Shown here piece by piece: positions 1 to 61,665 of a stretch of DNA of 61,665 nucleotides (positions within the stretch are counted from its first letter, which is position 1; every line of letters starts with the position of its first letter). The stretch is taken from assembly GCA_032718475.1 (NCBI GenBank), contig JAUCBJ010003888.1, forward strand, positions 1 to 61,665, in the 5' to 3' direction. Under the pieces are notes generated by a model that did no database searches, was not told where the DNA came from, and saw nothing but the letters and a program-made list of their open reading frames with translations. The stretch is from Nemertoderma westbladi. Its lineage: Eukaryota; Animalia; Xenacoelomorpha. Position numbers and translations under genes: made by a program.

Positions 1-1
1 T

Positions 2-2827
2 ATGTGTTGATAAATCTTTAGCACCACCTTCAACTCTATCAGCTGTATTCTGTATGCCTCCCTCAAGGTCAACATCAACAGTTTTCGACAAAATTTGTTT
101 ATTTTCACCAACTACTGGTAAAGGAATTGTCACATCATCTCCATTATTATCTAGATTAATAACAGCATTTGTTAGTTTCTTCACTCTTTCACTCTCATCC
201 ATTTTATTATTATTACAATGATCTTCATCACAGCAACTTTCGTCATCATTGATAGGTTCTGACTTTCTAATATGAATTCTGTGAACTCTAATAACGTTTA
301 CACCATGTTTAACGAGAATTGTAGGTCCATCTCGACCTATTACAATGCCTGGCCCCTTCCAACCTCGCTTTTCTTTTGAAACATTGTCTCTCCAGTAATA
401 AACAATTTGTCCAGATGATACATTCTCACTTGGAGTGGTGACCTTATGAGTTAAAGCAGTTTTCAGTCTTCGACTTGCCTCAGAAGAAATATAAGCCTTG
501 CGAGTGGTAAACAGAACATTCATTTGGTCACGAATAGGATCATCCCAATCACACTTATCGGATGCTTGCACTTGAAACAAATCATCTTCTTCTAACAAAG
601 GTACTCTAGGATTTCTACCAAAGACTCTTTGACTAGGCGAGAAACCATCACTATCATATAAACAGTTCTTAGCATATATCGAATAATCTAAAGCCAAACT
701 TACTGAAATGGTTTTATCTGAAAGAACTGTTTTTGTTAAGGTTTCCTTTAGCAATCCATTATGCCTCTCGCAAATTCCGTTACTAAACGGAGAATAAGCA
801 GCAGTAGAAACATCTTTACAATTGAATTTTTGTTCAAGTCTGAGAATAACATATGCTGTAAATTCACCACCATTATCATGAAAAAAACGCATTGGCGGAC
901 CAAATACACTCACCCACCGCTTACAGATTCCTGCAATAATACTCTCGGGATTCTTATCCTTAACAAACTGAGCAACTGAATATCTTGTAGCTATGTCTAT
1001 AATATGCAAAAGTTTATATTTCTGACAGTCGTTTGGGTTAATCCAATCAGTTAAATCCATTGCTATGCAGCTGTTAAAAACCTCAGCTAATGGCAAACAC
1101 GTTTTTGGCTTAGGTGCTGGGTGTTTTTGAGAAGCACAAATAGCACATCTATCACAAATCCTGTCAATAGCCTTATTTAATCCTGTAATGTTTTCTACTT
1201 TTAGTCCCTCACAATTTCTTACCAAACGCTGCAGCCTCTCTGCAGATGCATGGCTAAACTGAAGATGCAATTTTCTTGCAATCGATTCATTATCTTTTGA
1301 TAATATACCTTCACCCCCCGACTCAGAAACCAAAATTTCAATAATACCATTTTCTTTGTTAACTGGACCGTTACTAACATGATTCCCATTTTTCTCACAA
1401 TTTAAAATTGGTACTACTAAATGACCTTGTGAGGTTGACCCTAGATTCCTCCACTCATTTTGTATGAAAGCCTTTTTCAATTTAAAATCCAGTACTAATT
1501 CTAATGACTCACAGCTTTTCCGACTCAGAAGTAATGGAAGTAAACCAGGTACCACATCAATATGAAGATTAAATCTTTTTCCATAGAGATATATAGGTAA
1601 CTTTGAGGAAAATACTGCATTTCGTATCCCTCCATGACCGAATTTATATACAGATGTTGTTTTGGATTCCTCAGGAACCAGTCCGAATTTGTTGAATAAT
1701 ATAGATCGAAATTTATTGTACCATATTGTACCACAAACAGATTTTGTTGCTGCTGAATCAATAATTGCCCAGCACTCTGAATCACAATCCATTCCACCAA
1801 TCATAGCAAAGGCGCTCTCAATATGATATATGTCTTCAGCAATTTCATTTCTTTCTTTTCTATTCATTGAATCTGCAGAGTTATTGCCATTTCCAGTACT
1901 AATGTTTACATATTCATTACGGTATTTGGAGTTGCAGTTCTTGATTAAATGGTAAATACTTCCGCAACTCAAACACTTCATAGGTTCATTTGACCTTTTA
2001 TCTATGGGGTTCGGTTCCCTAATGTAATTTAAAGAAGCATTACCCCGAGAATAGCGTTGATATGGAACTCTCGAGCGGCCTACGAAATAATTCCTCTGTA
2101 ATCGCTTTGACCTACCGGTACCTTGATCGGAAATAAATGCTGATTCAAAAACTTGAGCTCTATCTTGTTCTGTTAATCCATGAAACCATTTTTGATATTC
2201 AGAAACATCAAATTCATTATCACTTACAACTTCAGTCTCGTTGTCCTCAAAACAAGCTGTTTGTAGTACATCCTCTTCGTCTTTGCCTTTAATCGAATTT
2301 GTTAACCGTCTTAGTGCAGATTCCACATGATTTGGACTTACTTTAGCACCATGGGCAGCACTCATTGCAACTGACAAAACTAACAGCCTTTGTTCTTTTC
2401 CCAAACCCGCACTATCAAGCAACATGTAGGCAAAAGTGGTTTCACTTACCTCTACATCAAATTCCTTTGCTTCCTTTCTCAGCCTAGAAAACTGACTGCA
2501 ATATCCCTGGAAATTTATGTCAGTTGTTTTGGCGAATGATTTTAATTTTATCCATGCCTCATACCCCTGTGTTTGTTCGTCTTTAAGGTACAGTTTATCC
2601 AATTCTTTCACAATTGCCTCAAGGCCTACCTCAGAATCTAATTCTGCATCATCTATTGCCACACATGCAGATCGTGCCTCTCCATCCGGGAATGACAGAA
2701 TAACCTCATAGGCCTGATTTTTCTTTTTAACAGTTGTTACTCTAGACCACATCCTAACAAGTTTGACCCATTCTTTATAGTCTTTCTCTAGTTTAGGCGG
2801 CTTACGCCGACATTCGCCTTCAGACAT
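2..2827 (-). CDS. GalEa-like Gag-PR-IN polyprotein (open to window edge, partial)
   Basis: Manual translation from ATG 2827 (MSEGECRRKPPKLEKDYKEW...). Contains a CCHC knuckle CLSCGSIYHLIKNC, protease IIDSAA, IN zinc finger KLHLQFSH...CDRCAIC, catalytic residues MDL / HDNGGEF / NGICERHN, and C-terminal WKGPGIVIG. Frame checked at both ends; absent from the ORF track because it has no stop in the window. Confidence 0.9.
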   Translation of the reverse strand, partial: MSEGECRRKPPKLEKDYKEWVKLVRMWSRVTTVKKKNQAYEVILSFPDGEARSACVAIDDAELDSEVGLEAIVKELDKLYLKDEQTQGYEAWIKLKSFAKTTDINFQGYCSQFSRLRKEAKEFDVEVSETTFAYMLLDSAGLGKEQRLLVLSVAMSAAHGAKVSPNHVESALRRLTNSIKGKDEEDVLQTACFEDNETEVVSDNEFDVSEYQKWFHGLTEQDRAQVFESAFISDQGTGRSKRLQRNYFVGRSRVPYQRYSRGNASLNYIREPNPIDKRSNEPMKCLSCGSIYHLIKNCNSKYRNEYVNISTGNGNNSADSMNRKERNEIAEDIYHIESAFAMIGGMDCDSECWAIIDSAATKSVCGTIWYNKFRSILFNKFGLVPEESKTTSVYKFGHGGIRNAVFSSKLPIYLYGKRFNLHIDVVPGLLPLLLSRKSCESLELVLDFKLKKAFIQNEWRNLGSTSQGHLVVPILNCEKNGNHVSNGPVNKENGIIEILVSESGGEGILSKDNESIARKLHLQFSHASAERLQRLVRNCEGLKVENITGLNKAIDRICDRCAICASQKHPAPKPKTCLPLAEVFNSCIAMDLTDWINPNDCQKYKLLHIIDIATRYSVAQFVKDKNPESIIAGICKRWVSVFGPPMRFFHDNGGEFTAYVILRLEQKFNCKDVSTAAYSPFSNGICERHNGLLKETLTKTVLSDKTISVSLALDYSIYAKNCLYDSDGFSPSQRVFGRNPRVPLLEEDDLFQVQASDKCDWDDPIRDQMNVLFTTRKAYISSEASRRLKTALTHKVTTPSENVSSGQIVYYWRDNVSKEKRGWKGPGIVIGRDGPTILVKHGVNVIRVHRIHIRKSEPINDDESCCDEDHCNNNKMDESERVKKLTNAVINLDNNGDDVTIPLPVVGENKQILSKTVDVDLEGGIQNTADRVEGGAKDLSTH

Positions 2828-3224
2828 ACCGGTATCGCAGTTTGAGTAGGCCTAAGCCTGTAGGCTGATTCTGCTAGGCCTAGTCCAATAGAACTTTATT
2901 GTTAAACACGCAGCAGTAGGCCTATTATAAATAAATTCAATAGCCCTACACTGCTACAGTGGTGGGCTAGCAGCTAGATAAATTTAATTATTACCATAGA
3001 ACTGTCATTCGGATCTGTCAATCCGTGGATAAGCCGCCTACCGCAGTCTGAACATTTCAGCATTTACTGATTTACTGTATACGGCCGTGTACTACCGGTA
3101 CTGTGTATCTAGGTATACACGGCAACCTACCGGCAACACGGTATCCAAATCTAGTATTGATCCAAAATACAGCAATTAATTCTGCAATTCAGGAAATAAT
3201 TTACAACATACATACGACGACAAA

Positions 3225-3238
3225 ACGCTCTGCTACCA
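3225..3238 (-). promoter_or_regulatory. Primer-binding site (tRNA-Met) of the GalEa element
   Basis: Minus strand reads TGGTAGCAGAGCGT, 1 nt after the LTR end. Confidence 0.9.
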
Positions 3239-3239
3239 T

Positions 3240-3421
3240 TGTCAAATATAACTAATTCCAACTCTTTACTAATAACTTCTGACTGTATAACAGTATACTC
3301 CAGCAATATGACCTAATACAAACCACACACAAAAGACCGAATAACCGTACCGGTACCGACAACCTCCACCAATATATCACATACAGAATATATATTAGGC
3401 CATGCCTTATAACCTTTGACA
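3240..3421 (-). repeat. 5' LTR of the GalEa element
   Basis: Inverted termini TGTCAAA/TTTGACA, adjacent to the PBS. Confidence 0.85.
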
Positions 3422-3425
3422 CAAC

Positions 3426-5963
3426 TCAAGTCACAATCATAACACCGTAGCTGTGTATAACGTTGATTGTATGCAACCATTCAGAGTTAGCTACTTCAGT
3501 GGTCAGTTCTACTGATTTCCATAGAGTATCTAATGAACCAGGTTCTCCACGTGCTATCCTTATGGATTCATAACTGGGCATCTCATGGGAGTTTACATTG
3601 GGTTCGATATATTTCAGGTCATCCTCCAGGAAGGTTACATCCAAATTCCAATGTATCAAGCGATGGTCGTCCATAAATGCCTCTAAGTTGGAGGGTGGAT
3701 GTGGACTGGCTTCTATTGTCACGATATTGTAGGGTTTTTTTTAAATGAGTTTAGTTTTACTAGAGAGTCAAAATGCTGATGTAAAGCTTATAATTCCACG
3801 AGGGCCAAAGGATTTACGAGCGGTAGAAATCGCATATCCCGTCCAGGGTGCTCAGGTTGTATTACGTAGTGTTGCTTGAGCATCACGAATCGAGGATGGA
3901 GGAATCTTTAATCCAATAAAAGGGATAGTGCAGAGGGCGACGCGATACGTTTATTTCGTGGACCTTTTCCCGAATCACGTCGGCTCGAGAGCGAGAAGGG
4001 GGAACTAATTCGCCATCCACATGCAACAGTTCCAGTGTAGGTGTTTTTAATATGGGAATGTCAGCAATGGCACAGGTGGTTTCCGCGGGTTCTCCGAAGG
4101 TACACGGCTGTCTAGCGCCGAAAAACTTGTGCAGCATGGAAGGGTGGACATAGCATTTAGACTGGAAGCCTTCCATCAAGGACTGAACTTAAGGTTGGCG
4201 GTAGGCGGTAAGGTCTGCATCCTCCAACACTATCGCTTCTTCTTCACGCCGTTCTTTCTCCTTAGCTTTGGCTTGGAGATTCGAGAGGAAATCCGAGAAG
4301 GATTGTAAGTCTCCTACGGCGATACGGGTTCTTAACGTGTTGATTTCCGGTTGAAACACTGCGTTGTCCATGGCTTCCAACAAAGCGAGCTCCGTTAATA
4401 AGGTACCAGATGGAGTTGTAGATAAACGCGCATGAATGCCAGCTAGACTGGACAACATTATTAACTGGGTGGTTTCATTGCGAGGGGGTATGACTACACC
4501 TGGTGTCAATTGTTCTCCTGGCATTACGGCTCTAGGCATCCTAAATCCTCTTCCGAGTCCGGGTGGGAACAGGGGAGCTATCACCGGTTCCTCTAGGGGA
4601 ATCAACTGTTCCAGTAGAACCATGTCTAAGTATTCGGAATAGTCCTCATCTAAGGGGCCAAAATCCTGGGGAAGAACTGGAGATGGTTGAAATTTGGGAG
4701 CTTGAGGTCGCACCGAGAAACGCGGGACGTCGACAGGTAAACGCTCCATTCTGCGTAATTTCTTTAAAACTCGTTCATCAATACCGAATAGATCACGCTC
4801 ATACCCTCCATATGTGAAATGCGTGTAGCTATGTTTAGGACAGCATTCACGGGGGTGGTTGACCGGTCGACCCCATCGCGCATGGTCGTTATGGTTTACC
4901 TGCTGGTTGGGATGCGGACAATCATCGCAGTAATACCATAATTTAAAGTCCTGGCGACTCATGTGCGGGGATTGAGCGCCAGTTTTACAATATTCTTCCA
5001 TAGCGTCAAAACGGTCCGGTAACACGGGTAAAGGTCTATCTGCAGTCAAATACATCATTGTATGATATAAGCGTTTGAGTTCCGCTATCGGGTCGGGGTG
5101 AATACCTTTGGGATAATGAGTTTGTTGAGTTTGGGCCGCCGTTTCATTTAAATAAGTTTCTCGGAGGAACGCAACTAAGGGGCCGTCCAAGTATGACGTC
5201 AGCACTTTAGGGGGGGGAGGGGGGTTGGGAGAATCTGATGACGTGCTGATGAGGGGAGGGGAGGGGGTCAGCCAAAATCTGACGTCAGCATGTTCATTTA
5301 TAGGTGCTAGAAGAGATATAGCAGAAGAGTAAATAGCTTGCCTATTTTAATTGTTCGAAGCCCCCGAAGGCCCGTAGCACGACCTTCTGTTTCAGTTACC
5401 AGTCACCATGTTTCAGTGATTAGGACGCGAAAATTTTTTTAATCTGATTTAGGGGGGGGGGGGATCAACGCCTATCTGATGACATCTGATTTAGGGGAGG
5501 GAGGGGGTCAACATTTTGGGGAAAAGTGCAGACGTCATACTTGGACGGCCCCTAAGTCCTCGAACCTGGCCACATTATCGCTGGTTTCCGCATCGTTCGC
5601 CGACATAGTATCTCGGATGGTGTCTTCCTTATCCATCCAAGCAGTGTCCTCCCGTTGTCTCTGTACATGATAACGCCACATTTCCATGTCTTGTCGCTCG
5701 TGAACATCTTCTGAGTTTATAAGATTTATATGCTCTTACGGTTTATAAGATCCATCTATATTAGTATACCTGTCCATAAAGGCACGATAGCGCAGTCGCT
5801 CTGATATCTCTACCGGGGACATTAGAGGTTCCATATACTGTTGCGGTACTCTGGGTGTCAACAAATCCTCCATCATCTCTCGCATACCTCGACGATATTC
5901 CTCTGAAAGCTGTTGTCGCTGCGTATTGACATTATCCATTGAATCATCCTTAGAAGTATCCAT
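3426..5963 (-). pseudogene. Accessory ORF3 of el1 (disrupted)
   Basis: Removing the MITE plus one TAA joins 5963-5736, 5735-5553 and 5178-4189 in one frame; 4179-3883 is also in that frame (isolated stops only). EPLMS..ERLRYRAFMDRYTNIDGSY and MWRYHVQRQRED match EPPMS..RELDYRKFTTRYTNRNGTY and LFKYHTQRSRND at 34410-34826. Confidence 0.8.
5179..5552. mobile_element. PIF/Harbinger-type MITE
   Basis: TIR GGGGCCGTCCAAGTATGACGTC(A/T)GCACTTT; TAA TSD at 5176-5178 and 5553-5555. Confidence 0.9.
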
Positions 5964-6043
5964 TATTGTTATTTTGAGAAACAAATATACTATTAGTCCA
6001 ACAAAGGCGACCAAAGAGTTGATTATTGTTATTAGAGTTTATA

Positions 6044-6216
6044 CGGGTCAGCAATGGTAAGCTGCCCTCCATCCCCAGTCCGACACGGACCCGAGCTGCC
6101 CCTGGCCACGTTAGCGCTGCTACGTCAATTCCCTATCCAGCTGGCGTGGTTGAACGGGTGGATGACACAACGGCTAACGTCCAGGAAAAGCTCGAGACCG
6201 GTCTTATCCAAGGGCT
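6044..6216 (-). other. Long RNA hairpin plus small 3' hairpin upstream of el1 ORF3
   Basis: Minus-strand stems CTCGAGCT/AGCTCGGG, TTCCTGG/CCAGGGG, ACGTTAGC/GCTAACGT and TGTCA/TGACG, then GGG-CAGC/GCTG-A-CCC. Confidence 0.7.
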
Positions 6217-6244
6217 ATTCGTCGGGGTATCTTTAAAATATGAA

Positions 6245-6381
6245 ATGAATATAAACGTTCTAGAATTGTGTTGTAGTTGGAAACAATATTTAAATAAACT
6301 TAGTACACTTATAATATCGGTTAAAATACACAATAAAAAAAAATTAAAATGGTGACCCACTCCACAGTGGTCCATTTAGTA
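6245..6381. repeat. Direct duplicate of the Merlin right end plus TSD
   Basis: Identical to 7602-7737 apart from one A in an A-run; includes the TIR and ATTTAGTA. Confidence 0.9.
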
Positions 6382-7729
6382 GGCACCACTGTGGAGTGGG
6401 TCACCATTTATTTTTTAATTTTATACAATTATATATTTACTATTTTTTACACACACTATAAACATTAGTTTTGTTTATTAGAATAAGTGAAATTGAAATG
6501 TTGCTTGAGTCACTGTGTAGGGAATGATTTCTTGATTAAATCGATTAAATCAGTAAATGGAGAAACTTTGTGCAGCATCCTCCAACGAAACTCGGCGAGA
6601 TGGTTTTCGAGCAACAAGTTCTTCGTTCCCCTCTTTTTCCTCATGATCGTTGTTTTGGCGTGGGTCCATATTCCTTCAATCCGCTGCGTATGGGCGCCTG
6701 TGACAACGTTCACAAATCGGCCTTTGCCTTTGATACTATGGTTCACACTTTCGTGTAAATACTTGCCGCTGCCATCGAGGGCCCTCCATTGCCTTGTCTT
6801 GCTAGTGATTCCCACAGTCTTACCACAGTAAGCGGCCCACTCGTCACTATGGATTAGGGTCCCTCCTTTAACGTTGGCTTCCACTATTGGGCGTAAGGTC
6901 AGCATGTTTCGACGTTGAACATAAAACAATCGGACATCCACTTGGCCACCTGGTGATTTATATACAATTCCGAAAATCCACGGTCCATTTACCCGTTTAC
7001 CATAATTCCTTGCCGATGTATTGAATTGACCGACTCGTTTATTGTAGATCTTTTTGACTCGTTTATTGTAGATCTTTCTCCTTCTTGTTACATCCCCGAG
7101 CAGCTTCCTCCCACGATTATACTTACGCTTACCGCGAAAGATCGATTCGTCGATCTGGACTGTCATCCCAACTCCCCCCATTGGCTCAGCGTTATGCATG
7201 TCACTATTCATTAGTTCCCGAATGAAATTATGCCAATCAACGAATGTATGGTCGTTGATTCCTCCGATCATTCCATTGAGCATCAGGTGTGCTGTGTTCA
7301 AAGTAATGTCTTGAAGAAACATAAACGTAATCCATAGAATCTGGGATACTAGTAGTTTAGATGCACCAAACCATGTCCCGTTTCTTGCCGATAATTGGTG
7401 TCTTTGTGGCCCTTTGCAACGCCACATTAGACAAGTACCTCCGTGTTTTGTACGTCTAAAAATGTGGGCAGAGTAGCTACAACCAACATGTTTGCAAGAA
7501 CTTTTACTAGTGGGTATGGGTAACAGGCCACAGGATTGTGCAAATGTTATCGCACTCCCCTCATCTTTTAAATTTTGGGAAATTTCTATAATATTTAAAT
7601 CATGAATATAAACGTTCTAGAATTGTGTTGTAGTTGGAAACAATATTTAAATAAACTTAGTACACTTATAATATCGGTTAAAATACACAATAAAAAAAAT
7701 TAAAATGGTGACCCACTCCACAGTGGTCC
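6382..7729 (-). mobile_element. Merlin (ISXO2/IS1595-like) DNA transposon
   Basis: TIRs GG(C)ACCACTGTGGAGTGGGTCACCATTT; 8-bp TSD ATTTAGTA at 6374-6381 and 7730-7737. Confidence 0.9.
6510..7427 (-). CDS. Merlin/ISXO2-like DDE transposase
   Basis: Motifs VQIDES, KRKYNRGR, WIFGIV, IHSDEWAAY, VNHS and HTQRIEGIW. The frame stays open upstream to 7616 with Cys residues but no ATG. Internal 24-bp duplication (KIYNKRV x2). Confidence 0.9.
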   Translation of the reverse strand: MWRCKGPQRHQLSARNGTWFGASKLLVSQILWITFMFLQDITLNTAHLMLNGMIGGINDHTFVDWHNFIRELMNSDMHNAEPMGGVGMTVQIDESIFRGKRKYNRGRKLLGDVTRRRKIYNKRVKKIYNKRVGQFNTSARNYGKRVNGPWIFGIVYKSPGGQVDVRLFYVQRRNMLTLRPIVEANVKGGTLIHSDEWAAYCGKTVGITSKTRQWRALDGSGKYLHESVNHSIKGKGRFVNVVTGAHTQRIEGIWTHAKTTIMRKKRGTKNLLLENHLAEFRWRMLHKVSPFTDLIDLIKKSFPTQ

Positions 7730-8586
7730 ATTTAGTAAATACGATAAACTCTAGAACTTTAATAAAAGGGTTGCGCGAGCGATGCACCAGTGCCCCAATG
7801 TTCTAAATTAGTTATTAATTTATCGAGGGTCAACATTCGGTAAATATAGCGGTAGAATAGGGTATGACTCATTCACACAGATCTGGGTTTACTGTGATAT
7901 TATTACGTCTTTGTCGGTTATTATTTAATTTGTTTATTTAATTGTAGTGTTTGTCTGTGTAGTATTGGTGTTTACACTATTGTAGTATTAATGTCATAAT
8001 TAAGGGTTGATGGTATTAAGCTATTAATAAATAACATAATAAAGATTTACGTGATCTTGTGACTTAAACTAAGTTTACTCATCCCTTGGGAGAGAGCCAC
8101 AAAATGGACCGCGACCGTTGCCGTAATGCTCATTATTACAGTGACTTGAATGGATTTATATGGATGTGATATTGTATTAATCAATATCGAGCATGTTGGT
8201 TCTTGAAGTTTCAAGCCAACTAATTGACATCTCTTACTGTACTCTGGCAATTGACAAGAAGTGGGAGTGGTAATTAAGACTCGGCATTCAAGTTTGATTG
8301 GGCCGTCATAATACAGTAAGACCAAGCTTTGTTATTGTCATGCGCCATGTTTAATAATGACTATTGCGGTTTATTATAATTTTGTTTGTTACTCCCTTTG
8401 TACTCGGGTTATACAAGAAGTGGCGGGCCGTCTCCAGAATTTACCCAGAGTTTGGTTTAACCGAAATAAAGGATATGGATTCCGCATTCAATTGTATTTT
8501 CACCGTCATGATACAGTTAAAGGCTTTTGGTTGGCTGCGCGTCATGTTTAATAATGACTTATCGCAACATGTTATTGAAGTTGGGT

Positions 8587-8811
8587 TCAAGTTTCATGCG
8601 TTGTGTGTATAACGGCTTATCATGAACCTCCCATTCATAATATTCTAGAATGTTCTAGAACTGAGATCAAGTTTCATGCACTGTGTATAGAACAGTTTAT
8701 CATGAAACATCCCACAGTCCTATGATTTATGTCATTTTGTCCATAGTTGGTCTAGGACTAAGATCAAGTTTCATGCACCGTGTATAAAACGATTTATCAT
8801 GAAACATCCCA
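8587..8811. repeat. Three tandem hairpin units in the el1 pol-ORF3 spacer
   Basis: TCAAGTTTCATG...CATGAA(A)C repeated at 8587, 8667 and 8765; each unit is self-complementary. Confidence 0.75.
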
Positions 8812-8999
8812 TAGTCCTATTGTTTTGGGGACGAAGCGATATAGGGATAAATTTTTTAGGCCTGTCAAGCTGAATATATGGCATATTTTTGAAAAAGGGG
8901 GTCTGTGGTTAATGATACATAACCCGTTCCCACGCTTGAGTGTGATATGCACCGCACTCAAATGTTACTTAGGAGTTAACCATTAAAATAAAAGTAAGT

Positions 9000-11900
9000 C
9001 AAGACTTGACTTCTTGCTTGCCGTAGCTTCCAAGATTCTTCTTGTGCGACTTCTAGCAGGCAAGTTGTTTTGTAGGCCATCCACTCTGACGCGTATTTCT
9101 ACTATCGTTCTCCATCCACATGCGTGGAACGAGGTCTCGAGCCTGCAATATAACTGGGCTGCTGAATCCTAGGGCGTCGAAATAAGCGCTGAGTATGCTT
9201 AGGTAAACGCGTTTGGTTCGAGTATTACCCTCTCTCAACCCCACTCCAGACACCACAATGTCACTTTCCACAAGCCGGCAAAGACTTAATGTCTTAGTTT
9301 CAGGCGGATTGTCATTATTTAAGTCAAGCTCACTATCGCCACGCTCAGTGGGGGGTATGGCCTTTAGAAACTCGCGAGAATTGCTAGTGAATTTCGTCAA
9401 GCGAAATCCTCCAAGTTTCAGGCAGTTAACTGTCCCTTGGGCAATGTCTATGGCTTCCTTTACTGTCGGGGCTGGTTTCGAGTCGCCGTCTATGTAAATA
9501 TCCCGTTGGATATTATTTACGACCGGAGGTGGGAATTCATCCCTATGGTCATCAGCCGTCCGATGTAGTCGTAAGTCGGGTGTTGTATTGAATATGTTAC
9601 ATGATTCCAATTGGGTGGCATGCAACTTTTGGTCAGCCATGTCACTATCCATTTGGTCGGGAGTCGTTAGCGTGTCCTCCTCAGTGACTATTGTTTCATT
9701 GCATAAGTGTGTCACTAGACTGCAAGTGTTGGCGTCTGTTTGTTGTCAGTCTGTAGGTCCCTTCCGTTCTAACATGGTCCTTTTTGAAGGGCCGGTATAG
9801 AACCATCCTACTCTCGTCCGACAGGCATAGGCCGATATTGGTTTTGGATATCTAGGTCGTTTTTCTAGAATTTCTAAAGCCTCGGGAACGTTCTGACCTA
9901 TCAACATCTGTACGCCTGGATAGTCTGGCGTAAAACGAGGAATGTTATGGGTGTGCACAAGAGTGTCATCGTCCCAGTCGTGAGCCCTGGCCTGACTTTT
10001 TGCAAAGTTACGGATGACAACCATCTTGATATTAGAGAACATGTCTCGACCACTGGTGTCCTGTGGAGTAGATAGGGAAGCCTTGTAATATTTCGTCTCA
10101 ATTGTCGATGGTTACAACGATGTTACTTCCCGCATGGAGTCGGACTTGAAGCACTGGAAACTCTCGATCTCCGACATCGTGAAATGGCTGAGCGCTGGAA
10201 TCGCTCTCTACCTTAAAGCAATCGTCCGGTGTAGATTCCTCGTAGGTAAAGGCCTCATATACACTGATGTGGTTACAGCACTCGTCGTCGTCAGAAAACT
10301 CACCGGGGAGGAATGCATCTGGTCCCTCGTCAGATGAGTCTGTCTCATAGTCGGTAAAATGTACACGTTGGTCTGGTTCCTCCTTAGGGGCCCGGTCTAG
10401 GTGCAACAAAGGGTGATGGGATCCTTGGCACACTGGACACGTTTTTACATTTACTAATCTACACTTGCGTCGAAAATGTCCTGGTCTGAGACACAAAAAG
10501 CATATTGACAAGTCTAAAACTGTCTGTCGTCTCTCCTTTAGTGTTTTCTTTAAGAAGGTATTGCATTTCGCAAGCGGATGTGAATCTGTTTTACAAAGAG
10601 GGCACTTAGGGTCGGTGTTGCTAGCCGTTATTGTGTTATAAGCTTTCGTGGCTGATTTTTGACTATCCGCATGTCCTTTCTTTAGGGAATTAGCAGACTT
10701 GGAGGGAGGAGTCCTCCGGTTAAATTTACCTTGACTACTGTGTTTGTTTTCATTTTGGGAATTTGCATCACTATAGTATATACTCTCGCATCCCTTGGTG
10801 TCTGTACCAGAGTGATGAGAGGGGCACTCCTCATAATTTGTGACATAGGCATACCGCCTTTTGGTTGCCTCTTTATCGGTGCCCTTTGCGTCAGAATGGG
10901 TGCTCTTTTCCTGGTTCATTGTGATGAGATAAGTAGAGGTTTCGGCCTTTAAGAAACTCCTGAACGAGTCCATATCTTTGAAGCATCCATGCTTAAGCTT
11001 AAAATTGTAAGTGTACCTATCCCATCTAATACCCGTGGAGCCCTTTGGCAATGCACTGGAAACAAACTGAACCATCACAATAGTATCATATACTTGTTTC
11101 TGTCCAAGCCAATCAAGTTGGCGACAGATTTCCTCCACCTCATCTCTAAACTCTACGATCCCATTTTGAGTGGATCTATTTTTAGAGATCAATCTGTCAT
11201 ACATATTACGTGCCAAACTTTCTTCTTTCCATACCGCTCCGTTAAGGTATCCCAAACAGTATTAATGCCGTCTACATGGCCAACATATTTTGCGGCCATC
11301 TGTTTTGGGGGTCCCTCCAGACAGCTTATTAAGTATCTAAGCTTTTCACGTTCACTTAATGGAGACTCGAGAATACTATCCGTACAGAATTCTGCAAAGG
11401 GTAGCCACTTCAGTTCGTCGCCATCAAATTTTAAAATTTGAACTGAGGAGACGCACTGTGGGGCTTCATTCCTAGCCATGTCTGGTTGGGTCGGCTTGTA
11501 CTGCCGAAGAGTTTAACAGAATTTCAGTTAAGTGTGAGCTTTGGTCGTTCTGATATGCCGTGTTTTCAGCATGAATGCCACTCACATCTAAGGCACATTT
11601 TAGGATTTTCACACCTTGTGACGCTGCTTGCGGGTCTGCTTTCCTATTTGTTATTGTGATATGGTCTTGCATTAAGGCTATTTGTTGTTCTAAGTTAGCA
11701 GTCCTTAATGCTAGAGACTCGTTTTCATGAGACAAGGAATCATTTCTTTGTAACAAAGAATCAATGATTTCTCGTGAGTCATCATTGTCCAGGGGTCTGG
11801 GTTGTGTGACTTCTGGCACACGACTGTGAGTGTTATGTAGGTTGGGGTCTAATAGGAGTGCATAGGCCTCTGGAGGTGTAATAGAGTCACCTTGGGGAAA

Positions 11901-13949
11901 CACCTCAATTGGAGTGTCTGGCGCAAACCTGACACCACCTTTGGGGTAAGTCCTTCCCTGCCTGTTATTTGGGACTGACACCCTTCCGCCGGATGACAAC
12001 GGCATTCCTGGCCCCGGATGCCAGGTCCCCACTACCACCGGCGCATTTGCGGCCAAGTGGGTCGATTCGGGAGCCAGGTGCCTTCCATCCGGTAGGTTTT
12101 GCTGGCTGTAATGAATCGTTGAGCGAGGATTTATCTCCGCTTTGGTTATTGAGGTGTTGAATGACACCCTTTCATCCCTTGTCTTAGCTAAAGTTCTAGA
12201 CAGGTAGTTAGGCTTGGGGGGTTCTGGGCAATCCATACGAGGAATATGGTTCGAGATGGGGCCTATTGGTGGTATAATATCTCTATCGCGGTAAGGGGTT
12301 GCTGCTGTGGTTGAGTGTGGAACTACTACTGGGTTAATCGGCTCAGCTGATACACCACTCGCTGGGGGTGCTACCATCTGAGATGGCTTCCGTTCCCGCG
12401 GATCTATATAGATCTTAAACCCAGGATCGTTTGGATCATCTTCCTCCTGTAACCTACCCATGGGGGGCCGCGAATCCAGCGGTCTCAGATGGTTTAAATC
12501 AGTCGGCTCTGGGGGTATCCTGTCTCTATTGTGTGGAGGCAGGTCCGGCAATGCCACTCCAACAGCTCTCTTTCGTCTGCACCGAGAGTAGCTACCACCC
12601 ACACTAGCGTCAGTGGAGTTTCCTTCATCCGACAAAGCATAAGTCCCTCTATTCGGTCTATCTTGTCCTCGGTTTGAACCTAACCTTTCCTTGCGCTGAT
12701 TTTCACTTAATCTCTTTAGCGCTATTTGGTTTTGCAAAGCTGATTCCTTCTGATCAGCTTCCAACTGTAATCTATTACGTCGTTGACTCGCATTTAATTG
12801 CAATTCCATTTCTAATATTTCCTTATCAGCTGCGTGCCCTTCTGCCTGCGCTTGCATGTCACGCTCGGCTTCTATTCCTTCTAGAACTGCCATTGATTCA
12901 GGGCTAGAGGGGGCTAAACCCTTTAACCTCCTACGTAGTTCAGCCTCTCCTGCTGTAGCTATGTAATGTTGTAGGTGTCGTGATATGGCGTCCATTCCTT
13001 CATCTTCGCCGGAACCTTCCGAGTCTGTGCGCAAGTCTCGTAGTGCTACTGTACCGTAACAAGCCACGTCCATACCCGGGGAATGGTCGGCCCATGTAAT
13101 CTTTCAAGAGCGAGTGCCTTCCCGGCTATCACAGCTATTCTTCTAACTGCCTGCCGACTATGGCAGCTAATTTGGTGTCATGATATCTACTAGACACTTC
13201 CCAGAAGGCAGACAAGACTAGTCGGATTCTGCAGACTAGTTCCATGACTTTAAAGTATGCAGCTGGGTTAGTTCTAGGGTCAGGCTGTACAGTCTGCAAC
13301 TCATGCGTAGGGGTTCCTATGTGCTGATTAAATTCTGTCACTTGATCATAAACCAACGCGGATAGTTCTCCCGTGCTGCATGGGACTTGTGGAACCTTTA
13401 GCTTATATAATTCCGCCCACGCCATGTCATTAAACTGGAAGAACCTATGAAGCTCCAGGTGATTATAATGTAAGCTTATTAGATGGTGCAATTCCTCCCC
13501 ATAGACTTCCTGTTCAGCAGCTACAGCTCCAGTTGCTATTCTTTCCTGGTAACTGTCGATCTCCTCCAACAGGCGAGCTAGTCTAGCCTGTGGGTGAACA
13601 GGGACGGTCTCGTCCGCAATGTTCTGAGAAAGGGTATTGTCGCTCAGGGGATGTAATTCCTCATTGCTGTTAGGTGAGGGGGCGAACATATGGGGGATGT
13701 GTTCATAACTAACAGTGATGGTGAACTTACTCCAACTTGTACAGGGCTAGTTGTAAGTGGTTCTATGTTGGCGTTATTCACAATCCCTCCAGTAAACTGC
13801 TTAGTTCTTATACGGGACCTGTCCCAAGATTTCTTGCTAGGGATGGGTGGCACAACTGGGTTAATCGTAGGAGGAATTTCAGTAATAGGGACAGTTATAG
13901 CTGGTGGACTTCGAGCAAATGGCTCGGTCTCAGTGTCCGATCTTGACAT
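9000..13949 (-). pseudogene. BEL/Pao gag-pol of el1 (frameshifted, internally deleted)
   Basis: KFDGDELKWLPF, BEL-type triple zinc cluster CPLCKTDSHPLAKC/CFLCLRPGHFRRKC/CPVCQGSHHPLLH, REFPVLQV, and RT fragment GGFRLTKFTSNS. RNase H and most of IN are missing; the IN C-terminal remnant CLLE..GSYGKQ lies near 9010-9065. Confidence 0.9.
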
Positions 13950-13974
13950 GATGTTGAGTCAATTAATCTTTATA

Positions 13975-16900
13975 CAGGCCAGCTCACCAACAGAGTGCCA
14001 TCGGATCCGATCTGAACCGATCAGATCTAACAGCTTCAAACACTTTCAGACAAACTCCCCCCGTCCAACAACTTCAAACAGATTCAGACAGTTTCAAACA
14101 GATTCAGACAGTTTCAAACAGAATCAGACAAACTTCCAACAACCTGTCAATCACTCCACCCACACTCAACCGCAACCCCAACTCAACTCCCATCTTCTTG
14201 CGCGCAGATAGAATGAAAGCATTTGAAACTACTAAAGGAACTCCATTCATAAAGCCACAATAACGACAGAGTGGACTGGGCACTGGCGGCGCCCTTGAAC
14301 ATTCATACTGTACTGTAACTTAAGCTGACCTGAAGGAACAGCCCATTAGTGAGGTCGGTATTTCTCTTTATTCCTGCCGCTATCTTTGAATAACACAATA
14401 GCAGAAAGCTAACCAGTGGTCTACCCCCAATACAAGAAAGGCAAGTTGGCTACCATTGAAATGAATGGGGAATGGAATTCTGTGTTCACATACTAATAAT
14501 ACACATGCTTTGGGTTGGTCTAGAGCCATACAATAGAGCTTTACGGAAATACACTTCCAAAGAGCCAAGCAGTGGCGGTATAGGTCCAAAATGCCCATGT
14601 AGAATTTCTTCGAATAAGGCTCAATTTCTTTAAGTTACATTAATTAAAATTCTGATAAATATATTTTGCTTTTCGCAGGAGGGACAGTATCCCCTTCTAC
14701 AGTTAATATAGTGTACGTACATGTGTTAGTTATATCGTTGCGTTTATTTATATTTATATACCGATTTTTACCAATCGCCCTCTATGGTTGCAGGGAAATC
14801 TGGCCGTTCCTTACTGTAGCCAATATGATCGCAATCGACAAGATTAAATCTACTTACTTAAAGAAAGCGCTTTGCCTACACAAGTCAACCCACAACCGGC
14901 TAGTCATTGCACTCTGTAATGAACGGACTCTCGTCGCAGACATCGTCTCCAAACTCCGTCTTCCACTAACTGCAAACTATAATAGCTACAGGGACATCGT
15001 AGCTCTCAAAACCAGCGAAATCCCCACCGGTTTCTGGCAGTCGCTCGGGTTCACTGACCGCAGTTGGTGTGGCCCAAACCGTAGACAGCGGCACGTGACC
15101 ACGCGCTTCAGCGTGCACGGTTTTCACCACCGTATCTGCACGAACCGCTCCTTCCACGTCCCCATAGACTCCTGCACCTGTAGACTATGCGGACTCACGG
15201 CTACAACGTACCACCTGCTAGACTGCCCACAGAATACCGCCTCCCTCTCCAAATGGGCGAACTCTGCCGAATAGCCCCCCCCCCCCGACCAGTTTTTACA
15301 ATGAATTAATATTCCAATTTTAAAATTCTACATTTTTCTTAACTATATGAACCATACATTATCTTATTATTTATTTATTTTATTTTACTTGGAATTTTGT
15401 ACTGTACATACATTGTGCCACACCAGGCGTTATTAATAAATATATATTAATAAATATATATATTTATATAGGTTTGGATATGATCTCTACTAGTTTGATT
15501 TTTGTTTTGTCAATTAATTAATTGTGCGGTTAATTTGTCAATCACAGCCTTAATTGGCTACATTGCTTATTGTATGAATGAATATAATTAGTTATTAAGA
15601 CATTATTTTAATTAGTATCTGGTGTGATTAGGTCTACCTTTTACATAACAACAGTACGTCAATGGCGGATATACTACTACTACTAAGTCGAGCGAACTCG
15701 GACAGTGGAAATGAGATCCTTCCAGGCTTCCCGATTCTCCATAGTTGTCGCAATTTCGTTTCTCCCAAGTTCAGAGATGGCGGATATACATTACATCATA
15801 ATATGGCATGGCAGTCACGTGAAAACAAGGGCCTTCACATTCCCAATTCTCTATCTAATCTATTATGGTTGTGCGTAATGCTCAATACTACTTTATGATA
15901 TTAATTCATTCACGTTTAACATTAACAGCCACGTTTCATCAACCCCCCCCCCCCCCCCTCCCCTTCCAATGTGACAAACTATCACGATATGTTGGCGTTG
16001 GGCCCCGTCCCTACGTCCACCCTCCCTTGTGAAGGGCTAGGGGGGACTTTCGACCCATCATTACTAAAGGGTAGTGATAATATTCAAAATAAGTTTTCCC
16101 ATGTATACGTAATTTTATTCTTAAATAGGTACTTGTTTGTTCCTAAATTCTGCCTAAATGCTGCCTTACTCAATGTTAAATAATTTATTGTTCTCGAATA
16201 TTTATTTCGTAACTAGGGAACCGCTTAACTACAAACCAATATTGGATATGGAGTTCCATTTCGAAGTTCGCCTTGCAGAGACTAAAGTTGCAATAACTTT
16301 TGAGTGTGTGAATGTAATTTACTCAAATAGGGTACGTGCGCGAAAAAATAGTTAGGCTAGAAGTATTACGTGCAAACCTTTTCATTTCGATGCTCTTTCA
16401 ACACAACTAATAAAATTAACCAAAAATATTTTTTTCACTCATTGTAATTATATTTACTATTTGCTTAATCTGTTTGTGTTTATATCTGTTTATGTGCAGT
16501 ATTTAGTGCCCTACGTCAAAGAAACTAATATATTTATAGCATTATTTACATTTCTAATTAAATTAAGGAATTAAAAACGTGTTGGTGTTATTATATTCAT
16601 TTATCGGAATTTATATTATAGGAATTTATTATTCGTTTATGCATTATAGTTAATTAATTGATATAATTAACGACATAATTATGTAAATAAATTGTTAAAT
16701 GAAACAAATCTTTGTTTCGGTTTATAATTGGCAATAGCACACCCTCACAATCACTTCAAATTGAGAGTTAAAGTGAAAGACATTTTGTTAATGAACTACG
16801 CTTTTGTAAGGCATTGGCAAATTCCAACAAATTCCGATGGCGTCAAACATCTTCAGACAACTTCAAACAGTTTCAGACAATTTCAAACAGCTTCAGACAA

Positions 16901-17134
16901 CTTCAAACAACATCAGATAGCTTCCAACAACATCCAACAGAAATTTCAAACACTTTCAGACGGATTTCAGACAGATTCAGATGGGCTCCAACAGACTAAA
17001 CTTGTTGGAAATATTTTCTCCAACAGAATCAAACAGTACTAAATCTCCATAGGTTAGCATTGTGCTTGTTTGAAGCTGTCGGAGTGTGTTGGATCCGATC
17101 GGATCCGATGGCACTCTGTTGGTGAGCGGGACTG
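13975..17134. mobile_element. Non-autonomous TIR element (Tc1/mariner-like) with nested insertions
   Basis: TIR CAG(G/T)CC(A/C)GCTCACCAACAGAGTGCCATCGGATCCGATC at both ends, TA TSD, and internal ~10-bp TTCA(A/G)ACAG arrays at 14030-14140 and 16830-17040. Confidence 0.8.
14761..15458 (+). mobile_element. 5'-truncated non-LTR retrotransposon 3' end
   Basis: ORF2 C-terminus LYGCREIW...KSTYLKKAL...CRLCGLTATTYHLLDC, AT-rich repeat tail, and a 12-bp TSD TATATTTATATA (14749-14760 / 15459-15470). Clade not assigned. Confidence 0.75.
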
Positions 17135-19249
17135 TACAAACTAGGTATAGTAGCTACAAATAGGTTTTTAAATAAGTATTATTTCTGTAAAGCAAAGAAT
17201 TAATTGTTAGTGGGATTTTCTATTTGCGCCACCTAGAGAATAAATAAGTTGACTGCTGTTGGGGATACAATGTTTTTTGCTCCCGCTGGGCGGCTTTATT
17301 TTTGACAATCTAAAACGCCCTATAAACGAAACGGGAGTAACAAGTATCGCAGGATCTTTTATGCAATTCTAGTTTCTCCGCTAGTAGTCGCTGTCTACAG
17401 TGATTCCAGTAAAAATGCTGTCCGTTACTGTCTATTTTGGTGATGATATTCAAGAATGTCAGGTATGAATTATCATTCAATGAGAGGTGGTGAGATCTGG
17501 ATTCCACGAATTGGATAATAAGTAACTAGGTTACACAAGCCAATGAATGTAAGGAATGTCCAACCACTGTTGTCTAATACTATTGGTGGCGGGGGTGTAT
17601 TGCGTCTCAACACCCAAGGACAGTTAGCAGCACCAATGATGGGAATTGAATGTTATATGTCGCGACTAGGTAGGTTGAACAAAGGAGTTTTAGTCTGAGT
17701 TGAAGCCGTTTGGTGACAAGCTGGTATGTCATCTTGGGGCGAGAAGTGAATCGCCTTGGGGTTGGATTAAATTGCGGGTCGCAATAAATCACTGGTACCT
17801 AATTAATGTGCAAGATTTGTTTATCAATCTCAAAGCACAAGTGCTACTGAGAATATTCCTTCAAATAATGTAGTTATGAATAAATATATGGGTCTGAAGT
17901 CACCTGTAATCCAAACAAATTGTTATGTTCAGAATGTAATTAGCGTGGGTGTCCGTTCCCTTGAATTAAATGCAAGGGTTAATGTGTGTCAACATGTGGC
18001 CGGTTTCTACCTGTTAAATAAACAGTTTAATGGCCTAGAGAAGAATGTAATAATTAAATATGATGGTATGTAGGTAGTAAAACGTACTTACGATATATGG
18101 GGGTTGCAACACTATGTTACAAGTTTATAATAATAACAGTTAGTATGAGAGTAAAACGTATGTACAGTAAAACAATGAAATATATATACCGGGTTACTTG
18201 GTTACTAAATTAAAACCGAAAGGTAGAACAAATTTTGATAATATGGTCCGTTACACGCCGTTTAAATATTAATTAAATTATTAAGCTACGGTAATGAATG
18301 TCGTAATTTATCTGCAATTAATCGTTTCACACGCAGTATGCCTCACATTCCCTTTGGTGATTTGGATTCACACTGACTTCGCAAACTGACGACCAATAAT
18401 GTTAAATTAAACCACAGTCACACAACTTAATCGTTAACTCAATCAGAAATTTTCACGGATATGCACCTGCAATAATTGCATTCGCACAATACTGCACCAC
18501 AAAATTCACAAATGCTAGTATAATATTGTAACACATCAATCCAAACTACAGTTATCACACCAAATAATCGCGGGATTATCACTATTATCTTTTGTCAATA
18601 ACGCTCTCTCTGTTTTGCAACTTTACGCTTCATGTTCCGCCGGCCTACAATTTTACAACTCCCGCGGGGAACATAGGTTTTACAGCTCAACACATTTTGA
18701 GAATTTACACGTCGGGGACAATGTAATGTTTCAAATTCGTCGACAAAGCATTCAGTTCTCAATATCAAATAAAATAAAAACATACGCAAATAATACAACA
18801 CCAGTTCTACACGCAATTGAAGTAGTTTATTTACACGGAAGCTGCTGTGCGAAGTAGGTACACGTTCGTGGGGCCTTCGCGCAGCACGAGGCCCAATTAT
18901 GAGATACAAATTAAAATTGTGCGACTGTATCACAAAATCAGGTTATGAGAGATTAACCCACACCACCAATTAATCAAAGAAAGGGGGACAGTACGTGTTC
19001 ACTCCTTTTAATCTACACCCCCCCCCCCCCCTCCCCCCACCCACCAATCCATAACCGCGACATCTACCACCCACGGAAGGGTAGCACGAACTTATTTCCA
19101 AACGCACGTTCAATATGCAAAGCCAGGTGGTTTATAGGAATATAATCAATGCAATACTCGTCTTCATTATAAGCCTCTTTGCGTTCGACCTGTTTTGTAA
19201 TAAAATATATTTATTAAACGCAGGCTGATGCTCTTTATAATAATAATAC

Positions 19250-19590
19250 CTAGGGATGCCAGCTTCCAGACTTTCAATCTTTACTGCCGCGCAAACCCCG
19301 CAGAGGAAGTTTTGTTTTGAGAGGTCAAGCCCATCGGTAATTGGTGTTTCAATTTCGGTCCAGGAACTCTGACAATGGGAGCATTCAATCTTAGCTGTGG
19401 TCCATTCCCGTGGTTTCGGCTTCCTTTTCTTCGTCCCAATGACAGATTCTTCTGAAGACGTTCGATTCGCTTTCAGTTTATTGTTGGCGTTTGTGTTTTG
19501 AAGTTGTATTCGAGTGGACAGTCGCGCCGGTTTCGAGGTAACCATACCGACCTGTGATAAGCGTTGGTTTTGTTGAGTGCCGGTATTCAT
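19250..19590 (-). pseudogene. Possible LINE ORF1 N-terminal fragment (PHD-like finger)
   Basis: IECSHCQSSW...FLCGVC followed by a coiled-coil-like KIESLEA, then abrupt loss of coding character. Confidence 0.4.
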
Positions 19591-19913
19591 CTTCTCTCAC
19601 CTCTTCAATGTAAGATGTTGCAAATACTGATAACACGAATTCCGGTATATATTTCAATACTTGTCAATAGTAATATATATAATTTAGATAACTATTTTAT
19701 ATCTGTACTGTTGAGCAAACTCTACATAAATTCCAACCTGTGTATCGCCGGTAGTGCTGTTGTTGTGCAAGTGCTGAAGTGCTAGTTGCCACCGGTCAGC
19801 CGGTACCGGTAGTAGGGTGGTACCTACGGTGCGCACTACAACGGCAGTACAGCAATACGGTGTACCGTGCCAATGACTGAATGATTAGCGGTAACTATCT
19901 AAACTATTATATT

Positions 19914-21091
19914 GACAGCGCGGCGACTGAAAGGGAGTGGTGGGCCAGCTGGCAGCGACTCAACACGCTGGCGGGACTACCTTATCCGGTATGGGTCACA
20001 TAGCCAGCGTCTACGCGAATCTATTGCCTCTATTGCGTGTTCACTTGCCAACAGTGTAGTGCCATGGGAATCAGTTCGGTCGCTGATGGCTAGCAGACTT
20101 ATTGCCCTCGATAAGTGCCCCGGGGTTAGGCCCATAGGCATAGGGGAGTGCCTCCGCCGAATCTTGGCAGAAGCAACTGGAGATGATGTCACCACTACGT
20201 GTGGCGCAGAGCAGTTATCTGCGGGCGTGATGGCAGGTGTGGAGGCCGGGGTACATTCAATGCACTCGGTCTTCGTGGATGGGGCATTATTATGGTTGAT
20301 GCAGCTAATGCCTTCAACTCGCTGAACCGAGTCGCAGCCTTGTGGAACGTCAGGCAGCTGTGGCCTCGATGTTCAATGTTTCTCTTCAACTGTTACCGTG
20401 GACACAGCATTCTGACAATAAAGGGAACCGATGCTGTGCTGTTCAGCGAAGAGGGTGTAACACAAGGAGATCCTTTAGCTATGCCTTTTTACGCTTCAGG
20501 CATCCTCCCTTTAATCCACGAGTTGCCATCACTTAAGGTTCACCAAAGTTGGTTCGCTGACGACTCTTCTGGTGCCGGAAAGCTCCAGGATATTCTCGAG
20601 TGGTACGAGCACTTACTTCGTCTGGGCCCCGCTCTCGGATATTACCCTCAGTCCGCCAAGAGCTTTCTCGTTGTGGCTCCAGAGTTTCTGGAGGAAGCCC
20701 AAAGTGTATTCGCCGAGCACAATATTAACATCGTTACAGGACACCGATTTCTGGGCGGGTTTATTGGTAGCAAGTCGGAGTGTGTGAAGTATGTCGGCGC
20801 CAAAATCGCATCCTGGGTAGCCTCAGTTGACAAGATGGCCGAGGTGGCGGAGGCCCAACCCCACGCTGCTTTCTCAGCCGTAGTTTGCTCACTCCAACGG
20901 GAGTGGGCATACCTCCAACGCGTTGTCCCAGACTGCAGCAGTCAGTTCGATGTGCTAGAGGAAGCGATCAGCGATAGGTTCCTGCCGGCAGTCTTCGATG
21001 GGCGAATTTCGCAACCAGAACTCAAGTTGTTTGCCCTGTCTCCGCGAATGGGTGGTCTGGGGTTGCGGAACCCGGTTAACGAGGCCGATAC
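19914..21091 (+). mobile_element. CRE-like RLE non-LTR retrotransposon, part 1 (RT; 5'-truncated)
   Basis: RPIGIGECLRRI, VDAANAFNSLNR, GVTQGDPLAMPFY and WFADD; one frameshift near 20280; left TSD ATTATATT at 19906-19913. Confidence 0.9.
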
Positions 21092-22353
21092 TGTAAAAGC
21101 TTCTGTGGGATATAACTGGCCCTTTTGCTTCGCAATCCAGTTTCCCCCCCAGGCGCTGGAATACTCTAAAAGGTTCTCTAACTGTATATATATTCCCCTC
21201 GCCCGCAAGGTACTGTTACAGGTGTTTTAACGGACATAAAAGTCATTCTTCTATATACGTGTTTTGGCGGACATGGTAAGGCAAAAAACCTGCAATGCAC
21301 CAAATACCTTTCACAGCTTAGCCGTGATGATTCATATTACGACATCTAACAGCTGGTTGCTGACATGGAAACAGCCATTGGCCACATGGTTCTTTGTTTA
21401 GCTTAAGCCAATCAGAGCGATTTTTTCTGTCGATGTGGAGCTTTTCGGCCGATCATACTAGGAGTGTTCAGTCTTACTGTTTTTTGTGATACTGTTGTGT
21501 TATTGCTATCTAGGCCAGGAACAACGGCTCTAGAGTCAATTCGTTTCATACTTTAGAAGAAACATTAGTAGGCTTAAGATTATAGAGCGTATAACTGTTA
21601 TCAGTCCAACTCACTTGTCACAACATATCATTCATATCATATCTTAACCTACCGTCTTAATGCTTTTACTGTTGTCATATTTTGTATTAGTTGGTCGAAT
21701 ATTATTTGGAGAACATATATAAAGAACCCAAATTTCCCAATTTTCTTGATACACTACAGGTTAGAGAGACGGGTTATATATAGCGATTGCGACTTATATT
21801 GTTGTGGTTTGTAGTGAATTTAATGCTATTTGGTAAGCACTACATGATTCGTTGCTGTTCTCTTTATATATGATAAAATTCATTGACGGTCGGCAAATTA
21901 GTGAGCAGTATTGTGTGTTACCGGTAGTGTGCATGATTGTGACTGATAACTAAGCATTTCCTAAAGAATGCGCCTCATACGTGAATCATAAGCCTTACCG
22001 ACTTACCGTTGTGATTAGTATAAGTCATATCTCTGTTTACCTAGATAGAGCGCCACGTCCTAAAGGAACTGTTAATATTTCCCGAAAGTGAATAATATTG
22101 GTCAGAAATTAATTATTAACGATCAATCGAATAATACAATCCAGTAAGCTTACACTGCAATAATAATCTAAGCCCTCAGAATCCAGTCTCCCGGGTATAT
22201 CCAGCGGGTGAATGGACGCGCACTAGGCTGGCTTCTGCTAATGTTGTGTTTATTGGTATTAAATATTTGTCATCTTCTAAAGTATATTTATAAACCAAAA
22301 GACATATAAATTTTGGCAGGTTAAACTGCTAAAGGTCTTCAAAAGCGCGTACA
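21092..22353 (+). repeat. el2 5' LTR
   Basis: Direct repeat of 37536-38797; four substitutions seen by eye. Confidence 0.97.
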
Positions 22354-22364
22354 ATAACAGTTAT
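22354..22364 (+). promoter_or_regulatory. Non-tRNA primer-binding site of el2 (complementary to LTR 21591-21601)
   Basis: ATAACAGTTAT directly follows the LTR. It has no TGG start and is the reverse complement of ATAACTGTTAT at 21591-21601. Confidence 0.75.
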
Positions 22365-22418
22365 TGACTTTATTGCAGTAAGCAATAAAGTTGAAAGTAC
22401 CGGTCAACCGGTAAACCT

Positions 22419-22546
22419 GAACCGGTACTTCTGTAGGTCAGTAGGCCCAACTGCCAGAACCGGTACTGCTGTAGGTCCGTAGGTCCAACTGTCAGAACCG
22501 GTACTTCTGTAGGTCCGTAGGCCCAACTGTCCTAACCGGTACTTCC
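22419..22546 (+). repeat. 38-bp tandem repeat x3.4 in the el2 leader
   Basis: Unit GAACCGGTACTTCTGTAGGTCCGTAGGCCCAACTGTCA; homologous array at 40907-41032. Confidence 0.85.
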
Positions 22547-22724
22547 AGTATAAGTACATTAGTATTATTCGATTTTGATTATTGTATACCGGTAGGTCTC
22601 GATATTAAATCGGGGACGCCTGGTTTTTATTGGGATTTTACTTAGGTCTATTAGGTTAGCTTACTAACTTAGGTTTTATTTCCTAGTAAGTTAATATTGA
22701 GCTGAAGACGTGTAAGTCTGCTCA

Positions 22725-23300
22725 GATTGTTCAGATAACTGTAGGCCGGACTGTTGTCGGATTGTTGTTGGGTTTGGAGAGATTACTGCGTGTGTAGAGT
22801 TTGTCCGATAGAGCGCCAGTTAGTAAGTTGGGGCAGCCATAGCTGTAAGGTCAATCCCCTCTTAAAGAATAAGTCGTACTACCGTGTTAGAACGCATACT
22901 AACTAACAATTTTGGAATCTGCACATACTGTAGTTTATTTAGGCTTGACAGTATTCTGCCAGCGTTTTGGCCTGTGTTTGTTTGTGCGGTCTGTTCAGGT
23001 ACCGTAATAGTTATTACTCAGATATTTTGTAGGCTGGATTGTTGTCTAGCTATTATTAGGTCTGAAGAGATTGCTGCGTGTGTAGAGTTTGTCTGATAAA
23101 GTGCCAGTTAGTAAGTTGGGGCAGCCATAGCTGTAAGGTCAATCCCCTCTTAAAGAATAAGTCGTACTACCGTGTTAGAACGCATACTAACTAACCATTT
23201 CAGAATCTACACGTACGGTAGTTTATTTAGGCTTGGTGGTAGTCTGCCAGCGTTTTGGTTTGTATTTGTTTGAGTATTCTGTACGGGTAGCGTAATATTT
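22725..23300 (+). repeat. ~288-bp tandem duplication in the el2 leader
   Basis: GCCAGTTAGTAAGTTGGGGCAGCC... at 22815 and 23103. Confidence 0.9.
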
Positions 23301-24598
23301 ATTATTCAGAGTTTATGCGATTATTCGCAACATTCATGTCCCCAAGTTTATTCCTACAGTAATTGTGTTTGTTACACAGACCGTTATAGTTAAATTAACC
23401 CCGGTACTACACGGGCTGCTTGGCGTAGGACAAGACTGGTGACTTTGTGCTTCGGTCACTCCAGCAGATGCTGTGGTTCTTTTAACTGTTCAAGTATATT
23501 TAACTACTGATTATTTGTTGTACCAGTACTTGTACCTAATTTAGGGTTTAGTGTACAGTGCTTTCCGAGGTAATTAGTGTGTAGGCAGTATATTTGTGTT
23601 GTAAAGTGGTTAATAGGCACGCTGGATCTGGTAGTCCGCGGTAATTAACTTCTAGGTAGGAACACTCCGTGATACATAACGTAGTACCTATAGCGATACG
23701 GTTATAGGTTGTCAGGCGGTGGTATTTTCCTATCTGGACAGTGCAATATATTTACTACTACTTATTATTTTCAAATACCGTAGTACCCTGTCCGTTGTAA
23801 TAACCAGAATTCTAACCCTTTGTTAGACTGGTTTGTAGAATTCCTGTAAAATTACCCTAAAAATTCGTACGTAATATTTTTGTTGTGTTTAATTAGAGAA
23901 TTAATCTCACCCGTATCGTAAGTAATTTGTAGTATTAAGTAACTTAGGTAAATTAGAATTATCAGTTTTAGTGTCAAATAAATAGCACTTCACTGAGAGC
24001 GCACAGCTTCTGTGTAGTGACCCCCCCAGAAATAATAACATTTATTTCAAATATTGACAAAACCCATTTTAAACGGGTATATATCTATTATAAATCAACT
24101 CAAACGATTTATAAATAGTAGGCCTGCCATACAACAACTAGGTCTCAAAATCAGTTGGACTACTGCTTAATAACGGTAACAAAGTAAGTTAAAGTAACCA
24201 AGTAACCCTAAAATATTCAGAAATTCAATTATTTTAAAATAATTGACATACCGGTATTTACCATAGGCTTATTATATTTATTTCTATAAATTTGAGCTGA
24301 AATCATACCGGTACTCTGTAATTAATTCTAGTTCATAATTATACTTATATATACTATAAGTGTAAGCTGTATACCGGTATTCACGATAGGCCTATTATAT
24401 ATTTATATATTTGTGCTAAAATCATATACCGGTACTCTGTGACAAACCTAGTTTACAATACTTATATATACTATAAGTGTATACCGGTATTCTAATATAC
24501 TGTAATAAATTACCGGTACTAGGCCAACGGTCATACTGAATTACTAGACTTGCTTTAACTGTAACTATAGCAGTAAGCATTCAACTGTATAGCTAAAC

Positions 24599-27500
24599 AT
24601 GTCTGACACTCAGCAAAACCTGTCAGACAGTCTAATCGATACAACCATCTGTGACACAGATAGGAGTGTGGAGCGATTAAGAAAGGAGTTCAGCTCACCT
24701 CCTACTGAAAGAAAGGTCATCCCTCCAGTAGTAGTATCAGACCCTAAGCTAATCCAACACCGTAGGTCTATCATCGGCACTCGGGCCCAAGTCAAACGGA
24801 ACCAGGAAGCAGCTGTCTCACAGCAGCAACAGCCTAGTCAAGAAACTTGTTCCCAGCGATCCGATAGCTCCAGTAATTCGGATACTGTCGAGCTGACCCC
24901 CGAACGCGGATTACAGATGGCGGCTAAAGCCTACTCGGACCCCCTTCTCACCCTTCCTGCCGCAGTGCTAACAACTATATTGATTGCGGTGGAGGAACAT
25001 CAAGCCGATTGGGTGAGAAATAAGCGAGCGACCCAAGATAATTATGCGGGATACGCCAGAGAAGAATTGATGTCTATTGTCGAGTCACAATGGAACTTTC
25101 CCGGACCCGGACTCCCGTTAGATCTGTCCGAGGCTACTTGGGAAGATATACACAGGATGGGAGTGGCTAAAGATACGATGGATCCAGCTGTTTGGAAGAG
25201 GTCGGCAGCAGGATATGTGCAGGGATTCTTCGGCTCCTTAGAGCGATTAGAAGAACAACTGTTTCGACAACCCCAAGGACCTCAAGAGCAGGAAGAACTG
25301 CTATATCAAGTACGCGAAAGAACCCTACGCATTCGACTAATCCTATCAGCTTTTGAGGAAACTTCCAAAAGAAGACAGGACACGTCGCTGCAGGTTTCTG
25401 TTAAGACTTGGTTCCAGCGGGTAGGTCTCAAAGTGCAAAAAACGGACCAGTGGAAATCCCAGCTGTCTGAGAGACTAACTTATGAAGAACCAACCGATGC
25501 CACCCTTTCTCAAGTGGAAGGCGAAGAGACCGCAGAGAAACCACGAACGAGAGACGCCATAGACATTTATCTGTCCGACTATCAGCGATTCCTAGGAGAC
25601 GAAGAGTTGAGGAGACGGCTGTCTGGACTTTCCCCTAATAGTGAAGGAACCCAGCGTGTGTTAGACTCAATCGATGCTGAAATGTTAGCTGCTAACCAAG
25701 CAGAATTTGATGAAAAACTCCGCCTCGCTAGAGTCCAAGAAGAACAAGTAAAGAAAAGACGGATAGAGGAACAAAAGGCGGCGGCTATGGCAGAAGCAGA
25801 AGCAGAAAGAAAGGCAGCGGCGGCAGAAGCAGAAGCAGAAAGAAAGGCAGCGGCGGCAGAAGCAGAAGCAGAAAGAAAAGCAGCAAAGGCAGCAGCGGCA
25901 GAAGCAGAAGCAGAAAGAAAGGCAGCGGCGGCAGAAGCAGAAGCAGAAAGAAAAGCAGCAAAGGCAGCAGCGGCAGAAGCAGAAGCAGAAAGAAAGGCAG
26001 CGGCGGCAGAAGCAAAGGCGGAAAGGGCAGTGGCAGAAGCAGAACGGAGAGCGTCTGAGCAGACTACCCAACTGGAGTTGGAAAATCTGCAAGAGACGCA
26101 AGACAACATAAATAAACAGTTAACTGCTAGTCAAATGCAGATGATGAGACGATCTACTCCCAAACGCCAGGGATACACATCATCGGAGGAAAGCGAAACC
26201 ACCGATCCTGAAGGCGGAGGAAATAGATCTCGTCTAAGCAGGCGTAGAAAAACATCTCACCGTCACAAATTGCCTGATTTGCCCCCAGCTGTTAGAAGAC
26301 AGCTAGCTAGCGCAGACTTAGGTAGTACGGAACCCATATACCAAACTATTCAGGTCAAAAGACTCCCTACAATAGTTGATGAGCCTGAAATAATTAGGCC
26401 TGTCGTTCCCAAAGTCACACCTGTGCTAGAAACCCCTGTACTTCCAGAGCTTAACTCTAAGTTCCCTTTACACAGTACTACACTGCCTGTACCCGGTAGA
26501 ACAGTCCATGAGAATATTCCTGTCCTGGAAGCTGAGAGAGAAATCAAAGATTTGTCTCCCGTCGTCCCACGTCAGCCCGCTACAATGTTGGCGACTCCCG
26601 CTTCGGCGGTCGAGTGGGTAGAAGAGGGACGGCGGGGGATGAATCTCTTGCTCAGACAGATGCAGGAGACTGTCTACCAACTTAAGGGAACAGTAAGGGA
26701 AAGTAGGGCCGAATTGCAAGAAGTGCAGCAAAGTATCGCGCTAGAACGCGACAAATTAGTCAATATCCAAAAGGGAATACCAATACCCCCTGTAAAATTG
26801 TGTCAACCTGTTAGGTCTGAAGTAGTACATGCGCAAGGTGTGGAGCCTACACGCATCTATACTGCTAGTGAAGTAGAAACTCCTATAGCAAACCCTATTA
26901 AGGGTGATTATAGACCTGTTATTAATGATATCCCTTATAGACCTGACAATGATCCGAGAAATTTATATACCGATAATTCGATATTAAATAACACGATGGC
27001 CCAAGAAAGCTTTACGCGTCAGATGGCTAGAACAGAAGCCCGCCAAGCGGTCAAAGTGGGAGAGATCGTCAAATTCAATGGAGATGAGATGAAATGGTTA
27101 CCTTTCAACGAATATTACAAAGATAGCATACAAAACTCTGTACTATCTAACGGAGAGAAACTTAGGTTCCTCATCAAGTGCTTGGAAGGACCTCCCAGGT
27201 TAATGGCGTTAAAGTTTATTGGACATCCAGATGGATTAAGACAAGTTTGGGATACATTAAACATCAGGTATGGTAACAAGGATAACATAGCTAAGTATTT
27301 GTATGCAAAATTAGTAGCCCCCCGACACTTCCTTAGTAGCGGGATTATAGAGTTTTCCGATGAAATTCAGGAGATCTGTAGACAATTGGACTGGTTAGGT
27401 AAGTCTCATGAATATCAGAGTTCCATGGTTATTGGAGCCATAGTCTCTACTTTACCAAAGGGTGGAGTATGTACACGCTGGGACAAGAAAGTGTTGTACA

Positions 27501-28360
27501 TGAATGAACAACAACGACGAAGTCCTACCATGGCTGATCTCATGTCCTTCTTAGATGGTGAGGTAAAACTACAACTCATCAAGCAGTCCAGAGAGAAAAC
27601 ATCGGAAAATAAGGTAAGTGAGAAACCCGCTTCTAGGAGAAGAGTAACACCGGTGTGTTACACTGACGACGGCGAAAGCCAAGCTTCTCAAGAAGAGGAC
27701 AGCGGGAAAGACACTGAGAGATCTTACTACGTTGACAAAACCTCAAAAGATGTAAGTAAATACAAGGCTCGAAACAACGATAGGAGAGAACAGGTTGCCA
27801 AGACCCCCCCTCAGTCTCCTAACAGAATGCACCGAAGAAAACCCGAAGAAAAAACGAGAGTGCATCAAGTTACCCAAGGTAAAGAGAGTAACATAAAACC
27901 TAACTGTGCGTTGTGCGACGGGACCCACCGTTTGAGTGCGTGTGCTGAATTTCTAAAGAAATCCCTTGTAGACAGACGTGCAGTCGTATGGGACAAGCGG
28001 TTATGCTATAATTGCCTCAGACCAGGACACCAACGGCGAACCTGTTACTCCGATATAAAGTGTGCAAAGTGTGGCGCGAAACATCACATCTTGTTACACA
28101 GTGAGTTCGAACGAGACAAACTGAGTCAGGTAAGTGAGCCCGAACTACATGTCCAATTCAGTGATGTAAACGACACTGATCAAGAATCTGAGATGGAAGG
28201 ATTCTATACTGACGAATTCTCCGACGCCAACGAATCCTGTTATCTAATCAATACCGCAGTGTATCGAGCACTTACTTATGAAAAGGACACCAACGATGAG
28301 TTTTCCCCAACTACTTTTGCCAAACAACCATCTTGGAAAGCTCCAACTTCCAACGTATGA
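24599..28360 (+). CDS. BEL/Pao Gag (1253 aa) of el2
   Basis: KFNGDEMKWLPF capsid-region motif, three BEL zinc knuckles, and an (AEAEAERKAAA)n repeat. Ends at an in-frame TGA where el3 has GGA. Confidence 0.92.
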   Translation: MSDTQQNLSDSLIDTTICDTDRSVERLRKEFSSPPTERKVIPPVVVSDPKLIQHRRSIIGTRAQVKRNQEAAVSQQQQPSQETCSQRSDSSSNSDTVELTPERGLQMAAKAYSDPLLTLPAAVLTTILIAVEEHQADWVRNKRATQDNYAGYAREELMSIVESQWNFPGPGLPLDLSEATWEDIHRMGVAKDTMDPAVWKRSAAGYVQGFFGSLERLEEQLFRQPQGPQEQEELLYQVRERTLRIRLILSAFEETSKRRQDTSLQVSVKTWFQRVGLKVQKTDQWKSQLSERLTYEEPTDATLSQVEGEETAEKPRTRDAIDIYLSDYQRFLGDEELRRRLSGLSPNSEGTQRVLDSIDAEMLAANQAEFDEKLRLARVQEEQVKKRRIEEQKAAAMAEAEAERKAAAAEAEAERKAAAAEAEAERKAAKAAAAEAEAERKAAAAEAEAERKAAKAAAAEAEAERKAAAAEAKAERAVAEAERRASEQTTQLELENLQETQDNINKQLTASQMQMMRRSTPKRQGYTSSEESETTDPEGGGNRSRLSRRRKTSHRHKLPDLPPAVRRQLASADLGSTEPIYQTIQVKRLPTIVDEPEIIRPVVPKVTPVLETPVLPELNSKFPLHSTTLPVPGRTVHENIPVLEAEREIKDLSPVVPRQPATMLATPASAVEWVEEGRRGMNLLLRQMQETVYQLKGTVRESRAELQEVQQSIALERDKLVNIQKGIPIPPVKLCQPVRSEVVHAQGVEPTRIYTASEVETPIANPIKGDYRPVINDIPYRPDNDPRNLYTDNSILNNTMAQESFTRQMARTEARQAVKVGEIVKFNGDEMKWLPFNEYYKDSIQNSVLSNGEKLRFLIKCLEGPPRLMALKFIGHPDGLRQVWDTLNIRYGNKDNIAKYLYAKLVAPRHFLSSGIIEFSDEIQEICRQLDWLGKSHEYQSSMVIGAIVSTLPKGGVCTRWDKKVLYMNEQQRRSPTMADLMSFLDGEVKLQLIKQSREKTSENKVSEKPASRRRVTPVCYTDDGESQASQEEDSGKDTERSYYVDKTSKDVSKYKARNNDRREQVAKTPPQSPNRMHRRKPEEKTRVHQVTQGKESNIKPNCALCDGTHRLSACAEFLKKSLVDRRAVVWDKRLCYNCLRPGHQRRTCYSDIKCAKCGAKHHILLHSEFERDKLSQVSEPELHVQFSDVNDTDQESEMEGFYTDEFSDANESCYLINTAVYRALTYEKDTNDEFSPTTFAKQPSWKAPTSNV

Positions 28361-28378
28361 ATCAGAGAATTTCCTGTA

Positions 28379-31300
28379 GTGCAGGTAAGAGTGCACGGGC
28401 TTAACAAAAGTTACATAGTGAACGCCCTCCTTGACTCCGGCAGCGCAGGAACATTCATCGATCAAGAACTAGCCGAAGATATCTTTGCTGGACAACCCAA
28501 GTTCCGGACTAAATTGAATATGTCAGGAATTATGCAGGTTTGGAAATCTACCCTAACGGCAGATTACTATGTAGGTGTGTTGTCCACCCCCCAGGATAAG
28601 TTAGGAGCACAGGGTATAAGGTCGGTAAAAATGGTGGCTATAAAGAACTTCGCTACTACTCAAGCAGACCTTTATAATTGGGACGAGGATGAGAGCATCC
28701 AACATCTTAAGATACCTCGATTCCAGACAGATTATCCTGGAGTGCAAATACTCATCGGCCAAAACGCGCATGAAGCGCTCGAAACATTGGAGAAACGGCC
28801 TGCTCAACCACAACCACTGCAAACCTATGCGGTAAGAACTAGAGTAGGTTGGTACTTTACTGGCCCTTCCCGCAGGACTCTCGCAGAGAGAATGCCACAA
28901 GAACAAACATACCAAGTAAACGATTGGGAAGTGGAGAGCAGTGAGGTGGACGAACTAACTGAGGGAATACCATACTCCTCAGATAATGACGACATCTACC
29001 AACTCTTCGATGAAGAGAACACAATCGACCTACTTACAGAAAACCAAACTTGGAAAAATCAGGTGAACCTATGTCAACTGATTCGCCCATCGGAACCCAT
29101 CGCTTACAATGACGAACTAAATGATGAGATAGAACGCTACAACGCTAGAACTCGGGATGAACTAGCCGTACGATTCTTTACTCAGGAACTGGTAGAGCCC
29201 AATTCATATGATAAGGCTCTATCGATAGAAGAAGAAAGAGCCAAGCAAATCCAGGAAACAACTACACGTTTTTTAAAAGACCAAGGTAGATATGAAATCG
29301 GCCTACCATTTCGAAAACGAGAACCTAGATTTATAAATAACAGACCTTTGGCAGAGAAAAGAATCACTCAATTACATCGACGACTTACAGCTAATGCTTC
29401 AGCGAAAGAAATGTACCAAACTCAGCTGAAGAAATTTATAACAAAGGGATACGCGGAGCGAGTACCGGAAGGAACACCAGTGACTGAGAGAACGTATTAC
29501 TTAACACATCATTACGTTCCCAAACCCGGTAAACCACACGAAGTACGAGTCGTATTCGATGGCTCCGCCCTATATATGGGCCAATCCCTCAATTCCGAGT
29601 TGTTACCAGGACCCAACTTACTCCAATCTTTGTTGGGAATACTTTTAAGATTAAGACAATATTCCATCGCGTTCGCCTCAGATATAGAAGGAATGTTCTT
29701 ACAAGTCAAGGCGCTGGATAGAGATAGAGACAGCCTGAGATTTCTGTGGTGGCCTGAAGGAGACCTCAATCAGAAACCGGTAGAATACTGGATGACCATC
29801 CAGGCTTTTGGAATCATATCAAGCCCTTCCAACGCCTGCTCCGTGGTGCGAACCACTGCGAATGACAACCGAGACTCCTTCTCAAAAGAAGTGATAGACA
29901 ACATAAAACGCAATATATACATGGATGATAATTTAAGGTCCCTTCCATCAGTAGAAGAAGCCATAGCTGTCGCGAAAGGAACGGTAGAGTGTTTGAAAAG
30001 AGGTGGATTTCGACTGACGAAATTCACTAGCAACTCCCGTGAGTTTCTGGAAGCCATACCGGTAGAAGACCGAGGAACGAAAGACCTAGACTTAATAAAG
30101 GACGATCTTCCTGAAACCAAGACGCTAGGCTTGAAGTGGGACACTGAAAGAGACATCCTGTTTTTTCAGTTAAAACAGCGAGATAATCCAGTTCGGACCA
30201 AACGGATTTGTTTAAGCATCCTGAGCACTTATTTCGACCCATTGGGATTTATTAGCCCAGTTATATTGATTGCTCGGAGTTTAGTACAACAAATGTGGCT
30301 TGAAAACCACTCATGGGACGATCCGCTTAAGGGGGAATTGTTAAAGAAATGGATGAAATGGGAAGATTCTCTACCTGCCATCGAGAACTTTATAATTTCC
30401 CGTACCTATTTTGGCCATGTTCTTCCTACGTATTCCTATCAACTCCATGTGTTTGGAGATGCCAGCGACATGGGAATAGGTATAGTAGCATATCTGCGAG
30501 TCGAAACTCCGGATGGAATCAAAGTCGCCTTGGTTACCTCTAAGGCATTGATTAACAACAAGTTAAAGATTCCTCGAGCGGAGTTAAAGGCGGCTTTATA
30601 CGCTACAGCCATCGGCCGGAACGTAACGGAACAAATCGACTATCCACTGGAGAAAACGGTTTATTGGACCGACGCTTTACTCGTGTTGGAGTATCTAACC
30701 AATGAAGTCTGTCAGTTCAGCGTTTTTGTTACTAACAGAGTAGCTATTATTCTTAGTCGCACAAAGATAGATCAATGGAGACATTGCCCTGGTACGATTA
30801 ATCCAGCCGATATCGCCTCCAGGGGAGCAACTCCACAGGAACTGATAGATACTCCAGATTGGTTGGGTGGACCCGACTTCCTGAGCAAGGAAGAGGATGA
30901 ATGGCCTCCTCACCTTACTACGGCAGAGATTAGACAAGCCAAGGGAGCGGAGACAGTCAAACCTAAAACCCGGGCGAGTAAATCGAAGTTATTTAAACCG
31001 ACTATCGATATATCTGTATTACATACTTCCGGGAATGATGCTTCGGATCCACAATCCCTCAACACAAATAAGTCTGTTATGGAAATTAGAGATAGAGATT
31101 GGAAATCTGGAATACCAGACGTCTCGCAAGGAATCTCACCCATGCTGCAGAGAGCAATGCATCATTACAGTTCCTGGAATCGGCTTTGTAAAGCCGTCAC
31201 ATATTTAAGACGATGTTTTCATCATCACTACTCCAGGACGAAGACCACTAGTGATCACGCTCCATTGACATCTGCACAAGTTCATGTTATTAAGAATTTA

Positions 31301-32209
31301 CCCAAATATAAGACATCTGATCGTTTTCTAAAGGAGAAAATTAGTCACCAGGAGCATGAAGAAACAAATAAGCAGATACTGAGACTCCTGCAATGCTATG
31401 AGGATTCCGAAAAGTATTTCCTGTTGTTGAGAAATCCGCAGATGCGCTTAAGGGATCGATTCTCGAGCACAATGATAGATGGGTTAATACGTGTTGGAGG
31501 AAGACTCACCAATGCGCCCTTATCCTTTGACACCAAATTCCCCATACTTATTAGAAATCTTGAAGTACAAATCAAGATGATTGTAGACGTTCACGGTAAA
31601 CTTTATCATGCTGGTAGAGAACGAATTCTTAGCGAAATTCGAACTCGCTATTATTTTGATAAACCCCGTAGAGCTCTGAACCAAGTTCTTAGGAACTGCA
31701 TACCCTGTAGGAAAGCATTCAGTAGGCCTTTAACACAGCGAGAGGCAGAATTACCTAGGGAACGAGTAAGCTTCTATGAACCACCTTTTACTAATACTGG
31801 TGTAGATTTATTTGGCCCTATTGAAGTATATCGTGCTAGGACTATAGTCAAGAGATGGTGTGTCATCTTCGTGTGCATGACTTGTAGAGCCATCCATCTC
31901 GATATGGTGAACGATCTATCTACCAACAGCTTCGTCTTAAGTTTACGACGACAGATCGCTCGCTTCGGGACGAGTAATACCATGAGATCGGATAAGGGAA
32001 CGAACTTCATTGGTGCCAACAACAAAATACAGGCTTATGTGAAGGACTGGAACCAAAGACAGGTGGACGACCAGCTAAGGATAACAGCGTCTAGCTGGAC
32101 CTTCAACGCCGCCGACGCCCCTTGGTGGGGAGGAAGTTGGGAGAGATTAATTCGAAGTGTCAAAACCGCATTTCACTTTATAGTGCCGACGAACTTTTGC
32201 GGACGTTAA
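28379..32209 (+). CDS. BEL/Pao Pol (PR-RT-RNase H-IN) of el2, in frame with Gag
   Basis: LLDSGS protease, YMDD RT, LHVFGDASD RNase H, IN H-H-C-C, GVDLFGP, SDKGTNF and GGSWERL. Confidence 0.95.
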   Translation: MQVRVHGLNKSYIVNALLDSGSAGTFIDQELAEDIFAGQPKFRTKLNMSGIMQVWKSTLTADYYVGVLSTPQDKLGAQGIRSVKMVAIKNFATTQADLYNWDEDESIQHLKIPRFQTDYPGVQILIGQNAHEALETLEKRPAQPQPLQTYAVRTRVGWYFTGPSRRTLAERMPQEQTYQVNDWEVESSEVDELTEGIPYSSDNDDIYQLFDEENTIDLLTENQTWKNQVNLCQLIRPSEPIAYNDELNDEIERYNARTRDELAVRFFTQELVEPNSYDKALSIEEERAKQIQETTTRFLKDQGRYEIGLPFRKREPRFINNRPLAEKRITQLHRRLTANASAKEMYQTQLKKFITKGYAERVPEGTPVTERTYYLTHHYVPKPGKPHEVRVVFDGSALYMGQSLNSELLPGPNLLQSLLGILLRLRQYSIAFASDIEGMFLQVKALDRDRDSLRFLWWPEGDLNQKPVEYWMTIQAFGIISSPSNACSVVRTTANDNRDSFSKEVIDNIKRNIYMDDNLRSLPSVEEAIAVAKGTVECLKRGGFRLTKFTSNSREFLEAIPVEDRGTKDLDLIKDDLPETKTLGLKWDTERDILFFQLKQRDNPVRTKRICLSILSTYFDPLGFISPVILIARSLVQQMWLENHSWDDPLKGELLKKWMKWEDSLPAIENFIISRTYFGHVLPTYSYQLHVFGDASDMGIGIVAYLRVETPDGIKVALVTSKALINNKLKIPRAELKAALYATAIGRNVTEQIDYPLEKTVYWTDALLVLEYLTNEVCQFSVFVTNRVAIILSRTKIDQWRHCPGTINPADIASRGATPQELIDTPDWLGGPDFLSKEEDEWPPHLTTAEIRQAKGAETVKPKTRASKSKLFKPTIDISVLHTSGNDASDPQSLNTNKSVMEIRDRDWKSGIPDVSQGISPMLQRAMHHYSSWNRLCKAVTYLRRCFHHHYSRTKTTSDHAPLTSAQVHVIKNLPKYKTSDRFLKEKISHQEHEETNKQILRLLQCYEDSEKYFLLLRNPQMRLRDRFSSTMIDGLIRVGGRLTNAPLSFDTKFPILIRNLEVQIKMIVDVHGKLYHAGRERILSEIRTRYYFDKPRRALNQVLRNCIPCRKAFSRPLTQREAELPRERVSFYEPPFTNTGVDLFGPIEVYRARTIVKRWCVIFVCMTCRAIHLDMVNDLSTNSFVLSLRRQIARFGTSNTMRSDKGTNFIGANNKIQAYVKDWNQRQVDDQLRITASSWTFNAADAPWWGGSWERLIRSVKTAFHFIVPTNFCGR

Positions 32210-32784
32210 TGGAGGAAATAGCTGCCTACCTCAACGAGAGACCGCTTATGCCAGTCTCATCGAGTCCCGATTCCCTGGAAGCGCTAACACCCGCGCATTT
32301 CCTACTGAAGAAACCTGTAGCCATGCTCCCACGATCGGAGATTGCCGACGGAGACGAATACTGCCGTCGAACTTGGCAACTTATGCAGTTGCTATCCCGT
32401 CGTTTCGCTGACCATTTCGAGAAACATTATCTGCCCACGCTACAACTTCGAACTAAGTGGTTTGCGCAGCAAGAAAACGTCAGCGCCGGAGATATGGTGC
32501 TTATTGTAGATCCAGACCTCCCACGTAAACGGTGGCAGACAGGTCGTATCATCGAGACCCACATCTCAGATGATGGTTTAGTACGCTCGGTAGAACTCAT
32601 CGTCATGCGGCGTAACTTCAAGAAGCCAGGCATAATCTTTGAGACGCAACAACTCAATCGCCCAGTTGGTCGTTTATGTTTACTGGAAAGAGACAGAGAA
32701 CTCTCTGGAAACTATGGAAGGCAGGACACTCTTCCCACGACCACCTCCCTAATTCCTCAAACATCTAGGGACTCCCTAACGTGA
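32122..32784 (+). pseudogene. Integrase C-terminal part of el2 after a frameshift
   Basis: LNERPL, LTPAHFL, YLPTLQLRTKW, GDMVLI and DGLVRSV are BEL IN C-terminal motifs; the frame break is near 32185. Confidence 0.9.
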
Positions 32785-34212
32785 TATGTCTGGAGTGGGT
32801 GTATGACTATATTCTTTTATCTATTTTATTATATTTTTATATGCGAACTTTATTATGTACTTTATTATAATCGTTTTTATTCAATTTTATTTAGTAAAAT
32901 GTTATTTAGTGATTATTTAGTAGATTAGTGCAATATATTAGTGTTTATTACGTACGTAATTACTTATAATATATTTAGTGCGACGGCGAGAAATAATTAT
33001 TTTTTCTCTTTCCTTACTGTCCGTATCATATTGTAAATACGTGACTACAGTAAGATGAAATGTCCGTACTTAGTAAAGTACAATAAAGCCACTACTATAT
33101 TCAAGTATTATTGGTAGGCAGAGTATTAGGAATGCAAAGTTCAGATCCTCGTGTCTTGGCTAAACCAAGCTCTGGGTAGACCTTGGAAACGACTTGCCTC
33201 TTCACACTGACATTGCTTCGTGCGATATTGCTCTTCTACCTTATATTAAATAATACATATAGTAGCGTGATGTCCATATAACAGTAGCGTAAAACGCAAA
33301 TAAATCTGTTAAACCTTTTGACCATCTGTAATTCTAGTCGATTAAGATATCGCGGCACCCACCGATATACTTGAAAGACAAATTCTAGAATCAGTGGTTA
33401 ACGTCCCCAGACAAGTTCTGGAATAAATCGGTGCCCATCTTAAATATTAATTTAATATTTATTAAAATCTGTAAAATTCAGATCCTTTAAATTTCTAGTC
33501 AATTAAGATATCGCAGCACTTACCGATACTCTTAAAAGACAATTTCCATAGAATTAAGGATCCTATGTCCCCAGACCTGCTCTGGAATCAAATTGTGTCA
33601 ATTTTAACATCAAATAATAAAATTCACGGGAATAAATTTAAATTCATATTTTAAATGAATTTCATAAATTGTCATTTTGTACAATTTATAACATTCCCAA
33701 AATTCCATTAATTAATAGATCATGGGAGCGGAGATTCATCCTATTGAGTGTATTAGAGTGCGAGAATCTCCAACATATAGTCAATAGCCGATAAAATTAA
33801 TAAAATCATGCATAAAGAGGATATTGACAATTAAAGAATTATTATTAAATAGCATCCCAGATCTGTATGCATGAGAATTACCCTAATTCTACCGCTAGCA
33901 TTCCATAATGTCACCATAGCAACACCCACGCTAGAATTAGAAGCAAGTTAAAAGAACAATAGAAAGCTTGTCCCATTGCGTAGCATAGAGAATATATAGC
34001 ACACTGTTAGTATCCAAGGATACACAGTAATAACGTGACATTCTGGAAGGCACTGACTAACGGACAAATGGCCTGTATGTGTACAATTGGTGACAGTTGT
34101 GTGGAATTTGTGCGTTTATAGGTGAATGTTACTGCTAAAGTATGTTTACAGTAGCTAGTCGCAATTGTAAAAGTAGCCCAACTCTCCTATAGAAAGAACC
34201 TAAGTGGATCCA

Positions 34213-34366
34213 AGCCTTTGGGACGGACAGTGGAGTGACTTGTGCCGGTTATCGTTGTCGTGCTGTTGCTACATGTTGGCGTAAACACCGCGACGACGGT
34301 ACATCGGCACTGAGAATCCCACTGTCCGGGGGCAAAGAGAAGTAGGCAGCGACGCCCGCTCGCCTA
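34213..34366 (+). other. Conserved structured RNA upstream of el2 ORF3
   Basis: Nested stems GGACAGTGG/CCACTGTCC, GTGCCG/CGGCAC and TATCGTTGTCG/CGACGACGGTA, then hairpin TAGGC-AGCG/CGCT-C-GCCTA. Covaries with 48785-48941. Confidence 0.8.
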
Positions 34367-34409
34367 AAATATAAACTTATTTGGATATTAATAAACTCAG
34401 ATAGCAGAT

Positions 34410-34826
34410 ATGACGGAGTTGATAGAAGATGATCTTGGTATTAGGGAGCAATATACTCTACCTTTACAAGCATTTGTGGATAGCTTAATATGCGGTGAAG
34501 CCGATCCAACCATTACGGAGGACGATGGTCGTTATATCGAACCGCCGATGTCCCAAGAGCAACTTGCGCGTGAATTGGACTATCGAAAATTCACCACTCG
34601 CTATACGAATCGTAATGGTACGTATATGGACTTCTTAACTACCGGCCATCCTATCGATTTGCATGATACGGACGATGTAGATACAGAAAGGGAAATGGTT
34701 CTATTTAAATATCATACCCAGCGGAGTCGTAACGATAAACCGAGAATGGAAGAATGGAACGCGAGAATTCTATTCGAAAATAACTCGAAAGATAGAACGT
34801 GGAAGAAAGTTTGTAAAGACAAATAG
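34410..34826 (+). CDS. ORF3 N-terminal segment of el2 (unknown function)
   Basis: Homologous to el1 5963-5553 and el3 48986-49291. Confidence 0.7.
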   Translation: MTELIEDDLGIREQYTLPLQAFVDSLICGEADPTITEDDGRYIEPPMSQEQLARELDYRKFTTRYTNRNGTYMDFLTTGHPIDLHDTDDVDTEREMVLFKYHTQRSRNDKPRMEEWNARILFENNSKDRTWKKVCKDK

Positions 34827-35681
34827 AGGAGAACACTGGAGAAGAGACATGGGTTAATGTCCAGGGTCCATGATGTGAATAGTTTTTCCCCGGGGCACGG
34901 GTGCTCGCGGGCGGTCTCCTTCGGGAGGCTGTAATTTCTCTTCCTTCATCGTTTTCCTGTAATTATTGTGATCAGTGTCACAATTAAAGGGCAAGAATGA
35001 ATGATGATGTGACGGAAACATGTCCATTGTGGTATCTTATGGATACTACCATATATCCCCCCTCCTCTTTACTCCCTTTATCCCTCTATACATCGCTATT
35101 GAAAATACAACATACTTCGTCCCACCTTCTCTTTCCAATGTGCTCGGAGCTTTGGGAGACGATCGACCAATCATTGCCGTATCGTGGTATGGATCATACC
35201 GCCTCCTAATAAATCCCCCACCCCTTACTGTTTATTTGTATGCTCATATTGGTGTCCGCACCTCTCGTCCATGTCACATTCCACATTCTGTTGATGTTTA
35301 TGATATCAACTTCCACCCTCGCGTTGTTGATTAGAAAATCAACCACCAATAATTTCCTTAAGTCCGCAACCGTGATACAAACAAGGACTGAAAGGACACG
35401 AGGATAGTTTGTGAACAACTGGTACCATTATGTGTCATAAATCTGGTTGTTCACCTCCCTCAATGATTGGAGATATAAATCTTATGTAGAACAACTGAGA
35501 CAAACATATCCTTGAACTGGTATTTACCTCCTCGCTAGGGATAAATTCATTTAGAGATAGTCTTCGAACGATTGAATCCTCCTACTGAAGTCGTCTTTCT
35601 GAATATTTCTGAATACGATATAGGTCTTCCTCTGCTCTCGATCATCAATGGCGGAAAACATATTAGTCATCCTATGGGAAC

Positions 35682-37457
35682 ATGGAGAACATTCCATACC
35701 CTTTCGTTGATACTCAGCTGATTGCTCCCTGGGCAGAAGGTCGAGGTTTCTTCCGCACTATGTATGCTAATACGCCTAGCAACATTACAAAGGTGCAACG
35801 AACTTCCATCGGACATCTTGCCTTTCAGGAATATGGATGGAATTTCAAAGTCGGAAATCCCATTAACTATCAACAAGTATACGGAGACCATTATTCTCGA
35901 TTATACTTTGATGGACCATTGACCGCACCTGGCGCCGTGTATAACTTCATGAGTGTTCCACTCCGTCCCTCCTTAGCTATATACACGATCTTTGAAAACA
36001 CCGCACTTGCCGGTTGGCTAGCCGATGTGTGCAGTCGTACTATACGCGCCCATCCATTAATACTTGGGACCATACTCGCTAAGCTAGATGAACATAATAA
36101 ATTCATCCGTTTCGAATGTTTCCGGCGATTTTTAACCCCGTTCCGCAACGTGGATAGCCAATTTAAAGACCGCGCTTTGACCAAACTCAGCCTAAGAAAC
36201 TCAGCTGCAGAGAAGTTGGATAGTGCTGGATTCGCCATTTTCAAAGAGATTTGTATATCGAACTTGCACTCCTCTGTTATACAAAGACCTCGAATCCCCA
36301 CAGGTTATTCTGTCGTGGAAATTCAGACAATAGGTCCACCTGAAGAGACAGACGCGCCCACTTCAGCTATGCACCTGGAAGACGAACCAATATGTCTAGA
36401 ATCTGAAGAGATTCAGCCTATCGCCCCCCGGAACAGCGACAACGATTACATCATAGAATGGTATCAAGGTCCACAGTGTCTCACTGCGTACGATTATCGA
36501 CATGCCAACTATGTTTCTAGGCAACGTTGTCGGTTATGCGCATCGAGAGACCACGATATACCCATGGACACCAACGTCCGCTGTTCCTATTTCCAAGAAC
36601 AACCGACTATGGAAATTTATTGCGCATATTGCAGACTCAATAACTTGCATATCTTTGCGGTTTGCCCTCAATTTATGACTCAATGTCACCATTGTCAACT
36701 AAAGGGACATGCTAGTTTCGATTGCCCTTTTAATCACGATTTGGAAAGCGTAGATGAAATGATCACACTACGTTACATCAGAGCTTGGGAAGCGAACGCT
36801 GATTTACATTGTGATTCGCGCCATCGCTATTATCCCGGACGCGCTTACGAAGGAGTTTATGCGTTCCATCCTTATCTATTCGCTTCGGTTGAACAGAAAT
36901 CACGCATATCAAGTTACGAGCTACTGAAGCGCGTTGGAGAATGTATTTCAACCAAATTCGTACGCAAATTTCTCAGGAGTGTTAATTCTAGCGACCTTCA
37001 TTCCTATAACTTAATCAATTATATCCGTCAGGATCCGGACTATGGAGACTTGTTTGTTAACTCACACCCCGAGTTACAGGAAGTATATCGACGGCCTTAC
37101 GAATACCGAGCCCGCGAACGCGAGTTGGAAAGGACCATTAAACCCCGGAGGTTTCTAACTGCCTATGGTCCACCCACGGCCCTCGTTCAGACCACTCGTA
37201 AAGGACCCGTAAGAGCGGCTGTCTTGAAACGAGCTCTCAAAGCCGTTAGACCCCTCTCCCCGGACGTTGATGTCAATCAACCCGGTACTTCGACTAGTGG
37301 ATACACCGACCATAATCCTACACCCTCTGATGCAATCATATTGCACCCCTCACCCAGGAGTTATAGCCCTCCTTGTAAAGTGGCTCGCCCCAAAGAGAAA
37401 AGGACTCTGGCTAGCTTTAAGAAACTGCGTAAACGCCGTCCGCGCAAGAAAGACTAA
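35682..37457 (+). CDS. ORF3 C-terminal segment of el2, 591 aa, CCHC zinc-knuckle protein
   Basis: CRLCASRDH-x9-C, CAYCRLNNLHIFAVC and CHHCQLKGHASFDC; basic tail KKLRKRRPRKKD; ends 78 bp before the 3' LTR. Confidence 0.8.
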   Translation: MENIPYPFVDTQLIAPWAEGRGFFRTMYANTPSNITKVQRTSIGHLAFQEYGWNFKVGNPINYQQVYGDHYSRLYFDGPLTAPGAVYNFMSVPLRPSLAIYTIFENTALAGWLADVCSRTIRAHPLILGTILAKLDEHNKFIRFECFRRFLTPFRNVDSQFKDRALTKLSLRNSAAEKLDSAGFAIFKEICISNLHSSVIQRPRIPTGYSVVEIQTIGPPEETDAPTSAMHLEDEPICLESEEIQPIAPRNSDNDYIIEWYQGPQCLTAYDYRHANYVSRQRCRLCASRDHDIPMDTNVRCSYFQEQPTMEIYCAYCRLNNLHIFAVCPQFMTQCHHCQLKGHASFDCPFNHDLESVDEMITLRYIRAWEANADLHCDSRHRYYPGRAYEGVYAFHPYLFASVEQKSRISSYELLKRVGECISTKFVRKFLRSVNSSDLHSYNLINYIRQDPDYGDLFVNSHPELQEVYRRPYEYRARERELERTIKPRRFLTAYGPPTALVQTTRKGPVRAAVLKRALKAVRPLSPDVDVNQPGTSTSGYTDHNPTPSDAIILHPSPRSYSPPCKVARPKEKRTLASFKKLRKRRPRKKD

Positions 37458-37526
37458 CTGTTTAGAGTATTTACGTATATTAGAAACTGTGATTTTGTAT
37501 ATTTTATAGACTCAAATCCCATTTTC

Positions 37527-37535
37527 TGGGAGCGG
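37527..37535 (+). promoter_or_regulatory. Polypurine tract of el2
   Basis: TGGGAGCGG abuts the 3' LTR; identical in el3 (50388-50396). Confidence 0.65.
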
Positions 37536-38797
37536 TGTAAAAGCTTCTGTGGGATATAACTGGCCCTTTTGCTTCGCAATCCAGTTTCCCCCCCAGGCGC
37601 TGGAATACTCTAAAAGGTTCTCTAACTGTATATATATTCCCCTCGCCCGCAAGGTACTGTTACAGGTGTTTTAACGGACATAAAAGTCATTCTTCTATAT
37701 ACGTGTTTTGGCGGACATGGTAAGGCAAAAAACCTGCAATGCACCAAATACCTTTCACAGCTTAGCCGTGATGATTCATATTACGACATCTAACAGCTGG
37801 TTGCTGACATGGAAACAGCCATTGGCCACATGGTTCTTTGTTTAGCTTAAGCCAATCAGAGCGATTTTTTCTGTCGATGTGGAGCTTTTCGGCCGATCAT
37901 ACTAGGAGTGTTCAGTCTTACTGTTTTTTGTGATACTGTTGTGTTATTGCTATCTAGGCCAGGAACAACGGCTCTAGAGTCAATTCGTTTCATACTTTAG
38001 AAGAAACATTAGTAGGCTTAAGATTATAGAGCGTATAACTGTTATCAGTCCAACTCACTTGTCACAACATATCATTCATATCATATCTTAACCTACCATC
38101 TTAATGCTTTTACTGTTGTCATATTTTGTATTAGTTGGTCGAATATTATTTGGAGAACATATATAAAGAACCCAAATTTCCCAATTTTCTTGATACACTA
38201 CAGGTTAGAGAGACGGGTTATATATAGCGATTGCGACTTATATTGTTGTGGTTTGTAGTGAATTTAATGCTATTTGGTAAGCACTACATGATTCGTTGCT
38301 GTTCTCTTTATATATGATAAAATTCATTGACGGTCGGCAAATTAGTGAGCAGTATTGTGTGTTACCGGTAGTGTGCATGATTGTGACTGATAACTAAGCA
38401 TTTCCTAAAGAATGCGCCTCATACGTGAATCATAAGCCTTACCGACTTACCGTTGTGATTAGTATAAGTCATATCTCTGTTTACCTAGATAGAGCGCCAC
38501 GTCCTAAAGGAACTGTTAATATTTCCCGAAAGTGAATAATATTGGTCAGAAATTAATTATTAACGATCAATCGAATAATACAATCCAGTAAGCTTACACT
38601 GCAATAATAATCTAAGCCCTCTGAATCCAGTCTCCCGGGTATATCCAGCGGGTGAATGGACACGCACTAGGCTGGCTTCTGCTAATGTTGTGTTTATTGG
38701 TATTAAATATTTGTCATCTTCTAAAGTATATTTATAAACCAAAAGACATATAAATTTTGGCAGGTTAAACTGCTAAAGGTCTTCAAAAGCGCATACA
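37536..38797 (+). repeat. el2 3' LTR
   Basis: Direct repeat of 21092-22353. Confidence 0.97.
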
Positions 38798-38802
38798 GAT
38801 AC

Positions 38803-39588
38803 CAACTTTGCTGTATCAGAACTTGGGACACAGTCGCTGGTGAACGCGATCGCCGGGAAGGAGCCATTCTCCTTAGCCACCCACCTGAAGTGCATGGAGG
38901 GAGCGCACATGACATCTCGGAAAGAGAGGCAGGGTATGGAGAAAGCCCAGCAGGAGGAAGCATTGGAAGGAATGGCGGAGCACCAGCGTGTCGCTGTCCA
39001 ACGGGCGGCGGAGTTCAGGACCGGTGGCTGGCTATCCTCTCTTCCGGTAGCCGAACACCAGTTTGACCTCTCACCCCGGGAGTTTAGGGATGCTGTGGCT
39101 GTCCGGTATGGTAGACCCCTCGTAGGTGTCCCTTGCAGATGCGACGGTTGTGGCGCTGGGTTTGATCTCAACCACGGGTTGAATTGTAAGAAGGGTGGTC
39201 TAGTGATTCAGCGTCACAACGAGCTCCGCGACGCAGTCGGTGACCTCGCGGCCCTGGCATTCGGACCGCGAAACGTTATGCTCGAGCCAGTGGTCCACGA
39301 GCAGCACGAGGATGGCGACGGGGCTGGTCTGCGATGCGATGTCGGCATTAGGGGAGCGTTCAGTACCCAGACACAGGCGTTGATTGACATACGTACAATT
39401 AACCTTGACGCTGTGTCTTATGCTGGGCGCTCCGTGAGGTCGGTATTGGAGTCGGCGGAAGAGGAGAAGAAACGCTTATATACAGCCGCAGTTTCCGCCC
39501 GCCGAGGTGATTTCTCCCCTTTCGTCGCCTCATGCGACGGCATACTGGCACCGCAGGCCAATAAGCTGTTGCGAATCATCGCAGACTG
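38803..39588 (+). mobile_element. CRE-like element, part 2 (CCHC + restriction-like endonuclease)
   Basis: Joins part 1 in frame (EADT|NFAVSELG). Motifs CDGCGAGFDLNHGLNC, RHNELRD, RCD...IDIR, EEEKKRLY and FSPFV. Confidence 0.9.
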
Positions 39589-40839
39589 TGTAAAAGCTTT
39601 TGCGTAATTAGCCGGTTATTATCCCCGTAAAGTACTCTGTGGTTGGTTTACCAGGCATAAGAAGGCCGTGTCCTTGCTGTACTGGTGTTTTGGAGGACAT
39701 AAAAGCCATTTCTTCTGTATTTGTACTTTAGAGGACATAATCTGTAATTTCGTGACGTAAAAAGCTCGATACTCTTGAAAACAGTGTCGCTACCATGACG
39801 ACGGCTAACGGCTGATATTGCCACGTTGCCCCATAGCCCTATTTCTGTATCTGCCAATAGAATTTGAGTTGGCTTTGATTTTAACCTATCACAGAGCTAC
39901 TGAACTGAATTTTTCCTATCTCACTGCTCTTTCTCTGTGTTGGACGGGAGCTTCGTGGAATAAGGGTAGCTGGTATTCTTATAGTTATTCTTATCAGTGT
40001 TGTTGGTGATTCTAAGCCAGGAAGAACGGCTTTGGAGTATTTTGTGCTTTTCTACTTTAGCCCTACACTAGTAGGCTTAATTATAAGGACATATATCCGT
40101 TATCTGCATACTGCATACTGCAGTACTGCATACACTGCATACTGTGTAACACTGTGCATACTTTATATTGTTATACTGCTATTTACTGTCAGTTCTTCAT
40201 AATATGGTTGATGAATTATTATATTTGGAATAACGACAAATAACCCCGAAAACCCAATATTCTTGATATACCGAAGGTAAGAGAGAAAGGTTACAGATAA
40301 ATGATTGCGACCTATGTTGAGTGGTTTGAAGTGAATCTAATGTTATTTGATAGACCCTACATGATTCGGTCCGTGTTCCTTTTATATGTGACTAAAATCA
40401 GTGAAGATCGGCAGATCAGTGTGCAGTATTGTGCAGCATTGTGTATGAGTGAGACTGATAACGAAGCATTTCCTAAAGAATGCGCCATATATGTGAATTG
40501 TAACTAAGCCATATCGTTGTGAGTAGTTTAAGTCATAACTCTGTTTATATAGATAGAGCGCCACGTCCTAAAGGAACTGTTAATATTCCCCGAAGGTGAA
40601 TAATATTGTCAGAGATTATATAATACTGTCAGTCGAATAATACATTAGGCTTACATAGCAATAAAATTAAGCCGTCGAACCCAATCTCCCGGGTATATCC
40701 AGCGGGTGAATGATCGCGCACAGATTGGTTTCGACTAGTGTAGTGAATTAAATACTTGTCATAGACTAAAGGTGATTTATTATCTAGAAGACATCCTAAT
40801 TTGGCGGGTTAAACTGCCAAAGGTCTGAAAGCGCGAACA
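39589..40839 (+). repeat. el3 5' LTR
   Basis: Direct repeat of 50397-51647; TGTAAAAGC...AACA. Confidence 0.97.
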
Positions 40840-40851
40840 ATAACGGATATA
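40840..40851 (+). promoter_or_regulatory. Non-tRNA primer-binding site of el3 (complementary to LTR 40092-40103)
   Basis: ATAACGGATATA is the reverse complement of TATATCCGTTAT at 40092-40103. Confidence 0.75.
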
Positions 40852-41199
40852 GCTTCTTTATTGCAGTAAGCAATAAAGTTGAAAGTACCGGTCAACCAGT
40901 AAACCTGAACGGTCCATCTGTAGGTCAGTAGGCCCAACTGCCAGAACCGGTACTGCCGTAGGTCCGTAGGTCCAACTGCCAGAACCGGTACTTCAGTAGG
41001 TCGGTAGGCCTAACTGTCCTAACCGGTACTTCCCGTATAAGTACAGCAGTATTATTCGATTTGATTATATATGCCGGTAGGTCTTAATAATTAATCGGGG
41101 ACGCCTGGTTTTTATTGAGATTTTACTTATTTCTGTCAAGTTTTATTTGTTTGTAGGCCAGTATTGAACAGAAGGCGTGTAAGCCTGATCAGATTGTAC

Positions 41200-41775
41200 A
41201 GACAATTTGTAGGCTGAGCTGTTGTCTGATTGTTGTTAAGTCTGAACGGATTGCAGTGTGTGTAGATCATCTGTCCGATAAAGAACGGTTAGGAAGTAGG
41301 GGCAGCGAATGCTGTAAGGTAAACCCCCAATTAAAGAATAAGTCGTACTACTGGGTTAGAACGCATACTACCTAATTATTTCGGAGTCTGCATGTCCTGT
41401 AGTTTATTTAGGCTTGAGAGTAGTCTGCCATCGTTGAGTCTGTACTTTGTTTGTGTAAGTCTGTACAGGTAGCGTATAATATTTATTTAGATAATTTGTA
41501 GGGTGCATAGTTGTCTGGCTGTTATTAGGTCTGAACGGATTGCAGCGTGTGTAGATCACTTGTCCGATAAAGAACGGTTTGGAAGTAGGGGCAGCGAATG
41601 CTGTAAGGTAAACCCCCGACTAAAGAATAAGTCGTACTACTGGGTTAGAACGCATACTACCTAATTATTTCGGAGTCTGCATATACCGTAGTTTGTTTAG
41701 GCTTGATAGTAGTCTGTCAGTGTTCGGTCTGCATTTTGTTTGAGTAGTTTGTACGCGTAGCGTAATATTTATTAT
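41200..41775 (+). repeat. ~289-bp tandem duplication in the el3 leader
   Basis: GTCCGATAAAGAACGGTT... at 41273 and 41562. Confidence 0.9.
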
Positions 41776-43212
41776 TCAGAGTTTATGCGATTATTCGCAA
41801 CATTCATTCCCCAAGTTTGTTCCTACAGTAATTGTGTTTGTTATACATACCGCTATAGTTAAATTAACCCCGGTACTATACGGGCTGCTTGGCGTAGGTA
41901 AAGACTGGTGATTTTGTGCATCGGTCACTCCAGCAGATGCCGTGGTTCTTTTAGCTGTTCAAGTATATTTAACTACTGATTATATGTTATACAAGTACTC
42001 GTACCTAATTTAGGGCTTAGTGTACAGTGCTTTCCGAAAGTAATTAGTGTAGGCATTATATTTGTGTTGTAAAGTGGTTGATAGGCACGTTCGATTAGCT
42101 CTATTAACTTCTAGGTAGGAACACTCCGTGATACATAACGTAGAACCTATAGCGATACGGCTATAGGTCGTCAGGCGGTGGTATTTTCCTATCTGGACAA
42201 CGCAGTGTATTTGCTGCTACGTATTATTTTCAAATACCGCAGTACCCTGTCCGTTGTAATAACCAGATTTCTAACCCTTTGTTAGGCTGGTTTGTAGACT
42301 TCTTGTAAAATTACCCTAAAAATTAATATTTTGTGTTTTTTGTAAATTTTTGTGTTTATTTAGAGATTGTAATCTCACCCGAATTGTACGTAATTTGTAG
42401 TATTAAGTAACTTAGGTAAATTAGAATTATTTGTTTTAGTGTCCTTTAAGTAACACTTCACTGAAAGCGCACCGCTTTGTGTAGTGATTACTCCCCAGAA
42501 ATAATAACATTTATTTCAACATTGACAAAACCCATTAAACGGGTATATATATATTATAAATCAACTCAAACGATTTATAAACAGTAGGCCTGCCATACAA
42601 CAATTAGGTCTCAATATCAGTTGGAGTACTGCTTAAATAACGGCAATAAAGTAAGTTAAAGTAACCAAGTAACCCTTAAAATTCAGAAATTCAGTTATTT
42701 AAAATAATTGATATACCGGTATTTACAATAGGCTTATTATATTTATTTTTATAAATTTTAGGTTGAAATCATACCGGTATTCTGTAATTAATTCTAGTTT
42801 GTAATTATACTTATATATATACACTATAAGTGTAAACTGCATACCGGTATTTACGATAGGCCTATTATCTTTATTTCTATAAATTTAGGCTGAAATTATA
42901 CCGGTACTTGTAATTAATTCTAGTCCAGAATTATATATACTACAAACTGTAAGCTGTATACCGGTATTCCGATAGGCCTATTATATATTTATATATATTT
43001 GTGCTAAAATTATACCGGTATTCTGTGATAAACCTAGTCTGTAATAATAGTTATATATACTATAAGCATACCGGTATTCTAATATATTATATATATCACG
43101 CTACACTGAGTAGCAGTACCGGTAATTAATTACTAGGCTAGCAGTTAATACTGAGTTACTAGACTTGCTCAGACTGTAATACAGCAGTAGACATTCAACT
43201 GTACACATAAGC

Positions 43213-43980
43213 ATGTCTGACGCAAAGCAGAACCTGTCAGACAGTCTACTAGATACAACCGAGAGCGAAGTGACAGCAGAGAAACCGCATAAGAGGGATG
43301 CCATTGACATCTATCTGTCAGACTATCAACGTTTTTTAGGTGATGACGAGTTGAGGAGAAGGTTAGAGGGACTTAGCCCTAATAGTGAAGGAACCAAGCT
43401 TGTGTTGGATGCCATCGATGTGGAAATGAGGGCTGCGAACCAGGCTGAATTTGATGAACAACTCCGCATCACACGAGCCCAAGAAGAACAAGTAAAGAAA
43501 AAACGTATAGAAGACAGAAAGAAAGCAGCAGTGGTAGCTGCAGAAGCAGAAAGAAAAGCGGCAGCGGCAGAGGCAGCAGCAGAGGCAAAAGCGGCAGCGG
43601 CAGCGGCAGAGGCAAAAGCGGCAGTGGCAGCGGCAGCGGCAGAAGCAAAAGCGGCAGCGGCAGCGGCAGCGGCAGCGTCAGAAGCAAAGGCGGCCGAGGC
43701 TGAGAGAAAGGCCGCAGAGGCAGTGGCAGAAGCCGAACGGAGAGCGACTGAAGAAACCACCCAATTAGAATTGGAAAACATTCAGGAGAATCAAGACTGC
43801 ATAAATAAACAGTTAACAGCTAGTAATATGCAGATGATGAATCGATCTACTCCCAAACGACAGGGATATACATCATCTGAGGAAGGCGATACCACCGATA
43901 CTGAAGGCAAGGGAAATAGATCTCGTCTAAGTAGACGTAAAAGAACATTCCACCGTCAGAAATTTGCCTCCAGCTGTTAG
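43213..43980 (+). pseudogene. el3 Gag N-terminus (internally deleted, frameshifted)
   Basis: MSDAKQNLSDSLLDTT is joined directly to AEKP..DAIDIYL; Ala-rich repeat; 8-bp deletion near 43962 relative to el2. Confidence 0.85.
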
Positions 43981-46900
43981 AAGGCAACTAAATAACACCA
44001 ACTTAGGTAGTGCAGAGCCCACAGACCAAATAATTAAAATAGAAAGACTCCCTACTATAGTAGATGAGCCTGAAATAATTAGGCCTGTTCTTGAAATCAC
44101 CCCTTCGGTGATAGACACACCTGTGCTCCCTGAAACTACCTCTAAATTCCCTCTGCATAGCACTAAGCTACCTGTGCCCCGTAGAACTGCCCAGGAGACA
44201 GTTCAGGTTCTGGACCCCGAGCGAAATATTCCTGATTTGTCGCCCGTTGTCCCTCGTCCGCTCGCTACAACGTTGGCGACTCCCGCTTCGGCGGTCGAAT
44301 GGGTGGACGAGAGACGGCGGGGGATGGATCTCCTGCTCGGGCAGATGCAGGAGACTGTCCAGCAATTCGGGGGCACAGTAAGGGAAAGTAGACTAGAGTT
44401 GCAAGAAGTGCAGCAAAGTATCGCGCTAGAACGCGATAAATTAGTAAATACTCAAAAGGGTATACCGCCACCCTCTGTAACAATGTGTCAACCTGTTAGG
44501 TCTGAAGTATCTCATGCGCAAGGTGTGGAGCCTACACGCATATATACTGCTAGCGAAGTAGAAACTCCTATAGTGAACCCTATTAAGGGTAATTATAGAC
44601 CTGTTGATAATGATGTTCCACATAGAACTGATCATAATCCGAGAAATTTATATACCGATAACTCGATATTAAATAACACGATGGCCCAAGAAAGTTTTGC
44701 GCGTCAAATGGCTAGAACCGAAGCCCGGCAAGCGGTAAAGGTGGGAGAGATCGTCAAGTTCAATGGAGATGAGATGAAATGGTTACCTTTTAATGAATAT
44801 TATAAAGATAACATTCAGAACTCTGTACTATCTAATGGAGAGAAACTTAGATTCCTCATCGAGTGCTTGGAAGGATCTCCCAAGTTAATGGCGTTAAAGT
44901 TTATTGGACATCCAGACGGATTAAGACAAGTTTGGGATACACTAAACATCAGGTATGGTAATAAGACTAACATAGCTAGGTATTTATATGCGAAATTAAT
45001 GGCGCCCCGAAAGTTTCTTAGCAGCGGGATTATAGAGTTTTCCGATGAGATTCAGGAGATCTGTAGACAACTAGATTGGTTAGGTAAGTCTCATGAATAC
45101 CAGAATTCTATGGTTGTAGGAGCCTTAGCATCTACTTTGCCCAAGGGTGGAGTAGGTACACGCTGGGACAAGAAGGTGTTATATATGATGGAACAACAAC
45201 GACGAGACCCTACCATGACTGATCTCATGTCATTCTTAGATAGAGAAGTGAAATTACAGCTCCTAAGGCAGTCCAGAGAGAAGACATTGGAAAACAAGGT
45301 AAGTGAGAAACCCGTTTCTAGGAGAAGGGTAACACCAGTATGTTATACCGACGACGGTGAAAGCCAAACTTCTCAAGGAGAGGACGGCGGGAAAGACACT
45401 GACAGATCTTATTATGTCAATAAAATGCCTAAAGATCAGGTAAGTAAATCCGAGTCTCGACCCAATGACAGAAGGGAACCGGTACAAAAAACCCTTCCTA
45501 CGTCTCCTAAAAGAATTCAGGTGAGAAAGCCCGAGGAAAGAACAAGTGTGCACCACATAGCACAGGTTAAAGTAAGTAACATCAAGCCGAAATGTGTGCT
45601 GTGCGACGGGCCCCACCGTTTAAATGCGTGTGATAAATTCCTGAGGAAATCACTAAAGGATAGACGTGAAGTCATGTGGGATAAGCGGTTGTGTTATAAT
45701 TGCCTCAGACGAGGACACCAACGGCGAACCTGTTACTCCGACGCAAGGTGTGCAAAGTGCGGCGCAAAACATCATATCTTGTTGCACACGGAATTCGAAC
45801 GAAACAGCCCGAGTCAGGTAAGTGAGTCCGAACTACATGTCCAATTCAGTGATGTGAACGACACTGATCAATCTGAGATGGAAGGATTCTATACGGACGA
45901 GTTCTCCGACGAAAACGAATCCTGTTACTTAATAAACACCACCGCAGTGTATCGAGCACTCATGTATGAGAAAGACACAGACAGCGACCTCACCCTAACT
46001 ACTTCAGATCAACAACCATCTTGGAAAGCGCCAACTTCCAATGTAGGAATCCGAGAATTTCCTGTAGTCCAGTTACGGGTCCACGGACCTCAGAAGAGCT
46101 ATATAGTGAACGCCCTCCTGGACTACGGCAGCACAGGAACATTCATCGATAAAGAACTAGCCAAAGACATCTTTGCTGGACAACCCAAGTTCCGAACCAA
46201 GCTAAACATGTCAGGGATCATGCAGGTTTGGAAATCTGCTGTGGCTGCCGACTATTATATAGGTGAGTTGTCCACTCCACAGGATAAACTAGGAGAACAC
46301 ATTATAAGGTCAGTCAAAATGGTGGCAATAAAGAACTTCGCTACTACTCAAGCAGACCTTTATAATTGGGACGAGGATGAGAGCATCCAACATCTTAAGA
46401 TACCTCGATTCCAGACTGATTATCCTGGAGTGCAAATACTCATCGGCCAAAACGCGCATGAGGCGCTGGAGACATTAGAGAAACGACCTACTCAACCGCA
46501 ACCACTTCAGACCTATGCGATAAGAACTAGAGTAGGTTGGTACCTTACTGGACCTTCCCGTAGAACGCTCAGGGAAAGACTGCTTCAAGATCGCGTCTGC
46601 CAGGTGAGTGAATGGGAAGACGATACTAGTGAGGGAGACGACCCAACTGAGGGAACACCACACTCCTCAGATAATGACAATCTTAGCTCCAATGTAGATC
46701 AATGGAGATATTGCCCCAAGAAGTTTAATCCAACTGACATCGCTTCCAGAGGAACAACTCCTCAAGAACTGACAGATACTACAGACCGGTTAGGTGAACC
46801 CGACTTCCTGAGTAAGGAGGATGAATGGCCTCCCCATCTTACTCCGACTGAGATTAGACCAGCCAGGGGAGCGGAGAAAGTTAAACCTAAAACCCGGACG

Positions 46901-47332
46901 GGTGGATCGGAGTTATTTGAACCCGGGATAGATCTGTCGGTATTACATATTGCCAGGGACGACGCCGTGGATCTGGACCTACCCACCGCGAGTGGATCCT
47001 TCATGAATATCAGAGAGAGCGATTGGAGCTCTGGAACATCAGACGTCTCGCAGGGACTCTCACCTCTCCTGCAGAGAGCGACGGACCACTATAGCTCCTG
47101 GAATCGGCTTTGTGACGCCGTCATATACTTTGAGCGATGTTTCTATCGTCACTATTCCAGGACGAAGAGGAAACCTGGAATTGTATTCAGGATGCAGCGA
47201 CTCAATCACCCAGTCGGTCGTTTGTGTTTACCGGAAGGGAATGGAGGACTCTCCGGAAACTGTGGAAGGCAAGATTCTCATCCCACGACCACCTCCCTAA
47301 TCCTTCAAACATCTAGGGACTCCATAACGTAA
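43964..47332 (+). pseudogene. el3 Gag-PR fused in frame to Pol remnants (1122 aa)
   Basis: Gag is colinear with el2. The protease motif reads LLDYGS, and in-frame deletions remove RT-RH and IN. Confidence 0.88.
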
Positions 47333-48784
47333 CAACATATGGAGTGGGCATGTGACTCTATTATTTTATATTATTTTATTATTTTTATATTTACGTATGT
47401 ATTACTATGTAATTTTATCATAATCGTTTTCTTTAATTTTATTCAGTAGAATGTTATTTTAGAGATTATTTAGTAGATTAGTGCAATATATTCGTGTTTA
47501 TTGCGTACGTAATTACGTATATATTATATTTAGTGCGACGGCAAGAAATAATTCTTTTCCTTCTTCCTTACTGTCCGTATTACATTACAAATACGTAACT
47601 ACAGTAAGATGAAATGTCCGTACTTATTAAAGTACAATAAAGCCACTACTATATTTAAGTATTATTGGTAGGCAGAGTATTAGGAATGCAAAGTTCAGAT
47701 CCTCGTGTCTCGGCTAAACCAAGCTCTGGGTAGACCTTGGAAACGACTTGCCTCTTCACACTGACATTGCTTCGTGCGATATTGCTCTCATACCGTATAT
47801 TAAATAATACATATAGTAGCGTGATGTCCCTTTAACAGTAGCGTATAACGCAAAATAAATCTGTTAAACCCTTTGACCATCTGTAATTCTAGTCGATTAA
47901 GATATCGTGGCACCCACCGATATACTTGAAAGACAAATTATAGAATCAGTGGTTAACGTCCCCAGACAAGTTCTGGAATAAATCGGTGCCCATCTCAAAT
48001 ATTAATTATTTAATATTTACAAATCAAATAAGTCAAAATCTGTAAAATTCAGATCCTTCAACAATTCTAGTCAATTAAGATATCGTAGCATTTACCGATA
48101 TTCTTAAAGAGACAATTTTCTTAGAATTAAGGATCTTGTGTCCCTAGACATGTTCTAGAATCAAAATATGCCCATTTAATTATCAAATAATAAAATTTCA
48201 GGGAATAAATTTAAATTCATGTCTTTTAATGAATTTAATAAATTGCCATTTTACGCAATTTATAACATTCCCAAAATTCCATTAATTAATAGATCAAGGG
48301 AGCGGAGATTTATATTATTATGCGTATGCGTGTACGAAAGTCTCCCAAACATAGTCAATAGCCGATAAAATTCGTAAAGTCATGTAGAAACAGGACATTG
48401 ACTATTAAAGAATTACTATTAAATAACATCCCAGATCTGTATGCATTGGAATTACCCTAATTCTACCGCTAGCTTTCCATAATGTCACCATGGCAACAAC
48501 CACGCTAGAATTAGAAGTGAGTTAAACGGACAATAGAAAGCTTGTCCCATTGAATAGCATAGGGAATAAATAGCGCACTACTAGTATCCAAGGATACATA
48601 ATAATACAGTGACATTCTGGAAGGCATTGACTAACGGACAAATGGCCCGAATGTGCGTAGTTGTGACCAGTTGTGTGGTATTTGTGAGTTTCTAGGTGAA
48701 TGTTACTGCTAAAGTGTGTTTACAGTAGCTAGTCGCAATCGTAAAAGTAACCTAACTCTCCAAGGAAAACCTGAAGTACATCTA

Positions 48785-48941
48785 AGCCTTTGGGACGGAC
48801 AGTCGAGTGACTTGTGCCGGTTGTCGTTGTCGTTGTGCGGCTACGTCGTTGGCGAAAGTACAGCGGCGACGACACATCGGCGCTGAGGATCTCGTACTGT
48901 CCGGGGGTTGATTGGGGTAGGCAGCGACGCCCGCTCGCCTA
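48785..48941 (+). other. Conserved structured RNA upstream of el3 ORF3
   Basis: GGACAGT-CGAG/CTCG-T-ACTGTCC, GTGCCG/CGGCGC and a 17-bp stem TGTCGTTGTCGTTGTGC/GTACAGCGGCGACGACA, then the same 3' hairpin as el2. Confidence 0.8.
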
Positions 48942-48985
48942 AATGTGGACTCATTATAATATGGATAAACTCATATATAGCAGAT

Positions 48986-50318
48986 ATGACGGAGTTGATA
49001 GAAGATGGTCTTGGTATCGGGGAGCGATATACTCTACTTTTACAAGCGTTTGTTGATAGCTTAATACGCGGCGACGTTAGTCCAACTGCTGCGGAGGACG
49101 ATGGTCGTTATATCGAACCGCCAATGTCCCAAGAGCAGCTCACGCGTGAGTTGGACTATAGAAAATTCGCTGCTCGATATACGCAGCGTAATGGTACGTA
49201 TATGGGCTTCTTAACTACTGGTCATCCTATCGATTTACATAATACGGACTATGTCGACTATATATCCTGCCCAGCGGAGTCGGAACCATAAACTGAAATT
49301 CGAATGCGAAAATTCTATTCGAAATCGACTCGAAAGAAAAGACACTAAAGAAACAAATAAACGCGGTAACTCCAACGTATATTTGGAATTCTTGATAGAA
49401 GCATTGTAACAACAAATAAATATCACCCGCGTTTCCCCTACCAGACGTGCGTCTTTGGTATTATTACGATAAATGCCCTAGACCCAACTAATAAACGGAA
49501 AGACATAAACATCCACGGAAACGTTGTGTTAAACACAGTTGTGCTCATTATATTTACTGGAGTTTTGAGCGAAACTTGTTTGACGTATCACCTATGCTCA
49601 CTCGGCTCGAACGATCCTGGAGTAAACCTACGATCAGAGTCCCGGAATACTCGGTCAAACCTCCTCATTCCTTAGTTGGACCTCAGACATGCGATCCTGG
49701 TGGTGTCGCGGATCCTCGCGGACTGTATTCACTGTTCAAAGATCTAGTGCTACCCTAACAATTAATCGGTAACACTCCGACAGTGATTTCTAGCTAGCCG
49801 CCCATCTTACCTAGCCGGATTGTGACGCGGACACCTAATATCACTATCCAACCGTATGGTCGTTCCCGTTTAACGCGATACAACCCTTCATCAATGTGAA
49901 GGAGAGCGTTGTACGAAACGAGTTAAACGCTATTCTATAAAGATCAAAAAGGAAACCTGCGTTTGTTCAGATAAACGTAAGTTATAACAGTAAGTCCAAT
50001 CGATAAACGAATTGGCCTTATCTCAGTTCGATTGGGAAATCTCGAATCTCTAAGATGATATCAAGCTTAGAAAACCCTATTCTCTGCGAGAGTTTTGGAT
50101 GAACGTATCCAGCTACGAGCGGAGGAAAATCAGCTCGAGGAGAAGCATATCGAAATGGCGGATACCCCGACCATAATCCTACACCTTCTGATGCAATCAT
50201 ATTGCACCCTTCACCCAGGATTTATAGCCCTCCTAGTAAAGTGGCTCGCCCCAAAGAGAAAAGGACTCTTGCTAGCCTCAAAAAACTGCGTAAACGCCGT
50301 CTGCGCAAGAAAGACTAA
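48986..50318 (+). pseudogene. el3 ORF3 remnant
   Basis: N-terminus matches 34410. 49440-49760 (LWYYYDKCPRPN..KHS..FERNLF..VPEYSVKP) matches el1 LWYYCDDCPHPN..KHS..YERDLF..VPRFSVRP. The last ~50 codons match the end of the 591-aa ORF. Confidence 0.8.
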
Positions 50319-50396
50319 CTGTTTAGAGTATCTTTATATTTTAGAAACTGTGATTTGTTATATTTTATAGACTTAAATCCCATTTTCTGGGAGCGG

Positions 50397-51647
50397 TGTA
50401 AAAGCTTTTGCGTAATTAGCCGGTTATTATCCCCGTAAAGTACTCTGTGGTTGGTTTACCAGGCATAAGAAGGCCGTGTCCTTGCTGTACTGGTGTTTTG
50501 GAGGACATAAAAGCCATTTCTTCTGTATTTGTACTTTAGAGGACATAATCTGTAATTTCGTGACGTAAAAAGCTCGATACTCTTGAAAACAGTGTCGCTA
50601 CCATGACGACGGCTAACGGCTGATATTGCCACGTTGCCCCATAGCCCTATTTCTGTATCTGCCAATAGAATTTGAGTTGGCTTTGATTTTGACCTATCAC
50701 AGAGCTACTGAACTGAATTTTTCCTATCTCACTGCTCTTTCTCTGTGTTGGACGGGAGCTTCGTGGAATAAGGGTAGCTGGTATTCTTATAGTTATTCTT
50801 ATCAGTGTTGTTGGTGATTCTAAGCCAGGAAGAACGGCTTTGGAGTATTTTGTGCTTTTCTACTTTAGCCCTACACTAGTAGGCTTAATTATAAGGACAT
50901 ATATCCGTTATCTGCATACTGCATACTGCAGTACTGCATACACTGCATACTGTGTAACACTGTGCATACTTTATATTGTTATACTGCTATTTACTGTCAG
51001 TTCTTCATAATATGGTTGATGAATTATTATATTTGGAATAACGACAAATAACCCCGAAAACCCAATATTCTTGATATACCGAAGGTAAGAGAGAAAGGTT
51101 ACAGATAAATGATTGCGACCTATGTTGAGTGGTTTGAAGTGAATCTAATGTTATTTGATAGACCCTACATGATTCGGTCCGTGTTCCTTTTATATGTGAC
51201 TAAAATCAGTGAAGATCGGCAGATCAGTGTGCAGTATTGTGCAGCATTGTGTATGAGTGAGACTGATAACGAAGCATTTCCTAAAGAATGCGCCATATAT
51301 GTGAATTGTAACTAAGCCATATCGTTGTGAGTAGTTTAAGTCATAACTCTGTTTATATAGATAGAGCGCCACGTCCTAAAGGAACTGTTAATATTCCCCG
51401 AAGGTGAATAATATTGTCAGAGATTATATAATACTGTCAGTCGAATAATACATTAGGCTTACATAGCAATAAAATTAAGCCGTCGAACCCAATCTCCCGG
51501 GTATATCCAGCGGGTGAATGATCGCGCACAGATTGGTTTCGACTAGTGTAGTGAATTAAATACTTGTCATAGACTAAAGGTGATTTATTATCTAGAAGAC
51601 ATCCTAATTTGGCGGGTTAAACTGCCAAAGGTCTGAAAGCGCGAACA
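50397..51647 (+). repeat. el3 3' LTR
   Basis: Direct repeat of 39589-40839. Confidence 0.97.
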
Positions 51648-51652
51648 GACCG

Positions 51653-51985
51653 CCTACACACCAACTGGGGGAAACCATACAGTTCGGTAATGGGGTGGGT
51701 GCGCGCACGCATATCGTTCGCGATAATCCGCGGCACTTCCCATTGCCTGCGAGGGTCGCGGGTGTGATGGCGAAGTGGTTTGGGGCTTGAGGACGGCGCC
51801 GGGATACCAGGGGGCTTTGCTTAGAGTGTTTGATCGATTATGCGGGGACTGGTATGGTATATTACATAATTATTGCTCATTGTAACTGTGTAATGGAGTT
51901 GTTACCATCTGTACTGCATGCAATATGCTATTGATCATTTAGTGCGTTTTTGCGAAAATATATTACCATTAATAGACGGGTGAAC

Positions 51986-52023
<38 letters not shown>
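51653..52023 (+). mobile_element. CRE-like element, part 3 (ORF end, 3' UTR, poly(A))
   Basis: DRLHTNWGKPYSSVMGWVRARISFAIIRGTSHCLRGSRV*WRSGLGLEDGAG; poly(A) at 51991-52023; right TSD ATTATATT at 52023-52030. Confidence 0.9.
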
Positions 52024-52025
<2 letters not shown>

Positions 52026-52374
52026 ATATTATTATTACCGGTGCCGGTACTGGGCTAATTAGGCCTAAACTATAATGAATGCCCCGGCAAGGGTTGCCGG
52101 GGCGATTTTTAATTAGATTACATGATATGGCATGTCTGCAGTGTATGGTACCGGCTGACCAGTATTGCAGTATTGACTGATTGCAGGATTCTCGATTCAG
52201 GGATTGAGTACAGCCTGACAGTACCGGTACACATGGTACATGCAGATTGGCAGACAGCCCCAATGTATTGCAAAATTTGTCAGAAACCCAGCTGATTTAT
52301 CCTACAGTAATAATAATTTAACGCATTTTAAATTTGGATAAATAAATTTATTATAACTGCAATAACAGTTACAC

Positions 52375-52594
52375 TGATGCTGCACGAAGGCCCCACGCAA
52401 ATTCTACTTGGAAAATTTTCAAACTTTTGCCAAACAACATGTGTACCAAGTTTGGATAGATTTCATCAAGGATTGGCCGAGTTATTAACGTTTAAAATAA
52501 AATACTGAAAAAAAAAACGCGACAGAACGACAGAACGACAGGTTGATTAATGGTACCCCTACGCTAAGGCTCACTCACTTCGTGGCTCGCGCCA
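52375..52594 (+). mobile_element. Short interspersed repeat resembling non-autonomous Helentron/DINE-like elements
   Basis: TGTACCAAGTTTGG block, (GACAGAAC)n microsatellite and a GC-rich 3' end. The 5' motif GCTGCRCGAAGGCCCCACG recurs inverted at ~18867-18888. Confidence 0.4.
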
Positions 52595-53239
52595 CAGTGG
52601 GCCTCCCGAACCGCCACGATAAGCAACGAATTTGGTACAGTGGTAGGCAGTTAATACTTAAGGAGCACTACAGTATACCACGAGACGATCAAGTTCCAAA
52701 TTACACCCCAATGCACGACATAGGCCTACTGTCAATCGCTGCTACAGTAGGGCCTATTCCAAGCGTGGAAAGTACAGGATATTCTTATGGCCAATTAGAT
52801 TAATTAAATTATGATAACTTTCTATCATTTTAATGCTATTATCCTTAGTAGAGTTCCAAATCAAATTTTTCACTTAATAACCTATTGTGCACAGAAAAAT
52901 TCTGATAGGGGGTGGGGGGGGGGGGGGGGACTTTCGACGCAAGAAAAATTTTATCCTCTCAGGGTTAAATCCACGCAATGGTCGGCTATATGAATCCAGT
53001 AACAATGCGTCTACCCTAATTACTGTCCCTCATTATCATGTATAGCATTTGATTGGTTAATTGTTATAACGACGTATGTGCAATATATATTAGTTGGCCA
53101 GTTATTACTATATTAATTATATATTTAATGTCTATTTGAATTATTGTGTATGTGTTAGCTATTATATAGGAATGTCAACCAGCAGCCGACCACGCACAGG
53201 TGACTTATGGAGGATCGCTAGAAGTCGGCTAGTTTACAT

Positions 53240-55040
53240 AGGGAGTATTTACTGTAGGTTAGGCCAAGTTCCAACCACTCTTGGGTCTATTCGACTCTTC
53301 TGACCACCTCTTGGGCCGTGTATAAAGGCAACTATTCGACCCAGTGAAATGAGAGTAAGTCGCAAGTGGTCGGCTGGTCGGCTTACATATATCATCATAG
53401 GTCTACAATAGGCGACTATTCGACCCAGTGAACTGAGAGTAAGTCGCAAGTGGCCGGTAGTTCGGCTTACATATATCATCATAAGTCTACAATAGACTAT
53501 ATGGAGGGTCGCTAATAGTCGCAAATGTTTATATGTAGACTATAGCTGGAGCCGACTTTGCCGACCAATTTGACTCTTCCGACCACCTCTTGGGCCGTGT
53601 ACCTATGATGATATGTAAGCCAACCAGCCAACCACTTGCGACTTACCCTCAGTTCACTGGGTCGAATAGACGCCTTTATAATATGTACACGGCCCAAGAG
53701 GTGGTCGGAATAGTCGAATTGGTCGGCAAAGTCGGCTCCACCTATAGTCTACATATAAAGGTTTGCGACTTTTAGGTGGTGACCCTCCATATAGTCTAAT
53801 GTAGGCCTATGATGGGTGTTCGGACACCCCCCCCCCCCCGGACACTTCCCCCCCATTCAAGTAGGAAACTTCCCTCCAGAGACTTCCCCCCGGACACTTC
53901 CCCCCGGCAGTTCCCCCCCCCCCCCCCCCCCCCGTTCAAGTAGGACACTTCCCCCCCGGACACTTCCCCCCCGACTGTTCTTAACTTCGCACATTTGTAT
54001 TTTTCATTTTGTAAGGTAAACGGACCGCTTATATCCAGATAAGTTGTATCCAATTTTCCTTTCGTAGCTCAGAAAGTGATCTTTTGCATCCCGATTTTAC
54101 ATTTTATATCCAAGTTTTATTTATGGATTTTATCAATGCAATTACATCGTATTGTTTGCTAATCTTTAAACAATTAATTAGATGACCTATAAATTCCATC
54201 CCCCGAATGATATACTGTTTTTTTTTACTATAGAATTATGATAATTAATTGTTTTAATGAAAGATTATGTAATAGTCTTCTTCAAATTGTAGCAGTATGA
54301 ATATCACAGTATATCAAAATTACAGTATACCTCTCCAGGGTAAAATCGACATGCGTCGACCTGTATTCTGTGTTCAGCATTACATATTGATATACATATT
54401 ACTACTATACATACAGTACTATATAGATATTATACACACTACATATTAAATTTCCTGGCTACTTGCAATATTTTTAATAGGATTTTGTTGAATTATATAA
54501 TATTGTAGTAATTTATATATTAATTTGGTTAACATTCAATACAGCTTCTACTTTAGGCTTAGTCAATTTATTATCTGATGATACAAACATGAATTAATTA
54601 TTTAAAATGTTCTTAACGTCTTTTACCACGGGCACGGGTTTGGGGGCGATAGCCCCCAAGAAAAAAGGCGGGCATTTGGGGGCGGCAGCCCCCAAGAAAA
54701 GAAGCAGGGGTTTGGGGGCGGCAGCACCCAATTAAAAGAAAAACAAACAAAATTTGACTATAAAAATGTTTCTTTTATAATTTTGAAAAAACTTGTATAA
54801 GATACAACTTGTCCTGTAACCATCTTTAATTTATGTTTTTTGCTTTGATGCACCCAGATTAATTTTAACACTTTAACTGGGGGGGGGGGGGGGGGGGGGG
54901 AGTGTCCCGGGGGGAAGTATCAGGGGGGGAAGTCTCAGGGGGAAAGTGTCCTAGATCCTTATGATGATATATATAAGCCAACCAGCCGACATCTTGCGAC
55001 TTACCCTCAGTTCACTGGGTCGAATAGTCGCCTTTATACC
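53240..55040. repeat. Foldback/satellite-like repeat cluster
   Basis: An ~82-bp unit (CGACTATTCGACCCAGTGAACTGAG.GTAAGTCGCAAG...) occurs twice direct (53330-53500) and inverted at 53600-53675 and 54960-55035. Confidence 0.7.
53815..54958. mobile_element. Non-autonomous TIR element with GGACACTTCCCCC subterminal repeats
   Basis: Inverted arrays at both ends, flanked by (C/T)TATGATG as an apparent 8-bp TSD. Superfamily uncertain. Confidence 0.55.
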
Positions 55041-55650
55041 TGTATAACATAATATAATAATACAATTATCATAAAAAGTATTTCCCCCCCCCCCCCCTCC
55101 CCCACTGTCTCGAAAAATTAGACCACGAACTTGTGAGATTTAATTTTGAGTTTTTTAGAGGCTTGGTGGTTCAACAGAAATTTAGAATATTAAATCGTAA
55201 ATCCCATTGTCTATCTATTTTTTATAAATTCGGATTCTCCCATAAATTTAGACACAGAAAAGTGTAAAAATAAAATGGATGGGCCAACTTTTGGAAATTT
55301 GTTTTACGTGGAATGTGCCCATTAGCAGGTACGATAAAAGCCAAAATTAATCAAAATTATTGTTGCCCCAAATGCGAATTTCATAGAATTAGAAAGCTAG
55401 CAATTTTGGCAAAAATTTCAAAATACTGTTTTGGGTGGCCCCATTTGAGAATAGCCTATGGGCATGGAAAAGGTTAAATAAAGCGGCCCTGTTTGTTTCG
55501 TCAAATGGTTTAAAACAAAAGCTTGAGATTGTTTACACTGCTTTTTAATATTTATACATTAGATATTATTTTCAGTATGGAAGTTTCTGGAATTGGGTGT
55601 GAAATTGAAGGTCAATGGTTAGGTGCCTATGCCAATAATTTCCGCATTCT

Positions 55651-55843
55651 GTAAAAGTAAAGTAAATTATCTTCGCCCGCTAGGCCAGGGATTACGCACA
55701 AAGTCTGCGACTTATTTCCAGTGCGGTCCTTTAAAGCATTCGTGCCGAAACGAAAACTGCCCTGGCCCATGTGAGGATCGAACCCACGACCTACAGGAGA
55801 TGTGAATTCAAAGCAAACACTACACCAAGGTGGAACGACAGGG
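55651..55843 (-). mobile_element. tRNA-derived SINE
   Basis: B-box GGTTCGATCC (55775-55784) in a T-arm followed by GGGCCA, a LINE-like 3' body and a (TTTAC)n tail. Confidence 0.7.
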
Positions 55844-56742
55844 TATCTTATAGTATCCAATACCATCAATCAATTAATTGCTGACTCAACGCTACTGTAA
55901 AAACTAAACACAATCACGGATTTCTTTGGGGAACTAACATTGGCTATGGCTCAAACTTGGCTAAAGTTTTCATTTATTTCTACAACCGCCGGCATACGGC
56001 ATCAGTTTTACTGTATATCTAAACTTAACAGGGTGTTGGAATAATTAAATGTTTAAAAATATTATAAATAAATAGAGCCAATGATTTTATTATCTGTGTC
56101 CGACATTATGTAACAATAATTTGTGCATATTTTAGATATCTTTGTTAGTATCATTTTCAAAGATTAATATATAAATAAATATTGTCTATATTCCACAGCC
56201 TTACTATATTCACCATATTAGTGAATTTTTATTGGTAGAGAAAATCTGGCGCCTAGATCTATTAAATCTGATATATTTAAACCACCTTATTTTCCACCGC
56301 ACTTAAAAATGATTGGAATCTCTGTTCCATATTTTAAGATATATTCCGATTTTGTAGATAAATATCTAACAGGATTAGAAAACTGGGTAACCTCTGTTTA
56401 CTTAAGAGAATTCGAGTATATCTAATTTAGTAAGGTAAATGTTAAATGCATTATAATCAAAGTGGCAGCAAAGCAAAGCTAAATACAATAATACAAGCAC
56501 AAAATTCTAATGGCTACATATAAACAATGTTCAAGCACTGCACTGTCCCTATATCGGAGGCCTATATGATACAATAATAAGTTATTGATAATCTAAGTAC
56601 GTTAATCAATAATTGATATACTAATAATGACAATAGTCCTTCATTCGCAGAGTTTAGCATATACATGTAGATATATTTTCAAGACAACTAGAGGTATGCT
56701 AATCAATAAAAACTGTTTCTTTATAAAGTCTCTTTCGTCATC

Positions 56743-57919
56743 TCACGATGCGTGCGCTCGGCAGTACGGTTTACCGTGCCTGCCATAGAAACTTTGTCCT
56801 TCTAGACAACTGTGACACATTGCGCAACAGAAGCATTGAGCATGCCATGAGGCAGACAAAGCTTCCACCCATCTGTCTCCGGCCTGTATAGGTCTGTTAC
56901 ATGCGTTACACTTACTAGTGAATAGATTATTCCAATCGCGTTCGCAATACGGGGCATCATCTTCAAGGTGGAAACCTTGATTACCGAACGGTTGATGGCA
57001 GTGTGCGCAGACGAAACAATCCGGATGGAAGGTGCGATCTAATGCGTGAAGTGTGTCTCCGGTGATTCGCTGACTGCAGTTGGAGCAGAGAGGGGCGAAG
57101 TTTGCGTTGTAATCGCGTTCGCAATACAGGCGGTTACCTTCCTCAACAAATCCGAGGTCTTGTAATGAAACAGCGCACATCGAGCATTTAAAGTGTTCCG
57201 GGTGCCAGTTCTTACCGAGGGCGGTAACAAAAGGGCCGCGGATACTCTGATGGCATTCCGAACATACCGGCATTCGGCCTCCTACGGATGCTTTCGGGCT
57301 GTTTAAGGGGCCGGCTGTGGATATGCGGCTCTCTGGTTTCACGCTGCCCATAGTTGAGGGTCTGGACGTGCTGGGGCGGCCTACGAATGGGCGAGATGAA
57401 GGTGGGGCGTTCGAAGGGCGAGATGAAGGTGGGGCGTTCGGGGGGCGGGATGGGGGTGGGGCGTTGGGAGGGCGAGACGTAGCTGGGGTGTTCGAGGGAC
57501 GTGCGTAAGATGTGTAGGAGGGTTTACCAGGAGGTGCGCGATAGGGTTGGTTCGGACGACTAGCAGGTGATGCAGTAGAAGGCTTGTTGGGTTGGTATCC
57601 GGAGGGTCTAGATCCGTAGTCACCTGTTCGACCAGCTGACCCCCCAGTGTAGTCGTTCGGTCTGCCGGACGACCCGCCAGGATAGTCACTCGGTCTCCCA
57701 GCTGGTTTGTAACCCTGGTAACCATGGGAATCCAAGGCAACAGGTTGCATGTTGTCCCCCGGTGGAGATATATGCTGCCTAGCATGGGTTTCGCAATACA
57801 ATCGATCTTCAACACTAAAGTATCCCTTGTTCCTAAGACTCATGTTACACTCCTGGCATTTAAAACAGTCCGAATGGTAACTTATATCTTTAACTTTAAC
57901 AAATGGTCCTACGATCCCC
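56743..57919 (-). CDS. Zasp52: Zasp/ALP-Enigma PDZ-LIM protein, last coding exon (LIM1 second part, Pro/Ser linker, LIM2-4)
   Basis: Acceptor tttttag|G at 57919 gives GIVGPFVKVKDISYHSDCFKCQEC, followed by three tandem Enigma-type LIM domains. Phase matches the previous exon. Confidence 0.9.
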
Positions 57920-58121
57920 CTAAAAATAGAAAAATTTTAGTTTAAAATATATCATTTAGTAGAACATTAAATATATAGGTGAGAACAGCATGAATTTCAA
58001 CGCAAAGAAGTTGAAAGGCATGTTCTTTCTAAGTGAATCTAGAAAGCAATTTGTGCCGGCCTCCATATCCATATCCAACGAGTAGAGTGACAGACTGAAC
58101 TGCTAGGTCCACCTCGCGCTC

Positions 58122-58481
58122 TACAAGGCTGAGACCCCCCAGTCATCTCAGCCCAGGCTGAGAACACTCCTCAGTTATCTCAGCCTAGGCTTAGAACACT
58201 CCCCTTAGGCTGAGATGAATCCCCTTAGGCTGAGATGACTCCCCTAATTGAGTTATAATTCACATCCGTACCTTTGTCATTTTCCTATATTGCAAAAATA
58301 AATCTATAACCTATGTTATTTAGTTATCGTTTATTGTTTTGGTTAGAAAAGCCCGCCACTGTAACCTGCTGTTTTCCGTTAATTAAGAAATATAGGGAAA
58401 AACGGGAGTGTTCTCAGCCTAGGCTGAGAAGACTGGGGAGTCATATTTGGTGGGGAGTTATCTCAGCCTGTTACACCGGCC
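58122..58481. repeat. Intronic MITE-like remnant with CTCAGCCTAGGCTGAG palindromic repeats
   Basis: Motif repeated in both orientations at the two ends. Confidence 0.5.
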
Positions 58482-60148
58482 TCCCTAATATTAGATTCTA
58501 ATTGGTTACCTTAAGTTTATACTGTTTTATATTTGGGCCATACAATTTCGCAAGACTTTTCAGATGACTCAGATTTTTTGTACGGTGGAGCTAATACGCT
58601 TAATGGACGGTTCAGTAATTGTTCTGATTCCGTTAAGGGGGGGGGGGGGGGCTTTTTGTGTCTCTGGACCATAAGATTGGGTGAAAATTATTTTTGTGCT
58701 ACTAAACATCGTCTAGACTGTGTGAGAATAACCAAACCAAATATTTTTACAATTGGCCCCAAAATGGTTCCGAACACTTTTAGTCCGAACACCGAACTTT
58801 TAGAACAAAAATGCCCCAAAAAAGGAGCCTTTTTGATATAAAAAGGCTCCAGGGCATTTCTAACCAAATTTGTTAAGAAGAAGTATGTAGAAGGGTAATC
58901 TTAACAAGTGTACCAAATTTCAACTCATTTCAGTTAAAATTGGCAGAGAAATAGCCCTTTTCATGAAAAAACGTCATTTTGAGATATGGGTTTTTAAAGT
59001 TTAAGGAACAATTCAAACTTTCCCACTATTTTAGATAATAGCATATTTTTTTGTTCAACAATAACTTTGTCAAAAATGATAGGAATTCATCGAAATTTGT
59101 CATGCTTGCTAAACAGATAATTAGTAAAACAACTTTCTAGAAATTTTATTCATATCTGTACCGTGAGATCCTTATTTATGAAAAGGGCCCCGTACAATTG
59201 TAAAATATATTGCTACTCGATGGCTTTTCAAAAATCAGACTTATTTGGGTAATAACTTGAGTTTGAGGAAAGACATGAGTATCGTAACGATATATCGTAA
59301 CGCACATTCACGTCGTTTAGTTCTACTGTATCCTACTAACTGTAGGCAATGAAAAAAAATGAAAATGACAAAATAATTATGTAGTTGTGTCATGAAACGC
59401 TATCATGTCGTATATATAATTGACTTGCCCAATAAATTTGGCCGCGTCGTCATTTATTACGTGAAAATATAAAATAAGTTTTAGGTTGGATTAATATGTT
59501 TAGTGATCGTAAGAGACTTCCGTAGTTCGACATTTATTCTCTACAAACCAATTTTAATAAAATTCGTGTGGTAATAAACAAATCAGTGAGGCCCGCCGCA
59601 CACAAGTGGTACAAGATGCATCGTATTATATTTTATATATTGATAGCTTTTATGTTATTTATTTATCACGTTTATATTTTATTCCAATTATACTTTTTTC
59701 ATGACATTCCACATATCAGTTAATTATTTTCAATCGACGACAGTGAAGATGAAGTTATTTAAACTGTTGCTCTGTGTTGTGGGAACAAACTAACCTCATT
59801 TCACGAGAGCATTGGATACATTCAATAAATTACTGAGACCTGTGGTTGGCGTTATGGTAAATTTATATGATAAATTGCGATATGATCCACAGAAATTTGC
59901 GAATTATACTCGCATATCCATTTGGTACATTTGATAGGAAAAAATGTATTCTATAAAATTTGCATCTTGCATCTCGATTTATAGAATACATGATATTGGA
60001 AGCCGTACACTAGAGATACAAGATACACGATGCAAAAAAGGACATCTTCGATGTTCTATTTTTGTATTTTTGAGTGCGACGCCACACCCGCCGCCACATT
60101 GAAGGGTTGTCTGCCCTGGGTGGCAGTGCGTGTTCGTCACATACTAAC

Positions 60149-60251
60149 CTTTTACACCCGCCACATTGTGGCGTTGTCTGTCCCGGCTGTAGGTGACTCT
60201 TCCTTACTGGATCTGTGGTTTGGGGTGCGCGCACAGATCTTATACCCCCGC
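60149..60251 (-). CDS. Zasp52: Zasp/ALP-Enigma internal exon (start of LIM1)
   Basis: catacag|GC acceptor and AG|gttagt donor; encodes GGIRSVRAP...PQCGGCKR; 103 nt fits the flanking phases. Confidence 0.88.
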
Positions 60252-60752
60252 CTGTATGAATAATAATTTTTATTATTTATAATAATTCTGTTTTTGGTTA
60301 CTATGACAACCTCCATATTGTTTTAATATTTAAAATAAAATATTTAACCAACTACTTTACCTTTAGGCTGAAACTGCAACATTAAACATACGATTACACA
60401 TATTAAATTTTAGCTGCGGTCATAAACTACTAAGTAGAAGAGAGCTTGGCCTTGTTTACAGACAAAAGTCCATTAATAATTTAGATTTATTATATATTTT
60501 CTGATAGAAATAAGATGTTATTGTTCCACTCGCACCCACTAATCTGAACAAAATATCATTATAAAAATAATTATCAATAGTTGTGGGGCCGACCTAACAT
60601 TAGAGTAGTTGTGATTGTTCTTAGTGTAAATTATGGTGCAAAAACAGTGGAAGAGCAAAAAGTGTAATTTACTGAAGCAACACTTCTTAAAAAGATCAAA
60701 AAGTTAATATAATTAAAGAAAACTTAACTTCTCATGGGACCTACTGTCTCAC

Positions 60753-61221
60753 CTCCATCACTAGGTTCCTCTCCCGTCATTTGTTGCAAAGCCTTGAACG
60801 ACCGACTCTGTCTGTTTGGATCCCCGTATCCATAGTGACGCGTACTACCCTCATCCTCATCCCCATGGCGACCACTACGAACAACACTGCTAGTAGTAGT
60901 CTGCCTCTCGCTCTGTATCAACTGATAGGTTGCAGACTTCCGTGGATCGTAGACCGACCCAGGTTGTTCGCTAACAACCTGGACATCCGTGACCAATCCT
61001 TGCGTCTGCCCCTTAAACGCGTCGGCTATATTCTGGGAGCTATACAAGCCAACCGGCGAGTTGTACTGGTTATGAAATACAGTAGTGGAACCAGGACCTT
61101 GTTTAAACGGTTTAGCTGTTGTGTTGAACTGACTTCCAACATTCAGGGGTTCGTCTTTGTTCGCTGCTAAAGATACTCTGTAAGGAGGATCGTTGTAACT
61201 CGGCATTCCGGTGGCTGACGG
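60753..61221 (-). CDS. Zasp52: Zasp/ALP-Enigma exon with ZM motif
   Basis: HNQYNSPVGLYSSQNI (ZM motif), SATYQLI and QSRSFKALQ; donor GAG|gtgaga. The acceptor position is uncertain and the PDZ exons are presumably beyond the window. Confidence 0.85.
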
Positions 61222-61665
61222 CTGATTAACGGGGGTAAACGCTACGCCGACATCCGACAAACAAAGCCGACAAATTTTAATAAGTACGGATGAATTTTAC
61301 AGATAAGGGGGACAGATTTTTTTTTAAGATTTCGACGCAATAAAATTTACTTAGCAGAGTAAAATCGACGTAAATAACAGCTGATTAACCCCAAAAGGAA
61401 AACTGTAATAAACTGTTCTACTGTATTGATTTTAGTTTAATGTTTTGGCGAAAATTAGTGCCAGAGTAGGGAAACTGCAACTATCCTTTCCATCAACTGA
61501 TAATTTAACATTGAGACGGTATTAATCTGTGTTAAGTAAAAATCACAGGCAGTGAGTGAGTCAGTCTTGAGGCGAAATGGGACCAATTAAGACACTTTAA
61601 GTCTCAATAGCAAGAAAAGTTCATTAATTACCGGTAATGTTAATTATATAAATTGGCGAAAGATG

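Follow-up and report, generated by a model that had tools for sequence, protein, structure and literature searches.

A candidate self-primer in the LTR of two BEL/Pao retrotransposons of Nemertoderma westbladi

How could an LTR retrotransposon begin minus-strand DNA synthesis if the sequence adjoining its 5' LTR does not have the form of a tRNA-end primer binding site (PBS)? This question is raised by two elements, el2 and el3, in the window analysed here, a stretch of 61,665 nucleotides from Nemertoderma westbladi (contig JAUCBJ010003888.1). Positions of el2 and el3 are those of the window, and the features of both elements are on the forward strand. The whole of el2 (21092-38797, 17.7 kb) is bounded by a 5' LTR (21092-22353; TG...CA, 1262 bp) and a 3' LTR (37536-38797) with 4 differences from it, and by the target site duplication (TSD) GATAC/GATAC. 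In el3 (39589-51647, 12.1 kb) the 5' LTR (39589-40839, 1251 bp) and the 3' LTR (50397-51647) have 1 difference, and the TSD is GACTG/GACCG. Since the LTR pairs differ by only 4 and 1 bp and have TSDs, both are seen as young insertions. A purine-rich tract precedes the 3' LTR of el2 (37528-37535) and is identical in el3.

The gag frame of el2 (24593-28360) carries DUF1759 and a triple Cys-His motif. It is followed by a frame for protease, reverse transcriptase (RT, with YMDD), RNase H (Peptidase_A17) and integrase (28361-32209), and the integrase C-terminus (DUF5641) is in a shifted frame at 32095-32784, the shift lying close to the end of integrase. The gag frame is closed by an in-frame stop before pol. 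Pfam identified DUF1759, Peptidase_A17 (1e-36), Integrase_H2C2 and DUF5641, in the order Gag-PR-RT-RH-IN; the RVT_1 score is below the Pfam cut-off, and there is no Pfam match in el2 to a chromodomain, a protein trait of the Ty3/gypsy chromoviruses. Peptidase_A17 (PF05380) is in 120 out of 120 matches listed for the RT-RH region of el2 (36-44% identity), and the closest named ones among the matches listed belong to cnidarians, echinoderms, a nemertean, and fishes. An additional ORF of 596 aa with two Cys-His motifs (35667-37457) has no Pfam or Atlas match; its remnant in el3 is the last 39 aa only. The gag-pro frames are retained in el3 (43180-47332), where most of the RT, RNase H, and integrase has been deleted. 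As read from these frames el3 is non-autonomous, and RT would be needed in trans. In a quick RT tree, unrooted and with long branches, el2 forms a long separate branch with el1 (9056-13746, reverse strand), a decayed third BEL/Pao element of the window that is without LTRs and is 59% identical in RT.

By their predicted proteins, el2 and el3 are BEL/Pao (Belpaoviridae). With Tas, BEL, Pao, Suzu, and Sinbad/Sailor, el2 has in common the TG...CA LTRs, 5-bp TSD, purine tract, triple Cys-His Gag, PR-RT-RH-IN order, Peptidase_A17, DUF1759, and DUF5641. It is because of the proteins that the elements are filed here, as the PBS and genome size depart from the described traits. The ICTV profile gives BEL/Pao an 18 nt PBS for tRNA-Arg or tRNA-Gly, with replication primed by host tRNA, and a genome of 4.2-10 kb, and calls replication poorly understood (PMC8742986); the original prediction likewise had the family described as tRNA-primed. 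In contrast, el2 and el3 have no tRNA-end PBS, both exceed the size range, and el2 differs from the described members in its 2.2-kb repeat-rich leader and extra ORF. The leader (22385-24592) consists in part of tandem repeats of 38 nt, 288 nt, and ~123 nt and is conserved in el3.

The PBS adjoining the 5' LTR is ATAACAGTTAT in el2 (22354-22364) and ATAACGGATATA in el3 (40840-40851). As had been predicted, neither starts with TGG. There is no TGG within 260 nt of the LTR end, the first being 268 nt (el2) and 267 nt (el3) downstream. The prediction that the PBS pairs with a site about 500 nt into its own LTR is borne out as well: 22354-22364 is the exact complement of 21591-21601 in el2, and 40840-40851 that of 40092-40103 in el3. 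These candidate self-primers are homologous sites at LTR offsets of 500 and 504, and the complement, of 11 nt in el2 and 12 nt in el3, directly abuts the terminal CA. One step past the LTR edge the pair is a C-A mismatch in both elements, therefore an annealed primer would end exactly at that edge. Such a complement was found in 82 of 20000 Markov-2 simulated LTRs for el2 and 8 of 20000 for el3, in 8 and 1 of 1000 when the null allowed offsets of 0 to 4 and spliced forms, and at 2 and 0 of 200 decoy positions, although the el2 and el3 values are not independent, given their common ancestry.

Between el2 and el3 there are two differences in each arm. Both of those in the LTR site are compensated in the PBS, as the original prediction held (A-U to U-A and U-A to C-G), and the probability of this, given 2+2 changes, is ~0.002. 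The cognate primer:PBS duplexes have energies of -10.2 (el2) and -12.7 (el3) kcal/mol against -5.8 and -2.4 kcal/mol for the crossed pairs. A G-U-rich site at 34089 in el2 scores slightly above the PBS as a partner of the primer. Cofolding was disregarded, being unable to represent a pseudoknot. The el2 primer 11-mer is AT-rich and nearly palindromic; a role for the palindrome in dimer kissing was rejected, the feature being true of el2 only. At contig level, sequencing run X1 covers the element in many variant copies, and among the 40 variants listed of 1249 there is none in the primer or PBS.

Some BEL elements of C. elegans carry their own tRNA-like primer. ARAGORN found 0 tRNA genes in the window and Rfam gave two matches in 21000-52000, both sub-threshold, so that el2 and el3 do not appear to encode a primer of this kind.

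It is probable that el2 and el3 prime minus-strand DNA in cis with a piece of their own LTR RNA instead of a tRNA. The RNA would fold three duplexes around the PBS, termed D2, D4, and D3 (or a local hairpin in place of D3), leaving the PBS as an open loop to which the LTR site could anneal as a pseudoknot. By analogy with Tf1, the RNase H of the element would cut after 21601 (40103 in el3) and RT would extend the 3' end of the primer across U5. During plus-strand synthesis the primer would be copied back into the PBS, keeping both sites matched, as the end of the tRNA primer is copied during plus-strand synthesis in retroviruses. If so, the PBS would inherit changes in the LTR site and the match would not come from selection alone; such templating of the PBS by the LTR site would mean that the site must be the primer.

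D2 pairs 22213-22221 with the U5 end at 22345-22353 (8 bp, one mismatch) in el2 and 40711-40719 with 40831-40839 in el3. Its pair probability in the el2 5' context is 0.96-0.99 and it has one compensatory change, A-U to U-A in el3. D3 pairs 22148-22163 with 22370-22383, just past the PBS (el3: 40649-40664 with 40857-40871), through 13 invariant pairs without covariation between el2 and el3. In single-strand folds a local hairpin at 22364-22394 is favoured over D3 by 4.4 (el2) and 3.5 (el3) kcal/mol. A GTAAG donor-like motif is present on the loop side of this hairpin, at 22378. D4 pairs 22125-22137 with the leader at 22562-22574 and closes the domain (el3: 40631-40643 with 41049-41061), with one one-sided change. 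RNAalifold, applied unguided to 22100-22600 and its el3 homologue, returned D2, D3, and D4 with the PBS almost unpaired, while single-strand folding (z of -5.5 and -5.6) kept D2 and D4 in both elements. The PBS is open with either D3 or the hairpin, the cost of freeing it being 1.0 (el2) and 0.6 (el3) kcal/mol. The predicted structure is therefore one in which D2 and either D3 or the hairpin flank an open PBS within D4, and docking of the primer as a pseudoknot would give it the 'pretzel' topology of Tf1.

All of the 61 named pairs hold in both elements, with 5 two-sided and 4 one-sided changes, a result matched by 15 of 500 shuffles; slid partners give 0 or 1 two-sided changes. Because el2 and el3 themselves supplied this structure, an unguided scan is the fairer test. 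Across the 1122 columns of the alignment, two helices have at least 2 compensatory changes, these being primer:PBS and a helix upstream of the primer, Hb, where the null mean is 0.007 and two such helices occurred in 0 of 150 block shuffles, all of this covariation being one comparison of two copies. Templating by a primer could not produce the changes in D2 and Hb, which point to selection on an RNA fold.

Hb pairs 21561-21569 with 22237-22245 in el2 and 40064-40072 with 40734-40742 in el3. It has two compensatory changes and one one-sided change and is weak in nested folding (0.00-0.38). Closer to the primer, the extension helix that had been proposed to lengthen the duplex (21582-21587 with 22368-22373 in el2) is present as 6-7 bp with one G-U each, adding 5-6 kcal/mol, but it shows no two-sided change and its bases are wanted by two other partners, D3 and the local hairpin. 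A further GCTTA:TAAGC arm lies beyond it (21572-21576 with 22379-22383 in el2), and with both arms the primer:PBS duplex reaches -22 and -25 kcal/mol. Another candidate helix, Ha (21548-21560 with 22273-22285), was rejected since its register is not kept in el3.

Since these conserved helices draw on bases that precede the primer, the RNA may begin further upstream than the primer does, which would be a difference from Tf1. In these models the upstream helices suggest a longer primer, or involvement of the 3' LTR copy. It is somewhat likely that a longer 5' fragment provides the primer as its 3' end, a layout for which Hb, the extension helices and the internal primers seen in the relatives described below all speak. 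A primer made up of the first 11 nt of the transcript, as in Tf1, is somewhat less likely. The proposal of tRNA-independent self-priming is supported, with the predicted pretzel duplexes and the relatives added to it, while the strict Tf1 layout may not hold.

No TATA-like motif common to el2 and el3 was found ~30 nt upstream of the primer. Near the LTR start a TATA-like CATAAAAG (21235-21242) is kept in both LTRs, as is a pyrimidine tract (21540-21556) ending in the acceptor-like TACTTTAG, in a region that is otherwise only ~50% identical. The two motifs could be those of a start site upstream and of one more intron. A candidate poly(A) signal, ATTAAA, is located at 22258-22263 and kept in el3 (40747-40752). 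Exposure of ATTAAA in the 3' LTR alone, through a switch that depends on U3, is not supported: the effect is small in el2 (0.33 to 0.53) and absent in el3.

A candidate intron (GT...AG) lies between primer and PBS, at 21760-22044 in el2 (285 nt) and 40277-40552 in el3 (276 nt), with aligned donor and acceptor motifs. In both elements it encloses a decoy complementary to the 3' end of the primer (21941-21950 in el2). Without splicing, part of the primer region is predicted to be paired elsewhere in the RNA, at a cost of 6-15 kcal/mol against a gain of 10-12 kcal/mol. When the candidate intron is taken out in the model, only 1-4 kcal/mol instead of 6-15 would be needed to free primer and PBS, a value for this one deletion. 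A primer built at the splice junction was rejected for el2 and el3, the best match of 8 nt not being above the null.

Scans for relatives gave 9 metagenome loci and 14 MAG-assembly loci with 32-49% RT identity. The BEL/Pao elements of L013, L014, L016, L017, and L019, which are in bacterial MAG assemblies, are likely to be host-animal contamination. No LTR pairs were found in the metagenome loci (L001-L009), and no relatives in the viral contigs searched. The 5' LTR end could be read in 6 of the 23 loci, the other 17 being left out of the counts; it was called by LTR pairs in four (L010, L014, L017, L019), by eye at a truncated pair in L013, and by a scan in L016. A TGG at the PBS is present in none of the six, whereas five have an 11-nt self-complement, contiguous in one and found only across an LTR splice junction in four. 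The contiguous case, L010 (6091-6430), has an LTR complement to PBS positions +5 to +15 (4 of 1000 nulls). In L017 (1001-1790) and L019 (1001-1880) the complement exists only across an LTR GT-AG junction (5 and 1 of 1000 nulls); these two differ at three junction bases, each of which is matched in the PBS. Spliced 11-nt complements were also seen, without a null, in L013 (1563-3220) and L016 (1-640). In L014 (5615-6190) the GT-AG junction complement has one mismatch and 8 perfect nt (71 of 1000 nulls), which is not significant. The spliced complement ends 0-7 nt before AATAAA in L013, L017, and L019. As these three share an assembly and two of them, L017 and L019, are closely related, the relatives represent approximately five independent lineages. 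The contiguous and spliced types are not grouped in the quick RT tree, with its long branches and no root. Beside one BEL/Pao copy there is a second LTR element, apparently on the other strand (L018:1224-5943), with 331-bp LTRs and what is presumably a half-tRNA-Met-type primer site as in copia.

The original prediction confined this trait to the lineage of el2 and el3, which is too narrow, given that five of six distant BEL/Pao relatives carry a self-complementary, non-tRNA PBS. Judged from these loci, a self-complementary PBS is probably old within BEL/Pao. It is plausible that self-priming in BEL/Pao is independent of that in Tf1, a Gypsy element. A broader reading can be put forward tentatively, with the balance somewhat against it: a large and old branch of BEL/Pao in marine animals would be tRNA-free, using an internal LTR RNA primer in a convergent pretzel, with priming gated by splicing. 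The gate, as an equally tentative part of this reading, would consist in some families of building the primer at an exon junction and in el2 and el3 of removing the decoy-bearing intron.

The alternative that best survives keeps a self-derived primer but takes it from elsewhere, either from the copy of the site in the 3' LTR (38035-38045) or from an LTR transcript of its own, short or spliced, that is packaged along with the genome; the upstream U3 sequence would then bridge 3' to 5' by forming Hb and the extension helices. Both the Hb covariation and the extended duplex do use sequence upstream of the primer, the complement in L013, L016, L017, and L019 exists only after splicing, and in three of these it is close to AATAAA. 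However, the site in el2 and el3 is contiguous and ~660 nt upstream of the sole poly(A)-like hexamer seen to be conserved in the LTR, and a cut in the genomic 3' LTR would be expected to lose the repeat for strand transfer unless R is upstream. Such a source is unlikely.

Less likely still is that the helix is regulatory, acting on primer access, translation, or packaging, while the true primer comes from the host, for example as an internal fragment of a tRNA. In its favour, the leader is rich in predicted structure and can fold in alternative ways, and the available part of PMC6317226 describes half-tRNA priming in Ty1/copia lineages. Against a host primer, the PBS letters track the LTR site both in el2/el3 and in L017/L019, the six relatives have different PBS sequences, none starting with TGG, and the helix stops at the base where the primer must end. 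The el2 and el3 PBS variants also differ by a transversion, and one RNA can pair with both variants only via inosine. That the complement is due to chance, or is the functionless relic of an old inverted duplication, is largely refuted and very improbable, since the AT-rich, nearly palindromic el2 11-mer and the 7 of 15172 internal el2 positions that also have an 11-nt complement in the LTR are set against the exact PBS position, the homologous offset, the two out of two compensated changes, the flanking duplexes, and the repetition of the pattern with other letters in the relatives.

Priming in cis from the LTR, the preferred reading, has its model in Tf1, for which self-priming with RNase H cleavage had been cited in the original prediction; the cut is between bases 11 and 12 (PMC7175516). 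The fold that Tf1 requires, as described in the accessible text of bioRxiv 2022.12.06.519325, is a pretzel of three duplexes, primer:PBS and two between PBS-adjacent and LTR sequence downstream of the primer. As far as the available accounts go, Tf1 and Tf2 of S. pombe, Tj1, Tosmo1-3, and the Tf1/sushi group have, like el2 and el3, an LTR-adjoining PBS complementary to 11 nt of their own LTR, and the flanking duplexes of Tf1/sushi have predicted counterparts in D2 and D3. The differences are clear. The BEL/Pao proteins, without a chromodomain match, place el2 and el3 in another superfamily; the LTR is 1.26 kb long, with ~750 nt between its primer site and the PBS; there is a covarying helix upstream of the primer and a candidate intron between primer and PBS; and these elements are known from sequence alone. 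According to the original prediction, the PBS of Tf1 would also start ATAAC. On the reading preferred here, el2 and el3 are elements that would work like Tf1 but are not members of Tf1/sushi.

The available parts of PMC6317226 and PMC4600332 describe self-priming for Tf1/sushi and give it as a prediction for Tcn1 and the TAR copia elements; its demonstration is limited in these sources to a Gypsy element, with some Copia lineages as predicted cases. For the TAR elements (Houba, Osr-1) of Ty1/copia and for Tcn1, the prediction is made, as for el2 and el3, from PBS-LTR complementarity (PMC6317226, in part), but these have Copia or chromovirus proteins and, as far as that text goes, plant hosts. 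In agreement with the original prediction, no report of self-priming in BEL/Pao was found in the literature searched, although an earlier remark is possible in Repbase, GyDB, or the full ICTV report. A term search found no mention of PBS or tRNA in the Sinbad paper (PMC554778), the survey of metazoan BEL/Pao (PMC3118150), PMC11117352, or PMC8556966, and self-priming is not tied to BEL/Pao in the portions available of PMC2864245, PMC5341516, PMC5443660, PMC3601003, and PMC9094657.

If true, the BEL/Pao case would extend self-priming to the third superfamily of LTR elements, a very different element having arrived at the same three-duplex topology, and would bear on whether tRNA-priming or self-priming is the ancestral state. 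It would explain the failure of PBS finders on many BEL/Pao elements, and such elements would escape control by 3' tRNA fragments.

Elsewhere in the window there are further features. The elements el2 and el3 are 790 bp apart, apparently inside one older coding element (20187-21091, 38798-39588, and after 51648), the frames of which look by eye like those of a non-LTR RT and a restriction-like endonuclease; no Pfam support was found for these frames. An IS1595/Merlin-type DDE transposase ORF (6510-7616, reverse strand) is located at 6230-7737 between 154-bp direct repeats and short inverted repeats. Dense nested inverted repeats at 53289-53814 are fold-back-like. At 56743-57936, on the reverse strand, there is an uninterrupted frame of 397 aa with four LIM domains, Zasp/PDLIM-like, with its best match (44%) in a hemichordate.
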